From Limisphaerales bacterium (GTDB lineage Bacteria; Verrucomicrobiota; Verrucomicrobiia; Limisphaerales; SXTU01), in contig WRPG01000002.1 of the NCBI GenBank assembly GCA_009773355.1, positions 64,391 through 128,390 of the forward strand: 64,000 bases of DNA, in the 5' to 3' direction. Position numbers and translations under genes: made by a program. Positions 1 to 64,000 of the stretch are shown piece by piece (the stretch's first letter is position 1; each line of letters opens with the position of its first letter). Below the pieces are notes generated by a model. It did no database searches. It saw only the letters and a list, made by a program, of their open reading frames with translations, and had not been told where the DNA came from.

Positions 1-1
1 T

Positions 2-2254
2 ACCGGCCTGCCGCCGGCGCCGGAGCAGGTGGCGGCGTTTCTTGCGGACACACGCGCCGACGCCTTTGAGCGCGTGGTGGATGAACTGCTCGCGTCGCCG
101 CGTCACGGCGAGCGCTGGGCGCAGCACTGGCTGGACGTGGTGCGCTACGCGGACACGCACGGCTTCGAGGTCAACACGGAGCGGCCGAACGCCTGGCCTT
201 ACCGCGACTACGTGATCGCCGCCTTCAACCACGACACGCCTTACGACCGGTTCATCCGCGAGCAGATTGTCGGCGACGCGTTGGGGCAGGACGCGGCCAC
301 GGGTTTTCTCGTCACGGCCTCCGTGCTGCTGCCGGGGCAGATCGGCGCGGATGAGCCGTCCAAGCGCCTTGCGCGGCAGGACTCGCTGGACGAGATCGTG
401 ATGAACATCGGGCAGACGTTTCTCGGTTTGAGCGTCGGCTGCGCGCGGTGCCACGACCACAAGTTCGACCCCATCTCGCAGCGCGATTACTACGCGATGC
501 AGGCTTTCGTCGCCGGCGTCGAGTATGGCGACCGCGACTTGCGCACGCCCGAGGCGGAGGCGGCACGCGCGGAGGAGAAGCGGCTCACGGCGCGGGCGGC
601 GGAAGTCGAGCGACAGCTCGCGCGCTTCGTGCCGCTGGCGAAGGCCGGCGGCGAACGTCCGTCCGTGAACGCCCGGATGAACACCGACCGCTTCGCTCCG
701 GTGACGGCCAGGCGCGTGCGCTTCACGGTCAAGGCGACGAACAGCCTAGAGCCGTGCATTGACGAGCTGGAGGTCTTCGACACTGCGGGGACGAACATCG
801 CGCTCGCCAGCGCCGGCGCGACGGTCACGGCCTCCGGCAGCAACGTCTCGGCGAACCGCCACGAGCTGCGCTTCGTCAACGATGGCAGCTACGGGAACTC
901 GCGCAGTTGGATGTCGAACGAGAAGGGCAGGGGATGGGTGGTGGTCGAGTTTCCGCGTGAGCACACGATTGAACGCGTGGTGTGGGGACGCGACCGCGAG
1001 GAGAAGTTCACGGATCGGCTCGCCACGAACTACGTGATTGAGGTGGCCGGCGCGGCGGGCGAGTGGCGGGTCGTGGCGGACGCGACTGACCGCGCGAAGT
1101 TCGAGCCGGGCAAGGTCAAGCCGCCGGTCTTCTCCACGGCGGGCCTGAGTGCGGCGGACGCGGCGGAGGCGACGCGCTTGCAGCAGGAGCGCAAATCCCT
1201 TGAGGCGAAGATCAAATCGCTTGAAGCCGGACAGAAGGCCTTCGCCGGAAAGTTCCGCGCGCCCGACAACATCCGCCTGCTGTATCGTGGCGACCCGGAG
1301 CAGCCCAAGGATGAAGTCGCGCCAGCCGTTCTCAGCACGCTCGGCAAACTTCAACTCCCGAAGGACGCCGCCGAGCAGGCACGACGCGCGGCGCTCGCCG
1401 ACTGGATTGCCAGCCCGCAGAACCCGCTTACCGCGCGCGTGATGGTGAACCGCATCTGGCAGGGGCACTTCGGCACCGGCCTCGTGGAGACGCCTAGCGA
1501 CTTCGGGCGGAACGGCGCGCGACCCTCGCACCCCGAACTGCTCGACTGGCTCGCGTCGGAGTTTTTGCGCTCGGGCTGGTCGGTGAAGCATCTGCACCGG
1601 CTCATTGTGCTGTCGGCGACGTATCGGCAGGGCAGCTCGACTTTCCAAAGTCGAGACTCAGGGGGGCGGGGGAAACTCGACTTTGGAAAGTCGAGCTACG
1701 CGATTGACGCCGACGTGCGCCTGCTCTGGCGCTTCCCCTCACGCCGCTTGGAAGCCGAGACCATCCGAGACGCAATGCTCGCCGTGAGCGGACGGCTGGA
1801 CACGAAGATGTTCGGGCGCGGCTTCAATCTCTTCGCCCAGCGCGGCGGCCTGAGCGGCTTCACGCCGGTTGAGTCTTACAGCGGCGAGGGTCTGCGCCGA
1901 ATGATTTACGCGCACAAGGTCCGTCGCGAGCGCGAGGCGGTGTTCGGCTCCTTCGACTGTCCTGACGCCGGGCAAAGCACCGCGCGCCGTCGCGAGAGCA
2001 CGACGCCCATCCAGGCGCTGAACCTGTTCAACAGCCGGTTCACCCTCGATGAATCCACCGCACTCGCCGCGCGCGTGAAGCAAGATGCCGGCGACGACTT
2101 GGCGAGGCAAATCACCCGCGCCTATCAGCTCGCACTGGGCCGAGCGCCCAACGCCGGCGAGCTGGCCGACGCCGCGCCCGCCGTGCGTGAGCACGGGCTG
2201 GCCACGCTTTGCCGAGCGTTGTTCAACTCGAACGAATTCCTCTTCCTGCCGTGA
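2..2254 (+). CDS. DUF1549/DUF1553 (PSD1-type) protein with central discoidin-like modules; the 5' end runs off the window
   Basis: The frame is open from base 2. DUF1549 signatures: [23 protein letters not shown] and [21 protein letters not shown]1553 signature: [36 protein letters not shown]. Discoidin-like segments: [21 protein letters not shown] and [21 protein letters not shown]. Confidence 0.85.
1634..1697. repeat. REP/MITE-like double palindrome inserted in frame inside the DUF1553 CDS
   Basis: AGCTCGACTTTCCAAAGTCGAGAC (1634-1657) and AACTCGACTTTGGAAAGTCGAGCT (1675-1697). The 20-nt cores are exact reverse complements. The same architecture recurs intergenically at 44464-44539. Confidence 0.7.
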
Positions 2255-3723
2255 GCCACAACGCCGAACGCCTTTCGCCCGCAGGCCGACACCTGCTCGA
2301 CCGCCGGAGTTTCCTCGGCCAGTCCGGCACCGCGCTGGGTTCCATCGCGCTGGCGAATTTGCTCGGACGGGATGGCTTGCTTGCTGTGCAATCTCCGGTG
2401 ATCGACCCCGCGCGTCCGTTCGCGCCGCGCCTGTCGCACTTCCCGGCGAAGGCGAAAAATGTGGTCATGATCTTCTGCGCGGGTGCGGTGAGCCAGTTGG
2501 AGACGTGGGATTACAAGCCCGAGCTGATCAAGCGCCACGACCAGCCGTTGGCGGGCGGCCCGGCGGTGACGTTCCAAGGGCCGGCGGGCAACCTCGCGCG
2601 GCCGCAGTATGAGTTCCGCCCGCGTGGCCAGACCGGCAAGTGGGTCTCGGACATGATCCCGTATCTTGCCGGGCTGACGGACGAAATCGCCTTCATCCAC
2701 TCGCTTACGAGCAACAGCAACACGCACGGGCCGGCGGAGAATTTCCTCTCCACGGGCAACGTGCTCGACGGCTTCCCCAGCGTCGGTTCATGGGTGAGCT
2801 ACGCGCTGGGCAGCGAGAGCCAGGACTTGCCGGCCTACATCGCCATTCCCGATCCGCGCGGCGTGCCGCAGGCCGGTTCGAACAACTGGGGGCCGGGTTT
2901 CCTCCCCGCCGTTTTCCAAGGCACGCCGATGAGCGCGAAGGAGCCGGTGCGCCATCTCACGCCGCCAGCGGGCGTCACGAAGGCCGGCGACGACGCGGCG
3001 CGCTCGCTCTTGCAGCGCATGAACGCGCGCCACCTCGCGCAGAACCCCGGCGACGGCAAGCTCGCCGCGCGCATCGCCAGTTATGAACTTGCCGCGCGGA
3101 TGCAGCTTTCCGTGCCGGAGATCAGCGACCTCTCCACCGAGCCGGCGCACATCCTGAAGCTCTACGGCGCGGACGACGCGACGAATCCGAACAAGGCCGG
3201 TTTCGCGCGCAACTGCATCCTGGCGCGGCGGATGATCGAGCGCGGCGTGCGCTTCGTGCAGCTTTTCAACGGTGCTTACGCCAGCGGCGGCGAGCTGAAC
3301 TGGGACGGCCACAGCAAGCTCAAGGAGCAATACGACAAGCACGCCGCCATCCTCGACCAACCCGCCGCCGCGCTCATCCGCGACCTGCGCCAGCGTGGGC
3401 TGCTGGAGGACACGCTGGTGGTCTGGTGCACGGAGTTTGGCCGGATGCCGTTCTTTCAAAAGGGCGCGCAGGGACGCGATCATAACCCCGACGGCTTCAC
3501 CTGCTGGCTCACGGGCGCGGGCGTGAAACCCGGCGTCAGCCACGGTGTCACGGACGAGCTGGGCCAGCGGGCCGTCGCAGACATCCACCCGCTCTACGAC
3601 TTCAACGCGACGATCCTCCACCTGCTCGGCCTGAACCACGAGCGCCTCACCTTCGAGCACAACGGCATCCAGCGCCGGCTGACGAACGTCGAGGGGAACG
3701 TGATCCGCGAAGTGCTGGCCTGA
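2251..3723 (+). CDS. DUF1501 domain protein (sulfatase-like, Tat-exported)
   Basis: Tat motif [18 protein letters not shown]1501 core motifs [10 protein letters not shown] and [12 protein letters not shown] at 2251 overlaps the upstream stop (GTGA); the track start at 2209 lies inside the upstream CDS. This is the classic DUF1553/DUF1501 pair. Confidence 0.85.
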
Positions 3724-3742
3724 GCAAGGAAGGAGGACGTTC

Positions 3743-5437
3743 TTACGGTGTCGGTGCCGCCCCATGCCTCAGCACGCGTCCAGGTCGCGCGCCGGTATGT
3801 CGGTTGCGGTCGAGGACGAGCTGGCCGTTGACGAGGACGTATTCGATGCCCTCGCTGTAGTGGAACGGCTCGGTGTAGGTGGCGCGGTCCTTCACCCGCG
3901 CCGGGTCAAAGATGGTGATGTCCGCCCGCCAGCCGGGCAGGAGCAGGCCACGGTCGCGCAGGCCGAGCTTGGCGGCGTTGAGCGAGGTCATCTTGCGCAC
4001 GGCGTCCTCCAGCCGGAGCAGCCCACGATCGCGGACATACTCGCCGAGCACGCGCGGGAAGGTGCCGAAGTTGCGCGGGTGCGGATGGCCGCGCCGGAGG
4101 AGTCCTTCGACGGCGAAGGCCGAACCATCAGAGCCGACCGAACACCACGGCTGGACGAGCGCGAGGTTCATGTCGGCCTCGGTGTGGTGCGCATAGACGG
4201 TGCTCACGGAACCGTCATGCTCGATGAGCAGGTCGAAGAGGAGATCGAGCGGGTCGGGCTTGGGCGTCTTGCCCTCGCTCCTGAGCGCGAGGACGCGATC
4301 CATGGTCATGCCCCGGTAGGCGTTGTTGGCGCTGACAAGCATCCGGCTCCAGTCGCCGCCGACGGCGGTGTAGTGATTATACCAGCCGCTCAAGCCTTGA
4401 GTGATGTCGCGCTTGAGGCGCTGGCGCTGGGCGGGGTCTTTGAGACGCGCGACGAGCTGCGAAGTGCCGCCCTCGTGCGCCCAGGGCGGGATGATGCTGG
4501 CGAGGTTGTTGTTGCCGCGCGTGTAGGGATAGACGTTGGCCTGCACATTCACGCCGCGCGTCCGCGCGGCTTCGATGAGCGCGATCACTTCGCGCATCCG
4601 GCCCCAGTATTTCTCGTCGGCAATCTTCAGGTGGATGATGTCCACGGGGAGGCCGGCGCGCTCGCCGATTTCGATGGCCTGCTTCACGGAGTCGAAGACG
4701 CCCAGCCCTTCGTCTCGGATGTGCGTGGAGTAAATCCCGCCGTGCTGCTTCACCACACGGCAGAGCTCGACCAGATCATCCGTCGTGGCGAGCGAACCCG
4801 GCGGCATCATCAGCGCGGTCGAAAGGCCGAACGCGCCGTCGGACATGGCCTCCGCCACGAGGTCCTTCATGCGCTGCAACTCGGCCGTGCTTGGCCGGTC
4901 GAACGCCGCGCCCATCACGCATTGCCAGATGTTGCCCGCGCCGACGTAGGACGCGACGTTCACCGACACGCCCGAGCTTTCGACCGCCCTGAAGTAGTCC
5001 CCGAGCGTGCGGATTTGCGTCGCCTGGTTCCGCACGGAGACGGGTCGCGCGGCGGCCTTGCCCTTGAACGGTCCCGCCGAGCCGCCTTCGCCCAGGACTT
5101 CGGTGGTGACGCCCTGCCGGATTTTTCCCTGTGCGTTGCCGTCTTCCAGCAGCAGCCAGTCCGAGTGCGAGTGGATGTCAATGAAGCCGGGAGCCACGAC
5201 CAGCCCGCGCGCGTCCAACTCGCGCTTCCCGCTACCGGCCACGGTGCCCACCGCCGTGATGCGGTCGCCGGTGATGGCAAGGTCGCCGAAGAACCACGGG
5301 TTGCCCGAGCCGTCGGTGATTTTCCCGTGGCGGATGACGAGGTCGTGCTGCGGTGTCGCCGCAGGGCAGGGGAGGGCGGGCGTGAGCGCGGCGAGGGCGA
5401 CGCACAGCAGGGAAACGAGGCTGGACGAACGCGGCAT
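3743..5437 (-). CDS. N-acyl-D-amino-acid deacylase (D-aminoacylase) family amidohydrolase, secreted
   Basis: Signal peptide MPRSSSLVSLLCVALAALTPALP. Metal-binding motif GFIDIHSHSD. Family-typical ITDGSGNPWF..GDLAITGDRI and a C-terminal ADITIFDP motif. ATG at 5437 is preferred over the GTG at 5461. Confidence 0.8.
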   Translation of the reverse strand: MPRSSSLVSLLCVALAALTPALPCPAATPQHDLVIRHGKITDGSGNPWFFGDLAITGDRITAVGTVAGSGKRELDARGLVVAPGFIDIHSHSDWLLLEDGNAQGKIRQGVTTEVLGEGGSAGPFKGKAAARPVSVRNQATQIRTLGDYFRAVESSGVSVNVASYVGAGNIWQCVMGAAFDRPSTAELQRMKDLVAEAMSDGAFGLSTALMMPPGSLATTDDLVELCRVVKQHGGIYSTHIRDEGLGVFDSVKQAIEIGERAGLPVDIIHLKIADEKYWGRMREVIALIEAARTRGVNVQANVYPYTRGNNNLASIIPPWAHEGGTSQLVARLKDPAQRQRLKRDITQGLSGWYNHYTAVGGDWSRMLVSANNAYRGMTMDRVLALRSEGKTPKPDPLDLLFDLLIEHDGSVSTVYAHHTEADMNLALVQPWCSVGSDGSAFAVEGLLRRGHPHPRNFGTFPRVLGEYVRDRGLLRLEDAVRKMTSLNAAKLGLRDRGLLLPGWRADITIFDPARVKDRATYTEPFHYSEGIEYVLVNGQLVLDRNRHTGARPGRVLRHGAAPTP

Positions 5438-5530
5438 GGGAAAGGGCTTGTGATTCCCCACAGGCTAGGCAAAGCCGTCCACGCCGCCAGCCTGAACTTG
5501 CACGTGCGGGCGCCGCCCCGCATCCGGCGG

Positions 5531-5746
5531 CTACTTCCGCAGCAGAACAGCCTTCTTGGCCTTCAGGTGCTTCGTCAGCACTTCCTTGTTTCCGAGCGAG
5601 GAAGGCCCCCGGACGGCGTCGCCCTTGAGGAGCTTGTAATTGACCAGCGTCTTGCCCACCTGCCCGATGTGACAGGTCACACCTTCCATCTGCCAGACTT
5701 GGCCGGCTTCAATGGCCGGTTGGGAAATACGCTTTTTAGGTTTCAT
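5531..5746 (-). CDS. hypothetical small basic protein
   Basis: ORF with an internal ATG (MKPKKRISQPAIEAGQVWQMEG..). No recognisable motif. Confidence 0.4.
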   Translation of the reverse strand: MKPKKRISQPAIEAGQVWQMEGVTCHIGQVGKTLVNYKLLKGDAVRGPSSLGNKEVLTKHLKAKKAVLLRK

Positions 5747-5836
5747 CGCGGTTTTTGACGGAGCACAGGGCCGGCTCTTCAATGCCCGATTGGCCGGGAC
5801 TTGTAAAGCCTGCGTCACCGCCTATCCTCGGGCCGA

Positions 5837-6175
5837 ATGAAATCAGACATCGCCAAGTTCGTCGCCCTCCGCAACTCCCTGCTCCAGGAACGCGCCCGTA
5901 TTCAAGCCCGCCTCGCCGAGATTGGCCGGGCGCTTGGCGCGAGCGCGCCCGCCGCCTCGGTGGCTGCCACACCGACGGGCAGGCGCACTTTCAGCGCCGC
6001 CACGAAGGCGAAGATGGCCGCTGCCCAAAAGGCGCGGTGGGCCAAGCGGAAAGGCGGAACCCCGGCTCCGGCCGCCGCTCCAAAGAAGGCCAAGCGCAAG
6101 TTGAGCGCCGCCGGCCGGGCCGCCATCGTCGCCGCTGCGAAGGCGCGGTGGGCGAAGGTCAAGGCCGGCAAGTAG
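5837..6175 (+). CDS. small basic coiled-coil protein with two ..AAxKARWAK.K repeats (candidate nucleoid-associated protein)
   Basis: 112 aa, Lys/Arg/Ala-rich. By eye it looks more than half identical to the island ORF at 12113-12472 (I did not compute an alignment). Shared blocks include ALRN.L..E.A.I.ARL, GRR.FS.ATKAKM.AAQ.ARWAK and GRAAI.AAAKARWAKVKA. Confidence 0.6.
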   Translation: MKSDIAKFVALRNSLLQERARIQARLAEIGRALGASAPAASVAATPTGRRTFSAATKAKMAAAQKARWAKRKGGTPAPAAAPKKAKRKLSAAGRAAIVAAAKARWAKVKAGK

Positions 6176-6217
6176 CCATCCGTTGGCTGTGCCGTGGTTG
6201 GCGGTGCTTCAGCCCGT

Positions 6218-7132
6218 TCAGGGCTGAACTCCTTGGATGACCACTTCAAGAAACTCCCGCGCGCGTTTCGCCAGCGCGTCCACCCCGGCCGGCTCCGTCG
6301 GGCGCGGCACCACCGGCGCGAAAATGTTTTCGCAGCAGAGCGGCATCCTGAGTCCCGTGAAGGCCACCGGCGCGAGCAGCTTGTAGTGGTCAATCTCCCC
6401 GAAGCCCGGGCCGCAGTCCTCGTCCTTGGGGAAGTTGCGGTGGTCCTTGATGCAGAAGCTGCGCACCTCGGACGCGCACAGCTTGATGTCGGGAATCGGG
6501 TCGAGGTCGAGGTAATCCATCACGTTCCCCGCGTCGTAGTTCACCTTCACGCCGGCGTCGTTGACTTCGCGGGTGATGGCCGCGCACGCCGCGCCGGTGC
6601 CGGTCTCGCCGCCGTGCTGCTTCACGACGAGCAGCACGCCGAGGTCGCGCGCGATGGGGCCGAGCTGCTTGAACCGTTCGACCCACAACTCCCGGTTGCC
6701 GCCCTTCGTGTGGCCGAACGTGAGCACCTGCGGCACGCGCGCCGCGCCCGACTGCCGCAGCCGTTGCGTGAGAACTTCCAGCGCGTTCGCCGCTTCCGGG
6801 TAAATCGTCGAGAACATCATCAGCGGTTCGAGGCCGAGGTCGCGGCAGCGCGCGGCGAGTTCCTTCGCGCGCTCGGGCGGCGCGTCCGGCGCGAGGACGG
6901 GCACGGGTTTGCCGCCGTCCTCCTTGTGCGTCGTGCCCCACGCGACGTGGCGGTAGCCGGCGGACTGGATGCCCGTGAGCGCGCGTTGCAACGGGAACTG
7001 CGACCACGGCAGCGTCATGCAGGCGATTTGGAACTCCGTCTTGCGCTGCGGCTCGGCGGCGGCCCCGGCCAGCGCGGGCAACGTCGCCAGGCAGGACGCG
7101 AGGAACTGGCGGCGGGGGATTCCGGTGTTCAT
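6218..7132 (-). CDS. sugar phosphate isomerase/epimerase (xylose-isomerase-like TIM barrel), Tat signal
   Basis: Start MNTGIPRRQFLASCLATLPALAGAAA (Tat). The TIM-barrel family pattern is present throughout. The track start at 7279 is an upstream extension. Confidence 0.75.
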   Translation of the reverse strand: MNTGIPRRQFLASCLATLPALAGAAAEPQRKTEFQIACMTLPWSQFPLQRALTGIQSAGYRHVAWGTTHKEDGGKPVPVLAPDAPPERAKELAARCRDLGLEPLMMFSTIYPEAANALEVLTQRLRQSGAARVPQVLTFGHTKGGNRELWVERFKQLGPIARDLGVLLVVKQHGGETGTGAACAAITREVNDAGVKVNYDAGNVMDYLDLDPIPDIKLCASEVRSFCIKDHRNFPKDEDCGPGFGEIDHYKLLAPVAFTGLRMPLCCENIFAPVVPRPTEPAGVDALAKRAREFLEVVIQGVQP

Positions 7133-7339
7133 GCCCTGACTTGCACCACAACCGCCCGGCAAACGCAAGCCGCCCAGCACGCCGCGCTGCTCGTCACTCT
7201 TCCCGATTCCACCTTCTACCCCGACCCGCAGCACAAATGGGACGGCGCGAGTCTTGACTAGCCGCCCGCAGCCACTCATCTTGCGACTGTCCCATCAAGC
7301 CAGCGACTCGCATCATCGCATCACTCACCCATTCCCTTT

Positions 7340-7792
7340 ATGGACTCCACCCCCGTCCCCACTCCGTCACCCTTCACCAAGTCGAACTTGAAGTTGGGCG
7401 CCATCCTAGCTCTGGTCGTCCTCATCATCGCGGTCGCCGTCCCCACGATTCTCCCGCCCCGCTGGAAACCTGATTTGGTGGTTAAGAACACGGGCACCAA
7501 CGCCGTGACGATTGCGTTCAAGGGCGGAACCTTCGTGACGCCGCCCGGCGAGAGCTGGCGCAACTTCTTCTTCGCGGGCGACACCCTCACCGTCCGCGTC
7601 GGGCAGGCGGCGGACGCCCCTGCGCAAACCCTCAAGCTGCCGGAGCGCAACCCCAAACCGTGGTCGCTCCACCCCATCGTGCAACGCTGGACCGCCGAGG
7701 TCAACGCGGACGACCCCAAGAACATCCGCTTCGAGAACCGCCGCTGGGAGGAAATCACGATCCCTCAGCGACCATCGCAGCCGTGGCCGTGA
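7340..7792 (+). CDS. hypothetical membrane-anchored protein
   Basis: N-terminal hydrophobic helix LGAILALVVLIIAVAVPTIL. GC-rich codon usage like the host. Confidence 0.5.
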   Translation: MDSTPVPTPSPFTKSNLKLGAILALVVLIIAVAVPTILPPRWKPDLVVKNTGTNAVTIAFKGGTFVTPPGESWRNFFFAGDTLTVRVGQAADAPAQTLKLPERNPKPWSLHPIVQRWTAEVNADDPKNIRFENRRWEEITIPQRPSQPWP

Positions 7793-7818
7793 GGTTTTGA
7801 GAACCCTTTGCCCCACCT

Positions 7819-8112
7819 ATGAGCATCGGACTACTGGTTCCCCTCAGCCTCGCAATACTGGGGATTGCCGTCGCCCTCATGCTGGCGACGCGCAGCCGGG
7901 TGACGCGCCTCTGCGCCGCGCTCGCGTTGGGCGGCGTCTTTCTGTTCTGCATTTTCGGGTTCATGGCCTCGTTCGAGCCAGCCGCGACCACACGATTGCC
8001 GTGGAAGGTGGGCTACGCTGCCCTTGGGTTCGGCTGCCTGACCGGAGCCGTTCTGCTCCTGCGGCAACCGTCGCAGAGTCATCAAGATGGCGAAGAGCCA
8101 CCGTCGAGTTGA
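7819..8112 (+). CDS. hypothetical small membrane protein (about 3 TM)
   Basis: Three hydrophobic segments. Host-like composition. Last host-like gene before the compositional break. Confidence 0.5.
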   Translation: MSIGLLVPLSLAILGIAVALMLATRSRVTRLCAALALGGVFLFCIFGFMASFEPAATTRLPWKVGYAALGFGCLTGAVLLLRQPSQSHQDGEEPPSS

Positions 8113-8334
8113 CCCCACCTCGGCCTGTGCCTCCAGGCGAGAGCCAAGCCCGGCCCGTGAACCCGCGTGCGGCTTCCCCACCGAGCACACGCACGGCTCC
8201 ACAAGCGGGCGGCGGAGCGCCTCCCCTCTCCCAGCGGGAGAGTAGCCCTGCTGGGTATTGCACAACGGCGCATTTGCATACAATTCAGCCATAAATTGAG
8301 CAGACGTAGCCAACCTAACTCGTTGCCAGAGAGC

Positions 8335-8547
8335 ATGCAATCAATGGCAGATTGGATTTCCGTCAAACGGCGGGAGCACAACTTGAGGCCCTGTGATCTG
8401 GCCGCGAAAATGGGTATTGCATCGGCCCTGATTCTTTCTTGGGAAAGTGGCAAAAGCCAGCCCGACCGCAAACAGCTTCAAGATTTGGAAAACTGTTTGG
8501 GATTGGGTTCACAAAACTGCTTAATCAACCCTCCCTCGCCGGAGTAA
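8335..8547 (+). CDS. XRE-family helix-turn-helix protein
   Basis: MQSMADWISVKRREHNLRPCDLAAKMGIASALILSWESGKSQP is a typical HTH_3 pattern. Internal ATG of track ORF 8167-8547. Confidence 0.6.
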   Translation: MQSMADWISVKRREHNLRPCDLAAKMGIASALILSWESGKSQPDRKQLQDLENCLGLGSQNCLINPPSPE

Positions 8548-8587
8548 CCGTGTCAAAATCCACTTGAGCGGTTCCTATTCCGCAGCC

Positions 8588-9103
8588 TTAGACCGGCTTT
8601 GCATTTTTCAGCCGGAGCACCAGCGCCAGCGCCACAGCGTCAAATATATCCATCTGGTAATGCTCGCTCATCCACGGTTTGCGTTTCGGTGGCAGACGGG
8701 AACCGAGTTCTTCGGGAAACCGCTGGGCGAGAATTTCTGCGATGGCGTGTTTGGTCCCCTGACCGTCGGCAAAAAAGGCCGCCCGCACCTGCTCTTGGGA
8801 AAATACTTTCACGCTGACCTTGTGCGTTGCGGCCAGAGCGATGATTTTCCGACTCAGCGCCTTGATGCGCGGAGCTCGCCGGGAATCCTTGGTTGAAGTG
8901 TCTTCCAGCACCAGCACTCCCGGCTGGTATTGAGTGATCAGCTCTTTCACCTTGGCGAGTGAATTGGCGTTCTTGTTCCCCGTGACCGACTTCACACCCC
9001 AATCCACCAGCGTGTCCCGTCCTTCAAGGACGGCAAATCCGACACCTTTCGTCGAGGGCGCAACGGCTAAAATGCGATGATGTTTTGATTGAGTTTCGTT
9101 CAT
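8588..9103 (-). CDS. RuvC-like (RNase H fold) protein
   Basis: RILAVAPSTKGVGFAVLEG..YQPGVLVLED..KVFSQEQVRAAF..GTKH..MDIFDAVALAL follows the RuvC motif order. The first catalytic Asp position reads Ala. Confidence 0.45.
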   Translation of the reverse strand: MNETQSKHHRILAVAPSTKGVGFAVLEGRDTLVDWGVKSVTGNKNANSLAKVKELITQYQPGVLVLEDTSTKDSRRAPRIKALSRKIIALAATHKVSVKVFSQEQVRAAFFADGQGTKHAIAEILAQRFPEELGSRLPPKRKPWMSEHYQMDIFDAVALALVLRLKNAKPV

Positions 9104-9105
9104 GG

Positions 9106-9429
9106 TTAGTTGAGCGATTTATTGGCAATGTTGTTAAAGATTTGGCGTTTGAGTGTTCCCTGATCCGTTCTCTCGGCCAGTGTCTTGGCCCGCTCCGTAA
9201 CTTCCTGTTCCACTTTCTGATAGAGGCCGCCAAATAGTTCACTGGTGGATCTCTGGAAAATCATCTCAAACGCCAGGGCGGTTTCCAGACTCGGTTCGCG
9301 GGCGAACCGCTCATACCGGCTCACCTTGGCACCGGACTGTGTGCCCAAAAGGAACGCCACCTCGTCTTGCGACAGGGACAGGCGTTTTCGATGGGATCGC
9401 AGATAATTTGGAAGTTGGGACGAAATCAT
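9106..9429 (-). CDS. XRE-family helix-turn-helix regulator
   Basis: LRSHRKRLSLSQDEVAFLLGTQSGAKVSRYERFAREPSLETALAFEMIF. It lies 3 nt upstream of the RuvC-like gene (operon). A GTG at 9444 is an alternative start. Confidence 0.65.
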   Translation of the reverse strand: MISSQLPNYLRSHRKRLSLSQDEVAFLLGTQSGAKVSRYERFAREPSLETALAFEMIFQRSTSELFGGLYQKVEQEVTERAKTLAERTDQGTLKRQIFNNIANKSLN

Positions 9430-9506
9430 GTGATTGAAGCGCACGAACTCCGGGCGAGTTCAGACTCACAGTATCGGAATGGGGAAATTGCCCAAGACGT
9501 GAACCT

Positions 9507-9522
9507 TTGCCGGAAGCGGCAA
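9507..9522. promoter_or_regulatory. TTGCCG-N4-CGGCAA palindrome (candidate operator) in a divergent intergenic region
   Basis: Perfect TTGCCGGAAGCGGCAA, 78 nt upstream of the ATG at 9429 (minus strand) and 157 nt upstream of 9679 (plus strand). Confidence 0.4.
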
Positions 9523-9678
9523 CTTTTCACTTAAAAACCGAGCCTCGAATGCTCGGTTGGAGTGGCGATATCAAAGCACACAATTCGTTCTTCGTCAAAT
9601 GCAGTGGCGGTGAACTTGCCGGATGGGGCAAACCTGCCCCTCTTTTTCCATCCCTCCTGCGCCGATAGAGTGGACGGC

Positions 9679-9849
9679 ATGAAAACACCAAACCAATTGA
9701 GCCGGGAGGCCATCGACGAGTTCAAAACCATTTACCAGGAGGAATTTGGCAAGTGTCTGACCGACGATGAAGTTCAGGAAATCGCCCTGCGCTTGCTGCG
9801 CTTCTTCGGGATTCTGAATGGGTCAATTCCCGACGAAACCGTGGATTAG
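9679..9849 (+). CDS. hypothetical small protein
   Basis: MKTPNQLSREAIDEFKTIYQEEFGKCLTDDEVQEIALRLLRFFGIL. Sits directly upstream of the recombinase gene. Confidence 0.4.
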   Translation: MKTPNQLSREAIDEFKTIYQEEFGKCLTDDEVQEIALRLLRFFGILNGSIPDETVD

Positions 9850-9943
9850 ACTGTCCGCGCCCACGTTGACGGGAAGTTTTTGGCGCGTTAACATGAGTCT
9901 GCAATCGGTTTCCCGTTTCCCCCCTCGTTAATCACCCCACTTC

Positions 9944-11794
9944 ATGCCTGGATATTTCATTTATTGCCGCAAATCATCCGAGGCCGAAGACCGGCAGGTT
10001 CTTTCCATTGAATCGCAAACCCGCGAGTTGGAGCAGCTCGCGGCCAAGTTGAATCTGCCCGTGACGGAAATTCTGACTGAATCCAAATCCGCCAAAGACC
10101 CAGGGCGTCCGGTGTTCAACAAAATGATGCAACGACTCTACCGAGGTGAAGCCGCCGGCATCATCTGCTGGAAGCTTGACCGTCTGGCGCGCAACCCGGT
10201 GGACGGCGGCTCCATCATCTGGGCCATCAAACAGCACGGCATCCGGGTGCTGACCCCGGCCCAGAGCTACGCCCGCGAGGACGACAACATCATCCTCATG
10301 TATATCGAGTTCGGTATGGCGCAAAAATACGTGGACGACTTGAGCAAGAACGTGAAGCGCGGGCTCAAGACCAAGATTGAAAATGGCTGGTATTCGGGGG
10401 TCGCCCCGGCGGGTTACCTGAACCACACCGACAAGCGGACGGGTGAAAACACCCTGGTCATCGACCCGGAGCGCTTCCCACTCATCCGGCGCATGTGGGA
10501 CTTGATGCTGACCGGCCTCCACACCCCGCCAAGGATTCTGGAAACCGCGAATCAGGAATGGGGCTTTCGCACCCGCCCGACCCGCAAGATGGGCGGCAAA
10601 CCTCTCGGTCGCAGCACCATTTACAAAATCTTCACCAAGCCGTTCTACTACGGTTGGTTTGAATACCCGAAAGACAGCGGCCAATGGTATCAGGGCAAGC
10701 ACGAGCCGATGATCACCGAGGCGGAGTATGACCGCGTGCAGGCGTTGCTGGGCCACAACGGGAATCCCCGGCCGCAGTCGCACCCCGAGTTTGCCTTCAC
10801 GGGGATCATCCGCTGCGGGGACTGCCGGCAAATGGTGACCGCCGAGGAGAAGCATCAGGTCATCTGCGGCTCCTGCCGGTTCAAGTTCGCCCACCGCCGG
10901 CACGAGGCCTGTCCGCGTTGTCAGACGTCGATGGAGAAGATGGTCAATCCGCACTTTCTCCGCTACACGTATTACCACTGTGCCAAAAGCAAACTACCCA
11001 GATGCCAACAAAAGAGCATCAGTGTCCAAAAGCTGGAACAGCAGATCGCGCAGAGTCTAGCCCGCATCCACATCTCCGAGAAGTTCAAAGGATATTGCCT
11101 CAAATACCTGCATGAGCTGCACGCGCAGGAGAGCGCCCCACGAACCGCCATCATTGAGGCCCGACAGAAGGCGCATCAGGAGTGCGCGCGGCAGATTGAC
11201 AGTCTGGTGAAGCTCAAAACCTCGGCTGGAAACATGGACGGCTGCTTGTTATCCGACGAAGAATACGCCCGGCAACGGAGCGGGCTGCTCAAGGAAAAAG
11301 CTACCTTGGGGCAGTTGCTCCAGAACGGCGGGGCTTGGGTGAAGCAGCAGTTGAAGCTCTCCGAGCAGACCTTTGCCTTCGCCAGCACCGCGCAGGCACG
11401 GTTTGCCAAAGGCGGTCCCAAGACCAAAAAGGAGATGTTGCTGACATTTGGATCGAACCTGACTTTGAAGGACAAAAAGCTCTGCATTGAAGCCAGGGAA
11501 CCGTTCGTCATCCTGCAAAAGTCATTGTCCGCTGACGATCCCGAAACCGACCACATCGAACCTGAAAATATCGGCTCGCCATATATGCAAAAAGAGGCTT
11601 TCGCCTCTCTTTGTCCACACCTGCGGGGAGGCTTGGACGATGTTCGCGCCTACGGCATGAAAGCGGAACGCGCAGCCGCGTTGATTTACACTCACTTCAA
11701 ACGTGAGTTGGCTCTCAACGCCAAACTGTCCACCAAGCAAGTTCGTCTAGACGCTACTGCTCACGCTGACTCCACCGGGCAATTTCCCGCGTAA
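9944..11794 (+). CDS. large serine recombinase (resolvase catalytic domain, recombinase domain, zinc ribbon, coiled coil)
   Basis: N-terminus YCRKSSEAEDRQVLSIESQ (catalytic Ser) and WKLDRLARN. Recombinase domain GWYSGVAPAGY. Cys cluster CGDCRQ..CGSC..CPRC. 616 aa. Confidence 0.9.
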   Translation: MPGYFIYCRKSSEAEDRQVLSIESQTRELEQLAAKLNLPVTEILTESKSAKDPGRPVFNKMMQRLYRGEAAGIICWKLDRLARNPVDGGSIIWAIKQHGIRVLTPAQSYAREDDNIILMYIEFGMAQKYVDDLSKNVKRGLKTKIENGWYSGVAPAGYLNHTDKRTGENTLVIDPERFPLIRRMWDLMLTGLHTPPRILETANQEWGFRTRPTRKMGGKPLGRSTIYKIFTKPFYYGWFEYPKDSGQWYQGKHEPMITEAEYDRVQALLGHNGNPRPQSHPEFAFTGIIRCGDCRQMVTAEEKHQVICGSCRFKFAHRRHEACPRCQTSMEKMVNPHFLRYTYYHCAKSKLPRCQQKSISVQKLEQQIAQSLARIHISEKFKGYCLKYLHELHAQESAPRTAIIEARQKAHQECARQIDSLVKLKTSAGNMDGCLLSDEEYARQRSGLLKEKATLGQLLQNGGAWVKQQLKLSEQTFAFASTAQARFAKGGPKTKKEMLLTFGSNLTLKDKKLCIEAREPFVILQKSLSADDPETDHIEPENIGSPYMQKEAFASLCPHLRGGLDDVRAYGMKAERAAALIYTHFKRELALNAKLSTKQVRLDATAHADSTGQFPA

Positions 11795-11969
11795 TGATCT
11801 CCACAGATTCATTCGTCTCTTGAAGCTGTTTAAGAATCCGTTTCCCCTGCTCGATGCAGACCCGATGGTGCAGCGTGAGCCGGCGGGCGAGCGGGCGCAC
11901 GACCCAGCGGGTAAAATCATACGGCTGCAGCGGACACGAACACTTCTTGGTGTGGTTTGATTTTGACAT
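11754..11969 (-). CDS. hypothetical small protein, convergent with the recombinase and overlapping its 3' end
   Basis: ATG at 11969 (MSKSNHTKKCSCPLQPYDF..). A degenerate TTGCCG-N4-CGGCAA site lies 47 nt upstream at 12016-12031. Confidence 0.35.
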   Translation of the reverse strand: MSKSNHTKKCSCPLQPYDFTRWVVRPLARRLTLHHRVCIEQGKRILKQLQETNESVEIITREIARWSQREQ

Positions 11970-12015
11970 GTCCACAGGATACCGGCGCGCAGTGGCAGAA
12001 CAAAGAAGCCGAACT

Positions 12016-12031
12016 TTGCCGGAGGCGGAAA
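12016..12031. promoter_or_regulatory. TTGCCG-N4-CGGAAA (one mismatch) candidate operator
   Basis: Lies in the divergent region between 11969 (minus) and 12113 (plus). On the minus strand the flanks resemble the 63-nt repeat: ccgcctccggcaaagtt..gcgcgccgg. Confidence 0.35.
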
Positions 12032-12112
12032 CATTCCATTGAATCGAAAAGACACCGCACATGAAAAGCCAGCTTGCCGAACTGCGATCTTTGACCTCAA
12101 TCTGTTCGCACT

Positions 12113-12472
12113 ATGGCAATCGACATCAAGAAATACCTCGCACTGCGAAACGCACTCGTCAACGAGAAGGCGAACATCGAAGCCCGATTGAAGCAAATCT
12201 CCCAGGTTACCGGCGATGCAGGACAGGTGCCCGCCTCTGCTCCGGCTTCACCCGGTGGTAGGCGGAAATTCAGCGAGGCCACCAAAGCGAAGATGCGCGC
12301 GGCACAGCAGGCTCGATGGGCGAAGGTGAAGGGCAAGGCCGGAAAAGCGGCGGCCAACGCACCAAAAGGTAAGCGGAAGATGAGCGCAGAGGGTCGGGCC
12401 GCTATTGCTGCTGCTGCCAAGGCGCGATGGGCCAAGGTGAAGGCCGCCGGCAAGACCACGCTGGCTGGCTGA
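12113..12472 (+). CDS. small basic coiled-coil protein with ..AAxKARWAK.K repeats; island paralog of 5837-6175
   Basis: 119 aa. Collinear with the chromosomal copy, including both ARWAKVK repeats. Confidence 0.6.
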   Translation: MAIDIKKYLALRNALVNEKANIEARLKQISQVTGDAGQVPASAPASPGGRRKFSEATKAKMRAAQQARWAKVKGKAGKAAANAPKGKRKMSAEGRAAIAAAAKARWAKVKAAGKTTLAG

Positions 12473-12746
12473 CTCGTCTTATCAGCAGTCTTTTCGCCTT
12501 CTCACGGAGGGGTTTGTCTCGTCCGCCTGCTAACAGTCCAGCGACAACTCGTAGCGCTTCGACGCTGTTACAAACTTTACATTTCCCATAGATGCTTTGC
12601 AAATGGGCATTAACCGTGAAGACACTCACATCAATCTGCTTGGCAATCTCTTTGCTTTCTATCCCTTGCGCCAGCCACTTCAATACTTCATTCTCACGCG
12701 CAGTCAGTTTCGGATACGCCGCCAAGCGGGGATTGGATTCCGTCAT
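12402..12746 (-). CDS. LuxR/GerE-type HTH domain protein; probable 5'-truncated NarL-family response regulator
   Basis: LTARENEVLKWLAQGIESKEIAKQIDVSVFTVNAHLQSIYGKCKV is a GerE HTH. A receiver-domain tail (AALRAGASGYATKP) sits upstream in another frame at about 12830-12873, with no further receiver sequence. Confidence 0.6.
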   Translation of the reverse strand: MTESNPRLAAYPKLTARENEVLKWLAQGIESKEIAKQIDVSVFTVNAHLQSIYGKCKVCNSVEALRVVAGLLAGGRDKPLREKAKRLLIRRVSQPAWSCRRPSPWPIAPWQQQQ

Positions 12747-13140
12747 CGCCGTCTGTATAAGCCGCAATCGGGTGGCCGCTAGCCATCGTCTCTTTTTTCA
12801 CCCCGGCCAGTATGGTCCGTTCGCAAGGCTTGGTAGCATACCCACTCGCGCCAGCTCGGAGTGCTGCTAACCGCTTTCTAGCGACTTATTTTGCAGTCAT
12901 CGCGAAGCTAATCCTTTTTAGTTAAGGAGAAGGTTGAGGCTTTTATTTTAGCTGTCCGGTGCCTCCGATCCTTTGGAGATGGATTCGGCTGAGGCTGAAG
13001 CCCGGATTCTGAAAGCTATCTTCCAACGCGTTTGAACACCTCGCTTGCGCCCTGGGCGGTCCTGTCAGTGTCCGAAATGACTTGCAGGTAGTCTGGCAGC
13101 GACGTATTCAAACGGCGACATTTCTCCCAACCCGACTATC

Positions 13141-13791
13141 ATGAGCGCACGCATCACCATCAGTCTGGTGGAAGACCATGAGGACACCCGTGAAGTCTTG
13201 CGGCGCTCGTTGGCGCGCCAGCCCGACTTTGCCGTGTTGGACGAATTCGCCGACGCCGAATCCGCCCTCAGCCGCGTGTCCGCCCGCCTTCCCCACATTG
13301 TCCTCGTGGACTGGCATCTCGGCGAAGGCCGCATGGACGGCCTCGAATTCATCCGCTGCATCAAGGCCCTGCATCCCGGCCTCTGCTGCCTGCTCATCAC
13401 CGCCTATGATCTTGAGCATCTGCCTATCGAGGCCGTCCGCTCCGGGGCGGATGGCTTCATCTACAAATCGGATTCCCTCGCCTCGCTTCCGAGGCGCATT
13501 CGCGCAGCCCATGCCGGCGAGTTTCCGTTCTCCCCCCGGGCGGCCGGGAAGGTTGTCTCCATCGTCCGCGAGGAAGCCGCCGCGGCCCGCGTCGCTCTGA
13601 AAAAGCTCACCGCGCGCGAACGCGAAATCCTGCTGTTCATGCGCGGAGGCCCGACCGAGAAGCAAGCAGCCGCCCACTTCGGTCTTTCCGCCAAGACCAT
13701 CCACAACCACCTCAACAGCGCCCACGGCAAACTCGGCGTCCACAACCGCGCTGAAGCCCTGGCGCTTTTGCGCGGGGACCGCATGGGATAA
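13141..13791 (+). CDS. NarL/FixJ-family response regulator (receiver plus LuxR HTH), orphan
   Basis: Receiver motifs SLVEDHEDTRE and VLVDWHLGEG (phospho-acceptor Asp). HTH motif LTAREREILLFMRGGPTEKQAAAHFGLSAKTIHNHL. No histidine kinase nearby. Confidence 0.85.
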   Translation: MSARITISLVEDHEDTREVLRRSLARQPDFAVLDEFADAESALSRVSARLPHIVLVDWHLGEGRMDGLEFIRCIKALHPGLCCLLITAYDLEHLPIEAVRSGADGFIYKSDSLASLPRRIRAAHAGEFPFSPRAAGKVVSIVREEAAAARVALKKLTAREREILLFMRGGPTEKQAAAHFGLSAKTIHNHLNSAHGKLGVHNRAEALALLRGDRMG

Positions 13792-13842
13792 ACAGCCTAT
13801 TGTCAAGCCGCCAATTCTTGCTAGAGTTGGCCCCGTTCCTGA

Positions 13843-14571
13843 ATGCATACCACAGAGGCCAACGCCAATCATGACGCGCCTGTCGCCTTGGCTGCACAGC
13901 TTTCTTCTGCACTCGCGGTGGTTTCTTCCTTCACCGCCGGAACTTCCTCGACCGCTGTGCAAACCTGTTCCGTCGCCGAGGAAGCTTCTCCTCCGTCATC
14001 GCGCAAGCCTGCCCGGTCGTTGGAGAAGGTTCCTCCGGCATCGAAGAAGTTTCTTCCGCTGCCACGCCAGCAATGGACCGCCTTCAAGAACAAGGCCCGC
14101 AATCGCACCGGCACGAGCATGGGTGCCTTCCCCGTGGCCCCGGCCACCGGCACCCCGCCCGCCGCCGTTCCGGCCGGCATCTTCAAGCGCACCGCCACCC
14201 TCGTCGCCCGCATCAAGAAACACTCCGGCTACACCGACGCCATCGGTCAGGCCCTCGACATCATCGGCGCGGAACAGGCCTTCGACCCCAACACCCTCAA
14301 GCCCATCCTCGCCACCGAACTGCGCGCCGGCCACCCCGCCGTGCTCTGGATCAAAGGCCAGGCCGACGCCCTGGAATTCTGGGTGGACCGCGACAACGGC
14401 ACCTTCGTCTTCTTCCTCGCCATAGACACCGTCCCCGACTACGGGGACACCTTCGCCCTGCCCGCTCCCGGCCAGACCGCCCTCTGGAAATACAAGGCCA
14501 TCTACCGCATTGGCGACGAGCAAGTCGGCCAGTGGAGCGATGTCGTGAGCCAGGCGGTGCAGGGAGCCTAA
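13843..14571 (+). CDS. hypothetical protein with a C-terminal beta-sandwich-like domain
   Basis: Ala/Pro/Ser-rich N-terminal half. C-terminus ..LWKYKAIYRIGDEQVGQWSDVVSQAV. GC-rich block inside the island. Confidence 0.5.
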   Translation: MHTTEANANHDAPVALAAQLSSALAVVSSFTAGTSSTAVQTCSVAEEASPPSSRKPARSLEKVPPASKKFLPLPRQQWTAFKNKARNRTGTSMGAFPVAPATGTPPAAVPAGIFKRTATLVARIKKHSGYTDAIGQALDIIGAEQAFDPNTLKPILATELRAGHPAVLWIKGQADALEFWVDRDNGTFVFFLAIDTVPDYGDTFALPAPGQTALWKYKAIYRIGDEQVGQWSDVVSQAVQGA

Positions 14572-14706
14572 CATGAAAGCGACGCCCAACAACCCGACCG
14601 TCACTCCGCAGTCTGGCAAGCGGTCCAAAGTCACCACCCAGCGCCGGCATGCGCAAGGAATTCCACTCGCCGCCCGCCAGCCATTCACAGGATAGTATGA
14701 GAATGA

Positions 14707-14805
14707 GCTCCTGCCCCTTCGCCCGCTCACTGGAAACCCAAGGCCATCTGCTCTCCCGCAGACAACAGGCACTTCGGCCAATGGAGCGATGTGGTGGAGC
14801 ATTAG
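14707..14805 (+). pseudogene. remnant (last 32 codons) of a paralog of 13843-14571
   Basis: APAPSPAHWKPKAICSPADNRHFGQWSDVVEH* aligns with LPAPGQTALWKYKAIYRIGDEQVGQWSDVVSQ. It follows an in-frame TGA and lies at the GC-rich to AT-rich junction. Confidence 0.6.
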
Positions 14806-14848
14806 GGCGCAGTGGTGTGCATTTTTTTATTAAACTCAACACTTCGAA

Positions 14849-15931
14849 ATGCTGACTAGAAATCGTAAATCCCGTCTTTATTGCGGCCCTCTGAATTGGC
14901 TCGCCTTGCTTATAGCCATCGCAATCACCCAGGTGGATGCGCAACCACAGGCTCCGAGAGTGGATTTGAATTCACCAGCCGAGCTGTTCAAATTGTTCAT
15001 TCAGTCTCCGCCAACGATTACAAACATGCAGTTCCGCATGTCGTGGCCAGGTCGGGAGGCGAAATTTCCGCCGCGTTTTTACCTCGCCGCTTGGCAGGAG
15101 AATGCATACTTCATTCAAGAATTTTCATCTCTAAGCGAATTACTTTCAACAGAAACGGGAACCAATGCCATCCAAATTACTGCCAAATATGGCAATAAGT
15201 TTTGGCAGATAAATGGTCGACACAGAGCTTTGTATCAATGGGAGGATCGCGGCATCCCGACTGAGCGGACCAACGCAAATGTCATTTCGCAATTGTCAGG
15301 ACGAGTGAAATTGCAACGCGCGCTGAACTTTGGAATTGAACACGCGGACCTTGCTTCGTTGCGGTGGAAGGGTGATGAATTTAGATATACTAACTATGAC
15401 GGGTCGCAAACCATCATAGGAACATTAAAGCGAGACGACAAAGATAGAGCTTCCCAATTAATCTTGTATTATGAAGCTAGGACTATTGACTTTGCAAAAC
15501 CGCGGACCTTCAACTGGATGCTCGAATACAACTACGCAACCAATTCGCTCCCCTCATATTTACCGGAGAGAATCGCGCGCTTTGCCTATGACCCAACTGG
15601 AAAAAAGGTGCTGCTCGACGAAATTACGTTCTTGAACATTGCATTAGGCAGTGCGCCGTTGCCGCCGACAGCATTTGATCCAGAAAGGTATTTGCTCCCA
15701 GGGTTGAGTAAGACATTTTCAGTATCTAATAATCTCGTCGTCTACAATGAATCCGGTCAAGTGAAAGAGCTGTTGAACCCGAAAGATCCAAGGATACTTC
15801 AAGTTAAACGAATGGAGCAGCGCGGAACCTATTACAAGATCATTGCATTACTAACCGCTATTCCAGTGATTCTTTTATTTATACGAATCAGAAGTCAAAA
15901 GAGAAAAACAAACCAAAAACCAGAAACATGA
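14849..15931 (+). CDS. hypothetical exported protein with a C-terminal TM anchor
   Basis: Signal-like WLALLIAIAITQVDAQ. C-terminal helix IIALLTAIPVILLFI followed by a basic tail RIRSQKRKTNQK. AT-rich cassette. Confidence 0.5.
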   Translation: MLTRNRKSRLYCGPLNWLALLIAIAITQVDAQPQAPRVDLNSPAELFKLFIQSPPTITNMQFRMSWPGREAKFPPRFYLAAWQENAYFIQEFSSLSELLSTETGTNAIQITAKYGNKFWQINGRHRALYQWEDRGIPTERTNANVISQLSGRVKLQRALNFGIEHADLASLRWKGDEFRYTNYDGSQTIIGTLKRDDKDRASQLILYYEARTIDFAKPRTFNWMLEYNYATNSLPSYLPERIARFAYDPTGKKVLLDEITFLNIALGSAPLPPTAFDPERYLLPGLSKTFSVSNNLVVYNESGQVKELLNPKDPRILQVKRMEQRGTYYKIIALLTAIPVILLFIRIRSQKRKTNQKPET

Positions 15932-16311
15932 AAAAACACATCGAAGTCAGCCTAAAAGTCAAGTCACAATATGTGGCTCTGATTACAGTGCTGCTAGCCA
16001 GCTTAACCACTGTGCTTGCAGCCTGCTACCAGACGCAGGATGCAGTTTGTGTAGCGGGACCATGTGAAACTACGAGCCCCAACTGTGGATCAACCAATTA
16101 CACCGGCGTTCCGATAATGAATGATTTCAGGACTATTGTCAGGAACACAGTCGGCGACGAATCTGGCTACACTACATATTTCTCAGGGGAGGAGTGGGAG
16201 TGCAGATGGTCATGTCGCATTACTGATTGCTACAATGTTGAGATCGATGTGCCTCAAAACTCAATGGTAACGGACGCATATCTCAGTGGTAACATCTGTC
16301 CAGAAGACTAA
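15928..16311 (+). CDS. Cys-rich putative lipoprotein
   Basis: Lipobox-like LAAC after a hydrophobic helix. 8 Cys in the mature part. 4-nt overlap with the upstream gene. Confidence 0.45.
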   Translation: MKKHIEVSLKVKSQYVALITVLLASLTTVLAACYQTQDAVCVAGPCETTSPNCGSTNYTGVPIMNDFRTIVRNTVGDESGYTTYFSGEEWECRWSCRITDCYNVEIDVPQNSMVTDAYLSGNICPED

Positions 16312-16368
16312 TCTTTGAATAAGCCGGTCGTGAATCACACAGCGATTCACGATCGGCCAATGTAAATA

Positions 16369-16827
16369 GTGAAATTAAGCTTCCCCCTATTATTTGTCCG
16401 ATCTTCCGTTGTTATACTCGCATCGATTGCGACTGCTAAAATCGTTTCCAGCTTTGGCAACTCGCCAATTCTTTTTCGCATTGATCCTTTACTCGGGATA
16501 CCCCTTCAAACGCTTTTTTTTGTTATTGGCACTGCTGAACTTTTGTCTGCGTTCGCCATCGTGCGCTTTGGATGTAAGTGGCAATCATACCTCTTGATCT
16601 CTCTATTAGGAGCGCAATTTCTAGCTTATCGATTCGCCCAATGGCATTTCAAGTTAGATGCTTCATGTCCTTGTTTAGGAACACTAACTTCTCGGTTTGG
16701 TTTAAATCCAGCCGCAGTAGACATGGGCCTTACATGGGTGGCGCTTTACATGTTTATTGGTGGTTCATTGCTGCTAGTGGCGTCTGAGAATGAAAAGAAA
16801 ACTGCTAACAGCACTGCTGCTTTATAA
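16369..16827 (+). CDS. four-TM membrane protein, MauE/DoxX-like
   Basis: Four hydrophobic helices and a SCPCLG motif at the start of the last helix, resembling the C-x-C motif of MauE-type proteins. GTG start. Confidence 0.35.
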   Translation: MKLSFPLLFVRSSVVILASIATAKIVSSFGNSPILFRIDPLLGIPLQTLFFVIGTAELLSAFAIVRFGCKWQSYLLISLLGAQFLAYRFAQWHFKLDASCPCLGTLTSRFGLNPAAVDMGLTWVALYMFIGGSLLLVASENEKKTANSTAAL

Positions 16828-17902
16828 AATAGTATTTTTCATCTTTGTCTTTCTGGCATTGGAATTGATTCCTATGCCAGAACAGCGAGGCTACATACCT
16901 ACCTACATGAAGTGGCGTAGCTTAGCCGAGCCGGGACCCGCGATGCACTTTGCGGCTTGGGACGGTGCGTTCTACTTGCACATTGAAGAATTCTGGTATC
17001 GAAAGGGTGCTGACACATGCGCCTTCTATCCCCTGCTGCCGGCGCTGATAAAAATCACTTCGCTCATCACTTTCGACAATTCTCTATTTGCTGGACTGTT
17101 GCTGACAAACACTTTTTCCGTTCTCGCTGCGCTAATGTTGTATGCGCTAGCGCTACAGCTGCATGGTGAGCGCGTTGCTATCATATCTGTTTTAATCCTC
17201 TTGTCTCATCCGGGTGCATTATTTCTCTCATTTATTTATACGGAGTCCCTGTTCCTATTTCTTAGCCTCAGTTTTTTCTTCTGCCTGTTTAACCGTCGTT
17301 TTGGTTGGGTTGCCATTCTCGGAGTTCTCTTGCCGCTAACGAAGGCAGTTGGTATTTTTTGCCTAGTGCCACTGGCATACAGCCTTTGGGAAAAGAAGGA
17401 AAACCTTAAACAATACTGGGTGCTCTTGACTCCGATTTTAGGTTATGCGATCTACTTGCTTATAATGTATTGTTCGACCGGCAATGCATTCGAGGGCTTC
17501 AAGGCACAACAAATGTTCCCTAGCAAACCGATGATAAGCAACATTTTTGACCTTCCAAAGGCAGTCAATGCTTTTTTAAGCCCTCTAGAATTGCATGGGA
17601 TGCTAAACTCCGCGTTGGATCGTGGCATGTTTATATTCTTTATAGCATCGTTATATTTGATGTTTAAACACAATAGGGCACTTTTTGTTTACGGCTTGGT
17701 CATCGGATTAGTCCCAGCGCTTGCAGCGACATTCATGTCATATTCAAGAAACGTGCTAATGTGCTTCCCGATGATTTTTGTCATTGCATTGTTTCTCAAA
17801 GATGAAGCGATGGCGGAAATACGTTGGTTTGTGATAGCTATCTTGTTGGCCATTCAAGCCTGTTTGCTAGTTCGTTACATCCATTTTGGCTGGGCCGGCT
17901 GA
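16790..17902 (+). CDS. GT-C fold membrane glycosyltransferase, PIG-V/mannosyltransferase-like
   Basis: About 9-10 TM segments. N-terminal loop [35 protein letters not shown] resembles the WD..Y..IA..GY...AFFPLYP signature of PIG-V-like enzymes. Confidence 0.55.
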
Positions 17903-17945
17903 TTGGGAAGTTGAAGCCAAAAATTTGATAATACCCTACAAATCT

Positions 17946-18638
17946 ATGAAATCTAATCGAAACGGATTCACTCTAATGGAGCTGCTTTTGGTTATTGCGA
18001 TCATTGGAGTTCTTGTGGCGCTTCTGCTCCCCGCTTTGCAAAGCGCCAAAGATAAAGCGCGGCAGTCGGTTTGCAAATCCAATCTTAAGCAACTGGGCAC
18101 TGCATTCTCACTCTATACGGATGCGCACCGTGGAGCTTTTCCAGCTTCAGGATCGACGTTTTATGGACCGCACCCCGAAGATTGGATTTGGTGGCAGACC
18201 AACAGGATTATTGAGAAGAGCGCAATTGCTGCATTTCTTTCGACAGCTTTGACCAAGAAGCTTCTGAGTTGTCCGTCGGATACGCTTGTAAGACAGACTC
18301 CGAGCAGCGTGAGCACTAACGGTTACTACCAATTCAGCTTCACGTTTAACAGTATCTGGCCGACAAATAACTCAGAAAATTTGGGAATGGCGACAATTAT
18401 AACGACAAATCGCACAGCTTTGCGATTCCGAATGGAGCAAATTAAATCTCCGGCAAACAAAATAATGTTGCTGGAGGAGGATCAGGCAACGATTACCAAT
18501 GGTCGATGGACACCAAGAGCAAACCCAGTAACTACTCGTCACGGAGGCAAAGGCGATGCGGTATTTGCCGATGGTCATGTTGAGGCGATTACGCCATCGA
18601 CTAGTCGCGACCCAGCATACTGCATTCCATCATTATGA
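17946..18638 (+). CDS. prepilin-type N-terminal cleavage/methylation protein, H-X9-DG (DUF1559) family
   Basis: [25 protein letters not shown] at the N-terminus. C-terminal [17 protein letters not shown]. Confidence 0.85.
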
Positions 18639-18704
18639 AAAAATGGCTTTATGTGTATCAACCTATGCCTTCCATCCGATACGTAGACACATCCTATAAT
18701 TTAA

Positions 18705-18941
18705 GAACGCTATTATCCATACAGGCAGGCCGGATGGCTCGGGCACGTCAATCCTTACTACATGATCGATTTCCCGAGTGATCGGCACAACCGGGCCGGC
18801 AATCTCTCGTTTGCCGACGGCCATGTCGAAACGCACGCCTGGGTTGAGGCAAGCACGCATCCAGCACATGCCACTCCACGCACCCATACCACGCAAGCGA
18901 CCGGGATGTGCGCTGGTTGCACCAACATGCAACCGAGATGA
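18705..18941 (+). pseudogene. remnant of the C-terminus of a second H-X9-DG pseudopilin-like gene
   Basis: The frame opens after a TAA. YMIDFPSDRHNRAGNLSFADGHVETHAWV is the H-X9-DG signature. No N-terminal part is present. Confidence 0.55.
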
Positions 18942-18942
18942 G

Positions 18943-19356
18943 ATGAATTGGCCGCTGCTGCATCAAGCGGTTCGATTTGGAGTCGTGGGCTTGATGGGGG
19001 TGGGGATTGACATGGGTTCTTTGGCGCTCCTGCAGAAGCTCGGCTGGATTGAAAGCCACTTGGTTGCCTGCAAAATCGCGGCTGCGGAATTGGCATTGCT
19101 GTTTAACTTTTTTTGGAACGAACACTGGGTGTTTCGGGAGATTAACCCTGCTGGGTTTTCGCGCGGTTGGGAAAAACGGCTGGTATGGTTTCAGGTTGTG
19201 TGCGGATTTGGCTTGGTAGGGTGCGCGTTGCTACTGCGATTGTTTCATCAGGGATGGGGCTGGAATCTCTGGCTGGCCAATCTTATCGCTATCATCATCG
19301 CTGCTGGCTGGAACTTCACGCTTGCGCGTATAGCGTGGGTCTTGCCGAAGCGGTGA
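18943..19356 (+). CDS. GtrA-family membrane protein
   Basis: MNWPLLHQAVRFGVVGLMGVGIDMGSLALL.. and ..LLFNFFWNEHWVF..AAGWNFTLARIAWV, with four TM helices. The track start at 18778 is an extension over the remnant. Confidence 0.75.
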   Translation: MNWPLLHQAVRFGVVGLMGVGIDMGSLALLQKLGWIESHLVACKIAAAELALLFNFFWNEHWVFREINPAGFSRGWEKRLVWFQVVCGFGLVGCALLLRLFHQGWGWNLWLANLIAIIIAAGWNFTLARIAWVLPKR

Positions 19357-19706
19357 ATTCTGCCAATTCCTCCACCTTTCGCCATCGCATTGACCCTGTC
19401 ACCGCCGCTTGCATGAGCACGATGACGATGTTCGGCCGGTGTGGCAACGGCAGGGCGAACCACGAATCGCCCTCGGTCAATATTACGAGCTTGCTTGGGT
19501 CTGCGGCGAGTTTTCTTGATGTATTCATCGACCTTAGATTGTGGCGGTGGCATTTTGGGCATAGGTTGGAGTGGATTTCGAGTGATGCTACGCATTTGAA
19601 CCCAAACGTCAATTCCGCTGTGATTTCTACGATCTACATACATGATATGTAGGGGCTACCGCCCGTCACCACCCCATTTCCACGGCTTAACCGCCGCCCA
19701 CTACCT

Positions 19707-19861
19707 CCCCCAACGTGTCGTCGGCTACCGCCCGACTTATCTCTTTCTCCCTCCGTTCCTCCGGGCTAGCCGGCTAAAGGACATCTACCCGTTGTCCTTT
19801 AGCAAAAAGAGATAAGTCGGGCGGCCACGAACTATCGTTCTAGCCTACGACACGTTGGGGG
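19707..19861. repeat. nested inverted repeat of about 155 bp (candidate oriT, recombination site or structured RNA)
   Basis: CCCCCAACGTGTCGT (19707-19721) pairs with ACGACACGTTGGGGG (19847-19861). CCGCCCGACTTATCTCTTT (19728-19746) pairs with AAAGAGATAAGTCGGGCGG (19806-19824). Inner hairpin AAAGGACA/TGTCCTTT (19776-19800). GGCTAGCC palindrome at 19764-19771. Confidence 0.6.
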
Positions 19862-20055
19862 ACGGGTTTTAGAAGAAGGCGCTATCGCACCAACCACCCG
19901 CCCGCTATCGCGACCGGCTCGCCCGAAGGCGGAATCACCACGGGTGTTACCGGGTGAACACGACCGTCCAGCCCCGCAAAATCCTCAGATTTAGGAGAAA
20001 GAGTCGCCCCGAATGGGGCAGTTGCGAAGAGCCGCGCCCACTGGCGCGTCCGTTT

Positions 20056-20071
20056 TTGCCTGAGTTGGCAA
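20056..20071. promoter_or_regulatory. TTGCCT-N4-TGGCAA variant of the island palindrome
   Basis: TTGCCTGAGTTGGCAA, 212 nt upstream of the ATPase ATG at 20283. Same 16-nt geometry as the other sites. Confidence 0.35.
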
Positions 20072-20282
20072 GTTTCCGCGTCTGGATGGGAATCCCGTCT
20101 CCGCATATCCTGTGAGCGAAAGCCTCCCCATTCGGATTTCAAAACCAGCCGCCATTACCTCACCGGCCTGTCCCCAAACACTCTGCCGGCGTTTGCGCAC
20201 TTCGACTACACGCCACCACGGAAGGAAGTTCAACGACACGGGCACTTCCTCCGTGACCGGAGTGGCGGCTGGTTTTGCAACC

Positions 20283-21617
20283 ATGAAAGACGAACCCCGT
20301 ATCACCATTGGCGAGCGCGAAGGCTGGGGGGAACTCCGGCTTTTTGACATTTCTGTCGCCGACCAGCGCCAGCATATTTACATCATCGGGAAAACGGGAT
20401 CGGGCAAGACGACTCTATTACGAAATCTCATCGTGCAGCACATCGCCCTGGGGCATGGCGTTGGATTGATTGACCCTCACGGGGATTTAGCCGAGGAACT
20501 GTTGCACCACATTCCGCCCAAGCGCGCTGACCATCTGGTGTATTTCAATCCTGGAGACATTGAGTTTCCCATCGGCCTAAACTTGCTCGCCAATGTCGCA
20601 CCCGAAGACCGGCACCTGGTGGCGTCCGGCATTGTGGGCGCGTTCAAGGGCATCTGGCGTGAGTCCTGGGGTCCGCGTTTGGAATACATCCTCTACAACG
20701 CCGTCTCGGCGCTCCTTGATTGCCGGAACGCCACTCTCTTGGGCGTCAACCGAATGCTCACCGATGACACCTTCCGGGCGAAGGTGGTTCGGCAAATCAA
20801 AGACCCGTTTATCCGGGCGTTTTGGGCGGAGGAATATGCGGGCTACGACGAGCGGTTCAAGCGCGAGGCCATCGCGCCGATTCAGAACAAGCTCGGCCAG
20901 TTCCTTTTGAATCCGGTGGCTCGGAACATTCTGGGCCAGGTGAAATGCAAGGTGAAGATTCCATTCATCATGGACAACGAGCGGCTGTTCATCGCCAACC
21001 TGTCGAAAGGCCGGCTTGGACATGACAAGGCGAACCTGCTCGGCTCGCTGCTCGTGACCCAATTTCAACTTGGCGCGATGGCGCGGACGAACCGGCCCGA
21101 AGAGGAACGCCGCGATTTCTACCTGTTCATCGACGAGTTCCAGAATTTTTCCACCGACGCCTTTGCCTCGATTCTGGCGGAAGCGCGCAAGTATCGCCTG
21201 TGCATTTCTCTCTCGCACCAATACATTGACCAGCTTCCGCTGCCCGTCCGGCAGGCGGTGTTCGGCAACGTGGGAACGCTGATTGCCTTTCGCATCGGCA
21301 ATACCGATGCCGAGGTGATGGAAAAGGAGTTTGGCAACGCAATCCCCGCGAGCGCGCTCGTTGATCTGAATCGTTACGAGGCGGTGGTGAAGCTGCTTGA
21401 AGACGGCAGCAATCGGGAACCGTTCCGCGCGAGGATGCTGCCACCGCTGGAAAACCGCATTGGCCGGAAGGACAAGCTCATTGCCCGGTCACGGGAGCGG
21501 TTTGCCATGACGCGCGCGAAGATTGAGGACAAGTTGAAGCGGTGGATGGTGTCGGCCGAGCCAAAAAAGAAGAGGCAAGCTAATTGGATGCACCTTAAGA
21601 AGTATCACATTTTGTGA
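20283..21617 (+). CDS. TraD/VirD4/HerA-type P-loop ATPase without TM domain (coupling-protein-like)
   Basis: Walker A IIGKTGSGKTT. Walker B LFIDEFQNF. ARKYRLCISLSHQYIDQL and VGTLIAFRIGNTDAEVMEKEF. Paralogous to the core of 39195-42275. ATG at 20283 is preferred, because the upstream extension is non-coding-like and highly structured. Confidence 0.8.
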   Translation: MKDEPRITIGEREGWGELRLFDISVADQRQHIYIIGKTGSGKTTLLRNLIVQHIALGHGVGLIDPHGDLAEELLHHIPPKRADHLVYFNPGDIEFPIGLNLLANVAPEDRHLVASGIVGAFKGIWRESWGPRLEYILYNAVSALLDCRNATLLGVNRMLTDDTFRAKVVRQIKDPFIRAFWAEEYAGYDERFKREAIAPIQNKLGQFLLNPVARNILGQVKCKVKIPFIMDNERLFIANLSKGRLGHDKANLLGSLLVTQFQLGAMARTNRPEEERRDFYLFIDEFQNFSTDAFASILAEARKYRLCISLSHQYIDQLPLPVRQAVFGNVGTLIAFRIGNTDAEVMEKEFGNAIPASALVDLNRYEAVVKLLEDGSNREPFRARMLPPLENRIGRKDKLIARSRERFAMTRAKIEDKLKRWMVSAEPKKKRQANWMHLKKYHIL

Positions 21618-21662
21618 CATTTCAAGCTTTATGTCGTATTTTTTCGATCTACAATCTCACGT

Positions 21663-23138
21663 ATGGCTTTCAAATACTCACTTTTAATCGGCGTGGAGAA
21701 GTTTATCGATCCAAAGATTCCCAACGTTGGCCACGCCCAAAAGGACGCGGAGGCTTTGGCCGCAGTCTTGACAAAGATTGGCTATTCGCAAAGCGAGCAG
21801 ACTATCTTGGTGAACGAAAAGGCAACATGCACAAACGTCAAATACAATTTGAAGCAGATACTACGTTGCGCGAAGCCAGAGGATAGCATCCTCATTTTCT
21901 TTTCGAGTCACGGCTATTCCAACGGCGGAAAAACGTATCTTGTGTGCTACGACACACGTCAAGGTGACATGATCGGAACTTCAGAATCCTTGGAAGAAGT
22001 CTTTGCGCTATTGCGGACGACAGAAAGTAAACAAGTGCTTCTTTTCTTGGATTGCTGCCACGCAGGTTTGCAGTTTCCAGAGGGTGAAAAGAGTCTGTTA
22101 GCAACAATGACTTATGATGAAGTTCAAGAGTTCTTTAGTCAAAGCGAATACCGCGCTGCCTTCGCTTCGTGTAAGGATTCAGAAAAGTCTTACTGGTCTG
22201 ACGTTCTTGAGCACGGTGTCTGGACACATGTTCTTATTCAGGCCCTGGAAGGCAAAGAAAAAAGGATCTTAGAGGAAAAACGATACCTTCGTGCTGCCAA
22301 TTTGCAGGACTATCTCGCAAAGGCCGTCCCGGAACAATTGCGAATAGTGTTCTCGGAAAGGCGAACGCAGACGCCAATTCTTTTCGGCTCACTGAACAAT
22401 AATTTTCTTGTTGCGGATTTAGGCCCGCTCTTGGCGAAAGAAATATCTGAAACCGGAAATCAGGATTTTCCAGTAAAAGATTCCACATTCCGTAATGTTG
22501 AACGTGGTTCCGTAAAAAACTTAAGCGGTTTCGTAAAAGGACACAAAGTCCTTCCATATAAAAGCGCCGCCACGGAATCTTTTGTTCAAAACATTGGAGC
22601 TCCTGATGTAGAAGAAAAGGCCAATGAGCTATATGATCGGATTAAGAGCACGTTCGCTTATATTCGCAAAGATGTTAGCGTCTCCACGTCGGGGGCAAGT
22701 GCAAGTATCCGGGCAAAAGATTTCAATGTGGACTTTGAGCTTAAACAGAGCGCATCTGATCCAACTGAATACGTTTTAACCACTGAAGTCTCACACTTTT
22801 CGAGCCCCGCGATTGTTCATGCGGACACATTTAATGAAGTTTTCCAAGGAAATGTATCAACCCTCCGTATTGAGTTTCAGAACTCGCGAAATGTTGCGGA
22901 GTTTATTGATAAGATTGAAGAAACGCAAAACGAGGCGATTACGATCAATTCTTACCCGCCCGATAATTCTTTTTGTAAGTTCACAGTGGAGGGCGTATCG
23001 GCATCATTCGTTTTACACGCCAAACATTTGGATGTTAAACTGCCAGGAAAGCCTCCACGAGACATGGTTGAAGCACTGATTCAAGCAGGCAAAGTGTTGC
23101 TTCTGGATGACACAACGCCGAAGTTACTGACGCCGTGA
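21663..23138 (+). CDS. caspase-fold (peptidase C14-like) protease with an uncharacterised C-terminal domain of about 270 aa
   Basis: LLIGVEKF..AQKDAEALAAVL. His motif ILIFFSSHGY (H83). Cys motif LLFLDCCHAG (C131/C132). Markedly AT-richer than both neighbours. Confidence 0.7.
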   Translation: MAFKYSLLIGVEKFIDPKIPNVGHAQKDAEALAAVLTKIGYSQSEQTILVNEKATCTNVKYNLKQILRCAKPEDSILIFFSSHGYSNGGKTYLVCYDTRQGDMIGTSESLEEVFALLRTTESKQVLLFLDCCHAGLQFPEGEKSLLATMTYDEVQEFFSQSEYRAAFASCKDSEKSYWSDVLEHGVWTHVLIQALEGKEKRILEEKRYLRAANLQDYLAKAVPEQLRIVFSERRTQTPILFGSLNNNFLVADLGPLLAKEISETGNQDFPVKDSTFRNVERGSVKNLSGFVKGHKVLPYKSAATESFVQNIGAPDVEEKANELYDRIKSTFAYIRKDVSVSTSGASASIRAKDFNVDFELKQSASDPTEYVLTTEVSHFSSPAIVHADTFNEVFQGNVSTLRIEFQNSRNVAEFIDKIEETQNEAITINSYPPDNSFCKFTVEGVSASFVLHAKHLDVKLPGKPPRDMVEALIQAGKVLLLDDTTPKLLTP

Positions 23139-23241
23139 GTGCTATGATTTAACAGCAGCCGTGAGAACTTCCAGCAAACTTGCCCAAAAGCGCAAACCCT
23201 GACGCCTTCTTTGCCAGCCTGACTTTCGGCAAAGTGGAGGG

Positions 23242-24144
23242 ATGGAATCCCGCCTTCCCCGGTTCAAGCGTGTCCACACGGTAGTTCCCATCGAACTAAC
23301 CGACCGCGACCACCACATCATCCGGCTCGTCCGCCGGTATCGCTTTCTGCGTTCCAAACAAATCTCGGCTCTTGTGGGCGGCAGTCCGCAGCAGCTTTTG
23401 CGACGATTGAAGCTGCTCTACCACCACGGCTTTTTAGAACGCCCCCGCTGCCAGATTGATTATTACCACCAGCCCGGCTCCCGCAGCATCGCCTACGGGT
23501 TAGGGAATAAAGGAGGAGCGTTGTTGAAGCAGGAACTCCGCATTGCCGTGCGTCCCGCTTCTTGGGGTGAGAAGAACCGCGCAGTTGGCCGGATGTTCCT
23601 TGAGCACGCGCTTTTGGTTTCCGACGTGATGGTGACAATTGAACTGGCCTGCCGTAAACGAGGGATTCGACTCGTCACCGAGAGAGAACTTGCGCTTCCC
23701 GGCCAGCGCCAACCGTTCCAATGGAGGGTGAACATACACAGTCGGTTGAAACTTGGCGTCATCCCGGATCGCGTGTTCGCCCTGGAATTTCCCGACACCA
23801 GCGGCCAGACCCAGCGCGTGCATTTCTTCCTCGAAGCCGACCGGGGCACCATGCCGGTGACACGCCGCAATCTTTCCCAGACTTCGTTCCGCCGCAAGCT
23901 CCTCGCGTATGAGGCGACCTGGACACAAAACCTGCATCATACCCGTTTTGGTTTCCATCGCTTCCGGGTGCTCACGGTCACCACGAGTGCCGCGCGGGTG
24001 AAATCGCTGGTAGCAGCGTGTTCACAATTGGAGCGTGGACACGGCCTCTTTCTGTTTGCCGACCGAACAATTTTGTCGGGCGATATATTTTCTTCGACCT
24101 GGCAGACCGGCAAGCCGGGTGAGGCAGGCAGTTTGCTCGATTAG
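23242..24144 (+). CDS. replication-relaxation (Replic_Relax) family protein
   Basis: LTDRDHHIIRLVRRYRFLRSKQISALVGGSPQQLLRRLKLLYHHGFLERP is a winged-helix N-terminus typical of the family. ..FFLEADRGTM.. Context with a TraD-like ATPase. Confidence 0.7.
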   Translation: MESRLPRFKRVHTVVPIELTDRDHHIIRLVRRYRFLRSKQISALVGGSPQQLLRRLKLLYHHGFLERPRCQIDYYHQPGSRSIAYGLGNKGGALLKQELRIAVRPASWGEKNRAVGRMFLEHALLVSDVMVTIELACRKRGIRLVTERELALPGQRQPFQWRVNIHSRLKLGVIPDRVFALEFPDTSGQTQRVHFFLEADRGTMPVTRRNLSQTSFRRKLLAYEATWTQNLHHTRFGFHRFRVLTVTTSAARVKSLVAACSQLERGHGLFLFADRTILSGDIFSSTWQTGKPGEAGSLLD

Positions 24145-24149
24145 GCTGC

Positions 24150-24165
24150 TTGCCCGGAACGGCAA
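24150..24165. promoter_or_regulatory. TTGCCC-N4-CGGCAA variant of the island palindrome
   Basis: TTGCCCGGAACGGCAA, 106 nt upstream of the primase ATG. The downstream flank resembles the 63-nt repeat. Confidence 0.35.
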
Positions 24166-24270
24166 ACCTTCCCCTCTGGTGGGTTTGAGCCGGGGCGGTA
24201 GGATGCTCGGTGGAGTCGGTTCAATTCTTGAGCCGCACAGTTCATCACAACCCAAAACCACAGGAGCACT

Positions 24271-25305
24271 ATGTCGAAATCAAAGTTCGTTGACTTCAGG
24301 GCCGTCAAAGCGGCCATCACCATGGAACAGGTGCTTGAGCACTACGGCCTGCTTTCCAAGTTCAAACGGAGCGGAGACAGCTTGAGCGGTCCCTGTCCGA
24401 TTCACAAAGGCAACAACCCGACACAGTTCCGGGTGAGCACCAGCAAGAACGTCTGGAACTGCTTTTCGGAATGCAAACACGGTGGCAACACCCTGGACTT
24501 CATTGCCCGGATGGACGACGTGAGCATTCTCGCGGCGGCCAACAAGGCCATTGAATGGTTTCAGCTCGATCCCGAAGCCATGTCAGGGGATTCCGAAGCC
24601 GAAGGCAGGGAGCCGAGTGAAGCGCCGAAGGCCGGGGATGTTCCCCGACCGAAGCCAGCCGCAAAACCGGCATCGGTTCAAGAGAACGGAACGCCCAACA
24701 AGCCGTTGCAGTTCCGGCTCGACAAGCTTGAGCGCACGCATCCCTACCTGACCGAGCGCGGCCTCACGCCGGAAACCATCGTGGACTTTGGCGTCGGCTT
24801 TTGTGCCAAGGGCATGATGGCCAATCTCATTGCCATTCCGATACACAACGTCGAGGGCAAGGTCGTGGCGTATGCCGGACGCTGGCCGGGTGAACCCGCC
24901 GAGGACAACCCGAAATACAAACTCCCACCCGGTTTCCGAAAATCGTTGGAGTTGTTCAATCTTGACCGGGCCTGCAAGGAATCACCCGACAAGCCGCTCG
25001 TCATCGTCGAAAGATTCTTCGGCGCGATGAAATTGCATCAGCACGGCTACCGTAAGGTGGTGGCCCTCATGGGCAGCACCCTGTCCGCCGCGCAGGAGGA
25101 GTTGATTCGCCGACACACCGACAGCAACAGCCAGGTCATCGTCATGCTCGACGAGGACGAGGCGGGCCACGCGGGGCGAGAGGACATCGCCGTGCGCTTG
25201 TCCCAGTTCGTCTTCGTGAAGGTTCACGCGTTCGAGAAGGAAGGAATGCAGCCGGAGCACCTGAGCGCCGAGGAAGTGCAGCAACTCATCGGAGGTGTCC
25301 TGTGA
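24271..25305 (+). CDS. DNA primase-like protein (CHC2 zinc finger plus Toprim)
   Basis: CPIHKGNNPTQFRVSTSKNVWNCFSECKHGGNTLDFI is a CHC2 finger. Toprim motifs: VIVERFFGAMKL .. VALMGSTLS .. VIVMLDEDEAGHAG. Confidence 0.8.
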   Translation: MSKSKFVDFRAVKAAITMEQVLEHYGLLSKFKRSGDSLSGPCPIHKGNNPTQFRVSTSKNVWNCFSECKHGGNTLDFIARMDDVSILAAANKAIEWFQLDPEAMSGDSEAEGREPSEAPKAGDVPRPKPAAKPASVQENGTPNKPLQFRLDKLERTHPYLTERGLTPETIVDFGVGFCAKGMMANLIAIPIHNVEGKVVAYAGRWPGEPAEDNPKYKLPPGFRKSLELFNLDRACKESPDKPLVIVERFFGAMKLHQHGYRKVVALMGSTLSAAQEELIRRHTDSNSQVIVMLDEDEAGHAGREDIAVRLSQFVFVKVHAFEKEGMQPEHLSAEEVQQLIGGVL

Positions 25306-25628
25306 AGCGGTATGAAGGACGCCGCGAAGGGTTTGCCGTCATCGTCACGGTGGATGGCCGCCGGCTTAATCCCCGGCGCGACCTATGGAATCACAGTCCG
25401 AGCGGATTCGAGTGGGGCTATTGCGGCAGTGGCCCGGCCCAACTGGCCCTGGCGCTCCTGGCCGACCATTGCGGCAACGACGAGCAGGCGTTGAACTTCT
25501 ACCAGCGCTTCAAATGGGCGGTGGTCGTTGAATTGCCGGTGCGTCACTGGTCCTTGACCAGCGCGGGGATCGAGCTCGTGCTGCAAAGCTTGCGGGCGGC
25601 GGAACCGCTGCTGGAGGGCGTGCCATGA
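25302..25628 (+). CDS. DUF6166-like small protein
   Basis: SPSGFEWGYCGSGPAQLALALLADHCG motif. 4-nt overlap with the primase gene. Confidence 0.55.
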   Translation: MKRYEGRREGFAVIVTVDGRRLNPRRDLWNHSPSGFEWGYCGSGPAQLALALLADHCGNDEQALNFYQRFKWAVVVELPVRHWSLTSAGIELVLQSLRAAEPLLEGVP

Positions 25629-25921
25629 GCACACGGAAGCCACCCCGCGGTTTCGTTGACCCGAATCAAACTGAGTTCGGCATCCTCTGGCAGCCCTTGA
25701 GTCATCCGTTCCGGCTGCGGGCCGGGGACTTCATCCGGTTCAACGGCCGGCTCTGCTACGTGGTTCGCGTCAACGAGTGCGCGGCGGTGGTCATCATGAA
25801 CCGGCCGGTGCGTGATTTCAAAACACGCTTTGACAAGCCGGTTCGTTTCCAACCGCCGCCAAAGTTGTTCCGCATCTCACCGCAATCCGAAGTCCAAATC
25901 CTTAACCGCAAGGTAAAGTAA
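25625..25921 (+). CDS. hypothetical protein
   Basis: ATGA overlap with the upstream gene. Followed by a terminator-like hairpin. Confidence 0.45.
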   Translation: MSTRKPPRGFVDPNQTEFGILWQPLSHPFRLRAGDFIRFNGRLCYVVRVNECAAVVIMNRPVRDFKTRFDKPVRFQPPPKLFRISPQSEVQILNRKVK

Positions 25922-25929
25922 TCACACAA

Positions 25930-25959
25930 GGGCGATCCATCACGGTTCGCTCTTTTTTT
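25930..25959 (+). terminator. imperfect hairpin plus T-tract
   Basis: GGGCGATCC-atcac-GGTTCGCTC followed by TTTTTTT. Confidence 0.5.
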
Positions 25960-25966
25960 CTTGCCT

Positions 25967-26029
25967 GCCGCCTCCGGCAAAGCTGCCCGTCTTCATCGAA
26001 ACGGCGCGGGGACCTACGCTTCAAGGTGG
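25967..26029 (+). promoter_or_regulatory. copy 1 of a 63-nt repeated promoter/leader element
   Basis: GCCGCCTCCGGCAAAGCTGCCCGTCTTCATCGAAACGGCGCGGGGACCTACGCTTCAAGGTGG. 40 nt upstream of the ATG at 26070. Confidence 0.6.
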
Positions 26030-26069
26030 ATAGTTCTTCACAAACCAACCACCAACAGAAAGGAAAAAC

Positions 26070-27143
26070 ATGAGTGCAGTTATGGCAGCACCAGAGCGGG
26101 TCAGTTTGTATTACCGCGAAGGATCATCGGACAAGGTGTATCAGGCCGCGATTGAACCGGCAGGTGAATTGTTCGTTGTCAACTTCGCCTACGGTCGGCG
26201 TGGCTCGACGCTCACGACCGGGACGAAGACGGCTTCACCCGTGGATTACGGCACGGCGAAGCGGATCTTCACCAAACTGGTCAACGAAAAGAAAGCCAAG
26301 GGTTACACCGAAGGCGAGAACGGCACGCCGTATCAGCACACCGACAAGCAAGCGTCGGGGATATTGCCCCAGTTGCTCAATCCCATCGAGGAAGCCGGCG
26401 TGGAGAGGCTGCTGCATGATGATGATTATTGCGCGCAGGAGAAATTCGACGGGCGGCATCTCCTCGTCCGCAAGCAGGACGAGCACCTCGAAGGCATCAA
26501 CAAGAAGGGATTGCTCATCGGATTGCCGGAGACCGTGTCAAACGACCTCCGCAAGCTGCCCGGCAGTTTCATTCCCGATGGTGAATCCGTCGGTGATGAT
26601 TATCACGTCTTCGACCTGCTTGAACTGAACGGTGAAAACGTGCGGCCATTGCCGTATCGGACCCGGCTCGCGCGGCTGGTGAACCTGTTTTCGTTCCGCA
26701 CGCAGCATCCTCATGTCCGATTGGTCGAGACCGCGTTCACGACCGAGCGGAAGACCGCACTGTGGCAGCGGTTGCGGCGGGAGAACCGCGAGGGCATCGT
26801 CTTCAAACGCTTGGATGCGCCCTACACGCCGGGCAAGCCTAGCAGCGGCGGAGCGCAGTTGAAATTCAAGTTCGTCGCCACGCTGTCGGCGATTGTTGCC
26901 AAGGTGAACACCCGGCGCAGCGTGGAAATCAGCCTGCTCCAAGGCAGAAACCTGATTTCGTGCGGCAACGTCACCATCCCGGCCAATCACGACATTCCCA
27001 AAGTCGGTGCGGTCGTGGAAGTGCGCTTTCTCTACGCCCATCGCGAGAGTCACGCCCTCTATCAGCCGGTGTATCTCGGGCCGCGTGATGATGTGGAAGC
27101 CGGTGAGTGTCTGGCCGCTCAGCTCAAATACAAGGCAGAGTAA
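26070..27143 (+). CDS. WGR-domain / ATP-dependent DNA ligase fusion
   Basis: WGR: VSLYYREGSSDKVYQAAIEPAGELFVVNFAYGRRGS..AKRIFTKLVNEKKAKGYTE. Ligase motif I EKFDGRH. EGIVFKRLDAPYTPGK..LKFK (motifs IV/V). OB-like C-terminus. Confidence 0.8.
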   Translation: MSAVMAAPERVSLYYREGSSDKVYQAAIEPAGELFVVNFAYGRRGSTLTTGTKTASPVDYGTAKRIFTKLVNEKKAKGYTEGENGTPYQHTDKQASGILPQLLNPIEEAGVERLLHDDDYCAQEKFDGRHLLVRKQDEHLEGINKKGLLIGLPETVSNDLRKLPGSFIPDGESVGDDYHVFDLLELNGENVRPLPYRTRLARLVNLFSFRTQHPHVRLVETAFTTERKTALWQRLRRENREGIVFKRLDAPYTPGKPSSGGAQLKFKFVATLSAIVAKVNTRRSVEISLLQGRNLISCGNVTIPANHDIPKVGAVVEVRFLYAHRESHALYQPVYLGPRDDVEAGECLAAQLKYKAE

Positions 27144-27151
27144 CAACACAA

Positions 27152-27179
27152 GGGCGATCCAATTGGATCGCCCTTTTTT
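27152..27179 (+). terminator. rho-independent terminator
   Basis: Perfect GGGCGATCCAATTGGATCGCCC followed by TTTTTT. Confidence 0.75.
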
Positions 27180-27183
27180 GTTT

Positions 27184-27246
27184 GCCGCCTCCGGCAAAGC
27201 TGCCCGTCTTCATCGAAACGGCGCGGGGACATACGATTCAGGGTGG
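27184..27246 (+). promoter_or_regulatory. copy 2 of the 63-nt repeated element
   Basis: Identical to copy 3 and 3 mismatches from copy 1. Perfect TTGCCGCCTCCGGCAA at 27182-27197. 51 nt upstream of the ATG at 27298. Confidence 0.6.
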
Positions 27247-27297
27247 AATCACAGGGTTCTTTTCACATCATTACCACCCACAAAAAGGAGATTCAGT

Positions 27298-27627
27298 ATG
27301 GATGTTCATTGTTCAACCTGCGGGGAACCGTGGGACACATATCACCTCTGGCATGAGGCCGTGTTTGAAACGGGCTTGAGCCACGAGGAAGCCACGGCGT
27401 GGCGTTCACTGCCCCGCGCCGAGAAGCTCACCGAGCGTTACCGGCAGGAGTTCCGCGCCACTGGTTGGGAATTCGGCCAAGGCGTCATCAATGTCATTCG
27501 TTGCCCGGGCTGTCCCAAGGACGCACAACCCAACGTGGCTCGCGTTCACACCAAAGCCGCCTTGGAAGAACTCTTGGGTGACGACGAGGACGGACTGGCC
27601 GCCACCTTCGAGGACTACCGGTTATGA
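27298..27627 (+). CDS. hypothetical Zn-ribbon-like protein
   Basis: CSTCGEPW ... CPGCPKD Cys pairs. AAGGAG RBS 8 nt upstream. ATGA overlap with the next gene. Confidence 0.55.
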   Translation: MDVHCSTCGEPWDTYHLWHEAVFETGLSHEEATAWRSLPRAEKLTERYRQEFRATGWEFGQGVINVIRCPGCPKDAQPNVARVHTKAALEELLGDDEDGLAATFEDYRL

Positions 27628-28367
27628 TCCCCAAGAAACCGCCGCCCGGCGATTTCCGAAAAATCCTTGGACGCCTTTCCCATCGGCACAGCACCCGGCA
27701 AGTCTTCGACGCCTTCCTTTGCTTCGCAGCCTGTGCGCTCGCCGCCCAGACCCGCGAGGCGGAATACGTCGAAGAAGCCAAGCGCTGGGAAAAGCCGGAC
27801 TTGGAATTGTTCGCGGAAGCGTTCGCCGCGCTCGTCAGCGAAATGGAGTCCCGGCCCTTTGAAGACCTCATCGGCGGATACTACCTGGAGTTCGCCCTGT
27901 CCCAAAAGGGGCAGCAGTGGAACGGCGAGTTCCATACTCCCAAACCCATCTGCGACCTCATGGCCCGGATGACACTGGGCGATCTGGAATCATTGCCGGC
28001 GGAAGGCCCGATCACCGTTTGTGAACCGGCCTGTGGCGCGGGTGCGATGATTCTGTCGCTGGCCGAAGTCTGCCCGCCCGAGGTCCGCCGCCGTCTGCGC
28101 GTGACCGCCGTGGACATCAACCGCACCGCCTGCAACATGGCGTTCATCAACACGACCCTCTGGGGCATCCCCACGCGAGTCATCCACGGCAACTCGTTGT
28201 CCCTGGAATGTTGGGCCGCCTGGTCGAACATCCATTACCTCGCGCCGTGGTTGCCGCTGACGCTTCGCATCCAAACGCCCGAGGCGTTAGAACAAGGCCA
28301 GCCGCCGCAACCGGCTGAAATGGAGCGCATCAAGGCTTCCCTCGTTCAGCAGGAGCTGGTGTTTTGA
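27624..28367 (+). CDS. N6-adenine-methyltransferase-like SAM-binding protein lacking the catalytic (N/D)PP(Y/F) motif
   Basis: GEFHTPKPICDLMARM (motif X), VCEPACGAGAMIL (motif I), TAVDIN, IHGNSL. No NPPY/DPPY-type tetrapeptide anywhere and no target-recognition region. 247 aa. Confidence 0.65.
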   Translation: MIPKKPPPGDFRKILGRLSHRHSTRQVFDAFLCFAACALAAQTREAEYVEEAKRWEKPDLELFAEAFAALVSEMESRPFEDLIGGYYLEFALSQKGQQWNGEFHTPKPICDLMARMTLGDLESLPAEGPITVCEPACGAGAMILSLAEVCPPEVRRRLRVTAVDINRTACNMAFINTTLWGIPTRVIHGNSLSLECWAAWSNIHYLAPWLPLTLRIQTPEALEQGQPPQPAEMERIKASLVQQELVF

Positions 28368-28374
28368 TTCATCA

Positions 28375-28403
28375 CCCCTTTCGTTTTAACGGAAGGGGTT
28401 TTT
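28375..28403 (+). terminator. hairpin plus T-tract
   Basis: CCCCTTTCG-ttttaa-CGGAAGGGG followed by TTTTT. Confidence 0.6.
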
Positions 28404-28411
28404 CTATGCCT

Positions 28412-28474
28412 GCCGCCTCCGGCAAAGCTGCCCGTCTTCATCGAAACGGCGCGGGGACATACGATTCAGGGTGG
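28412..28474 (+). promoter_or_regulatory. copy 3 of the 63-nt repeated element
   Basis: Same 63-nt sequence as copy 2. 38 nt upstream of the ATG at 28513. Confidence 0.6.
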
Positions 28475-28512
28475 TTAGTTCTTCCACAAATCAACCACCA
28501 CAGGAGCATCAC

Positions 28513-29829
28513 ATGAAAAATCAGACATCGTATGATCGTATCACCGACCGTATCACCGCCTTGCTTACGCAAGGCACCGTTCCCTGGCACAAGCCGTGGA
28601 AAGCAAAGACCGGGCTGCCTCGGAACTTCGTCAGTCAAAAACCGTATCGCGGCATCAACGTCTTCTTGTTGATTGCCATGAGCTATGAATCACCGTTCTG
28701 GCTCACGTTCCGCCAGGCAGCACAGCTTGGCGCCTGCGTCCGCAAGGGCGAGAAGGCGTGCCCCGTCGTGTTCTGGAAACAGTGGCAGATTGAAGACAAG
28801 GACTCCGGCGAGCAGAAGAAGATTCCGCTGCTTCGCTTTCACCACGTCTTCAACGTCACCCAATGCGACGGGCTGAACATCGGCACCGAGCCGGTGCCAG
28901 CATCTGTCAATGGGATCTCCAAGCCAGAAGATATTGTGGCGCAGATGCCCCAGCCACCCGTCGTGAAGCACGGCATGTCCCGCGCCTATTATTCCCCTCA
29001 CGAAGATTGCGTGGGCTTGCCGACACGGGAACGGTTCGACACCCCGGAAGGCTACTACGCCACCTTGTTCCATGAGCTGGTCCATTCCACCGGCCACGAG
29101 AAGCGGTTGAAACGAGCCGCCCTCACGGAGTCCGCCGGCTTCGGTTCCAATCCCTACTGCAAAGAGGAATTGATTGCCGAAATGGGCGCGGCGTTTCTGT
29201 GCGGGCATGCTGAAATATCGGAGCGGGTGATTGACAACTCGGCGGCGTATCTCAACGGCTGGCTGGAGCAGTTGCAGAACGACAAAACTCTGATTGTGCA
29301 GGCGGCCGCACAGGCGCAGAAGGCCTGTGACTTCATCCTCGATGTCCGGCCCGAAGACGAAGGGCCGGCACCACAGCAGCCGAAGGAGTTCAAAGTCGTC
29401 GCGCTGCGGGAGTGCCCGACGCCTGAAGAAATGCAACTCTGCGACACGCCCCAGAGCGCCGCCGACTACTGGCGGGCGCACATCACCACGCACCCGTATT
29501 TCAACCCGGAGTGCGAATGCTTCGTGGTGTTGCACTTGAACACGAGGCGGCGCATCCGAGGCCACAACCTGGTTTCGACCGGCACGATGGACACGATTCT
29601 TGTCCATGCACGCGAGGTGTTCCGCACCGCCATCGCGAGCGGTGCGAGCGCCATTGTGCTCATGCACAACCATCCCAGCGGGGAGCCGGCACCGAGCGAA
29701 GCGGACATCAAAGTGACGCGCGACCTCATCCGGGCCGGGCAACTCCTAAAAATGGAGGTGCTGGACCACATTGTGGTCGGGAACCCAACGCATGCTAGTC
29801 TGCGGGAACTGGGATACTTCTTTCAGTGA
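28513..29829 (+). CDS. ArdC-like antirestriction protein (ssDNA-binding N-domain plus HExxH metalloprotease) fused to a RadC-like JAB/JAMM domain
   Basis: ArdC-N: GTVPWHKPW..PYRGINVFLL..PFWLTFRQAAQLGACVRKGEKA. Protease: TLFHELVHSTGHEKRL. RadC/JAMM: ASAIVLMHNHPSGEPAPSEADIKVTRDL. The track start at 28471 lies inside the repeat element. Confidence 0.8.
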   Translation: MKNQTSYDRITDRITALLTQGTVPWHKPWKAKTGLPRNFVSQKPYRGINVFLLIAMSYESPFWLTFRQAAQLGACVRKGEKACPVVFWKQWQIEDKDSGEQKKIPLLRFHHVFNVTQCDGLNIGTEPVPASVNGISKPEDIVAQMPQPPVVKHGMSRAYYSPHEDCVGLPTRERFDTPEGYYATLFHELVHSTGHEKRLKRAALTESAGFGSNPYCKEELIAEMGAAFLCGHAEISERVIDNSAAYLNGWLEQLQNDKTLIVQAAAQAQKACDFILDVRPEDEGPAPQQPKEFKVVALRECPTPEEMQLCDTPQSAADYWRAHITTHPYFNPECECFVVLHLNTRRRIRGHNLVSTGTMDTILVHAREVFRTAIASGASAIVLMHNHPSGEPAPSEADIKVTRDLIRAGQLLKMEVLDHIVVGNPTHASLRELGYFFQ

Positions 29830-29833
29830 CCAC

Positions 29834-29862
29834 ACGCCCGACCTCATCCGTCGGGCGTTTTC
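29834..29862 (+). terminator. rho-independent terminator
   Basis: ACGCCCGAC-ctcatcc-GTCGGGCGT followed by TTTT. Confidence 0.7.
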
Positions 29863-30042
29863 CTTGGCTACGGTTCCGATTCTTCTGCTTTCAAGTATTC
29901 AAAAATGGCGCTTGACCGAAGTGCCAGCACGGATACGCTCTCAACTGGACTGGTGCCAATACAAGCACCCAACTTTCAGGCCGTGCGTCGTGAATTCCCC
30001 GACGATGCATGTGAAGGCGGAGGGGAAAATACGTTCTAGCGT

Positions 30043-33000
30043 GTGATGAAAGTGCCCAGTCCAACTTTTCAAGCTAAAGGTTCTCCCTCCTTTGGATTTT
30101 TGTTTCCACTTAATCCACAAGGTGATCCGGCCACTGTTGGCGAAACAGAAAGGACCGGAACAGGAGAAAAAACCTGCCGCCCGAGGAGGATTATTGATTG
30201 GAAGCATCTCCTCTTTCCATTCCTGTTTTTTGTCCTAATTGCGATTCAAGCAGCTCCCGGTGCATTTACAGTGATTTCACCGGGCAGCACTCCTGCTCCT
30301 GGGGCAATCCTTTCCTCGCGAGCTCCCACATTTCGTTGGAACGCCTCGGCCGGGGCCGCAAGTTATGAATTTTATGTCCGAGATGTGACTGACAGCCCTA
30401 CCGGTCAACTTTTCACCTATCCAGTTAGCGGCACTAACACAGTGTTTCAGCCATATCCGGGTCGGTCGTATAAATGGAACGTTGGCGCTTATAGCGGCCC
30501 CAATCAGACGGGGACCTTCACACAGGCCGCCAATTCGTTTTGGTTTATATCGGCCCAATGTGACCTCTTAGTTACCGGCTCGGTTTCTTTGAGTCCAAAC
30601 CCTGTTACTGCCGGAAACACAGTGACTGTCGGTTACACTGTTAAAAACAATGGTAATGGAGATTCCGTCTCCTCTTCAAACCGCATCCAGATCAAAACCG
30701 GGTCCAGCACGACTACTCTAGTTGAAGGGTATTTTTATTTGCCCGCGATTCTGGCAGGCGCTTCCACCAACCTTTCAGCTCAGTTGTCGATTCCAAGCGG
30801 CACCTCATCAGGCACGTATTCGGTCCACACAATTCTGGATTCGCTTGATTACAATGTTCAAAGCAACACTAACAACGACATTCATTCAGAATACGACATT
30901 CTGACCATCAGCGCAGCCCAACCGCAAAGTTTCTTCCTAACATTAGTAACCAATCCGGTGATTGGTGGCTCAATTACTGCCAGCCCTGCGCCAGGAGGCA
31001 ATGGTAAATACTCGGCCAGCACGCTTGTGAATCTAACGGTTGCCCCTGGGGCAGGATATGCTTTCACTGGTTGGCAATTCAATGCCGGTTCAGGTTCGAC
31101 AGTTTCCAGCGTGCCGAACATGACGGCAACCGTCGGTATGGATAGCGACAGGACCGTCACAGCAGTTTTTTCTCAAACCGATGCTTCGGCTCCGGCGTTA
31201 ACAATCGCAAACCCGAGTGATGGGCAAACTTTTGTAAACAGTAGTATCACTGTTTCTGGCACTTCTACCGACAACAATCTTGGAAATAATGGTGTATCTT
31301 CCGTGACAATAAATGGTGTCCGGGCGAGCGGCGACACAGCCAATGGGTCAGGCACCGCTACGTGGACTGGAAGTGTTACACTAAGTCAAGCAACCACCAC
31401 CATTACAGTAGTTGCTCGTGACAATACTGTGAGTCAAAATGCAGTAACCAAAGTCATCACGGTTAATTATCAGCCAACACCTCCACCCGCTCCCACGGCC
31501 AGTTTTTCCGCTTCCGACCTCCAACCCGTGACGGGCAAGGAGGTCATTTTTGATGCGTCCGGTTCTTCTGGCAGCACGAGTTTGATGTTTGCTTGGAGTT
31601 CCGATGACGGCCAGACAGTCCCTTACAACGCCTCCAGCGCCGCCCGTCTTTCGTTCGGCTCCACGGGCACCCGCACTGTCACCCTCCAGGTGAAAGACAG
31701 TTACGATCAGGTTACCTCCACTTCACGGCAAATCACCGTTCAATCCCGCAACATTGGTGGCTCAGGGGGAAGCGGACAAGCATTCACCCCAGACCCGGTT
31801 AACATCGCCACCGGCAACTACATTTACGAGCACACTGATCTCCGCCTGCCAGGCATCGGCTTCCCATTTGAATTCAAGCGGTTCTACAACAGCAAGTTTG
31901 CCAACCAAACGGGCCGCCCAATCGGATTCGGCTGGACCCATTCCTACAACATTTCGCTGATCAGCACGACCACCAACGCGCTCATCACATTCGGGGACGG
32001 TCACGTTGAGACCCACATCCTTCAACCCGACAGCAGTTACCTCCCGGAGGCTGGCGTTTACGACCGCCTTCAGAAGATTGGCGATGGAACTTGGACGCTT
32101 ATCAACAAGGCGCAGATCCAGCAGAACTTCAACGCGCAGGGCCGGCTGGATTCCATTGTGGACAAGAACGGCAATCGGCTCGGACTGATCTACACCACCA
32201 ACCAGTTGACCTCCATCACGAACACAGCAGGACGCAGCGTCACGTTCACCATCGATCCCAACAACGGGTGCATCAGCTCCCTTTTGGACTCCATCGGGCG
32301 CACCATCCGATACGAGTATGACACGCAGACTAATCTCGTTCGAGCCGTGGACGCCAACAACCGCACGAACACGTTTGACTACGACAGCCTTCACCAGCTC
32401 ACCGACGCCTACGATGCCAAAGGCACGCGCTACGTGCGCAACGTCTATGACGCGGCCACGAAAGTTGTGGTCTCACAACTCGATGCCTACGACAAGCCCA
32501 CCTACTTGCGGTATGATTTCACCAACCGGGTGACGTGGGTCACGAACGCCCTTTCCAAAGTCGCGGTCCACACCTTCGACGACCGATTGCTAGTCACGAA
32601 CATCGTGGACGAAGCTGGCCACACAAATTCCTTCAACTACGACACGAACCGCAACCTCATCTGGTCCAGGGACAAGAACAGGAACATCACCACGTATGGC
32701 TACGACCAGCGGGGAAACGTCACGAACAAGACCGATGCCTACAGCAGCATCACGACCATCGAATACGATGCAAAGAACAACCCCACGCGCCGGGTGGACG
32801 CGCTCACCAACATCACGGCATTCGTTTACGATGGCATCGGCAATTTGACGGCCACCACTAACGCCGAGGGACACAGCAATCTCATTGCTTATGATCCACG
32901 CGGACTACCGTGGATTCTCACCGACGCGCGAGGCAACCGCACAACGAATGTTTTCGACACGCAGGCAAACCTCGTGGCCGTTGTGAATGCAAAAGGATTC

Positions 33001-35649
33001 ACCAACCGCTTCGAGTATGACGGTGTCGGACGCAAAGTTCGGCAAATTGATCCGAACAACCGCACCAACACTGTCACCTACGACAACAACGACAACGTCG
33101 TTCTAACCGTCAATGCGCTTGGGTTCACCAACACTTTCACCTACGACGCGAACAACAATCGCACTTCGACCCGTGACCCTCGGAACGCGATCACGACGAA
33201 CATTTTTGACCTCAAAGACCGCCCCACCTTCGTCACCAACGCTCTCAACTTTAGCACCGCGAGCGAATACGACCCGCTCGACCGCGTGATTGCGACCACT
33301 GACCCGCGCACCAATCGCACGAGTTCCGCTTTTGACGACATCGGCAACCGTGTCGCCATCACCAATGCTCTCGGTGAAATCACGCGCTTCACGTTCGATC
33401 CGAATGGGAATCAGACCAGCATCATTGAGCCGGGTGAACGCCTCACCACAAACACTTTCGACGCCCTCAACCAGATCGTCCTCTCCATCAATGCCGCGAC
33501 TAACGTCACTAGCACAGCTTACGACCCACTGAGCCGCGTGATCGCGACGACGAACGGCATCGGCCAGGTCACGCTGTATCGGTATGACCGCATCGGCAGG
33601 CTCACCAATGTCGTAGCCGCCGTCACCAACTCGATTTCCTTTGCTTACGACGAAAATGGCAACCGCATTCGTTTCACCGACTCGAGAGGCAACACTTGGA
33701 CAAACGAGTTCAACGAACTAAATCAGCCCACTGCTCAGAGCGACCCCAAGGGAAACACGTTTAGGTTCTTCTACGACCCGGCGGGCAACCTCACCAATAC
33801 ATTGACACCGAACGGCACGAACATCAGTCGGGGCTATGATGCGGGCAATCAGTTGACCAACATCACGTATCCGACGGGTCCGCCCGTCACCTTCCGCTAC
33901 GACGAGGTGGGCAACCGGACGAACATGACCGACAGCGTGGGAACCACCACCTGGCGGTATGACCTGCTCAACCGCCTCGTGAGCGTCACAGACCCTTACG
34001 GCCAGACCGTGACGAACGGCTTTGACGCAGCGGGCAATCGCGTCGTGCTCGGGTATCCCGGTGACCTCATTACAGTTCGCTACAGCTACGACCAGTTGAA
34101 CCGCATGACAGCGCTTACCAACTGGCTAGGTGGCATCATCACCTACGGCTACAATGATAGGGGAAGCCTCATCAACACCACGAATGCCAACGGCACAAGC
34201 GCTATGTTTGCCTACGAAGCCGCCAACCGTATCGTGGGGCTGACCAATCTTCGCTCCGATACTTCTGTCATTGCGAGCTACGCGCTCAGCCTCGACGGCA
34301 TTGGCAACCATGTCCAGACGCCGCAGACACAGCCGCTGTATCCCATCCTTCCCAACCAGACCAATGCCCATGCCTACGATCTCGACAACCGACTGAGCAT
34401 CGTGGACGGCAAGGCAGTCACACACGACTACAACGGCAATCTCACCGGCATCGGCAGCGAGACGTTCAGCTACGATTTCGAGAACCGGCTTGTTCAGTTC
34501 ACGCTGACCAACTTCTCCGGTTCTTGCACGTATGACGGTGGCGGAACCCGTCTTTCGACCACGGCCAATGGCCTGTCACGCCGCTACGTTCTCGACCGAC
34601 TCGGCTCGCTTTCACAGGTGCTCGTGGAGACGGATACCAACGGGGTCGTCCTTGCCCACTACGTGTTCGGCTTGGGCCTTGCCCAGCGTATCACGCCGGA
34701 CGGGACCGTTAGCACCTACCACTTTGACATTCGGGGGAGCACGGTGGCGATGACAGACGCGGCAGCCAACCTCACGGATGGCTACGCCTACGACTCCTTC
34801 GGCGTGCTGGCGAATCGGGATGGGGATTCCCCACAGCCCTTCCGTTATTTAGGCAGGTATGGTATTCTGGACGACGGAAGCGGTCTTTACTTCGCCCGCG
34901 CCCGCCATTTCAGCCCGCAGTTGGGTCGCTTTCTAACCAAAGACCCGGTGACGGGAAAGGACAGCGACAGTCAGAGTCTGAATCGTTATGTGTATGCGCT
35001 GAATAGTCCGCTTAGACTCAACGATGCTTCTGGACTGTCTCCAGCCGAAGGTTCGTTTGTCAGTAACTACGGGTCCACAGACGCAAACCATGCTTACTTG
35101 CTGAGTGACAGGGAAAGACTTCTCCGATTGGCGCGACTTCAGGCTCAAGTTGCTCAGCAAAACTACATTTACGCTTTAGAGGAGGAGGATGCTTATTATC
35201 AAGCGGCGATAAACTTCTTTGGAGCGCTGAGTAAAATTGGGGAAGTGGCGGGTTACGCCGCCAATATATTGACCTTAGGAGAAAGTGCACTTGCCCAGAA
35301 AGCACTACAGACAGCCGCGTCGCGGATTGGTGCAACAGGAAAGATCGGCGAAACTGCACTCAGATCTCTTGGAGGTAAGCCACAAGTATATTTTAAGACC
35401 ACGCAAGGAGGCAGATACGTTGACCAGTTTGTTAACGGCATCGCAAACGAATCGAAGGTTGGTTACCAATCGCTGACCTCGACCATCAGCCGCCAGATTG
35501 CGAAGGACGTGGAATTAATCAATTCCGGTCAAATCCAAGGAGCAGCCTGGCATTTTTTCCAAAGTCCTGTAACGGGCGCAGGAGGTCCGTCTAGACCGTT
35601 GTTCAATATGCTGCAACATAGCGGGATTGACGTATTCATTCATCCCTGA
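30043..35649 (+). CDS. RHS/YD-repeat polymorphic toxin with N-terminal Ig/CARDB/PKD-like domains and a PD-(D/E)xK-like C-terminal toxin domain
   Basis: TM/signal anchor LLFPFLFFVLIAIQAAPG. PKD-like VIFDASGSSG..TVTLQVKD. RHS shell start DPVNIATGNYIYEHTDLRLPG. More than 40 YD repeats. Core end PFRYLGRYGILDDGSGLYFARARHFSPQLGRFLTKDP..NRYVYALNSPLRLNDASGL. 203-aa C-terminal domain with RYVDQF..ANESK. Confidence 0.9.
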   Translation: MMKVPSPTFQAKGSPSFGFLFPLNPQGDPATVGETERTGTGEKTCRPRRIIDWKHLLFPFLFFVLIAIQAAPGAFTVISPGSTPAPGAILSSRAPTFRWNASAGAASYEFYVRDVTDSPTGQLFTYPVSGTNTVFQPYPGRSYKWNVGAYSGPNQTGTFTQAANSFWFISAQCDLLVTGSVSLSPNPVTAGNTVTVGYTVKNNGNGDSVSSSNRIQIKTGSSTTTLVEGYFYLPAILAGASTNLSAQLSIPSGTSSGTYSVHTILDSLDYNVQSNTNNDIHSEYDILTISAAQPQSFFLTLVTNPVIGGSITASPAPGGNGKYSASTLVNLTVAPGAGYAFTGWQFNAGSGSTVSSVPNMTATVGMDSDRTVTAVFSQTDASAPALTIANPSDGQTFVNSSITVSGTSTDNNLGNNGVSSVTINGVRASGDTANGSGTATWTGSVTLSQATTTITVVARDNTVSQNAVTKVITVNYQPTPPPAPTASFSASDLQPVTGKEVIFDASGSSGSTSLMFAWSSDDGQTVPYNASSAARLSFGSTGTRTVTLQVKDSYDQVTSTSRQITVQSRNIGGSGGSGQAFTPDPVNIATGNYIYEHTDLRLPGIGFPFEFKRFYNSKFANQTGRPIGFGWTHSYNISLISTTTNALITFGDGHVETHILQPDSSYLPEAGVYDRLQKIGDGTWTLINKAQIQQNFNAQGRLDSIVDKNGNRLGLIYTTNQLTSITNTAGRSVTFTIDPNNGCISSLLDSIGRTIRYEYDTQTNLVRAVDANNRTNTFDYDSLHQLTDAYDAKGTRYVRNVYDAATKVVVSQLDAYDKPTYLRYDFTNRVTWVTNALSKVAVHTFDDRLLVTNIVDEAGHTNSFNYDTNRNLIWSRDKNRNITTYGYDQRGNVTNKTDAYSSITTIEYDAKNNPTRRVDALTNITAFVYDGIGNLTATTNAEGHSNLIAYDPRGLPWILTDARGNRTTNVFDTQANLVAVVNAKGFTNRFEYDGVGRKVRQIDPNNRTNTVTYDNNDNVVLTVNALGFTNTFTYDANNNRTSTRDPRNAITTNIFDLKDRPTFVTNALNFSTASEYDPLDRVIATTDPRTNRTSSAFDDIGNRVAITNALGEITRFTFDPNGNQTSIIEPGERLTTNTFDALNQIVLSINAATNVTSTAYDPLSRVIATTNGIGQVTLYRYDRIGRLTNVVAAVTNSISFAYDENGNRIRFTDSRGNTWTNEFNELNQPTAQSDPKGNTFRFFYDPAGNLTNTLTPNGTNISRGYDAGNQLTNITYPTGPPVTFRYDEVGNRTNMTDSVGTTTWRYDLLNRLVSVTDPYGQTVTNGFDAAGNRVVLGYPGDLITVRYSYDQLNRMTALTNWLGGIITYGYNDRGSLINTTNANGTSAMFAYEAANRIVGLTNLRSDTSVIASYALSLDGIGNHVQTPQTQPLYPILPNQTNAHAYDLDNRLSIVDGKAVTHDYNGNLTGIGSETFSYDFENRLVQFTLTNFSGSCTYDGGGTRLSTTANGLSRRYVLDRLGSLSQVLVETDTNGVVLAHYVFGLGLAQRITPDGTVSTYHFDIRGSTVAMTDAAANLTDGYAYDSFGVLANRDGDSPQPFRYLGRYGILDDGSGLYFARARHFSPQLGRFLTKDPVTGKDSDSQSLNRYVYALNSPLRLNDASGLSPAEGSFVSNYGSTDANHAYLLSDRERLLRLARLQAQVAQQNYIYALEEEDAYYQAAINFFGALSKIGEVAGYAANILTLGESALAQKALQTAASRIGATGKIGETALRSLGGKPQVYFKTTQGGRYVDQFVNGIANESKVGYQSLTSTISRQIAKDVELINSGQIQGAAWHFFQSPVTGAGGPSRPLFNMLQHSGIDVFIHP

Positions 35650-35651
35650 CA

Positions 35652-36230
35652 ATGCCTTACACCACTACACAACCGCCGTTCACGCTCAAGTTTCGAGAGA
35701 TGTCCAAACAAGAGCTCAGGGACTATTTTCGATGGTTCTTTGACATACTTCCGAAGAGAATATTCGAACTAACCGACGCAGTCAGGCAAACACCTGGATT
35801 TGAAATGTGGCAGCCTGACAAAACAGCCGATTCACTCGGCGGACTTGGAAAATGGTTCGCGGGTCAAGTCGAGACGCGCCAGCGGACATCGGAAGAGCTA
35901 CAAGAAATTACCGTCCAATCCGCATATCCAATCCAAATCCCTGATGAAGAGTTGACGAATCGGACATTTTCTCTCGCGATGGACGTGGGGATGTATTTCA
36001 GTCAAGTTCTCGTAAACAACCATCCGTCACTCCGATGGGAGCAACTGTTGAACGATAAGAAGTATGTAGACTACGGCCAGCCTGTGCTCGTTGGGTTTGG
36101 GTCAGTTCCTCTCAATCCAGTGCAAATTGCAATAACACTTGCGTATGGGTTAGTGAGCAAAAAGCAAAGCGAGAAGCGATTGCGAGAACTTTACGATTAT
36201 TGGTCAAGGCAGGCCCATTCGAATATCTGA
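35652..36230 (+). CDS. putative cognate immunity protein
   Basis: Starts 3 nt after the RHS stop. 192 aa, no signal peptide. Position is typical for an immunity gene. Confidence 0.6.
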   Translation: MPYTTTQPPFTLKFREMSKQELRDYFRWFFDILPKRIFELTDAVRQTPGFEMWQPDKTADSLGGLGKWFAGQVETRQRTSEELQEITVQSAYPIQIPDEELTNRTFSLAMDVGMYFSQVLVNNHPSLRWEQLLNDKKYVDYGQPVLVGFGSVPLNPVQIAITLAYGLVSKKQSEKRLRELYDYWSRQAHSNI

Positions 36231-36302
36231 ACCTCCAACGTTGCATAGCTTCAATTCAACTTTCAACATGGCAAGAATTTGAACACCAGCACTTAGCGAC
36301 TG

Positions 36303-38435
36303 ATGAAATTGCCAAGACAAACATTCGTGAGGATACTTGCATTCGCAGGCATCCTCACGATTCTTTGCCTTGGCCCATCCCTTTATGCCGTCACCAACAC
36401 CGTCACCTACGGCTACGACCCCCTTAACCGCCTTACAAACGCCGGATACTCTGACGGTTCCCGTGAGTCCTATTCCTACGATCCCGCTGGCAACCGCCTC
36501 ACTCGCATTACGCGTGGCCCAGCGATTCATAGTGACACGGTGCCTCCCTCCATTCCGTCTAATCTGACTGCTCAAGAAGTCTCCACGACACAGCTTCGGC
36601 TCCTTTGGAACCGTTCACCCGATACCGGCGGCTCCGGCCTTGGTGGCTATTCCATTTTCATAAACAACGTCCTTTACATCAACACCACGGCCACGAACCA
36701 ACTCGTGTCCGACCTCTCGCCCGGCAGCAATTACATCTTCACCGTCGCTGCATTCGACAGAGCAGCCAACACTTCCAGCGTCAGCCAATCTTTATCTCAC
36801 ACCGTGAGCAGTCCGCCAGCGATGACTGTGAATCCCACGAATCAGACCGCCTCAGTCGGTGACACCATCTCTTTCAGTGTCACCGCCACTGGAAATCCAA
36901 GCCCCAATTATCAATGGTGGTTCAACGGGAATACACCGATAAGCTGGGGAACGAACGCCACATTGATTTTGACCAACGTGCAGCCAGTGGCTGCGGGTAG
37001 TTACCGCGTGGTGGTGACGAATGTGGCGGGAAGTGTGACAAGTTTAGTGGCCACCTTAACAGTAAATGCACCAGCTACTGGCACAGTATTGGCCTGGGGA
37101 AAGAATGACTTTGGTCAAACGAATGTGCCCGTGGGCTTGAGCGGAGTAACGGCGATTGCAGCGGGAGGTAATCACAGCCTAGCCTTGAAAAACGACAGCA
37201 CCATGGTGGCATGGGGCAACCACTACTTTGGTCAAACGAATGTGCCCGCGGGCTTGAGCGGAGTAACGGCGATTGCAGCGGGAAATGGTCACACTGCGGT
37301 CTTGAAATACGACGGGACGGTGGTGGTGTTTGGAGACAATAGCTATGGCCAGATAAATGTGCCCGTGGGCTTGAGCGGAGTAACGGCGATTGCAGCGGGT
37401 GATTATCACATACTCGCGCTGAGGAACGATCGAACAGTGGTGGCATGGGGAGGCAATCAATTCGGCCAAATTCTGGTGCCCGTTGGCTTGAGCGGAGTAA
37501 CGGCGATTGCAGCGGGAGGTTATCACAGCCTAGCCTTGAAGAGTGACGGGACCGTGGTGGCATGGGGAGAAAACAACTTTGGCGGAACAACAATACCTAC
37601 GACTCTTGCTAACGTAACAGCGATTGCTGGGGGAAATGGTTACAGCGTAGCCTTGAGGGGAGATGGCACCGTGGTGGCATGGGGAAATAACGGCAGTGGC
37701 CAAACGGCGGTGCCGGAATCCTTAAGGGGGGTGACGGCAATTGCGGCTGGATGGTTCCACACGGTAGCGTTGAAAGATGACGGCACTGTAGCGGCATGGG
37801 GAAATAATGACAATGGCCAAACGACGGTGCCAGAATCCTTAAGGGGGGTGACGGCAATTGCGGCTGGACATTATCACACCGTGGCGCTGGTCGGAACAGC
37901 ACAGGCGGTTGCTCCAGCCATCACTGCGCAACCAACGAATGTCCTGTTACTGCGCACGAGCTTGGTGAATGTTCTTCCGGCCACCTTCAGCGTCGTCGCT
38001 ACCGGAACCGCGCCACTTCTCTATCAATGGCGCTTCAATGGCAGCGCCCTTCCCGGCGCAACCAATCCGGCATTTAACCTCGCCAATGTGACGCGGGTTC
38101 ACAATGGCCTCTACAGCGTCGTGGTTACGAACACCGTGGGGACAGCCATCAGTTCAAATGCACTCCTGCGGGTGCGCGTGCCGCAACGACTGGCCTTGCC
38201 GGAGCGGCTGGCCGACGGGCGGATGCGGCTGGGTTTTATTGATGACCTCGGTGGATTGCCAACCACTTTTGATGCCCCTTTCATTGAGGTGCAATTCGCG
38301 ACCAATCTGACAGCGAGCAACATTTTCTGGTTGCCGCTGACCAACGCCGTAACGGTCACGAACGGGATGCTGGTGGTGGACGAGGCGCCTGGCACGGTTG
38401 GCCCACACCGCTTCTACCGCGTGATCGAACGATGA
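36303..38435 (+). CDS. secreted multidomain protein: two YD repeats, FN3, Ig-like domain, eight RCC1-like propeller repeats, Ig-like domain
   Basis: Signal peptide ILAFAGILTILCLGPSLYA. VTYGYDPLNRLTNAGYSDGSRESYSYDPAGNRL. FN3 (LRLLWNRSPDTGGSGLGGY). Repeating WG.N.FGQT.VP..L.GVTAIAAG..H..AL. Ig-like ..YQWWFNG.. and ..YQWRFNG.. Confidence 0.8.
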   Translation: MKLPRQTFVRILAFAGILTILCLGPSLYAVTNTVTYGYDPLNRLTNAGYSDGSRESYSYDPAGNRLTRITRGPAIHSDTVPPSIPSNLTAQEVSTTQLRLLWNRSPDTGGSGLGGYSIFINNVLYINTTATNQLVSDLSPGSNYIFTVAAFDRAANTSSVSQSLSHTVSSPPAMTVNPTNQTASVGDTISFSVTATGNPSPNYQWWFNGNTPISWGTNATLILTNVQPVAAGSYRVVVTNVAGSVTSLVATLTVNAPATGTVLAWGKNDFGQTNVPVGLSGVTAIAAGGNHSLALKNDSTMVAWGNHYFGQTNVPAGLSGVTAIAAGNGHTAVLKYDGTVVVFGDNSYGQINVPVGLSGVTAIAAGDYHILALRNDRTVVAWGGNQFGQILVPVGLSGVTAIAAGGYHSLALKSDGTVVAWGENNFGGTTIPTTLANVTAIAGGNGYSVALRGDGTVVAWGNNGSGQTAVPESLRGVTAIAAGWFHTVALKDDGTVAAWGNNDNGQTTVPESLRGVTAIAAGHYHTVALVGTAQAVAPAITAQPTNVLLLRTSLVNVLPATFSVVATGTAPLLYQWRFNGSALPGATNPAFNLANVTRVHNGLYSVVVTNTVGTAISSNALLRVRVPQRLALPERLADGRMRLGFIDDLGGLPTTFDAPFIEVQFATNLTASNIFWLPLTNAVTVTNGMLVVDEAPGTVGPHRFYRVIER
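37125..37880 (+). repeat. tandem coding repeats of 117-120 nt (RCC1-like blades) with long identical DNA stretches
   Basis: GGCTTGAGCGGAGTAACGGCGATTGCAGCGGG recurs four times with about 117-120 nt period. CCTTAAGGGGGGTGACGGCAATTGCGGCTGGA recurs twice. Confidence 0.8.
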
Positions 38436-38483
38436 GCCGTTGCCGAGCTCCCAACTCCGAAACCAACAAAGGCTAAGGCGAAC

Positions 38484-39188
38484 ATGTTCAACTTCTTCAA
38501 GAAAAAGGCCGACGTCATCGAGCACTGGATTGGCTTCGCCGAAAACTTTCAATTTCCTTCCGCCGACTTCTACGAAGCCGTTGAGAAGGAACTCGAAGCC
38601 CGCAAAGTGCCCGGCTTGGAAAAGTCCCGTGTCGAGTTCGCCGAAGGGGGCCTGCTCTCCGACCAGCGGGTGTATCTGCGAATGTTGCGCGAGCGGCTGG
38701 TGTTCGACGTGTGCGCCGCACCGTTCGGCACCCGCTTCTTTTTCTCCTGCCGCATGGCGGAGATTCCGGCCGTGATTCAACTTTGGCAGCTCGCTGTCGT
38801 GCTTCTCGGCTTGGGCATTTTTGCCGCGATCTTCTGGAAAATCTTCGGCTTCTTCTGGGGCAGCGTCGCGATGGTCACGGCCCTGCTTGTCAGCGTGTAT
38901 CTGCTCCGCAACGCCGTGGCGATGGGGCTCACAGACCTCGATGCTGCCCTCATCAAATCGCCCGTCCTTGGCCCCATCTACGAATGCTTCTTTCGCAAGG
39001 AAACATACTACCGCGTGGACACCCGCCTCATGTATCTCGACACCGTGTCGAACGTGGTGAAGAAGCTGGCCGAGGAAGTGACCGGAGCCAAGGGCGTGAA
39101 GCTCGTGCGCCAATACGAGCAATCGCCCATCTTGGGCGAACTCTACCGCCCCGTGTTGCCCCGTGTGGAGACGGAGCGCAAGCCGTAG
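38484..39188 (+). CDS. hypothetical membrane protein (two or three central TM helices)
   Basis: Soluble N-terminal domain of about 95 aa, then AVIQLWQLAVVLLGLGIFAAIFWKIFGFFWGSVAMVTALLVSVYLL. Ends 7 nt before the large ATPase gene. Confidence 0.55.
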   Translation: MFNFFKKKADVIEHWIGFAENFQFPSADFYEAVEKELEARKVPGLEKSRVEFAEGGLLSDQRVYLRMLRERLVFDVCAAPFGTRFFFSCRMAEIPAVIQLWQLAVVLLGLGIFAAIFWKIFGFFWGSVAMVTALLVSVYLLRNAVAMGLTDLDAALIKSPVLGPIYECFFRKETYYRVDTRLMYLDTVSNVVKKLAEEVTGAKGVKLVRQYEQSPILGELYRPVLPRVETERKP

Positions 39189-39194
39189 CGCGTC

Positions 39195-42100
39195 ATGGCC
39201 TGGGTTGACGAACAACTTTCCGCGCAGTTCCGAAAATGGGAACAGCGCGGACGGGGTTGGCGCGTCTGGCCGGAGCCAGTGGTTCCAGAACCACCCTTCC
39301 AAGTCTTCCCCGGCCACTACCTGCCCGCCGCTCCAATTGCCGACGACGGACGGCGACCGACCGCGCTCAGTTCCTTCGTGCAACGACTCTCCCGCACGTT
39401 GAAGCCGGAACCGCCACCGTTGCCACCCGAACCCGTTGAAGAAGAGGAACCGGAGCCAACCTCACTTACTCGCGATTCACTGATTGAATTTCAGGCATCG
39501 CTCCCCGACAAGCTTGATGTCTCCAAGGAAGCCTTCGAGCAGTTCCTTTTGAATCTTTCACTGTGCCGTGAACCGATTGCTTTTGAACTGCTCGGCGTCC
39601 ACAAGAAAGTCACCGCACAATTTGCCGCTGCCAAAGGCGATGCCCCATTGCTCCGCCGCCAGTTGCAGGCGTATTTCCCCGAAGCCGTCTTTGTCCCGCG
39701 CGAAGGCGCATTGGCGCAGGCGTGGGAAAAGTCCGCCGGCGATGAAGTGCTGGCGGTTGAATTCGGCCTGGCGCACGAATTCATGCTGCCACTCGCGAGC
39801 GGTAGAACCGATCCGTTCATCGGCCTCATCGGCGCTCTGGCGGAATTGCAGCCGGGCGAGCTTGGCCTGTTTCAAGTCTTGTTCCAGCCCGCGCACGAGC
39901 CCTGGCCGGAAAGCATCGTGCGCTCCGTCATCGATGCGGACGGCAAACCTTTCTTCGTTAATTCGCCCGAACTGACACATGCGGCGAAGCACAAAATCGC
40001 CCGCCCCCTGTTCGCCGCCGTGGTCCGCATTCTGGTTCGTTCCAACGAATTTGAACGATTACTGCAACTGGCGCGCGACCTTGCCGGAGCCTTGCGCGTG
40101 TTTGCCCACCCAAACGGCAACGAACTCATTCCGCTTCACAACGACGGTTACCCGTTCGAGGAACACATTGAAGATGTGCTGCGGCGTCAGACCCGGCGCA
40201 CGGGAATGTTGTTGAACAGTGACGAGCTGATGGGCTTCGTGCATATCCCGACGAGTGCTGTCCGCTCGTCCGTCTTTCAAAGGCAGTCCGTCAAATCCAA
40301 GGCGGCCCCGGCCATCGTCGGCCATGACAACGGCCTGCTGCTTGGCGAGAACGATCATGCCGGCCTGACGGTTCCAGTCAGGTTGTCAGCCGAACAGCGC
40401 ACCCGCCACACCCACATCATCGGTGCGTCCGGCACCGGTAAAAGCACGCTGCTTTTCAACCTCATCCGAGAGGACATTCAAAATGGCGAAGGCGTGGCCG
40501 TGCTCGACCCGCACGGCGATTTGATTGATCGCATTCTGGGCATCATTCCGTCGGAGCGGATTGCGGACGTGGTTTTGGTTGATCCGTCCGACGGAGAGTA
40601 TTCCGTCGGCTTCAACATCCTCTCGGCGCACAGCGAACTGGAGAAGAACCTACTGGCTTCTGACCTGGTGGCCGTGTTCCAGCGCCTCTCGACTTCCTGG
40701 GGCGACCAGATGAACAGCGTGTTGCAAAACGCGATTCTCGCCTTTCTCGAAAGCGACCGGCGCGGGACCATCGCCGACTTGCGCCGCTTCCTGATTGAAA
40801 CTCCCTTTCGGAATGAATTCCTGAAATCAGTCCGGGATTCCGAAGTTGTATATTACTGGCAGAAAAGTTTTCCGCTTCTGTCCGGCAACAAATCCATCGG
40901 TTCCATCCTCACCCGACTGGACACCTTCCTAGCCCAGAAGCCCGTCCGTCACATGGTCTCGCAACCCGAGAACCGGCTGGACTTCGCCCACCTCATGGAC
41001 ACTGGCAAAATCTTTCTGGCGAAATTGCCGGAAGGGTTGTTGGGCCGGGAAAATTCGCACCTGCTCGGCACGCTCCTAGTGTCCAAGTTCCAGCAGATCG
41101 CCATGAGCCGGCAGGCGCAGCAGATCACCGCTCGCCGGGACTACTGGCTCTACATCGACGAGTTCGCCAATTTCATCACGCCGAGCATGGCGGAAATTTT
41201 GAGCGGGGCGCGCAAGTATCGCATCGGCCTGACCCTGGCGCATCACGAGTTGCACCAGTTAGAGCGCAATCCCGAAGTGGCGAGCGCCGTGATGACGCAT
41301 CCCCATACGCGGATTGTGTTCCGGGTCGGCGACAGTGATGCCAAAAAATTGGCCGAGGGCTTTTCGTATTTCGAGGCGAAAGATTTGCGGAACCTGGAGG
41401 CCGGACAGGCCATTGCCCGCGTGGAGCGCAGCGACTTTGATTTTAATTTGTCCGTTCCGCTGCCCGCTCCACTCGACGTTAACGTAGTCGCAGCACGACG
41501 GCAGGAAGTCATTACGGCTTCGAGAGAAAAGTATGGCACCGCACGAGCGAACGTGGAGGCGATGCTGGCAAAGTCGCGTGAAGCGGTGGCGTCGCAGCCC
41601 ACAATTGCAACCAAGCCCACCCCGGTTGCGGAACCGCCGAAAGCCCTCGAAGTTCCGAAGGCTGTCGTAACGCCGCCGGTGGTTGAAATTCAGCCGCCAG
41701 TGGTTACGGAAATTCCGAAGTCGAAGGTAGAAACGCCAGCCATCAAACACGAACCGCCCAAGGATTTAGGCCGGGGTGGGGCGCAGCACCAAGCCATTCA
41801 GAAACGCGTCAAAGAGGCGGCGGAAGCTCTTGGCTTCCGCAGCGTGATTGAAAAGCCGGTGCTCGACGGACAAGGCAGCGTGGATTTGTGGCTGGAGCGT
41901 GCCGACCAAAGCATCGCGTGTGAAATTTCCATCAGCACCACGATTGACCACGAGGTTGGCAATGTCGCCAAGTGCTTGAAGGCGGGTGTTCCGAAAGTGG
42001 CGGTGATTTGCCTGGACGAGGAACGCCTGCGGAAGATCGGCAGCGCCGTTTCCGGCAGTCTCGGCGCGGAATTGGCGGCACGGGTGGAATATTTCCAGCC

Positions 42101-42275
42101 CGACCCGTTCATCGCCCATTTGAAGGCGTTGAAGCCGACCGCGACACAGCCAGCCGAAACGGAATATGGCGGTTACAAAATCAAGCGTTCCATCCCGAAA
42201 CTTTCCGCGCAGGAACAGAAGCAAAAAGGAAACCTCGCCAACCGCATCATGGCCGAGGCCATGCGCCGGAAATGA
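39195..42275 (+). CDS. large TraD/HerA-type P-loop ATPase with an unknown N-terminal domain of about 390 aa, a Pro/Val-rich linker and a PD-(D/E)xK-like C-terminal domain
   Basis: Walker A IIGASGTGKST (aa 408-418). Walker B LYIDEFANF. ARKYRIGLTLAHHELHQL. RIVFRVGDSDAKKLAEGF, collinear with 20283-21617. C-terminus: GGAQHQAIQKRVKEAAEALGF..DGQGSVDLWLERADQSIACEISIS..NVAKCLKAGVPKVAVI. Confidence 0.75.
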   Translation: MAWVDEQLSAQFRKWEQRGRGWRVWPEPVVPEPPFQVFPGHYLPAAPIADDGRRPTALSSFVQRLSRTLKPEPPPLPPEPVEEEEPEPTSLTRDSLIEFQASLPDKLDVSKEAFEQFLLNLSLCREPIAFELLGVHKKVTAQFAAAKGDAPLLRRQLQAYFPEAVFVPREGALAQAWEKSAGDEVLAVEFGLAHEFMLPLASGRTDPFIGLIGALAELQPGELGLFQVLFQPAHEPWPESIVRSVIDADGKPFFVNSPELTHAAKHKIARPLFAAVVRILVRSNEFERLLQLARDLAGALRVFAHPNGNELIPLHNDGYPFEEHIEDVLRRQTRRTGMLLNSDELMGFVHIPTSAVRSSVFQRQSVKSKAAPAIVGHDNGLLLGENDHAGLTVPVRLSAEQRTRHTHIIGASGTGKSTLLFNLIREDIQNGEGVAVLDPHGDLIDRILGIIPSERIADVVLVDPSDGEYSVGFNILSAHSELEKNLLASDLVAVFQRLSTSWGDQMNSVLQNAILAFLESDRRGTIADLRRFLIETPFRNEFLKSVRDSEVVYYWQKSFPLLSGNKSIGSILTRLDTFLAQKPVRHMVSQPENRLDFAHLMDTGKIFLAKLPEGLLGRENSHLLGTLLVSKFQQIAMSRQAQQITARRDYWLYIDEFANFITPSMAEILSGARKYRIGLTLAHHELHQLERNPEVASAVMTHPHTRIVFRVGDSDAKKLAEGFSYFEAKDLRNLEAGQAIARVERSDFDFNLSVPLPAPLDVNVVAARRQEVITASREKYGTARANVEAMLAKSREAVASQPTIATKPTPVAEPPKALEVPKAVVTPPVVEIQPPVVTEIPKSKVETPAIKHEPPKDLGRGGAQHQAIQKRVKEAAEALGFRSVIEKPVLDGQGSVDLWLERADQSIACEISISTTIDHEVGNVAKCLKAGVPKVAVICLDEERLRKIGSAVSGSLGAELAARVEYFQPDPFIAHLKALKPTATQPAETEYGGYKIKRSIPKLSAQEQKQKGNLANRIMAEAMRRK

Positions 42276-42287
42276 TTCCGAGCCGCG

Positions 42288-42524
42288 TCATTTCCTTTTC
42301 AGATGAAAGACCGGGCCGACAACTTTGTAAGGCGAGCAAGCTTCGATCATGCGGATGCGAAGGCCGGTCAAACTCAATTCCGGTCGCTCTTCCGCGTTGA
42401 ACACCGACGGTGCCGAGACACGGAGTTTGCGAGCCACCTCCGCTTTGGATTCGCCGCAAGCTTCACGGAATTGCTTGGCCAGGGCCGCCAGTTGCTTTTC
42501 TTTAACGGTTGTTTTGACGCGCAT
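42288..42524 (-). CDS. small helix-turn-helix protein
   Basis: LAKQFREACGESKAEVARKLRVSAPSVFNAEERPE. Divergent from the second recombinase gene. Confidence 0.5.
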   Translation of the reverse strand: MRVKTTVKEKQLAALAKQFREACGESKAEVARKLRVSAPSVFNAEERPELSLTGLRIRMIEACSPYKVVGPVFHLKRK

Positions 42525-42606
42525 GATTGAACCAGGCCAGAAAATAGCTGCTTTGGCTATCTTTTATCTTGCTCTGCCCCGGTGATTTTTGATATGAAGT
42601 AGTGCC

Positions 42607-44097
42607 ATGAAGGACCATAGCGTCTTGAACAAACCGGTTGGCATCTGGATTCGGGTTTCCACCGAGGATCAAGCCAAGGGCGAAAGCCCGGAACACCACG
42701 AGGAACGTGCCCGAAGCTACGCCAAAAGCCGTGGCTGGCAGGTCAAGGAAGTCTATGACCTTGCCGGGCAAAGTGGCAAAGCCGTGATGCAGCACCCGGA
42801 GGCCAAGCGCATGATGAAGGACGTGGAACGCGGCCACATCAACGGCCTGGTGTTTTCCAAGCTGGCCCGCCTGTCCCGGAACCGCCGCGAACTGGAGGAT
42901 TTTTCCGATTTCTTCAACAGCCATCAGGCCGACCTCATTTCTTTGAGCGAGGCGATTGACACCAGCACCGCCGGAGGCCGGATGTTCTTTCATCTGCTTG
43001 GAGTCTTTGCACAGTGGGAACGCGAAGAAATAACGGAGCGCGTGAATGCGTCGGTGTTGACCCGTGCCAAACTTGGCAAATCCATCAACGGCAGCGCCCC
43101 GTATGGCTACCAGTGGAAGGAGCGCAAGCTGGTCATCCAACCAGAGGAAGCCGCCATTCGTCGCAAAACTTACGAGCTTTTTTTGCAGTGCCGTCGCAAA
43201 GGTCAGGTTGCCCGCGAATTGAACGCCGCCGGCTACCGCACTCGCAACGGCAACCTGTGGCGCGACACCTCGATTCTGCGGCTTCTGGACGAATCCAGCG
43301 CCAAGGGCGTCTATGTGTTCAACACCGTGCGCCAAACGGGAGACTGGCGCACCGAACCCAAACCAGAGAGCGAATGGGGCAAGGCCGAGTGCGAACCCAT
43401 CATTTCCGAAGACCACTGGAACCAGGTCAACCAGATCATCGAGGAGCAGTTGAAATCGTGGAAGAAGCCGGGCAAGCCGCCGGTGCATCTGTTCAGCGGC
43501 CTGGCCTTTTGTGCCTGCGGCAACAAGATGTATGTGGCGGCCAACAGCCCCAAATACTTCTGCCGGAAGTGCTCGAATCGCATTCCCATCACGGACTTGG
43601 AAAACATCGTCCGACAGGAGTTGAAGGTCTTTTTCGGCCAGCCGGAACGCATCGCCGGCCATTTGCAAGAAGCCGGCCGAAACCTGGCCGAAAAGTCCGC
43701 ATTGCTCGATGCGCACCAAAAGGAAATCCAGAAAGTGCGCGATGAGATGACGCGAACACATCGGCTCTACATCCAGGAACAAATCACCGCGCAGGGCTTC
43801 GGCGACTTCTACAAGCCCGCCGAAGCCCGGTTAAACCAGCTCTTGGCTGAACTGCCCAAACTCGAATCCGAGGTGGACTTCTTGAAAGTCAACAAGCTGT
43901 CTGCCGCTGATGTCCTCCATGAGGCCAGTTCACTCTACGACCGCTGGCCCGCATTGCCGCCTGCGGACAAACGGAAAGTGGTTGAAGCGCTCATTGAAAA
44001 ACTGGTGATTGGAAACGGCGAAATTGACATAACCTTCTCACATCTCCCATGTTCTGAAGAATTGTGCAAAAACCAACAGGGGTTAGGGCTAGGGTGA
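42607..44097 (+). CDS. large serine recombinase
   Basis: VGIWIRVSTEDQAKGESPEHH (catalytic Ser), VFSKLARLSRN, recombinase domain APYGYQW, Cys cluster CACGNK..CRKCSNR, C-terminal coiled coil. 496 aa. Confidence 0.9.
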   Translation: MKDHSVLNKPVGIWIRVSTEDQAKGESPEHHEERARSYAKSRGWQVKEVYDLAGQSGKAVMQHPEAKRMMKDVERGHINGLVFSKLARLSRNRRELEDFSDFFNSHQADLISLSEAIDTSTAGGRMFFHLLGVFAQWEREEITERVNASVLTRAKLGKSINGSAPYGYQWKERKLVIQPEEAAIRRKTYELFLQCRRKGQVARELNAAGYRTRNGNLWRDTSILRLLDESSAKGVYVFNTVRQTGDWRTEPKPESEWGKAECEPIISEDHWNQVNQIIEEQLKSWKKPGKPPVHLFSGLAFCACGNKMYVAANSPKYFCRKCSNRIPITDLENIVRQELKVFFGQPERIAGHLQEAGRNLAEKSALLDAHQKEIQKVRDEMTRTHRLYIQEQITAQGFGDFYKPAEARLNQLLAELPKLESEVDFLKVNKLSAADVLHEASSLYDRWPALPPADKRKVVEALIEKLVIGNGEIDITFSHLPCSEELCKNQQGLGLG

Positions 44098-44297
44098 GGG
44101 AGAGCGGCAACAGCAATCCAGAAGTTAAATCCCAAAGAGATTGTGCAACTGAGCGCAAGGTTGGCTTGGCACCGCGACGCCCATCTTGAGCCATGCGTCA
44201 GGAGAATTCCGTATCCTGTTTGGCTTCTGACCAACTGTGCTTTGATGGTGCGCCACAATGGCGCTATTTTCACTAAAACTTCAACTTTGTGCGCCAC

Positions 44298-44369
44298 ACG
44301 CGTCACTATGTTCGGCTCACGCGTCAGTCTGTAGTTTTTACGCGTTACTTTATGCGGCTTGCGCGTGAC
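44298..44369. repeat. four direct ACGCGTNAC repeats with exact 21-bp phasing
   Basis: ACGCGTCAC at 44298, ACGCGTCAG at 44319, ACGCGTTAC at 44340 and GCGCGTGAC at 44361. The array starts 200 bp downstream of the recombinase stop. Confidence 0.65.
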
Positions 44370-44463
44370 TGTTTTCAGTAAGCTCGTAGGTCTGTTGAGA
44401 GGGCGGTTAAGTCAGTTTTGAGGCATTTCGAGACTCGTGCATCAGAGTGCAAGCGGCGAACCT

Positions 44464-44539
44464 GTAGCTCGACATTCCAATGTCGAGACCAGCCCGTCCA
44501 TCCCGCGCCGCCGCACTCGACATTGGAATGTCGAGCTAC
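44464..44539. repeat. REP/MITE-like double palindrome, same family as 1634-1697
   Basis: GTAGCTCGACATTCCAATGTCGAGAC ... CACTCGACATTGGAATGTCGAGCTAC. Confidence 0.7.
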
Positions 44540-44658
44540 CTTGGCGGTGTCACCCGGCTACACGAGCCGCAGTCATCAGCGTGCGGTTAGACCCCGGCAA
44601 GGCTGACTGAATCCGAGCGGCTGGACATGGCCCACGGCTGACTGCGTTTCCAAGAACG

Positions 44659-44730
44659 CGGTAGGGCTGCGCTGCGCGCGGCCTCGTGGCTCTAAACGGA
44701 TTCACAAGGCCGACCACAGGTCGGCCCTAC
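44659..44730. repeat. palindromic intergenic element
   Basis: GGTAGGGC (44659-44666) pairs with GCCCTACC (44723-44730). Inner hairpin GGCCGACC-aca-GGTCGGCC (44707-44725). Confidence 0.55.
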
Positions 44731-44879
44731 CATGCGGTTGCGGCCCCTGAACCGGGGAGCTATGCCGCCATAAATCTTTTTCACGCACAGCGATTTGACA
44801 GGCGCGCGACTTGTGCAACTTTCTTCCCAAGCCCGCAACTCACTCGTTCATCAACATGACCGTTTAACCCATCACTACC

Positions 44880-45869
44880 ATGCCTATCACCGGACCAGGA
44901 TCGTTTGTGCCCTGTCTAAACCTCTTCCTGCCTCACTATGAGCAGGTCAACACCACGCTCGGTGCGGGCGGGCCGCTCGTGCTGCGCAACCCGAACGGCC
45001 CCGTGCCGCCCACGCTCAACCGCGCGAATCTCGAGACGTGGCGCAATGATCTCCAGACCCAGCACACGGCCATCGAGGGCCAGATCAATGATTGGGAAAT
45101 CGCCGGGGCGGACCTCATGGACATGAAGGTGGCGCTGCACCTGCGCGCGGGGCAGTTCAATGAGAAGGTGCGCAGCCAACTGGCCGGGACGCATTTCGAG
45201 CGGGCCTTGCCGGTGCTGCCTTCGCCCACGGACGGGCAGGCGCTGTTCATGAAGCCGATGGATGACATCAGCACGCTCTGGGCAAAGATCAACGCGGCGG
45301 TGGGCATCCCCGGCTTCACCGCGCCGCTGCTGTTGATGGGCGGCTACACGCTCGCGGAGTTCGACACGGCGCTGGGCTTGTTGCGCGGGCAGTTCCCCAC
45401 CACGACGCGCGCGGAGTTCCTGGTGAGTTACAAAATCGAGGAGCGCAACGCGATTCAGAAGCTGGTGTATCCCACGCTCAAGGCGTATCGCCTCGCGGTG
45501 CCCACGTTCTTCGCCGCGGACAGCCCGCTGGTGCTCACGCTCCCCAAACTAACCCCCGATCCCGGCTCGACGCCTGACCCGGTGAACGCGACGGGCATCT
45601 GGAACGCCCCGACGACGCAGGCGAAAATCACCTGGACGCTCTCGCCCGCCGCCGACCTGGAGAAGTATGAGATTCGCTGGAGTCCGGGCAGCACGTATCA
45701 GTCGGAGAACGAGGTGGTCATCGGGACGGTGGCGGCGGGCGGCACACTGGAGTTCTTCACGGCGCAAGGGCTGGGGCAGGTCGGGGCGGTGAGTGTCTTC
45801 AAGGTGTATGTGCTCACCACCACCGGCAACGAGCGCGGCTCGAACGTGGTGAAGATTACGAGGCCGTAA
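44880..45869 (+). CDS. hypothetical protein with a C-terminal FN3-like domain
   Basis: Host-like GC. C-terminus ..KITWTLSPAADLEKYEIRWSPGSTYQSENEVVIG..VFKVYVLTTTGNERGS. Confidence 0.55.
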   Translation: MPITGPGSFVPCLNLFLPHYEQVNTTLGAGGPLVLRNPNGPVPPTLNRANLETWRNDLQTQHTAIEGQINDWEIAGADLMDMKVALHLRAGQFNEKVRSQLAGTHFERALPVLPSPTDGQALFMKPMDDISTLWAKINAAVGIPGFTAPLLLMGGYTLAEFDTALGLLRGQFPTTTRAEFLVSYKIEERNAIQKLVYPTLKAYRLAVPTFFAADSPLVLTLPKLTPDPGSTPDPVNATGIWNAPTTQAKITWTLSPAADLEKYEIRWSPGSTYQSENEVVIGTVAAGGTLEFFTAQGLGQVGAVSVFKVYVLTTTGNERGSNVVKITRP

Positions 45870-45890
45870 TCCACGGTGGACTTTTCGCCT

Positions 45891-46136
45891 CCCTCTCCCT
45901 TCATCGGATGAGGGGAGAGGGCCGGGGTGAGGGGTTGCGTCGGCTGGCGTTCGCGGCCGCACCCCTCATCCGGCCTTCGGCCACCTTCTCCCCTCGCTCC
46001 GCGAAGGGAGAAGGCTCGCGTTCGCGGCTGGTCGTTCAGTTCGCACGGCTTCTCTTGCTCTTAATCTTACTCGTAATCCTGCTCTCTTGCAGGGACGCAG
46101 GGGACTTGGAGCAGGATTAAGATTAAGATTACGAGC
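45891..46136. repeat. cluster of palindromic elements between convergent genes (probable bidirectional terminator or REP)
   Basis: CCCTCTCCCTTCATC/GATGAGGGGAGAGGG (45891-45921). Imperfect inverted repeat built of TAATCYT units (46059-46085 against 46109-46136). Confidence 0.55.
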
Positions 46137-46150
46137 AGGCGGGACGAGCG

Positions 46151-47452
46151 TCAGATGAACTTCGTCACGCCCGGCACGGCGATGGGGGAGGGCGGGGGCT
46201 TGGCGTCCCAGGTGTAGCCGTCGGGGGAGAGGTTTTCCTTGGAGTTGAGGGCTTGTTCCCAGGTGATTTGCTGACCGGTGTAGGTGGCCATGCGGCCCAT
46301 GATGGCCATGAGCGTGCTCCGGCACATGTAGTCGCCGTTGTTGATGGGCTGGCCCCGGCGGATGCTGGCGAAGAGTTCGTCATGCTCGGTCTGGTAGATG
46401 TTGTTCTTCACCCCGTCGTAGGTCCACTTGTCGGCGGTTTCGAGGACGAGGCCGCGGTCGCGCTCGGCGAGGCGGGCGATGCCTTTCTCGCCGGCGACGT
46501 GGACGGAGATGTCGCCGCGAAGTCCGCTCTGCTGGCGGCAGTAGGCGTGCAGGCGCGGGCCGCTGGCGAATTCGTAGATGACGGAGTGGTGGTCGTAGAT
46601 GTTGCCGAATTCCTCGCCGGTGCGCTGGGCGCGTCCGCCCAGGCCCATCGCGGTGGCGGGATACTCGCCGTTCATCACCCACGCGCAGACGTCGAGCATG
46701 TGGACGTGCTGCTCGACGTTGAAGTCGCCGGAGAGCCAGGTGAAGTAATACCAGTTGCGCAGGTGATACTCCATGTCGGTCTGGCCGGGCTGGCGGGGCT
46801 TGACCCAGATGGGGCCGCGAAAGTCGTTGGCCTGGAGGGTGCGCAGCTTGCCGAGCGCGCCAGTGTGGATGCGCTTGATGATTTCCTGGAAGCCGTGGGA
46901 GTAACGGATGCAGAGGCCGCTGACGACGGCGAGTTTCTTGCGCCGCGCCTCCTCGCAAGTGGCGAGCACGGAGCGCACGCCGGGCGCGTCCACGGCCACG
47001 GGCTTCTCGGCGAAGACGTGCTTGCCAGCGTCAATCGCGGCCTTGATGTGGATGGGGCGGAAGTGGGGCGGAGTCGTGAGCAGCACCACGTCCACGCCGC
47101 TGGCGATGACTTTCTGGTAGGCGTCGAGGCCGACGAAGCGGCGCGTCTCCGGCACATCAATCTTGTCGGCGATTTCTTTCTGCTTGCCGAGCGTTTCGAG
47201 GCTGAGGTCAAGGCGGTCGCGGAAGGCGTCGCCCACGGCGACGAGCTTGACGTTCGAGTCGGCGGCAAGCGCTTGCGACGCCGCGCCGGTGCCGCGTCCG
47301 CCGCAGCCGATGAGGCCGATGCGGAGGAGGCTGCTGTTGGCAACGGGCGCGTTCTGCGCGGACAAGTCGCGCGCGGCGAGCGTGCCGGCGGCAGCGGCGG
47401 CGCTGGAGGACTGGAGGAACTGGCGGCGGGAGAGGTCGGCGGGGGTTTTCAT
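46151..47452 (-). CDS. Gfo/Idh/MocA-family oxidoreductase, Tat signal
   Basis: MKTPADLSRRQFLQSSSAAAAAGTL. Rossmann motif IGLIGCGGRGTGAA. EKPVAVD. ATG at 47452. Confidence 0.85.
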   Translation of the reverse strand: MKTPADLSRRQFLQSSSAAAAAGTLAARDLSAQNAPVANSSLLRIGLIGCGGRGTGAASQALAADSNVKLVAVGDAFRDRLDLSLETLGKQKEIADKIDVPETRRFVGLDAYQKVIASGVDVVLLTTPPHFRPIHIKAAIDAGKHVFAEKPVAVDAPGVRSVLATCEEARRKKLAVVSGLCIRYSHGFQEIIKRIHTGALGKLRTLQANDFRGPIWVKPRQPGQTDMEYHLRNWYYFTWLSGDFNVEQHVHMLDVCAWVMNGEYPATAMGLGGRAQRTGEEFGNIYDHHSVIYEFASGPRLHAYCRQQSGLRGDISVHVAGEKGIARLAERDRGLVLETADKWTYDGVKNNIYQTEHDELFASIRRGQPINNGDYMCRSTLMAIMGRMATYTGQQITWEQALNSKENLSPDGYTWDAKPPPSPIAVPGVTKFI

Positions 47453-47644
47453 GCGCGGGTGTGTGTGGCGATGGTGGAGAGTCTGTGTTGGTTGACGCTG
47501 GCTGGGCCAGTGCATTCGGCTGCGGGTGGCGGCTGGGCGGTTGACGGCGGCCACGGTCAACTCAACACTGTCCGCGTGAACCCGAATTTGCTTCGCACCG
47601 AACTCGCTACTGCGAGGCGACGGATCGTTCGCTGAACTTCAGCC

Positions 47645-48940
47645 ATGAAAATTGCCACCGGCACCACGCTCATCACCAACGGCCAGCTCATTGACGGCAC
47701 GGGCAAGGTGCCGGTGCCAAACGCGTCGCTGGTCATCCGAGACGGGCGTATCGCCTACGCCGGCGCGGCGGTGGACGCGCCCGCGCTGCCGCCTGACACG
47801 GAGAAGATTGACGCGCGCGGTGGCACCATCATGCCGGGGCTGGTCGAGGCGCACTTCCACGCGACGTATTTCAACATCGCCGCGCTCGAAGACCTCGACA
47901 TCAAGTATCCCGTCGAATACGTCTCGCTGCTCTCCTCGGTCAACACGCGGCTCGCGCTGGAATGCGGCTACACGGCGGCGCGCTCGGGTGGCTGTTTGTT
48001 CAACGTGGACGTGTGGCTCAAGAAGGCCATCGAGGAGGATCTCATCGCCGGGCCGCGCCTGGCCACAAGCGGGCGGGAGATTTGCTCCGCCGGCGGCTTG
48101 ATGGACTGGAACCCGGAGTTTCGAAAGATAGGAATGGAGGGATTGGTGTTCATCATCAACGGTGTGGAGGACGCGCGGAAGGCCGTGCGGGCATTGGTCA
48201 AGGACGGCATCGAGTGGGTGAAGACCTACCCCACCGGCGACGCGGCCTCGCCCGACCTCAACGACCATCACACGCTCTGCATGACCTTCGAGGAGATGCA
48301 CGCGGTCGTCGCCACGGCGCACAACCACAAGCTCAAGGTCACCGGCCACTGCCGCGCCACGCAAGGCATCAAGAACGCGTTGCGTGCCGGTTACGACACC
48401 ATCGAGCACGGGACGTTCATTGACGACGAGGGGTTGGAGATGCTGCTCGAGCGCGACGTGCCGTGCATCCCCGCGCTCTACTTCGAGAAGGCCAGCATCG
48501 AGCGCGGGCCGGAGTTCGGTTTGCCGCAGGCGGTGATTGACGGGCATCAGGAGACGCTCGACGGCGGCGCGGAAAGCGCCCGGCGCATCCTGCGCGCGGG
48601 CGGGCGGCTCGGCATGGGCGGCGACTACGGCTTTGGCTGGAACCCGCATGGCGACTACGCGCGCGAGTTGACCTTCTTCGTGAAGGATGTGGGCCTCACG
48701 CCGCTGGAGGTCATCACCTGCGCCACCAAGACCGGCGCGGAAATCATGGGACGCGGCCACGAGTTCGGCACGCTGGAGCCGGGCAAGCTCGCCGACGTGC
48801 TCATCGTGGACGGCGACGTGGCGGCGAACATTGCATTGCTCGAAGACCGCAAGAAGTTCATCGCCGTGATGCAAGGCGGTGTCATCAAGGCCGGGCAACT
48901 GGCGAAGCCCTTTCCCACTGTGGTGAAGCGGGAGAAGTAG
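47645..48940 (+). CDS. amidohydrolase-family metal-dependent hydrolase
   Basis: LVIRDGRIAYAG, PGLVEAHFH, HCRA, IEHG, and C-terminal KLADVLIVDGD. Confidence 0.8.
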   Translation: MKIATGTTLITNGQLIDGTGKVPVPNASLVIRDGRIAYAGAAVDAPALPPDTEKIDARGGTIMPGLVEAHFHATYFNIAALEDLDIKYPVEYVSLLSSVNTRLALECGYTAARSGGCLFNVDVWLKKAIEEDLIAGPRLATSGREICSAGGLMDWNPEFRKIGMEGLVFIINGVEDARKAVRALVKDGIEWVKTYPTGDAASPDLNDHHTLCMTFEEMHAVVATAHNHKLKVTGHCRATQGIKNALRAGYDTIEHGTFIDDEGLEMLLERDVPCIPALYFEKASIERGPEFGLPQAVIDGHQETLDGGAESARRILRAGGRLGMGGDYGFGWNPHGDYARELTFFVKDVGLTPLEVITCATKTGAEIMGRGHEFGTLEPGKLADVLIVDGDVAANIALLEDRKKFIAVMQGGVIKAGQLAKPFPTVVKREK

Positions 48941-48960
48941 TTTTCACAACCCTCCCCCTT

Positions 48961-49503
48961 ATGAAGAAACGCGTCCTGTGCCTTCTGTTCCCCGGCTTCG
49001 AGGAAATCGAAACCGTCGCACCCGTGGACTTGCTGCGCCGCGCGGGTGTCGAGGTTGTGGTGGCCTCGCTCACCGGCGAGATGCTCGTGACCGGTCGCTG
49101 TCAGATCACCGTGCAGGCCGACGCGGCACTGGCCGACGTGGCCGATCAGGACTTCGACCTGCTGCTCATTCCCGGCGGTCCCGGCATCAAGGCCGTGCGC
49201 GCCGACGGACGCGCCGCGAAGCTCGCGCAGGTTTACGCGCAGATGGGCAAGCCCGTCGCCGCCATCTGCGCCGCGCCCACGGTGCTGCTCGACGCCGGTC
49301 TGCTCGCGGGCAAACGCTTCACCTCGCACGCGGGCGTGCTCGCGGAACTTCCCGCCTCGCAAGTGCAGGAGCGCGTGGTCGAAGATGGCAGCCTCATCAC
49401 CTCGCGCGGCGCGGCGACCTCGGTGGAATTCGGCCTCGCACTGGTGCGCCGCCTCTGCGGCGACGCCGCCGTGGCCGAAGTGGCGAAGGGCATCATGGCC
49501 TGA
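48961..49503 (+). CDS. DJ-1/PfpI-family protein
   Basis: LLFPGFEEIETVAPVDLLRRAG, LLIPGGPG, and nucleophile elbow AAICAAP. Confidence 0.85.
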   Translation: MKKRVLCLLFPGFEEIETVAPVDLLRRAGVEVVVASLTGEMLVTGRCQITVQADAALADVADQDFDLLLIPGGPGIKAVRADGRAAKLAQVYAQMGKPVAAICAAPTVLLDAGLLAGKRFTSHAGVLAELPASQVQERVVEDGSLITSRGAATSVEFGLALVRRLCGDAAVAEVAKGIMA

Positions 49504-49588
49504 CCTTGGGTTGGTCCCGGTGTCTCTAACCGGCCCCGCAGCTTGCCCCCGTGAACCAAACGTGGTGGTTTCGCGTCTCTCCCACTGC

Positions 49589-52063
49589 ATGCACCGGCTG
49601 AACCTCGCTCAAACCGCTCGCCTTCGTTCCCAGCGTGTGCGCGAGTTTGGCTGGCGACTGGTGATGGCGGCGTTGGTGAGTGCCTGGCCGGGGACGTTGG
49701 GAACCGAGGCCGCTGGTGCGGCGGCGGACCGGCAGCATCAGGACTTGGTGCGACCGTTTCTCGAACGCCACTGCAAGGAATGCCACAGCGGCGCGAAGCC
49801 CAAAGGCGACTGGCGGCTGGACCAGCTCACGACCGATTTCACAGACAAGGCCGCGCGTGGTCGCTGGGAGAAAGTCTTGGAGCAGCTCCAGACCGGCGAG
49901 ATGCCACCGAAGAAACAGCCGCGTCCGCCGGAATCGGAAGTGCGTGCTGTGACCGGGTGGATTGCCGCGCAAGTCTCGCAGTCGGTCGTTGCGCAGCGCG
50001 CGGCACAGGGCCGTGTCGTTCTGCGTCGCCTCAATCGCACCGAATACGAGAACACTGTGCGCGACCTGCTCGGAGTGCAGACGCCGCTGAAGGATTTGCT
50101 GCCGCAGGATTCTTCTGCCGACGGCTTCGACAATATCGGCGAGGCGCTGCACACGTCGTCCTTCCTGCTCGATAAGTATCTCGAAGCTGCCGACACCGCG
50201 CTGAACCAGGCCATCGCGAACCGTCCGCAGCCCAAGTCCACCAGGACGCGCTACCTGCTCACCGAGTCGCATCAGGTTCGCTCGACGACGGAGAAGGTGT
50301 TCCGCAAGTCCGAGGAAGGCAGCTTGACGCTCTTGAGTTCATCGGCGTGGCAGCAGGTGGGCGTGACGAAGTTTTACCCGCAGGAGCGCGGGCGCTATCG
50401 TTTCACGATGTCGGTGTCAGCCGTGCAGAGTTCCAACCAGCCGGTCGTCTTCCGCGTGTGGTCCGGTTCCGGCGGCATGGGCGGGGCGAAGGGACACCTG
50501 GTGAACTACTTCGACGCGCCGCCGGGCAAGCCGACCATCCTCGAGTTCGTGGACTACATGGAGCCGCGCACCTCGATTTCGATTCTGCCCTACGGCCTCG
50601 CTTCTTCGCAGACGGTCAACAAGGTCGGCGCGGACGCATGGGAAGGGCCGGGGCTGGCGATTGACTGGGTCGAGGTGGAGGGGCCGCTGAACGAGACGTG
50701 GCCGCCGGAAAGCCATCGCCGTCTCTTCGGCGATCTGAAGCAAGACCCCGCGCCCATCTACAACCAGCGCGACCGCGTGGACGTCATCTCCAGCGAACCG
50801 CTCGCGGACGCCGACCGCATCCTGCGGCAGTTTGCCCGACGGGCCTTCCGTCGCAGCGTGACCGACGCCGACGTGAAGCCGTTTGTCGCGCTCGTCGAGG
50901 CGAAGCTGGCGGAGCAGCGCACCTTCGAGCAGGCCGTGCGCGCCGCGCTGTCCGCTGTGCTCGTCTCGCCGGAGTTTCTCTTCCTGCGCGAGCAGCCCGG
51001 GAAGCTGGACGATTTCGCGCTGGCATCGCGACTGAGTTACTTCCTCTGGAGCACGCTTCCAGATGAGGAGCTGCTTGCGCTCGCCGAGCAGAAGAAGCTC
51101 ACGCAGCCGGCGACGTTGCGCGCGCAGGTCGAGCGGCTGCTGAACCACCCGAAGGCCAGGGCCTTCACCGAGAACTTCACCGGCCAGTGGCTTGGGCTGC
51201 GGGACATTGATTTCACGATGCCCAGCCACCTTCACTACCCGGAGTTCGACGACATGCTCAAGGTCTCGATGGTGCGCGAAACCGAACTCTTCTTCACCGA
51301 AGTCCTGCGGCACGACCTGAGCCTCACGAACTTCGTCGCGTCGGACTTCACCATGCTCAATGGCCGGCTCGCGAAGCACTACGGCATCCCGGGCGTGAGC
51401 GGCTTCGAGTTTCGCAGGGTGAAGCTGCCGCCCGACAGCCATCGCGGCGGCGTTCTGACGATGGCCAGCGTGCTCAAGGTCACGGCCAACGGCACGACCA
51501 CTTCGCCCGTGCTGCGTGGCGCGTGGGTGCTCGACCGCATCCTCGGCACGCCGCCGCCCAAACCGCCCGACAACGTCGGCACGCTCGAACCCGACACGCG
51601 CGGCACCCGGAACATCCGTGAGCAGCTCGCCAAACACCGGCAACTGGAGTCGTGCGCGAACTGTCATGTGAAGATGGACCCGCCGGGCTTCGCGCTGGAG
51701 AGCTTCGATGTGATTGGCGGCTGGCGGGAGTTCTACCGCACGAGCGGCAACGGCAAGCCGGTGACGATTGATGGCCGCCGGATGCCCTATCTCCACGGCC
51801 CGAGGGTGGACCCCTCCGACATGTTGGCCGATGGCCGCGCCTTCCGGGACGTTGACGACTTGAAGCGGCTGCTCCTGACGGACAAGGACCAAATTGCCCG
51901 CGCGCTGACCAGGAAGTTGCTGACCTACGCCACCGGCCACGGACTGGAACCCGCCGACTCGCCCGCTGTGGAGGCCATCGTTCGGCAGGTGAAGGAGAGG
52001 AACCACGGATTCAGGTCGCTGGTTGCGGGAGTGGTGGCGAGCGAGCTGTTTCAGAGCAAGTGA
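49589..52063 (+). CDS. DUF1587/DUF1592/DUF1595/DUF1588/DUF1585-type protein with an N-terminal cytochrome-c-like CxxCH
   Basis: FLERHCKECHSG. GEMPPKK. RLNRTEYENTVRDLLG. FLFLRE. FTENFTGQWLGLRD. CANCHVKMDPPGFALESFDVIGGWR. Confidence 0.85.
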   Translation: MHRLNLAQTARLRSQRVREFGWRLVMAALVSAWPGTLGTEAAGAAADRQHQDLVRPFLERHCKECHSGAKPKGDWRLDQLTTDFTDKAARGRWEKVLEQLQTGEMPPKKQPRPPESEVRAVTGWIAAQVSQSVVAQRAAQGRVVLRRLNRTEYENTVRDLLGVQTPLKDLLPQDSSADGFDNIGEALHTSSFLLDKYLEAADTALNQAIANRPQPKSTRTRYLLTESHQVRSTTEKVFRKSEEGSLTLLSSSAWQQVGVTKFYPQERGRYRFTMSVSAVQSSNQPVVFRVWSGSGGMGGAKGHLVNYFDAPPGKPTILEFVDYMEPRTSISILPYGLASSQTVNKVGADAWEGPGLAIDWVEVEGPLNETWPPESHRRLFGDLKQDPAPIYNQRDRVDVISSEPLADADRILRQFARRAFRRSVTDADVKPFVALVEAKLAEQRTFEQAVRAALSAVLVSPEFLFLREQPGKLDDFALASRLSYFLWSTLPDEELLALAEQKKLTQPATLRAQVERLLNHPKARAFTENFTGQWLGLRDIDFTMPSHLHYPEFDDMLKVSMVRETELFFTEVLRHDLSLTNFVASDFTMLNGRLAKHYGIPGVSGFEFRRVKLPPDSHRGGVLTMASVLKVTANGTTTSPVLRGAWVLDRILGTPPPKPPDNVGTLEPDTRGTRNIREQLAKHRQLESCANCHVKMDPPGFALESFDVIGGWREFYRTSGNGKPVTIDGRRMPYLHGPRVDPSDMLADGRAFRDVDDLKRLLLTDKDQIARALTRKLLTYATGHGLEPADSPAVEAIVRQVKERNHGFRSLVAGVVASELFQSK

Positions 52064-52183
52064 GGGAGGCCGGAGGGCGAGGGGCCGGCAGCGGCTCGCG
52101 CGACTGCCCGGACTTTTCTGTGTTCAAGCTTGCTGCCGCCACTGGCATTCCCGAAACTTGCCGCGTTGCACCCCGCTTCATCA

Positions 52184-53161
52184 ATGCGTCTCGCCTCGGT
52201 TCTCACGCCGTTGAACGACTATCACCTCGCGCTGGCGGCGCAGTGCGGCGTGGAGGACATCACGGTGCGCTATCCCGGCCCTGACCCGGAGAACCTCCTG
52301 CGACAACAGCGGCAGATCGAGGCGCACGGGCTGAGGCTCGCCATCGTGGAGGGCTGCCTGCCCATCGAGCGCCTCAAGCTCGGGCGTGACGACGGCTCCG
52401 AGCTGGCCGCTATGAAGTCGCTCATCCGCCAGATGGGCCGGCTTGGCATACCCATTCTTTGCTACAACTTCATGGCCGGCACCGACTGGGTGCGGACGCG
52501 GCTGGACGCGCCGGAGCGCGGCGGCGCGCGCGTGACGGAGTTCGACCTCGCGGCGGCGGAACGCGCGGTGTCCCTGAGCGCCACGGCCAGCACCATTGGC
52601 AACGACCGCATCGCGGCGGAGGAACTTTGGGCGAACCTGGAGCGGCTGCTGCGCGAGCTGGTGCCTGTCGCCGAAGAATGCGGCGTGTTCCTCGCGATGC
52701 ACCCGGACGACCCGCCGTTGCCCGAGTTCCAGGGCAAGGCGCGCATCATGAACTCGGTCGAGAACTTCGAGCGCCTCGTGCGGCTCGTGCCCAGCGCGCA
52801 CAACGGCATTTGCTTCTGCCAGGGCACCTTCGCCGCGATGGGCGTGGACATTCCTGCCACCATCCGCCGGCTCGGCCCGCACATCCGCTACGTCCACTTC
52901 CGCGACGTGCGCGCGACCGGCCCCGGCCACTTCGTCGAGACCTTCCACGACAACGGCCCGACCGACATGGTCGCCGCAATGGCCGCGTATCGTGAAGCGG
53001 GCTTCGCCGGCCCGATGCGGCCCGACCACGTTCCGCAGCTCGTCGGCGAGGAGAACGGTGAGCCGGGCTACACGATGCTGGGCCGCCTCTTCGCCTACGG
53101 CTACATGAGAGGACTGATGCAATCGGCGGAGAAGTTCGTCCGAGTTCCCAGCCAATCCTAG
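52184..53161 (+). CDS. uxuA: mannonate dehydratase-like TIM-barrel enzyme
   Basis: ILCYNFMAGTDWVRT resembles the UxuA YNFMPV.DWTRT motif. IRYVHFRDV. An MFS hexuronate-type transporter lies downstream. Confidence 0.65.
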   Translation: MRLASVLTPLNDYHLALAAQCGVEDITVRYPGPDPENLLRQQRQIEAHGLRLAIVEGCLPIERLKLGRDDGSELAAMKSLIRQMGRLGIPILCYNFMAGTDWVRTRLDAPERGGARVTEFDLAAAERAVSLSATASTIGNDRIAAEELWANLERLLRELVPVAEECGVFLAMHPDDPPLPEFQGKARIMNSVENFERLVRLVPSAHNGICFCQGTFAAMGVDIPATIRRLGPHIRYVHFRDVRATGPGHFVETFHDNGPTDMVAAMAAYREAGFAGPMRPDHVPQLVGEENGEPGYTMLGRLFAYGYMRGLMQSAEKFVRVPSQS

Positions 53162-53187
53162 AACGCGCGCGCCCGCCCCACTCTTTC

Positions 53188-54486
53188 ATGTCCGCCTCCG
53201 CCCCCACCAACATCCGCCACCGCATCATCGCCGTCAGCATGTTGATGGCGTTCATCCTTTATCTCGACCGCATCTGTCTCGCCGAGATCGTGAAGTCGGC
53301 ATCGTTCAAGACCGACCTGCCGCTCACGAAGGAGGAGATTGGCCGCATTCTCGGCGCGTTCTTCTTCTCCTACGCCATCTTTCAGGTTCCCACCGGCTGG
53401 GCCAGCGACCGCTTCGGCGCGCGCAAGATGCTCACCGCCTACATCGTGCTTTGGTCGCTCTTCACCGGCCTTACTGGCTTCATGTCCAGCTTTGCCGGGC
53501 TGCTCGTCATGCGGCTGCTGTGCGGCGCGGCGGAGGCCGGCGCGTATCCGACCAGCGGCGCGATCATCCGGCGCTGGATTCCGTTGCAGTCCCGCGCCCG
53601 TTCCAGCGCGCTGGTGGCGTTCGGCGGGCGCATCGGCGGCACCCTCGCCCCCTTCATCACGGCGTGGATGGTGATCGAGCTTGGGCACTGGCGGCGGCCG
53701 CTGTGGATTGACGGGGCCGTGGGGCTGGTCATCGCCGTCATCTACTGGCGCGTGGTGCGCGACCGGCCCGAGGAGCACCCCGATTGCAACGAGGCCGAGC
53801 GCGCAATCATCGGCCAGCCCCCCGTCGAGCCGCCCGTTCCCACCCGTGAATTCATCGCCATGCTCGGCGCGTTCTGCCGCAGCCGCAGCCTCTGGCTCAA
53901 CTCGGTCGGGCAGCTCTTCACCAACATCGGCTGGGCCTTCCTCATCACCTGGCTGCCCACGTATCTTAAGGAGCAGAAGGGCGTCGAGGACATCGCCGGC
54001 GGGCGGATGGTCACGCTGGTGCTGGCGTTCGGCATGATCGGCCAGCTCGTGGGCGGCTGGCTCGCGGACTTGAGCGTGCGGCGCTTCGGCCTGCGCTGGG
54101 GCCGCGTCCTCCCGATGTTTGCCGGCGGCTGCCTGGGCGGCTCCGCCTACTTGGTGTGCCTCACGCAAGACTCGGCGTGGGGCGTCATTGCCTGCTGTTG
54201 CATGGTGTCGTTCGCCGTGGACATGGGCAATCCAGCCACCTGGGCCTTCATGCAGGACGTGGGCGGACGCGCGACCGCCGCCGCGTTCGGCTGGGGCAAC
54301 ATGTGGGGCAACTTCGGCGCGTCCGCGATCTCCATGCTCGTCCCGCTGCTGCTCGAGCTGGGCAAGAGCGGCGGGACCGGCCAGCGCAACGTCTTCCTCC
54401 TCTGCGCCGGATCGCTCTTCCTCTACGGCTTCATTGCCCTCGGCATGGACGCCACGAAATCCGTGCTGAAGCCGGCGACGACCTGA
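53188..54486 (+). CDS. MFS transporter (ACS/hexuronate-type)
   Basis: 12 TM pattern. GWASDRFGARKM (MFS motif A). LLCGAAEAGAYP. Confidence 0.85.
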   Translation: MSASAPTNIRHRIIAVSMLMAFILYLDRICLAEIVKSASFKTDLPLTKEEIGRILGAFFFSYAIFQVPTGWASDRFGARKMLTAYIVLWSLFTGLTGFMSSFAGLLVMRLLCGAAEAGAYPTSGAIIRRWIPLQSRARSSALVAFGGRIGGTLAPFITAWMVIELGHWRRPLWIDGAVGLVIAVIYWRVVRDRPEEHPDCNEAERAIIGQPPVEPPVPTREFIAMLGAFCRSRSLWLNSVGQLFTNIGWAFLITWLPTYLKEQKGVEDIAGGRMVTLVLAFGMIGQLVGGWLADLSVRRFGLRWGRVLPMFAGGCLGGSAYLVCLTQDSAWGVIACCCMVSFAVDMGNPATWAFMQDVGGRATAAAFGWGNMWGNFGASAISMLVPLLLELGKSGGTGQRNVFLLCAGSLFLYGFIALGMDATKSVLKPATT

Positions 54487-54671
54487 GCGGAATCGCCGCG
54501 TTCTCGCCGGCTGTTTGACAGGTGGTCACGCGGGGAAGGAGGTTCCAACTCCGGTTTCACCAGCCGCCATGTGCGCTCACAGAAGGCCGGCTTCTGGCGC
54601 GGTGCAAGCGCCATGATACTTTGCCGCCCGACTGGATCAGGCTGACGGGAGGCGTAGCGTTGCATTGGGAT

Positions 54672-55610
54672 ATGAAAGCTCGAGGCACATCGGCTGGACC
54701 CAAAGGCGGCGGTGGGTGGGGAGCGAGCAAGGGGAAGGGCACGCACCGCAGCGCAGTCCGGGCCGCGTTTCTGATGGCGGTTTTGCTGGCCGTTGCGAGC
54801 CTGCCGGCCCAGACCAACTTTCCGGTCGTCACCAATTATGCGGAACCGGTCCGGCCAACCTCGCTGCCACCTCAGCCCATGTTGCCGGTGCAGCCGATGC
54901 TGCCACCGCAACCGGTCCTGCCGCCGCCGGCCATCCTGCCGCCATCGCCGGTTTTGCCATCGCCGCTGATGCTGCCGCCACAACCCGTCCTGCCGTCGCC
55001 GCCGATGCTTCCCGCCGCCGCCATCCTGCCAATGCAAACGATGCTGCCGGCCCAACTGATGCTTCCGCCGGTGCCCTTGCTGTCCGTTCAACCCCTGCTG
55101 CCGCCGCAACCGATGCTGGCACCCCAACCCATCCTTCCGGCGCAGCCGATGTTGCCCGCTCCGGCGATCCTGCCAGCGCAGCCAGTCCTTCCCGAACCGC
55201 CGATGCTCCCGCCGCCGCCGGCGTTGCCCTCCGCAGCGGTGAAAACGGTCCAGCCCGGACCGCCCGCTGCCAAGCAGCCGGCTCGCGTCACGAACGCCAC
55301 CGCTCAGTCCAAAATCCGGCAGCCAGCCAGCCGCCCGCCTACAGCCACCGCCAGCCAGCCAGTGCGTCCGAATCGTCAGCCGCCCGCCGTGCTGGTCCAA
55401 CCCGCGCGACCGCCTAATCGTCCGGCGACACCCGCCGTTGTCACTCAGGCTCCCCGCGTGAATCGCCCGCCGACGGTCGTGGTCGGCCAGCCGGTGCGGG
55501 TGAACTGCCCGCCAGCGGTAATCAACCAGCCGGCGCGGGCGATCCCCACGCCGCCCGTCAGCCCGAGCCAGCCAGCCCGAGTGAACCAGCCGCCGGGGTT
55601 GAGGAAATGA
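54672..55610 (+). CDS. secreted proline-rich repeat protein
   Basis: Signal AAFLMAVLLAVASLPAQT. About 20 tandem hexapeptides P-x-P-[MVIL]-L-P, then QPARVN.PP-type repeats. Confidence 0.6.
   Translation: MKARGTSAGPKGGGGWGASKGKGTHRSAVRAAFLMAVLLAVASLPAQTNFPVVTNYAEPVRPTSLPPQPMLPVQPMLPPQPVLPPPAILPPSPVLPSPLMLPPQPVLPSPPMLPAAAILPMQTMLPAQLMLPPVPLLSVQPLLPPQPMLAPQPILPAQPMLPAPAILPAQPVLPEPPMLPPPPALPSAAVKTVQPGPPAAKQPARVTNATAQSKIRQPASRPPTATASQPVRPNRQPPAVLVQPARPPNRPATPAVVTQAPRVNRPPTVVVGQPVRVNCPPAVINQPARAIPTPPVSPSQPARVNQPPGLRK
54863..55230 (+). repeat. 18-nt tandem coding repeat (CCG CAA CCG ATG CTG CCG-like)
   Basis: The periodic hexapeptide LPPQPM/LPVQPM/LPPQPV... reads directly from the sequence. Confidence 0.8.
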
Positions 55611-55896
55611 GGTAAAAGGGAACGCCCCGCCGAAACCGCTAGCCAGCGCGGATCAAGCCGTCGCTGGCATCGCGCGACGATGGCAGGCTGGCAGTGAACC
55701 ATGTGCCGCTCCCAGCCGTCCGGCCGGTTCACGACGCCTTGTGGAGTAGAGGGGAGAGATTTCACGCGCCGCCAAGTTTCGCGGTTTCAGCCCCTGAACC
55801 GGAGCGCAGGAGTCCATCCTGCGCGTTCCTGTTCAGCCCCCCTCGCGCAGGTTGGACACCTGCGCTCCGCCCGGTTCACGGATGCTTAAGCGGACC

Positions 55897-56913
55897 TCAC
55901 AGCCGGTTGAACCGGTGCACGCGCCCATAGACGTTGTATTCGGCCACGAAGATGTCGCCGGCGGCGTTGAAGGCCACGCCATGCGGCGCGGTGACAAAGC
56001 CGGTGCGCCAGACTTCCGGCTTGGTCTGGTTGTTCTTCACCTCGGCCTTCTCGGTGTTCAGACCCAGCCGGGCGACGAGCTTGCCTTCCTTGTCGAGCAC
56101 GCTGACCGCGCCGCCGATTTCCCCGACGAGCGCGTAGTCGCCCTGCACGGTGATGGCGGCGGGAGCGAGGAGATCCTTGGCCACGACGCCGAGCAGTTCG
56201 CCGTCCAAGGACAGGTGGACGACCCGGAGAGCTTCACGGTCACAGCAGATGATGCGGTTGGGGGTGAAGCGGGTGTCCACGGCGATCTTATGGAGCGTGG
56301 TGAAGTTGTAGGGAGCCTTTTTGCCGCCAAAAGACTTCTGATACTTCCCGCTCTTGTCGAAGCGGTGGACGTAGCTCGAGGAGTAGCCGTCGGTGACGAA
56401 CCAGTCGCCATTGGGCGCGATGTCCATGCCGGTGAGGCGGACGAAGGACTTGCCCTCGTTGGGATCCTTGATGATCTCGCCCTTGTCGTTCTTCTTCTTG
56501 CTCGGGCCGGTCTTGTTCTTGAACTCATCCGGGATGGCGGAGGCGGGGATTTCAAGCACCTTCTTCCCTTCGAGCGTGAGCTTGAGGATGGTCTGGCCAC
56601 CGAGGCGCGGGCCGTAGATGAACTCGCCATCGGCCTGCTTCTTGATGACGAAGCCGTGGAAATCGGCGGGCGCGTCGGGGAGGTTGCGGAGCCACTTGCC
56701 GTCGGGGGCATAGACCTGCACGCCAGCTTTCGGGTCCATGGTGCTGACATAAACCTCGCCCTTGGAGCTGACGGCGATGTCGCCGTGCATGTTGCCGAGG
56801 GTGGGGCGGCCGGCGGGGAGCTTGAGCCAGTCGGCGGTGGCCTTCCAGTCGGCGGCGCGGGCGGGCAGCAACAGGGCGGTGAGAGTGAGGGTGGCAAGCA
56901 GTGAATGGCGCAT
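55897..56913 (-). CDS. NHL-repeat beta-propeller protein, secreted
   Basis: Signal MRHSLLATLTLTALLLPARA. Repeated ..G.FV.PHGVAF...GDIFVAE.. style NHL blades. Confidence 0.7.
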   Translation of the reverse strand: MRHSLLATLTLTALLLPARAADWKATADWLKLPAGRPTLGNMHGDIAVSSKGEVYVSTMDPKAGVQVYAPDGKWLRNLPDAPADFHGFVIKKQADGEFIYGPRLGGQTILKLTLEGKKVLEIPASAIPDEFKNKTGPSKKKNDKGEIIKDPNEGKSFVRLTGMDIAPNGDWFVTDGYSSSYVHRFDKSGKYQKSFGGKKAPYNFTTLHKIAVDTRFTPNRIICCDREALRVVHLSLDGELLGVVAKDLLAPAAITVQGDYALVGEIGGAVSVLDKEGKLVARLGLNTEKAEVKNNQTKPEVWRTGFVTAPHGVAFNAAGDIFVAEYNVYGRVHRFNRL

Positions 56914-57016
56914 GGTGATGTGTGTCTGTTCTGTGGGCGGACGCGGAAACGGGACAACAAATTCGCGCGCGCTGTCAACGCTGCGGTTTGATGCCAGGCC
57001 GGAAGCCAAGGATTCC

Positions 57017-57727
57017 CTACGCCGCCAGCGCCGCCGGCTTCTGCCCCAGCGCGTGGATCATGCTCTCGAAGATCAGCCGGCCGTCAGTGCTGCCCAGCAG
57101 CGGCTCACAGGCCCGCTCCGGGTGCGGCATGAGGCCGGCCACGTTGCGGCGCTCGTTGCAGACGCCGGCAATGCCCTCCAGCGCACCGTTGGGGTTGGCA
57201 TCGTCGGTGACGTCGCCTTGCGCGTTGCAATACTGCCAGAGGATTTGGCGGTTCGCCTTCATCTGCGCCAGCGTGTCGGCGTCGGCGAAGTAGCAGCCCT
57301 CGCCGTGCGCGATGGGCACCCGCAACAGCTTGCCGGCGGGAATCTGAGACGTGAACGGCGAGTCATGCGCCACGGTCTTGAGGAAGACGTGCTCGCAGCG
57401 GAACTGAAGTGAGCGGTTGCGGATGAGCGCGCCGGGCAGCAGGTGCGCCTCGCAGAGCACTTGGAAGCCGTTGCAGATGCCGATGACCAGGCCGCCGTTG
57501 TCGGCGAACTGCTTCACCGCCTGCATCACCGGGCTGAACCGCGCGATGGCCCCGCAGCGCAAATAATCCCCGTAGCTGAAGCCGCCGGGCACGATGACCG
57601 CGTCGGCGTCGCCGAGGGAACTGTCCTTGTGCCAGACCAGCCGGGCGGAATGGCCGAGCACGCGCATGGCGTGGACGGCGTCCTGGTCGCAGTTGGAGGC
57701 GGGAAATTGGAGGACGGCGAAGTTCAT
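57017..57727 (-). CDS. purQ: phosphoribosylformylglycinamidine synthase subunit PurQ (glutaminase)
   Basis: [37 protein letters not shown] (catalytic Cys), PHPER. Confidence 0.9.
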
Positions 57728-57732
57728 GGGGG

Positions 57733-57818
57733 AAGTGGCAGGTGGCAAGTGGCAGGTGACACGGGCCGGGGCCGAACACGCGACGACCTGTCACATGTCA
57801 CTTGCCACGTGTCACCCT
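57733..57818. repeat. GTGACA/GGCAAGTG-rich palindromic intergenic element
   Basis: GTGGCAAGTGGCAGGTGACA on the left and TGTCACATGTCACTTGCCAC on the right, between purS and purQ. Confidence 0.5.
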
Positions 57819-57824
57819 TGGATT

Positions 57825-58067
57825 TCACTCAATTTCCAGTTTGTAATCTTCAATCACCGGGTTGCTCAGGAAGCGGTGGCACGCCTCGTTGATGGCCTGC
57901 TGCGCGGCGGCACGATCCGTGCCGGGCGCGAGGTCAATCTCCACATACTTGCCCACATGGACGCCCGCGACACCCGCGTAACCCATGTGCTCCAGCGCGC
58001 TCTGCACGGTCTTGCCCTGCGGATCGAGGACGGCCTTCTTCGGCGTGATGATGATTTTGGCTTTCAT
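57825..58067 (-). CDS. purS: phosphoribosylformylglycinamidine synthase subunit PurS
   Basis: 80 aa. KAVLDPQGKTVQSALEHMGY..V..VHVGKYVEI. Sits upstream of purQ. Confidence 0.9.
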   Translation of the reverse strand: MKAKIIITPKKAVLDPQGKTVQSALEHMGYAGVAGVHVGKYVEIDLAPGTDRAAAQQAINEACHRFLSNPVIEDYKLEIE

Positions 58068-58137
58068 TCAAATGCGGGTGCTCCCGCGAAAACGAGGCGG
58101 ATGGTGGGCAACGCCTCCCGGCGAGGCGAGTGTTTTC

Positions 58138-59034
58138 TCAACTTAACTCCGGCGCGCCCTGGCCCTGCTCCCGTCGCCGATACTCACTCGGCGCGTATTG
58201 GGTGAACTGCTTGAAGTCGCGGCTGAAGTAGAAGGCGTCGGCGTAGCCGCATTGCAGGGCGATTTCCTTCACGGCGTCGGTGGTCTCGGTGAGGCGGCGC
58301 TTGGCCTGGTTGATGCGCTCGCGGCGCAGCCAGTTGATGGGGCTGGTGCCCATGACGTGCTTGAAGGTCCGCGCGAAGTGCGACGGACTCATCCCGGCGA
58401 GTTGCGCCAGTTCGCTTACGCGGAGCGGCAGGTGGTAGTAGAGGCGCATCCGCTCCAGCGGGCGGCGGAGCAGTTCGGGGATGCTCGGCGCGGGTATGCC
58501 ACTCGGATCGGAGGCGATGCGTTGCTGGAAGAGCAGGGCGATCAGCCGCGCGACTTCGGCGTGCAGGCGCGCCTCGGCGTCGGGCTTCAACGATTCCATC
58601 TGCTGGAAAACCCGGCGAAAGACCGGGCCAAGGCTTTTCAACTCCGTGGTCATCGCCGGGAAACCGCCGCCGAACAAGTTCTGCTCCACCCGGTCCAGCC
58701 GCGGTCCGTCAATGCGCGCCCAATACACTTCCCACGGCGACGCCGCGTCCGCCCAGTAAGCGTGCGGGTGATGGCAGTTCACCCAGAGCAGTTGCCCGGC
58801 GCTGATGCTGCCCGCCTTGCCGCGCAAGCGCGCATGGCCCTTGCCGCGCAGGCAGAGAATCAACTCGTGGCCGGGGTAGTGGTCGCGCTCGATGCGGTGC
58901 TCCGGACCGGCCACCAGATGCCCCGCACGGACCGAGGTGTAAAACGCGTCGCGTGCGAGGTCGCTCGGCGTGTGATAGAGCGAAATTGGAAAGCGTGACT
59001 TGGCCGGCGGGCGGAGCACGGCGCGATTGTTCAT
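58138..59034 (-). CDS. AraC-family transcriptional regulator
   Basis: Cupin-like N-terminal domain. C-terminal HTH LAQLAGMSPSHFARTFKHVMGTSPINWL..IALQCGYADAFYFSRDFK. Confidence 0.85.
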   Translation of the reverse strand: MNNRAVLRPPAKSRFPISLYHTPSDLARDAFYTSVRAGHLVAGPEHRIERDHYPGHELILCLRGKGHARLRGKAGSISAGQLLWVNCHHPHAYWADAASPWEVYWARIDGPRLDRVEQNLFGGGFPAMTTELKSLGPVFRRVFQQMESLKPDAEARLHAEVARLIALLFQQRIASDPSGIPAPSIPELLRRPLERMRLYYHLPLRVSELAQLAGMSPSHFARTFKHVMGTSPINWLRRERINQAKRRLTETTDAVKEIALQCGYADAFYFSRDFKQFTQYAPSEYRRREQGQGAPELS

Positions 59035-59174
59035 GGCCGGTCGCGGAAAAGTCAATGGACGCGCCACTGCGATTCGTCAATGTTAGCGCAGAACTTGAAA
59101 CGAACTCCGCCCGTGCGGCTGCGCCTTGAAGCGGACGCGCTGGTGGGCCGGAGTTCACAGCGACACCGAAGCCT

Positions 59175-60548
59175 ATGTTGAACGTCACCGGACCCGGCTC
59201 CATCACCACCTGCGACGGCATCACGCGCCGCGACTTCCTCCAGGTCGGCACGCTCGGCGCGCTCGGCCTCTCGATGGCGGACTTTTCCGCCGCCCAGGCC
59301 GCCGGCAAGGTCGCGGACGGCAACGACGGGAAGTCGGTCATCATGATCTTCAACCTCGGCGCGCCGAGCCAGCAGGATCTCTTCGACCTGAAGCCCGACG
59401 CGCCCAGCGAGATTCGCGGGCCGTTCAAGCCCATTGCGACCAAGGGCGATTTCCAGCTCTCCGAGCTGCTCCCCGGCCACGCGAAGGTCGCGGACAAATT
59501 TTCGCTCGTGCGCTCCTGCTACCACACGGCGGCGGCGGTGCATGACACCGGCCACCAGATGATGCAGACGGGCCGGCTCTTCAGCGGCGGCATCGTCGTG
59601 CCGCACGCGGGCTGCGCGCTGGAGTTTCTGAAGGGCCGGCGCAGCGAGCTGCCCGCTCACGTCATCCTCCCCGAGCCGATGGGGCCGACCGGCGGCAATA
59701 TGCCGCACGGGCAGGACGCGGGCTTCCTCGGCAAGGCCTACGACCCCTTCGTGCTCAACGCCGACCCGTCGCAGAAGGAGTTCAAGGTGCCCGACCTGCT
59801 TCCGCCCAAGGAAATCGGCGAGGCCCGGCTCGCCCGGCGGCGCGAGCTGCGGCAGATCGTGGACGACACGGTGAAGAAGTTCGAGGCCAGCGAATCCGCG
59901 AAGCTGATGGACTCCAACTTCGCCGCCGCCTACCGGCTGATGACCAGCGAAAAGGCGCGCGAAGCCTTCGACTTGACGAAGGAGCCGCTCGCCGTCCGCG
60001 AACGCTACGGCATGACGCGCTTCGGCCAGTGCTGCCTGCTGGCGCGGCGGCTCGTCGAGCGCGGCGTGCGCTTTGTGACCGTCAACACCTTCATCACCGT
60101 CTTCGGCGAAATCACCTGGGACATCCACGGCTCGAAGCCCTTCACGAGCATCGCCGGGATGCGGGACATCGTCGCGCCGATGTATGACCAGGGCTACAGC
60201 GCGCTCATCGAAGATCTCGCGCAACGCGGCCTGCTGGGCAACACGATGGTCTGCAACCTCGCCGAGTTCGGGCGCACGCCGCGCATCAACCCCGCCGGGG
60301 GCCGCGATCACTGGCCGAACTGCTGGACGATGTATTTCGCCGGGGGCGGCGTGAAGGGCGGCCGCGTCGTGGGCCGCAGCGACGACATCGGCGCGTATCC
60401 CGCCGAGCGCCCCGTGAACCCCGGCGAAATCGTCGCCACCATCTACAAGAGCCTCGGCCTCGACCTCGACACGCATCTGCCCGGCCCGCAAGGGAGGCCG
60501 TTTGCGCTGGTGGACTTCGGGGTGAGAGAAGTGAAGGAGTTGTTTTGA
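59175..60548 (+). CDS. DUF1501 domain protein, Tat signal
   Basis: ITRRDFLQVGTLGALG, EFGRTPRIN, GRDHWPNCW. Confidence 0.85.
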   Translation: MLNVTGPGSITTCDGITRRDFLQVGTLGALGLSMADFSAAQAAGKVADGNDGKSVIMIFNLGAPSQQDLFDLKPDAPSEIRGPFKPIATKGDFQLSELLPGHAKVADKFSLVRSCYHTAAAVHDTGHQMMQTGRLFSGGIVVPHAGCALEFLKGRRSELPAHVILPEPMGPTGGNMPHGQDAGFLGKAYDPFVLNADPSQKEFKVPDLLPPKEIGEARLARRRELRQIVDDTVKKFEASESAKLMDSNFAAAYRLMTSEKAREAFDLTKEPLAVRERYGMTRFGQCCLLARRLVERGVRFVTVNTFITVFGEITWDIHGSKPFTSIAGMRDIVAPMYDQGYSALIEDLAQRGLLGNTMVCNLAEFGRTPRINPAGGRDHWPNCWTMYFAGGGVKGGRVVGRSDDIGAYPAERPVNPGEIVATIYKSLGLDLDTHLPGPQGRPFALVDFGVREVKELF

Positions 60549-60553
60549 ATTGA

Positions 60554-61246
60554 GTGAATCCAAGAACCCAATCGCAGAATGCGCGTGCAAAAGCCTTCAC
60601 GCTGGTTGAGTTGCTGGTGTCCTTGGCCATCATCGGCCTGCTTGCTGCGCTGCTTGCAGCCGCCCTTCCAGCGGCCATGAAAAGGGTGCGGATTCACTCT
60701 TGCTCAACCAATCTTCGCTCGCTCGCTGTTGGCTTGCTTAATTACTCCTCGGACCACAATGCGAGGGTGCCCGGTGCCAACCGGCCAAACTCAGGGTTGG
60801 CCAGCCTGTCCAATTATCTCAGCACCCCAAAGATTCTGGTTTGTTCATCTGACAACCAGATAATGGGAACCACCGACAAGGCACGAGGTGTTGCCACCCG
60901 CTTCTCGGGACTCCAGCTCACCAACGTCAGCTACTTCTACTCGGGGCATCGAGAGTATGGGAGCAGCGCCGTCTTGGCGGGAGATCGGAACTTTGGTGAA
61001 AGCTGGTCGGGGAGGACGCCCTACTATCCTCTCGCGCCGGGCATTCACACGATAGTGACAAACGCGCTCTACGGCTGGTATCGGTTCGTGCATGAGCAGA
61101 AAGGGAACTTCGCAATGGCAGATGGGAGCGTGCGATTGACCAAATCCGAGGAGGCGAATCTGACTTTCCGAAATCAACCTCTGTGGCCTGGCAACAAGGT
61201 GACCTTCATCGCTCCTGACCCGTCAACCTCGATCAGATGGCCGTAG
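60554..61246 (+). CDS. prepilin-type N-terminal cleavage/methylation protein (H-X9-DG-like)
   Basis: AFTLVELLVSLAIIGLLAALL, and C-terminal HEQKGNFAMADGSV. GTG start. Confidence 0.8.
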   Translation: MNPRTQSQNARAKAFTLVELLVSLAIIGLLAALLAAALPAAMKRVRIHSCSTNLRSLAVGLLNYSSDHNARVPGANRPNSGLASLSNYLSTPKILVCSSDNQIMGTTDKARGVATRFSGLQLTNVSYFYSGHREYGSSAVLAGDRNFGESWSGRTPYYPLAPGIHTIVTNALYGWYRFVHEQKGNFAMADGSVRLTKSEEANLTFRNQPLWPGNKVTFIAPDPSTSIRWP

Positions 61247-61391
61247 CAATGCATAAGGACCTTGGAACGCTGGTCACTCAGCCTCGTCCCGGAGGGACGC
61301 CTGAAGGTAGCCGGTGGAAAGCCCGCTCCGGCAGGCCAAACCACAATACCGAAGTTGTTTTCGTTGTGCTGACGCCCCATCTTCAACCGTG

Positions 61392-62024
61392 ATGAACGCG
61401 CTGCTCGAACCCATCCTGAAATCCCCGGCGCTGCCCAGCCACCTGGCCGAGTTGGAGCGGGCGATGGAGGCCGAGCGCGAGCGCCGCGAGGTCTTCTACG
61501 ACGAAATCACCGAGGACCACACCTGGGAGTTCATCAACGGACAAGTCATCATGCACTCACCCAGTCGCGCTGCGCATTCTGTCGTCGTGGACAACCTTCA
61601 CTTCGCCCTCCGCCAGCACATCCGGGCCCACAAGCTCGGCTGGATTGGCAGTGAAAAATCCCTCTGCGTCTTTCCCCGCAACGACTACGAGCCGGACATC
61701 GTCTTCTTCGGCCCCACCAAGGCGCGGCTAATCAAGCCGGACACCATGAAGTTCCCCGTGCCGGACTTCATCGTCGAGGTGCTCTCGCCCTCCACCGAGA
61801 AGAACGACCGGGGTGTGAAATGGGAGGACTACCAGACCAACGGCGTCGGCGAATTCTGGATTGTGGACCCGGACGCAAAGACCGTGGAGCAATACCTCCT
61901 CAAGGATGGCCGGTATCCCAAGCGCGCCACCGCGCGCTCGGCGGGCGTGCTGGAAAGCGTCGTCGTGCGCGGCTTCAAGCTGCCGGTGAAGGCCATCTTC
62001 GACACAGACACCGCACTCGCCTGA
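61392..62024 (+). CDS. Uma2-family (DUF820) PD-(D/E)xK endonuclease
   Basis: EFINGQVIMHSP, YEPDIVFF, VPDFIVEVLSPST, K..YQTNGVGEFWIVDP. Confidence 0.8.
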   Translation: MNALLEPILKSPALPSHLAELERAMEAERERREVFYDEITEDHTWEFINGQVIMHSPSRAAHSVVVDNLHFALRQHIRAHKLGWIGSEKSLCVFPRNDYEPDIVFFGPTKARLIKPDTMKFPVPDFIVEVLSPSTEKNDRGVKWEDYQTNGVGEFWIVDPDAKTVEQYLLKDGRYPKRATARSAGVLESVVVRGFKLPVKAIFDTDTALA

Positions 62025-62029
62025 TTTCA

Positions 62030-64000
62030 ATGAAGCTCCTGTTTTATTTTATTTCGCTGGCCTGTTTAACACTCGGCGTCCGGGCCGAATCCCTCACCCT
62101 CATTCCCGCCAAGTTCACTCTCGATGGCCCCGCCGCCGAGCAGCGGCTTGTGCTGGAACTCGCCGATGGCAAGATCTTGCTCGGCCAGGTCACGAACAGC
62201 GTCGCGTTCACCTCCAGCAATCCCAAGGTCGTCCGCATTGAGGACGGCATCGCGGTGGCCGTGGGCAATGGCACTGCCACGGTTACGGGCAAGTCCGGGC
62301 GCAGTTCCGCGAAGGCCGAGGTGCGCGTGGTGAACATGGACAAGCCCTTCGCGTGGAACTTCCGAAACCACGTCCAGCCGGTGCTCGCCAAGACCGGCTG
62401 CAGCATGGGCGCGTGCCACGGCGCGTTCGCGGGGCAGGGCGGGTTCAAGCTCTCGCTGCGCGGCTGGGATGACGAGGGTGATTTCCGCTCCATCACGCGC
62501 TCGGCGCTGGGCCGCCGCGTCACGGTCGCCGAGCCAGCGCACAGCCTCCTGCTCATCAAGCCCACCGCCGCCGTCCCGCACAAGGGCGGCGACCGGTTCG
62601 GCACGAACTCGCTCGACTACCGCATCCTGGCCGAGTGGGTCGCGAACGGCACGCCCGCCCCGCGGCCCGAGGACGCGCGCATCACCAGGCTCGAAGTGCT
62701 GCCGGAGCAGGTCTTCCTCAAGGCGGGCGTCCCGCAGCAAATCCTCGTGCGCGCCACCTTCTCGGACGGCGAGGTCCGCGACGTGACGCGCTGGGCGAAG
62801 TTCACCAGCGCCAACGGCTCCGTGTGCAGCATCGGCGAGGACGGCATGGTCACGGCCATCGGCCCCGGCGAAGGCCCCATCTCGGCGTGGTATCTCAGCC
62901 GCATCGCCATGGCGACCGTCACGGTGCCCTACCAGAACAAGCTCGCCGCGAGCACCTTCACCAAGGCTCCGAGGCGCAACTTCATTGATGAGCTGGTCAA
63001 CGAGAAGTTGAAGGCACTCAACGTCCCGCCCTCGCCGCGCTGCTCGGACTCGGAGTTCCTCCGGCGCGCGTTCCTCGACACCACCGGCATCTTGCCGACG
63101 GCGGCGGAGGTGCGTGAGTTCCTTGCCGACGCTTCCCCGAAGAAGCGCGACGCGCTCATCGAGCGCCTGCTCGCGCGGCCCGAGTTCGTGGACTACTGGA
63201 GCTACAAGTGGAGCGACCTGCTGCTGGTCAACGGCGCGAAGCTCCCGCAGCCCGCGATGTGGAGCTACTACCAGTGGATTCGCGGCCAGGTGGAGGCGAA
63301 CACGCCGTGGGACGAGTTCGTGCGCCAGCTCGTGACCGCGCGCGGCAGCACGCTGGACAACGGCGCGGCGAACTACTTCGTCCTCCACGACGATCCGACG
63401 CTCATGGCCGAGACGACGACCGTCGCCTTCATGGGCTTGGCCATCAACTGCGCCAAGTGCCACAACCACCCGATGGAGAAGTGGACCAACGACCAGTATT
63501 ACGAGTTCGCCAACCTCTTTGCTCGGGTCCGCACCAAGAACGGTTCCGGGGGCGAAGGTGACAAGGTCATCTTCGCCGCTGCGTCCGGCGACGTGCCCGC
63601 ACTGCTCTCCGGCAAGCCGCTCCCGCCGCGCCCGCTCGACGGCCAGGCCATCGCGATTGACGCGCCCGGCGACCGCCGCGAGGCGCTCGCCGCCTGGCTC
63701 ACGTCGCGCGACAATCCCTATTTCACGCGCGCCATCGCGAACCGCGTCTGGGCGAACTTCATGGGCGTCGGCCTCGTGGAAGCCGTGGACGATTTGCGCG
63801 TCACGAACCCGGCCAGCAACGAGAAACTGCTCTCCGCGCTCGCGAAATTCCTCGCCGACCAGCGCTATGACTTGAAGTCGCTCATGCGGCTCATTCTCCA
63901 GTCCGAGGCCTACCAGCGGGGCAGCGAGTCCGGGCCGGGCAACGCCGGCGACCAGCGCTACTACTCGCGCTATTACCCGCGCCGTCTGATGGCCGAGGCG
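62030..64000 (+). CDS. Ig-like (Big_2) / PSCyt / DUF1549 / DUF1553 protein; the 3' end runs off the window (not in the ORF track)
   Basis: I translated 657 codons from the ATG at 62030 with no stop. Signal MKLLFYFISLACLTLGVRA. GCSMGACHG. DSEFLRRAFLDTTGILPT. YWSYKWSDLL. CAKCHNHPMEKWTNDQYY. FTRAIANRVWANFMGVGLVE. Confidence 0.85.
   Translation, partial: MKLLFYFISLACLTLGVRAESLTLIPAKFTLDGPAAEQRLVLELADGKILLGQVTNSVAFTSSNPKVVRIEDGIAVAVGNGTATVTGKSGRSSAKAEVRVVNMDKPFAWNFRNHVQPVLAKTGCSMGACHGAFAGQGGFKLSLRGWDDEGDFRSITRSALGRRVTVAEPAHSLLLIKPTAAVPHKGGDRFGTNSLDYRILAEWVANGTPAPRPEDARITRLEVLPEQVFLKAGVPQQILVRATFSDGEVRDVTRWAKFTSANGSVCSIGEDGMVTAIGPGEGPISAWYLSRIAMATVTVPYQNKLAASTFTKAPRRNFIDELVNEKLKALNVPPSPRCSDSEFLRRAFLDTTGILPTAAEVREFLADASPKKRDALIERLLARPEFVDYWSYKWSDLLLVNGAKLPQPAMWSYYQWIRGQVEANTPWDEFVRQLVTARGSTLDNGAANYFVLHDDPTLMAETTTVAFMGLAINCAKCHNHPMEKWTNDQYYEFANLFARVRTKNGSGGEGDKVIFAAASGDVPALLSGKPLPPRPLDGQAIAIDAPGDRREALAAWLTSRDNPYFTRAIANRVWANFMGVGLVEAVDDLRVTNPASNEKLLSALAKFLADQRYDLKSLMRLILQSEAYQRGSESGPGNAGDQRYYSRYYPRRLMAEA

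Follow-up and report, generated by a model that had tools for sequence, protein, structure and literature searches.

The hexameric ring of a type IV coupling protein (T4CP; VirD4/TrwB/TraG) normally takes up relaxase-processed DNA and pumps it toward the mating channel. The Replic_Relax family corresponds to the MOB_C relaxases, which are themselves of the restriction-endonuclease type. In the 'class 8' streptococcal mobilisable elements, a MOB_C relaxase is combined with a serine integrase and a VirD4-type coupling protein (PMC5357655). ICETh1 of Thermus thermophilus ('transjugation') carries TdtA together with a NurA-like nuclease and a site-specific recombinase, and has no type IV secretion system (PMC5365140).

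Here, these systems are compared with two adjacent genes in a 64,000-nucleotide stretch of DNA from a Limisphaerales bacterium (the window), where a membrane protein is encoded upstream of a large ATPase. We consider it somewhat better than an even bet (roughly 0.55) that the pair is a DNA-motor module associated with the membrane and belonging to an integrative, relaxase-bearing and presumably mobilisable element, with a motor that is anchored in trans and carries a tethered nuclease.

The two genes

The small gene (38484-39188, + strand, 234 aa) ends in a TAG stop codon at 39186-39188, and the ATG of the large gene (39195-42275, + strand, 1026 aa) lies at 39195. The genes are thus adjacent as originally predicted, although the spacer is 6 nt (cgcgtc), the predicted 7 nt being the difference between the coordinates. 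Both ORFs are real: public data contain over 3,700 clusters for the large protein and 1,481 for the small one, which excludes chance ORFs. The 1026-aa frame is backed by homologues that align from M1 and by invariant residues within aa 12-60; the database gene call (P0001, 951 aa) is shorter by 75 aa.

The small gene had been predicted to encode a membrane protein, and a Kyte-Doolittle scan bears this out, with a single hydrophobic block (aa 91-149) that has room for two transmembrane helices. Hydropathy maxima of the family average lie at 101-118 and 125-137, and the residues of the hairpin differ between homologues while their hydrophobicity is kept. The hairpin (aa ~94-147, 38763-38924, two predicted transmembrane helices) stands between a conserved, predicted cytoplasmic N-domain (aa ~27-92) and a conserved C-region (aa ~150-225). 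The protein has no family match in Pfam, NCBIfam, PADLOC or PHROG.

Linkage was assessed in related genome loci (n = 80, nearly all from metagenome-assembled genomes). The membrane gene is directly upstream of the large gene in 63/67 loci, and a small-protein homologue ends at most 95 nt upstream of it in 62/67; the other five show an overlap (one), an insertion between the genes (three) or no membrane gene (one). The two genes overlap in loci L088 and L089, and when membrane homologues were sampled, an ATPase with a DUF8128 domain came next in 3/3. This co-occurrence supports a dedicated pair, in agreement with the dedicated membrane partner proposed originally, and the two genes are probably translationally coupled.

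The host element

The original prediction of a stand-alone two-gene system does not hold, since the pair belongs to the backbone of a larger integrative element of ~24 kb (roughly 20.0-44.2 kb of the window). At its left end is a small T4CP-core ATPase (444 aa, 20283-21617, + strand), a paralogue of the large protein as had been noted (32% identity over 432 aa, E = 1e-68). It is followed, by profile matches, by a Replic_Relax (MOB_C) relaxase with a conserved PD...LEADRGT motif (23242-24144, + strand), a DnaG-type primase with zinc ribbon and Toprim (24271-25305, + strand) and a single protein that fuses ArdC-N, a zincin peptidase and RadC (28471-29829, + strand), which we take to serve anti-restriction and single-strand DNA handling. 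After the cargo come the membrane protein, the large ATPase, a 78-aa HTH regulator (42288-42524, - strand) and, at the right end, a 496-aa large serine recombinase (42607-44097, + strand). The combination of relaxase, primase and ArdC is in keeping with single-strand conjugative transfer.

This backbone order recurs in L001, L003, L088 and many other loci. The small ATPase adjoins the relaxase gene in related loci, and an HTH homologue lies between the large ATPase and the recombinase, or just upstream of both, in most of them. In nearly every locus the pair is next to the recombinase, while cargo such as defence genes varies. The pair is therefore a constant backbone component of this uncharacterised mobile DNA element of Verrucomicrobiota, which is widespread. 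This element is not viral: the family is essentially absent from viral contigs, with 1 match among the 2.9 million contigs of IMG/VR, and no capsid genes are present.

The large protein

Profile searches and homologue alignment divide the large protein into the four parts originally recognised, namely an N-domain, an ATPase core, a linker and a C-terminal module. An N-terminal peptide (aa 1-60, 39195-39374) with invariant F12, E16, RGRGW (18-22), E32, P33 and DD (50-51) is followed by a variable, acidic, proline-rich linker (aa 61-95, 39375-39479) and an alpha/beta domain (aa 96-392, 39480-40370), which has a precomputed Pfam match to DUF8128 (PF26449) in homologues and was modelled with a pLDDT of 49. 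The TrwB/VirD4-type P-loop core (aa 393-800, 40371-41594) contains the Walker A motif GASGTGKST (aa 410-418 with K416, 40422-40448), the Walker B-like LYIDEF (aa 652-657 with D655 and E656, 41148-41165) and ARKYRIGLTLAHH (aa 672-684); almost every residue of these three motifs is invariant across 36 homologues. The following Pro/Val/Glu/Lys-rich linker (aa 801-858, 41595-41768) is hypervariable in length and sequence (alignment columns 801-955). A Kyte-Doolittle scan found no hydrophobic or transmembrane segment anywhere in the protein. Across loci, identity of the N-terminal peptide tracks that of the membrane gene (rho 0.51) and identity of the C-tail tracks that of the recombinase (rho 0.56), and both correlations can arise from physical linkage alone; the linker of aa 61-95 may mark a recombination boundary between modules.

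Judged by its sequence, the large protein belongs to the T4CP ATPase family. Pfam TrwB_AAD_bind matches aa 397-721 with 46.6 bits (cut-off 20.5), the top NCBIfam match is the VirD4-like CD1115 family (aa 381-712), and TrwB is the best PDB sequence match, so that the predicted TraD/HerA-like core stands. The further assignment as FtsK-type and 'AICE-like' (FtsK/TraB family) is not sustained, since the Pfam search gave no FtsK_SpoIIIE match, the ATPase groups with T4CPs, and the presence of relaxase, primase and ArdC speaks for single-strand transfer. HerA profiles match only ~40 residues at the P-loop, with no evidence of the HerA N-terminal barrel domain, and a PHROG terminase match is likewise restricted to the P-loop.

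Distant homologues occupy the coupling-protein position beside MOB_C relaxases in annotated conjugation operons of Bacillus and Embleya. On a B. subtilis plasmid, downstream of the homologue come a replication-relaxation gene, a conjugal transfer protein, a TcpE-family protein and another ATP-binding protein. An Embleya plasmid has a PrgI-family protein and then an ATP-binding protein ahead of the homologue, whose annotation there is T4SS conjugative DNA transfer family protein, and a replication-relaxation gene and NlpC/P60 after it. A further homologue is the TraG-like ATPase of Sulfolobus pING1. In the ATPase core, the small paralogue is 29-33% identical to the Bacillus/Embleya coupling proteins and the large protein 22-30%. 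Because the small paralogue is closer to them and adjoins the relaxase, the true coupling protein may be this one, in which case the large protein would have some other role.

A small hairpin protein encoded immediately ahead of a soluble ATPase that has an N-domain and, C-terminal to it, a P-loop domain also recalls the VirB3-VirB4 arrangement of type IV secretion systems. The pair might then be a VirB3/VirB4-like remnant, or else a motor not for export but for maintenance of the excised circle (replication, resolution or segregation); the element has a primase and no helicase. We consider either highly unlikely. The large protein matches VirB4 profiles with E = 0.0019 and VirD4-like ones with 3.6e-11, and the Bacillus/Embleya operons hold, beside the homologue, a separate ATP-binding protein that is probably the VirB4 equivalent. 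The structural likeness of the N-domain to that of TrwK/VirB4 is non-significant (TM 0.28, E 0.06-0.15) and comes from the poor model with a pLDDT of 49.

It was also proposed that the pair could serve defence or exclusion, a membrane-held ATPase and nuclease that follow HerA-nuclease logic and degrade incoming phage or competing plasmid DNA. ATPase and PD-(D/E)xK nuclease pairs such as DUF4297-HerA are known defence systems, the same element holds conflict genes (a caspase, an RHS toxin and a methyltransferase), and PADLOC reports a mad8 match (E = 1e-19) along with weak HerA matches. However, the mad8 profile derives from HHpred hits against PDB structures and is thus a generic TrwB/HerA-core profile; its match to the small ATPase is just as good, other mad genes are absent, and the HerA profiles cover little beyond the P-loop. 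Since the backbone position beside the recombinase is fixed, unlike that of variable cargo such as defence genes, and homologues sit in coupling-protein positions, a defence role appears quite unlikely. Of the two roles offered originally, DNA transfer is favoured and defence or exclusion less so.

The C-terminal module can be confidently modelled as a PD-(D/E)xK nuclease fold whose metal-binding site looks intact; this upholds the predicted fold. In the AlphaFold2 model, the core of the domain (aa 859-985, 41769-42149) has a pLDDT above 90 and an alpha-beta-beta-beta-alpha-beta topology; the tail (aa 986-1026, 42150-42272) is predicted, at lower confidence, as a beta-hairpin and a basic helix. 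The top PDB matches by Foldseek are EcoT38I, AF1548, Bax1, R.BspD6I, the R2 endonuclease, YaeQ and Can2, and viral matches include PD-(D/E)xK, MmcB, VRR-NUC and Mrr proteins; by sequence, the domain matches no Pfam nuclease family. Conserved residues comprise G-x-GG-xx-H865, Q869, K873, E886, D897, E910, E920, N923 and K926. Among 129 relatives at 27-65% identity, the proposed candidates D897 and E910 are retained in 100% and 98%, respectively, H865 and E886 each in 99%, E920 in 100% and K926 in 94%. In place of the canonical (D/E)xK lysine stands a serine, S912, that is itself poorly conserved. The domain occurs in 76/76 uncut homologues, and no description of such a fusion of motor ATPase and nuclease tail was found in the papers searched. 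Neither of the outcomes named at the outset as contrary, a non-nuclease C-terminal fold that lacks conserved acidic residues or genes that do not co-occur, was observed.

Possible role in DNA transfer and comparison with known systems

The proposed DNA-motor module draws on the domain architecture, fold, conservation, gene linkage and element context described above. Where canonical T4CPs have an N-terminal transmembrane anchor, the large protein has the soluble DUF8128 domain; the partner with its two-helix hairpin would supply the anchor in trans, and the motor's conserved N-terminal peptide of 60 residues may be what it binds. The nuclease, hanging from the motor on a disordered linker of ~60 residues, may cut the DNA that the motor handles, whether to generate the entry end or to terminate a round of transfer; a phage terminase similarly joins an ATPase and a nuclease. 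It would act alongside the separate MOB_C relaxase. Most likely, the element is an integrative mobilisable one that borrows the mating channel of a co-resident conjugative element and, after transfer, would be integrated by the terminal serine recombinase. Against a T4CP reading, the large protein lacks the N-terminal transmembrane domain that is a defining T4CP feature, and the element encodes no mating channel.

Type IV secretion genes are absent from the compact ~13 kb elements, the window's element and the sampled cargo regions, so the element is either mobilisable or transferred in an unconventional way. In the latter case, a minimal donor machine that cuts the excised element and pushes it out of the cell, like TdtA or TraB, could consist of the motor-nuclease, its membrane partner and perhaps the small ATPase. 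The ~13 kb elements look complete, motor and nuclease are fused in every uncut homologue, and the family, which is very abundant, occurs in MAGs that have been assigned to several phyla, among them a complete Nitrospirota chromosome (L085). A precedent exists in a 14-kb ICE whose hexameric HerA/FtsK-type ATPase is membrane-bound and which has transfer-required nucleases and a site-specific recombinase but neither relaxase nor type IV secretion system (PMC5365140). However, the hosts are two-membraned and no outer-membrane conduit is encoded, the ATPase falls outside the FtsK_SpoIIIE/TraB family, and the retention of a MOB_C relaxase with intact motif, a primase and ArdC fits relaxase-initiated single-strand transfer through a channel. 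Self-contained export is thus unlikely, and we prefer the mobilisable DNA-motor module.

Among described systems, the pING1 TraG-like ATPases (about 1000 aa) are homologous over aa 265-741 (24% identity) and similar in size, with an N-domain and a long C-terminal extension. Unlike the window protein, this extension has a winged-helix region; its 'PDLVAF...AIEIES' stretch appears nuclease-like by eye, with non-significant similarity to the window's C-domain. Phage large terminases, a functional analogy only, also join a DNA-pumping ATPase and a nuclease in one polypeptide, the nuclease cutting the DNA as it is translocated, but they are of a different ATPase lineage with an RNase H-like nuclease, and there are no capsid genes here. 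HerA-NurA and DUF4297-HerA combine a ring ATPase of the same superfamily with a nuclease. The HerA-NurA logic originally invoked survives as a functional analogy only: the nuclease is of another kind than NurA, the match to HerA profiles is confined to the P-loop, and the pair holds a fixed position in a mobile-element backbone, not in a defence island. In Streptomyces TraB/AICEs, a single motor is likewise central to the transfer of small integrative elements; TraB, however, is a translocase of double-strand DNA from the FtsK_SpoIIIE family that has a membrane domain of its own and a DNA-recognition domain at its C-terminus, whereas the window protein has no FtsK_SpoIIIE match, no transmembrane segment and a nuclease fold as its C-domain.

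ICETh1 is similarly a small integrative element in which a membrane-associated ring ATPase of the HerA/FtsK/TrwB superfamily works with a nuclease, a likeness in organisation. It has no relaxase, and its nucleases, one NurA-like and the other a type IIG restriction enzyme, are encoded as separate proteins, whereas in the window the PD-(D/E)xK nuclease is fused to the motor, and relaxase, primase and ArdC are present. The T4CPs share with the window protein the P-loop core with the TrwB all-alpha-domain profile, and those beside MOB_C relaxases on Gram-positive plasmids and in class 8 elements share the association with a MOB_C relaxase and a serine integrase. Compared with T4CP-bearing elements, the window's element has no type IV secretion system and has a second, minimal paralogue, which adjoins the relaxase in related loci. 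The window motor itself differs from T4CPs in having no transmembrane anchor of its own (the Embleya homologue has one), and it combines a DUF8128 N-domain and a C-terminal PD-(D/E)xK domain with a separate, dedicated membrane partner.

The membrane gene and its ATPase partner

Both genes of the pair lie on the + strand, and the membrane gene (38484-39188, 234 aa) is separated from the large gene (39195-42275, 1026 aa) by a 6-nt spacer (cgcgtc) between the TAG of the first and the ATG of the second. For the large gene, the public call (P0001, 951 aa) starts 75 codons downstream, leaving out 39195-39419 and missing a conserved N-terminal peptide. Since homologues align from residue 1, with invariant residues common at positions 12-60, the 1026-aa start is the correct one. 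Promoter and terminator scans around the pair gave sites not above chance expectation.

Across an alignment of 36 full-length homologues (71-86% identity), nearly all residues are invariant in the Walker A motif GASGTGKST (410-418), in LYIDEF (652-657) and in ARKYRIGLTLAHH (672-684). The segment at aa ~800-858 is rich in Pro, Val, Glu and Lys and varies in length and sequence, while beyond this linker a C-terminal module is conserved anew, with D897 and E910 invariant. The original prediction described two ORFs and a large protein in four parts, and every element of that description is confirmed by the ORFs and the alignment. It also took the large protein to be a paralogue of the 444-aa ATPase at the left end of the element (20283-21617), which is borne out by 32% identity over 432 residues (E = 1e-68).

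The N-terminal part of the large protein consists of a conserved peptide (aa 1-60), an acidic, proline-rich variable linker (aa 61-95) and an alpha/beta region (aa 96-392). In homologues, this last region carries a precomputed Pfam hit to DUF8128, a family for which no literature was found. An AlphaFold2 model of aa 1-392 reached a pLDDT of 48.7, and Foldseek found nothing for it at E <= 0.001. The top matches of this poor model were VAO-type flavoenzymes, with the TrwK/VirB4 N-domain at a TM-score of ~0.28; these are uninformative, since all scores were below 0.3. Part of the region, from aa ~211-265, aligns with Bacillus and Sulfolobus proteins, and thus this region has long accompanied the ATPase clade.

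A hydropathy scan of all 1026 aa of the large protein found no 19-residue window up to the threshold, so that the protein is without a transmembrane anchor. The 234-aa protein has one hydrophobic block (aa 91-149), whose length would accommodate a hairpin of two helices. That it is a dedicated partner of the ATPase, as was predicted, is supported by gene order in both directions. Where there was enough upstream DNA, a membrane homologue ends <=95 nt before the large gene in 62 of 67 genome loci; in the remaining loci it overlaps the large gene (one), is separated from it by an insertion (three) or is absent (one). Conversely, all three membrane-protein homologues sampled have a DUF8128-type ATPase and then a recombinase downstream, and in two of the three the genes overlap. 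All 1,481 clusters of the membrane family lack both a name and a Pfam family. Conservation is seen in the cytoplasmic N- and C-regions of the protein; the hairpin varies in sequence yet is hydrophobic throughout, a pattern as for an anchor.

Across loci, membrane-gene identity correlates with identity in motor aa 1-60 (rho 0.51, p = 5e-5) and not with that of the remaining protein, which fits a docking peptide. The motor's C-tail identity tracks recombinase identity likewise (rho 0.56), and linkage between adjacent stretches of DNA is therefore enough to explain the aa 1-60 signal. Some elements encode, directly upstream of the membrane gene, a protein of 177 aa for which four transmembrane segments are predicted (8720-9253 in the related locus L001; homologues in 15 loci). 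It is absent from the window, and the membrane complement of the module therefore varies.

The C-terminal nuclease-fold domain

The C-terminal module (aa 859-985) was predicted to have a PD-(D/E)xK-like fold, and the structural model agrees. When aa 850-1026 were modelled with AlphaFold2, the core reached pLDDT >90. The topology runs helix, three strands, helix, strand, helix and includes the alpha-beta-beta-beta-alpha-beta core. The best Foldseek matches among solved structures are all PD-(D/E)xK proteins (EcoT38I, AF1548, Bax1, R.BspD6I, the R2 retrotransposon endonuclease, YaeQ and Can2), and the best named matches among viral models are PD-(D/E)xK, MmcB-like, VRR-NUC and Mrr proteins. Among the solved structures, probabilities reach 1.0 with E-values of 1e-4 to 1e-2; over the two libraries together, PD-(D/E)xK matches of probability 1.0 have E-values from 1e-5 to 1e-3. 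At the sequence level, no Pfam nuclease family matched the domain, with nothing meaningful in Pfam at E up to 10, and a profile search of PDB sequences returned a designed protein and Cgi121 only, with weak scores. The nuclease assignment therefore rests on the fold.

Residue conservation was assessed in 129 relatives with 27-65% identity. D897 and E920 are conserved in 100% of these, H865 and E886 in 99%, E910 in 98%, K926 in 94%, N923 in 93% and K873 in 85%. A fold other than that of a nuclease, lacking conserved acidic residues, is clearly contradicted by the model and these relatives. The metal-binding acids of the PD-(D/E)xK superfamily sit on the strand 2-strand 3 hairpin, and in the model D897 and E910 are predicted to lie opposite each other on this hairpin (model residues 45-53 and 56-62). 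The position of the classical (D/E)xK lysine is occupied by S912, a non-conserved residue, and another site must therefore supply the lysine, with K926 and K873 in the flanking helices as candidates. As modelled, the C-terminal module is thus a nuclease-fold domain on a disordered linker, and its conserved residue set looks like an active site.

The domain was kept in 76 of 76 homologous ORFs not cut by a contig end, and a search of 1.84 billion representative proteins found it in 1,418 clusters; among the best 150 of those, it lies <=25 residues from the C-terminus in all 29 proteins of >=700 aa. Homology to the element's own relaxase was sought by BLASTP and hhalign and none was found, which leaves a coupling protein-relaxase fusion unsupported. 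The 1042-aa TraG-like protein of Sulfolobus pING1 (1978-5106 in locus L087) has a winged-helix region beyond its ATPase and a stretch, 'RPDLVAF...AVAIEIES', that by eye resembles a PD-(D/E)xK motif. Homology between its C-terminal extension and the domain was not significant by hhalign or hmmsearch.

An integrative element family with a conserved gene order

The pair lies within an island of lower G+C content (0.45-0.61, ~8 to 46 kb, against a background of 0.65-0.68). By domain scan, the genes of the element begin with the small TrwB/DUF87-type ATPase (20283-21617), a caspase (21663-23138), a Replic_Relax protein (23242-24144), a DnaG-type primase (24271-25305), a ligase-like/WGR protein (26070-27143), an N6 methyltransferase (27624-28367) and a 452-aa fusion of ArdC, zincin peptidase and RadC (28471-29829). 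These are followed by an RHS protein of 1868 aa (30043-35649), a 192-aa ORF (35652-36230) and an RCC1/Ig/fn3 protein (36303-38435), then the pair, a 78-aa HTH protein on the - strand (42288-42524) and a large serine recombinase (42607-44097). Element boundaries of ~20.0-44.2 kb follow from comparison with related loci, where the backbone genes have counterparts and genes left of ~20.2 kb or right of ~44.1 kb do not.

Relatives of the large protein are numerous, forming >3,700 clusters at E <= 1e-5, and the top 120 of these are full-length proteins. Searching one genome per species gave 80 loci, mostly in Verrucomicrobiota (Limisphaerales, 'subdivision 3'); a few lie in genomes placed in other phyla, among them a complete Nitrospirota chromosome. 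By gene tables and tblastn mapping, many loci share one order: small ATPase, Replic_Relax, primase, small ORFs, ArdC and RadC on the left, then variable cargo, and on the right the membrane gene, large ATPase, HTH gene and serine recombinase. All of these genes are packed into ~13 kb in L001/L040 and L088, where nothing else fits. Searches of the window's element, the compact elements and the sampled cargo regions turned up no type IV secretion families. By its genes, with integrase and relaxase present and mating-channel genes absent, this is a putative integrative mobilisable element.

There are two insertion sites for cargo, one separating the small ATPase from the relaxase and the other upstream of the membrane gene, and the cargo differs by locus: a caspase and an RHS toxin in the window, and elsewhere MmeI-type restriction-modification genes, PEGA/TPR proteins or an FtsK/WXG100 set. 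The caspase (21663-23138) is a 491-aa Peptidase_C14 protein of the NCBIfam 'EACC1-associated type' (E = 8e-24). Because the small ATPase and relaxase are adjacent in, for example, L001, its site looks like a cargo hotspot; one small ORF occupies it in L088. None of the genes of the second cargo block (30043-38435) is conserved in related loci. Its 1868-aa RHS-repeat protein carries DUF6531 and CARDB, the 192-aa ORF, which has no family, could encode the corresponding immunity protein, and the RCC1/Ig/fn3 protein (710 aa) begins with an RHS repeat. Elsewhere, PEGA (+TPR) proteins of 550-730 aa recur beside the membrane gene (L003 2189-8590, L046 7333-9189, L082 7496-9265, L027 4991-6796 and L078 7484-9226), and the FtsK_SpoIIIE, PEGA, WXG100 and DUF6932 set of L003 looks like type VII secretion cargo.

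Several further features of the family were recorded. Between primase and ArdC, 26070-28367 encodes an ATP-dependent ligase-like protein with WGR and an orphan N6 DNA methyltransferase; the ligase occurs in few related loci and could reseal DNA after hydrolytic cutting. ArdC (283 aa) and RadC (153 aa) are separate genes in L001, as against the fusion in the window. In three loci (L001 15956-17032, L089 13627-14703 and L090 14272-15978) the recombinase end abuts a ComM/YifB-like Mg-chelatase gene, of 358 aa in two of them and 568 aa in the third, which suggests a preferred integration site in or adjoining that gene. No tRNA genes are present within the window as integration targets. Several metagenome-assembled genomes hold two different copies of the element (L017/L025, L007/L018, L010/L028, L015/L039, L057/L060 and L033/L049), and in L090 a copy has decayed, its ATPase gene being split and its recombinase reduced to a fragment. 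Left of the element, 8588-19652 is a second low-G+C stretch with its own large serine recombinase (9944-11794, 616 aa), a RuvC-like ORF (8588-9103, - strand), a response regulator, a pseudopilin-like N_methyl/DUF1559 protein, GtrA and several ORFs without a family; this may be another island, integrated next to the element in tandem.

A coupling-protein-family motor and its possible role in transfer

The ATPase core was assigned to a family by profile searches. Its best Pfam match is TrwB_AAD_bind (46.6 bits against a curated cut-off of 20.5, aa 397-721), its best NCBIfam match, below that family's curated cut-off, is the VirD4-like CD1115 family (E = 3.6e-11, aa 381-712), and TrwB is the best PDB sequence match of the large protein. 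The features of a type IV coupling protein found here are the TrwB/VirD4 profile matches, including the all-alpha domain region, a relaxase in the same element and homologues in coupling-protein position; its own N-terminal anchor and a co-encoded type IV secretion system are missing. The large protein is thus a coupling-protein-family motor without a membrane segment of its own. VirB4, HerA and FtsK profiles fitted weakly or in the P-loop only, the VirB4/CagE/TrbE profile TIGR00929 scoring 16.5 bits (E = 0.0019) against a cut-off of 643. We regard a VirB3/VirB4-like role, or one in maintenance, as very unlikely, with the poor N-domain model leaving it some room.

Homologues provide a second line of evidence. 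On the 24.7-kb B. subtilis plasmid NZ_CP032854, an 886-aa homologue is followed directly by a replication-relaxation gene and, further downstream, by genes for a conjugal transfer protein, a TcpE-family membrane protein and another ATP-binding protein. On the Embleya plasmid NZ_CP108778, the homologue (812 aa), whose annotation is that of a conjugative DNA transfer protein, follows a PrgI-family gene and an ATP-binding protein and precedes a replication-relaxation gene and an NlpC/P60 hydrolase. PF13814 (Replic_Relax) is the MOB_C relaxase family, described as a restriction-endonuclease-type relaxase in PMC11104534 and in the reference list of PMC5365140. The relaxase of the window keeps the invariant PD...LEADRGT motif. 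The Bacillus and Embleya contexts therefore place the family in conjugation operons, in the coupling-protein position adjoining MOB_C relaxases. These proteins are distant from the large protein (22-30% identity), and their ATPase cores are closer to the small paralogue (29-33%). Nor does the relaxase gene adjoin the large gene: its neighbour in related loci is the small paralogue, from which the caspase gene separates it in the window.

The TraG-like ATPase of Sulfolobus pING1 (~1000 aa) is also a homologue, and gp156 of Bacillus phage G and proteins of SPO1-like phages are distant ones (~22% identity) that cover the N-domain and ATPase. PHROG 5156, of unknown function, matches aa 262-795 (E = 5e-62). 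Despite these matches, a viral origin or a phage satellite was rejected for this family: a close relative was found on only 1 of 2.9 million IMG/VR viral contigs, and there are no capsid genes nearby.

A defence or exclusion role for the pair is quite improbable, given its fixed backbone position and the homologues in conjugation operons. The large protein does match the PADLOC 'mad8' profile (E = 1e-19). This is not evidence of defence, because PDB structures hit by HHpred were the source of the MADS profiles, the match of the small ATPase is just as good and mad1-mad7 are all missing. Membership of MADS was rejected, mad8 being a generic profile and the only one matched.

In our model of transfer, the membrane protein would anchor the motor in place of the N-terminal two-helix anchor that canonical coupling proteins have, the nuclease would cut DNA handled by the motor, and the element would use the secretion channel of a helper. 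Such a cut has its appeal, since piloting the strand and joining it again, as HUH relaxases do, is not expected of a hydrolytic MOB_C relaxase. Cutting linked to the motor, with the recombinase then carrying out resolution or integration, would make a workable cycle. The compact elements without secretion genes speak for channel-independent export, as by Streptomyces TraB or by ICETh1, in which TdtA acts with a NurA-like nuclease (PMC5365140). We consider this unlikely, since the hosts have two membranes and the elements carry a relaxase, primase and ArdC. Equally doubtful is a minimal DNA-donation machine made of the membrane protein and motor-nuclease, perhaps with the small ATPase, which would need no type IV secretion system, would spread ~13-kb elements among two-membrane bacteria and would define the ends of transferred DNA by a terminase-nuclease-like PD-(D/E)xK domain.

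With a helper-dependent motor as the preferred reading, the parts are of known kinds: coupling-protein ATPase, PD-(D/E)xK nuclease, MOB_C relaxase and serine recombinase. Unusual are the permanent fusion of motor and nuclease, the motor anchor moved to a separate partner, the two paralogous motors, and the abundance in Verrucomicrobiota of an element family without secretion genes; the literature searched held no description of a coupling protein with a nuclease domain or of the other traits. Little is understood of how genes move horizontally in Verrucomicrobiota and other environmental phyla, and this family is very abundant (>3,700 clusters for the motor alone), is present twice in many genomes and carries toxins, caspases, restriction-modification genes and secretion genes. 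Restriction-endonuclease-type relaxases are currently understood to lack the covalent DNA link of classical relaxases. If the nuclease cuts transferred DNA, this would be a new start or stop of conjugative transfer for elements with such a relaxase (MOB_C). If the elements move without any secretion system, channel-independent conjugation would reach beyond Thermus and actinomycetes. In practice, the pair with its adjacent serine recombinase is a good annotation marker for these islands.

Among known systems, two that the original prediction brought in fit poorly. FtsK/TraB proteins of actinomycete elements, the basis of an AICE-like reading, have an FtsK_SpoIIIE domain, their own membrane domain and a C-terminal DNA-recognition domain, whereas the large protein gives no match to the FtsK_SpoIIIE profile, has no transmembrane segment and ends in a nuclease fold. 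HerA-NurA systems combine a full-length HerA match with a NurA partner; here HerA profiles match only the P-loop (aa ~393-443), no NurA-type gene is present, and the fold of the C-terminal domain differs from that of NurA. The likeness to canonical coupling proteins is closer, although these have a two-helix N-terminal anchor that the large protein lacks, a candidate anchor being encoded separately and directly upstream. The architecture of the element as a whole parallels that of class 8 of the streptococcal mobilisable elements, which combine a serine integrase, a MOB_C relaxase and a VirD4-type coupling protein in a compact form (PMC5357655).
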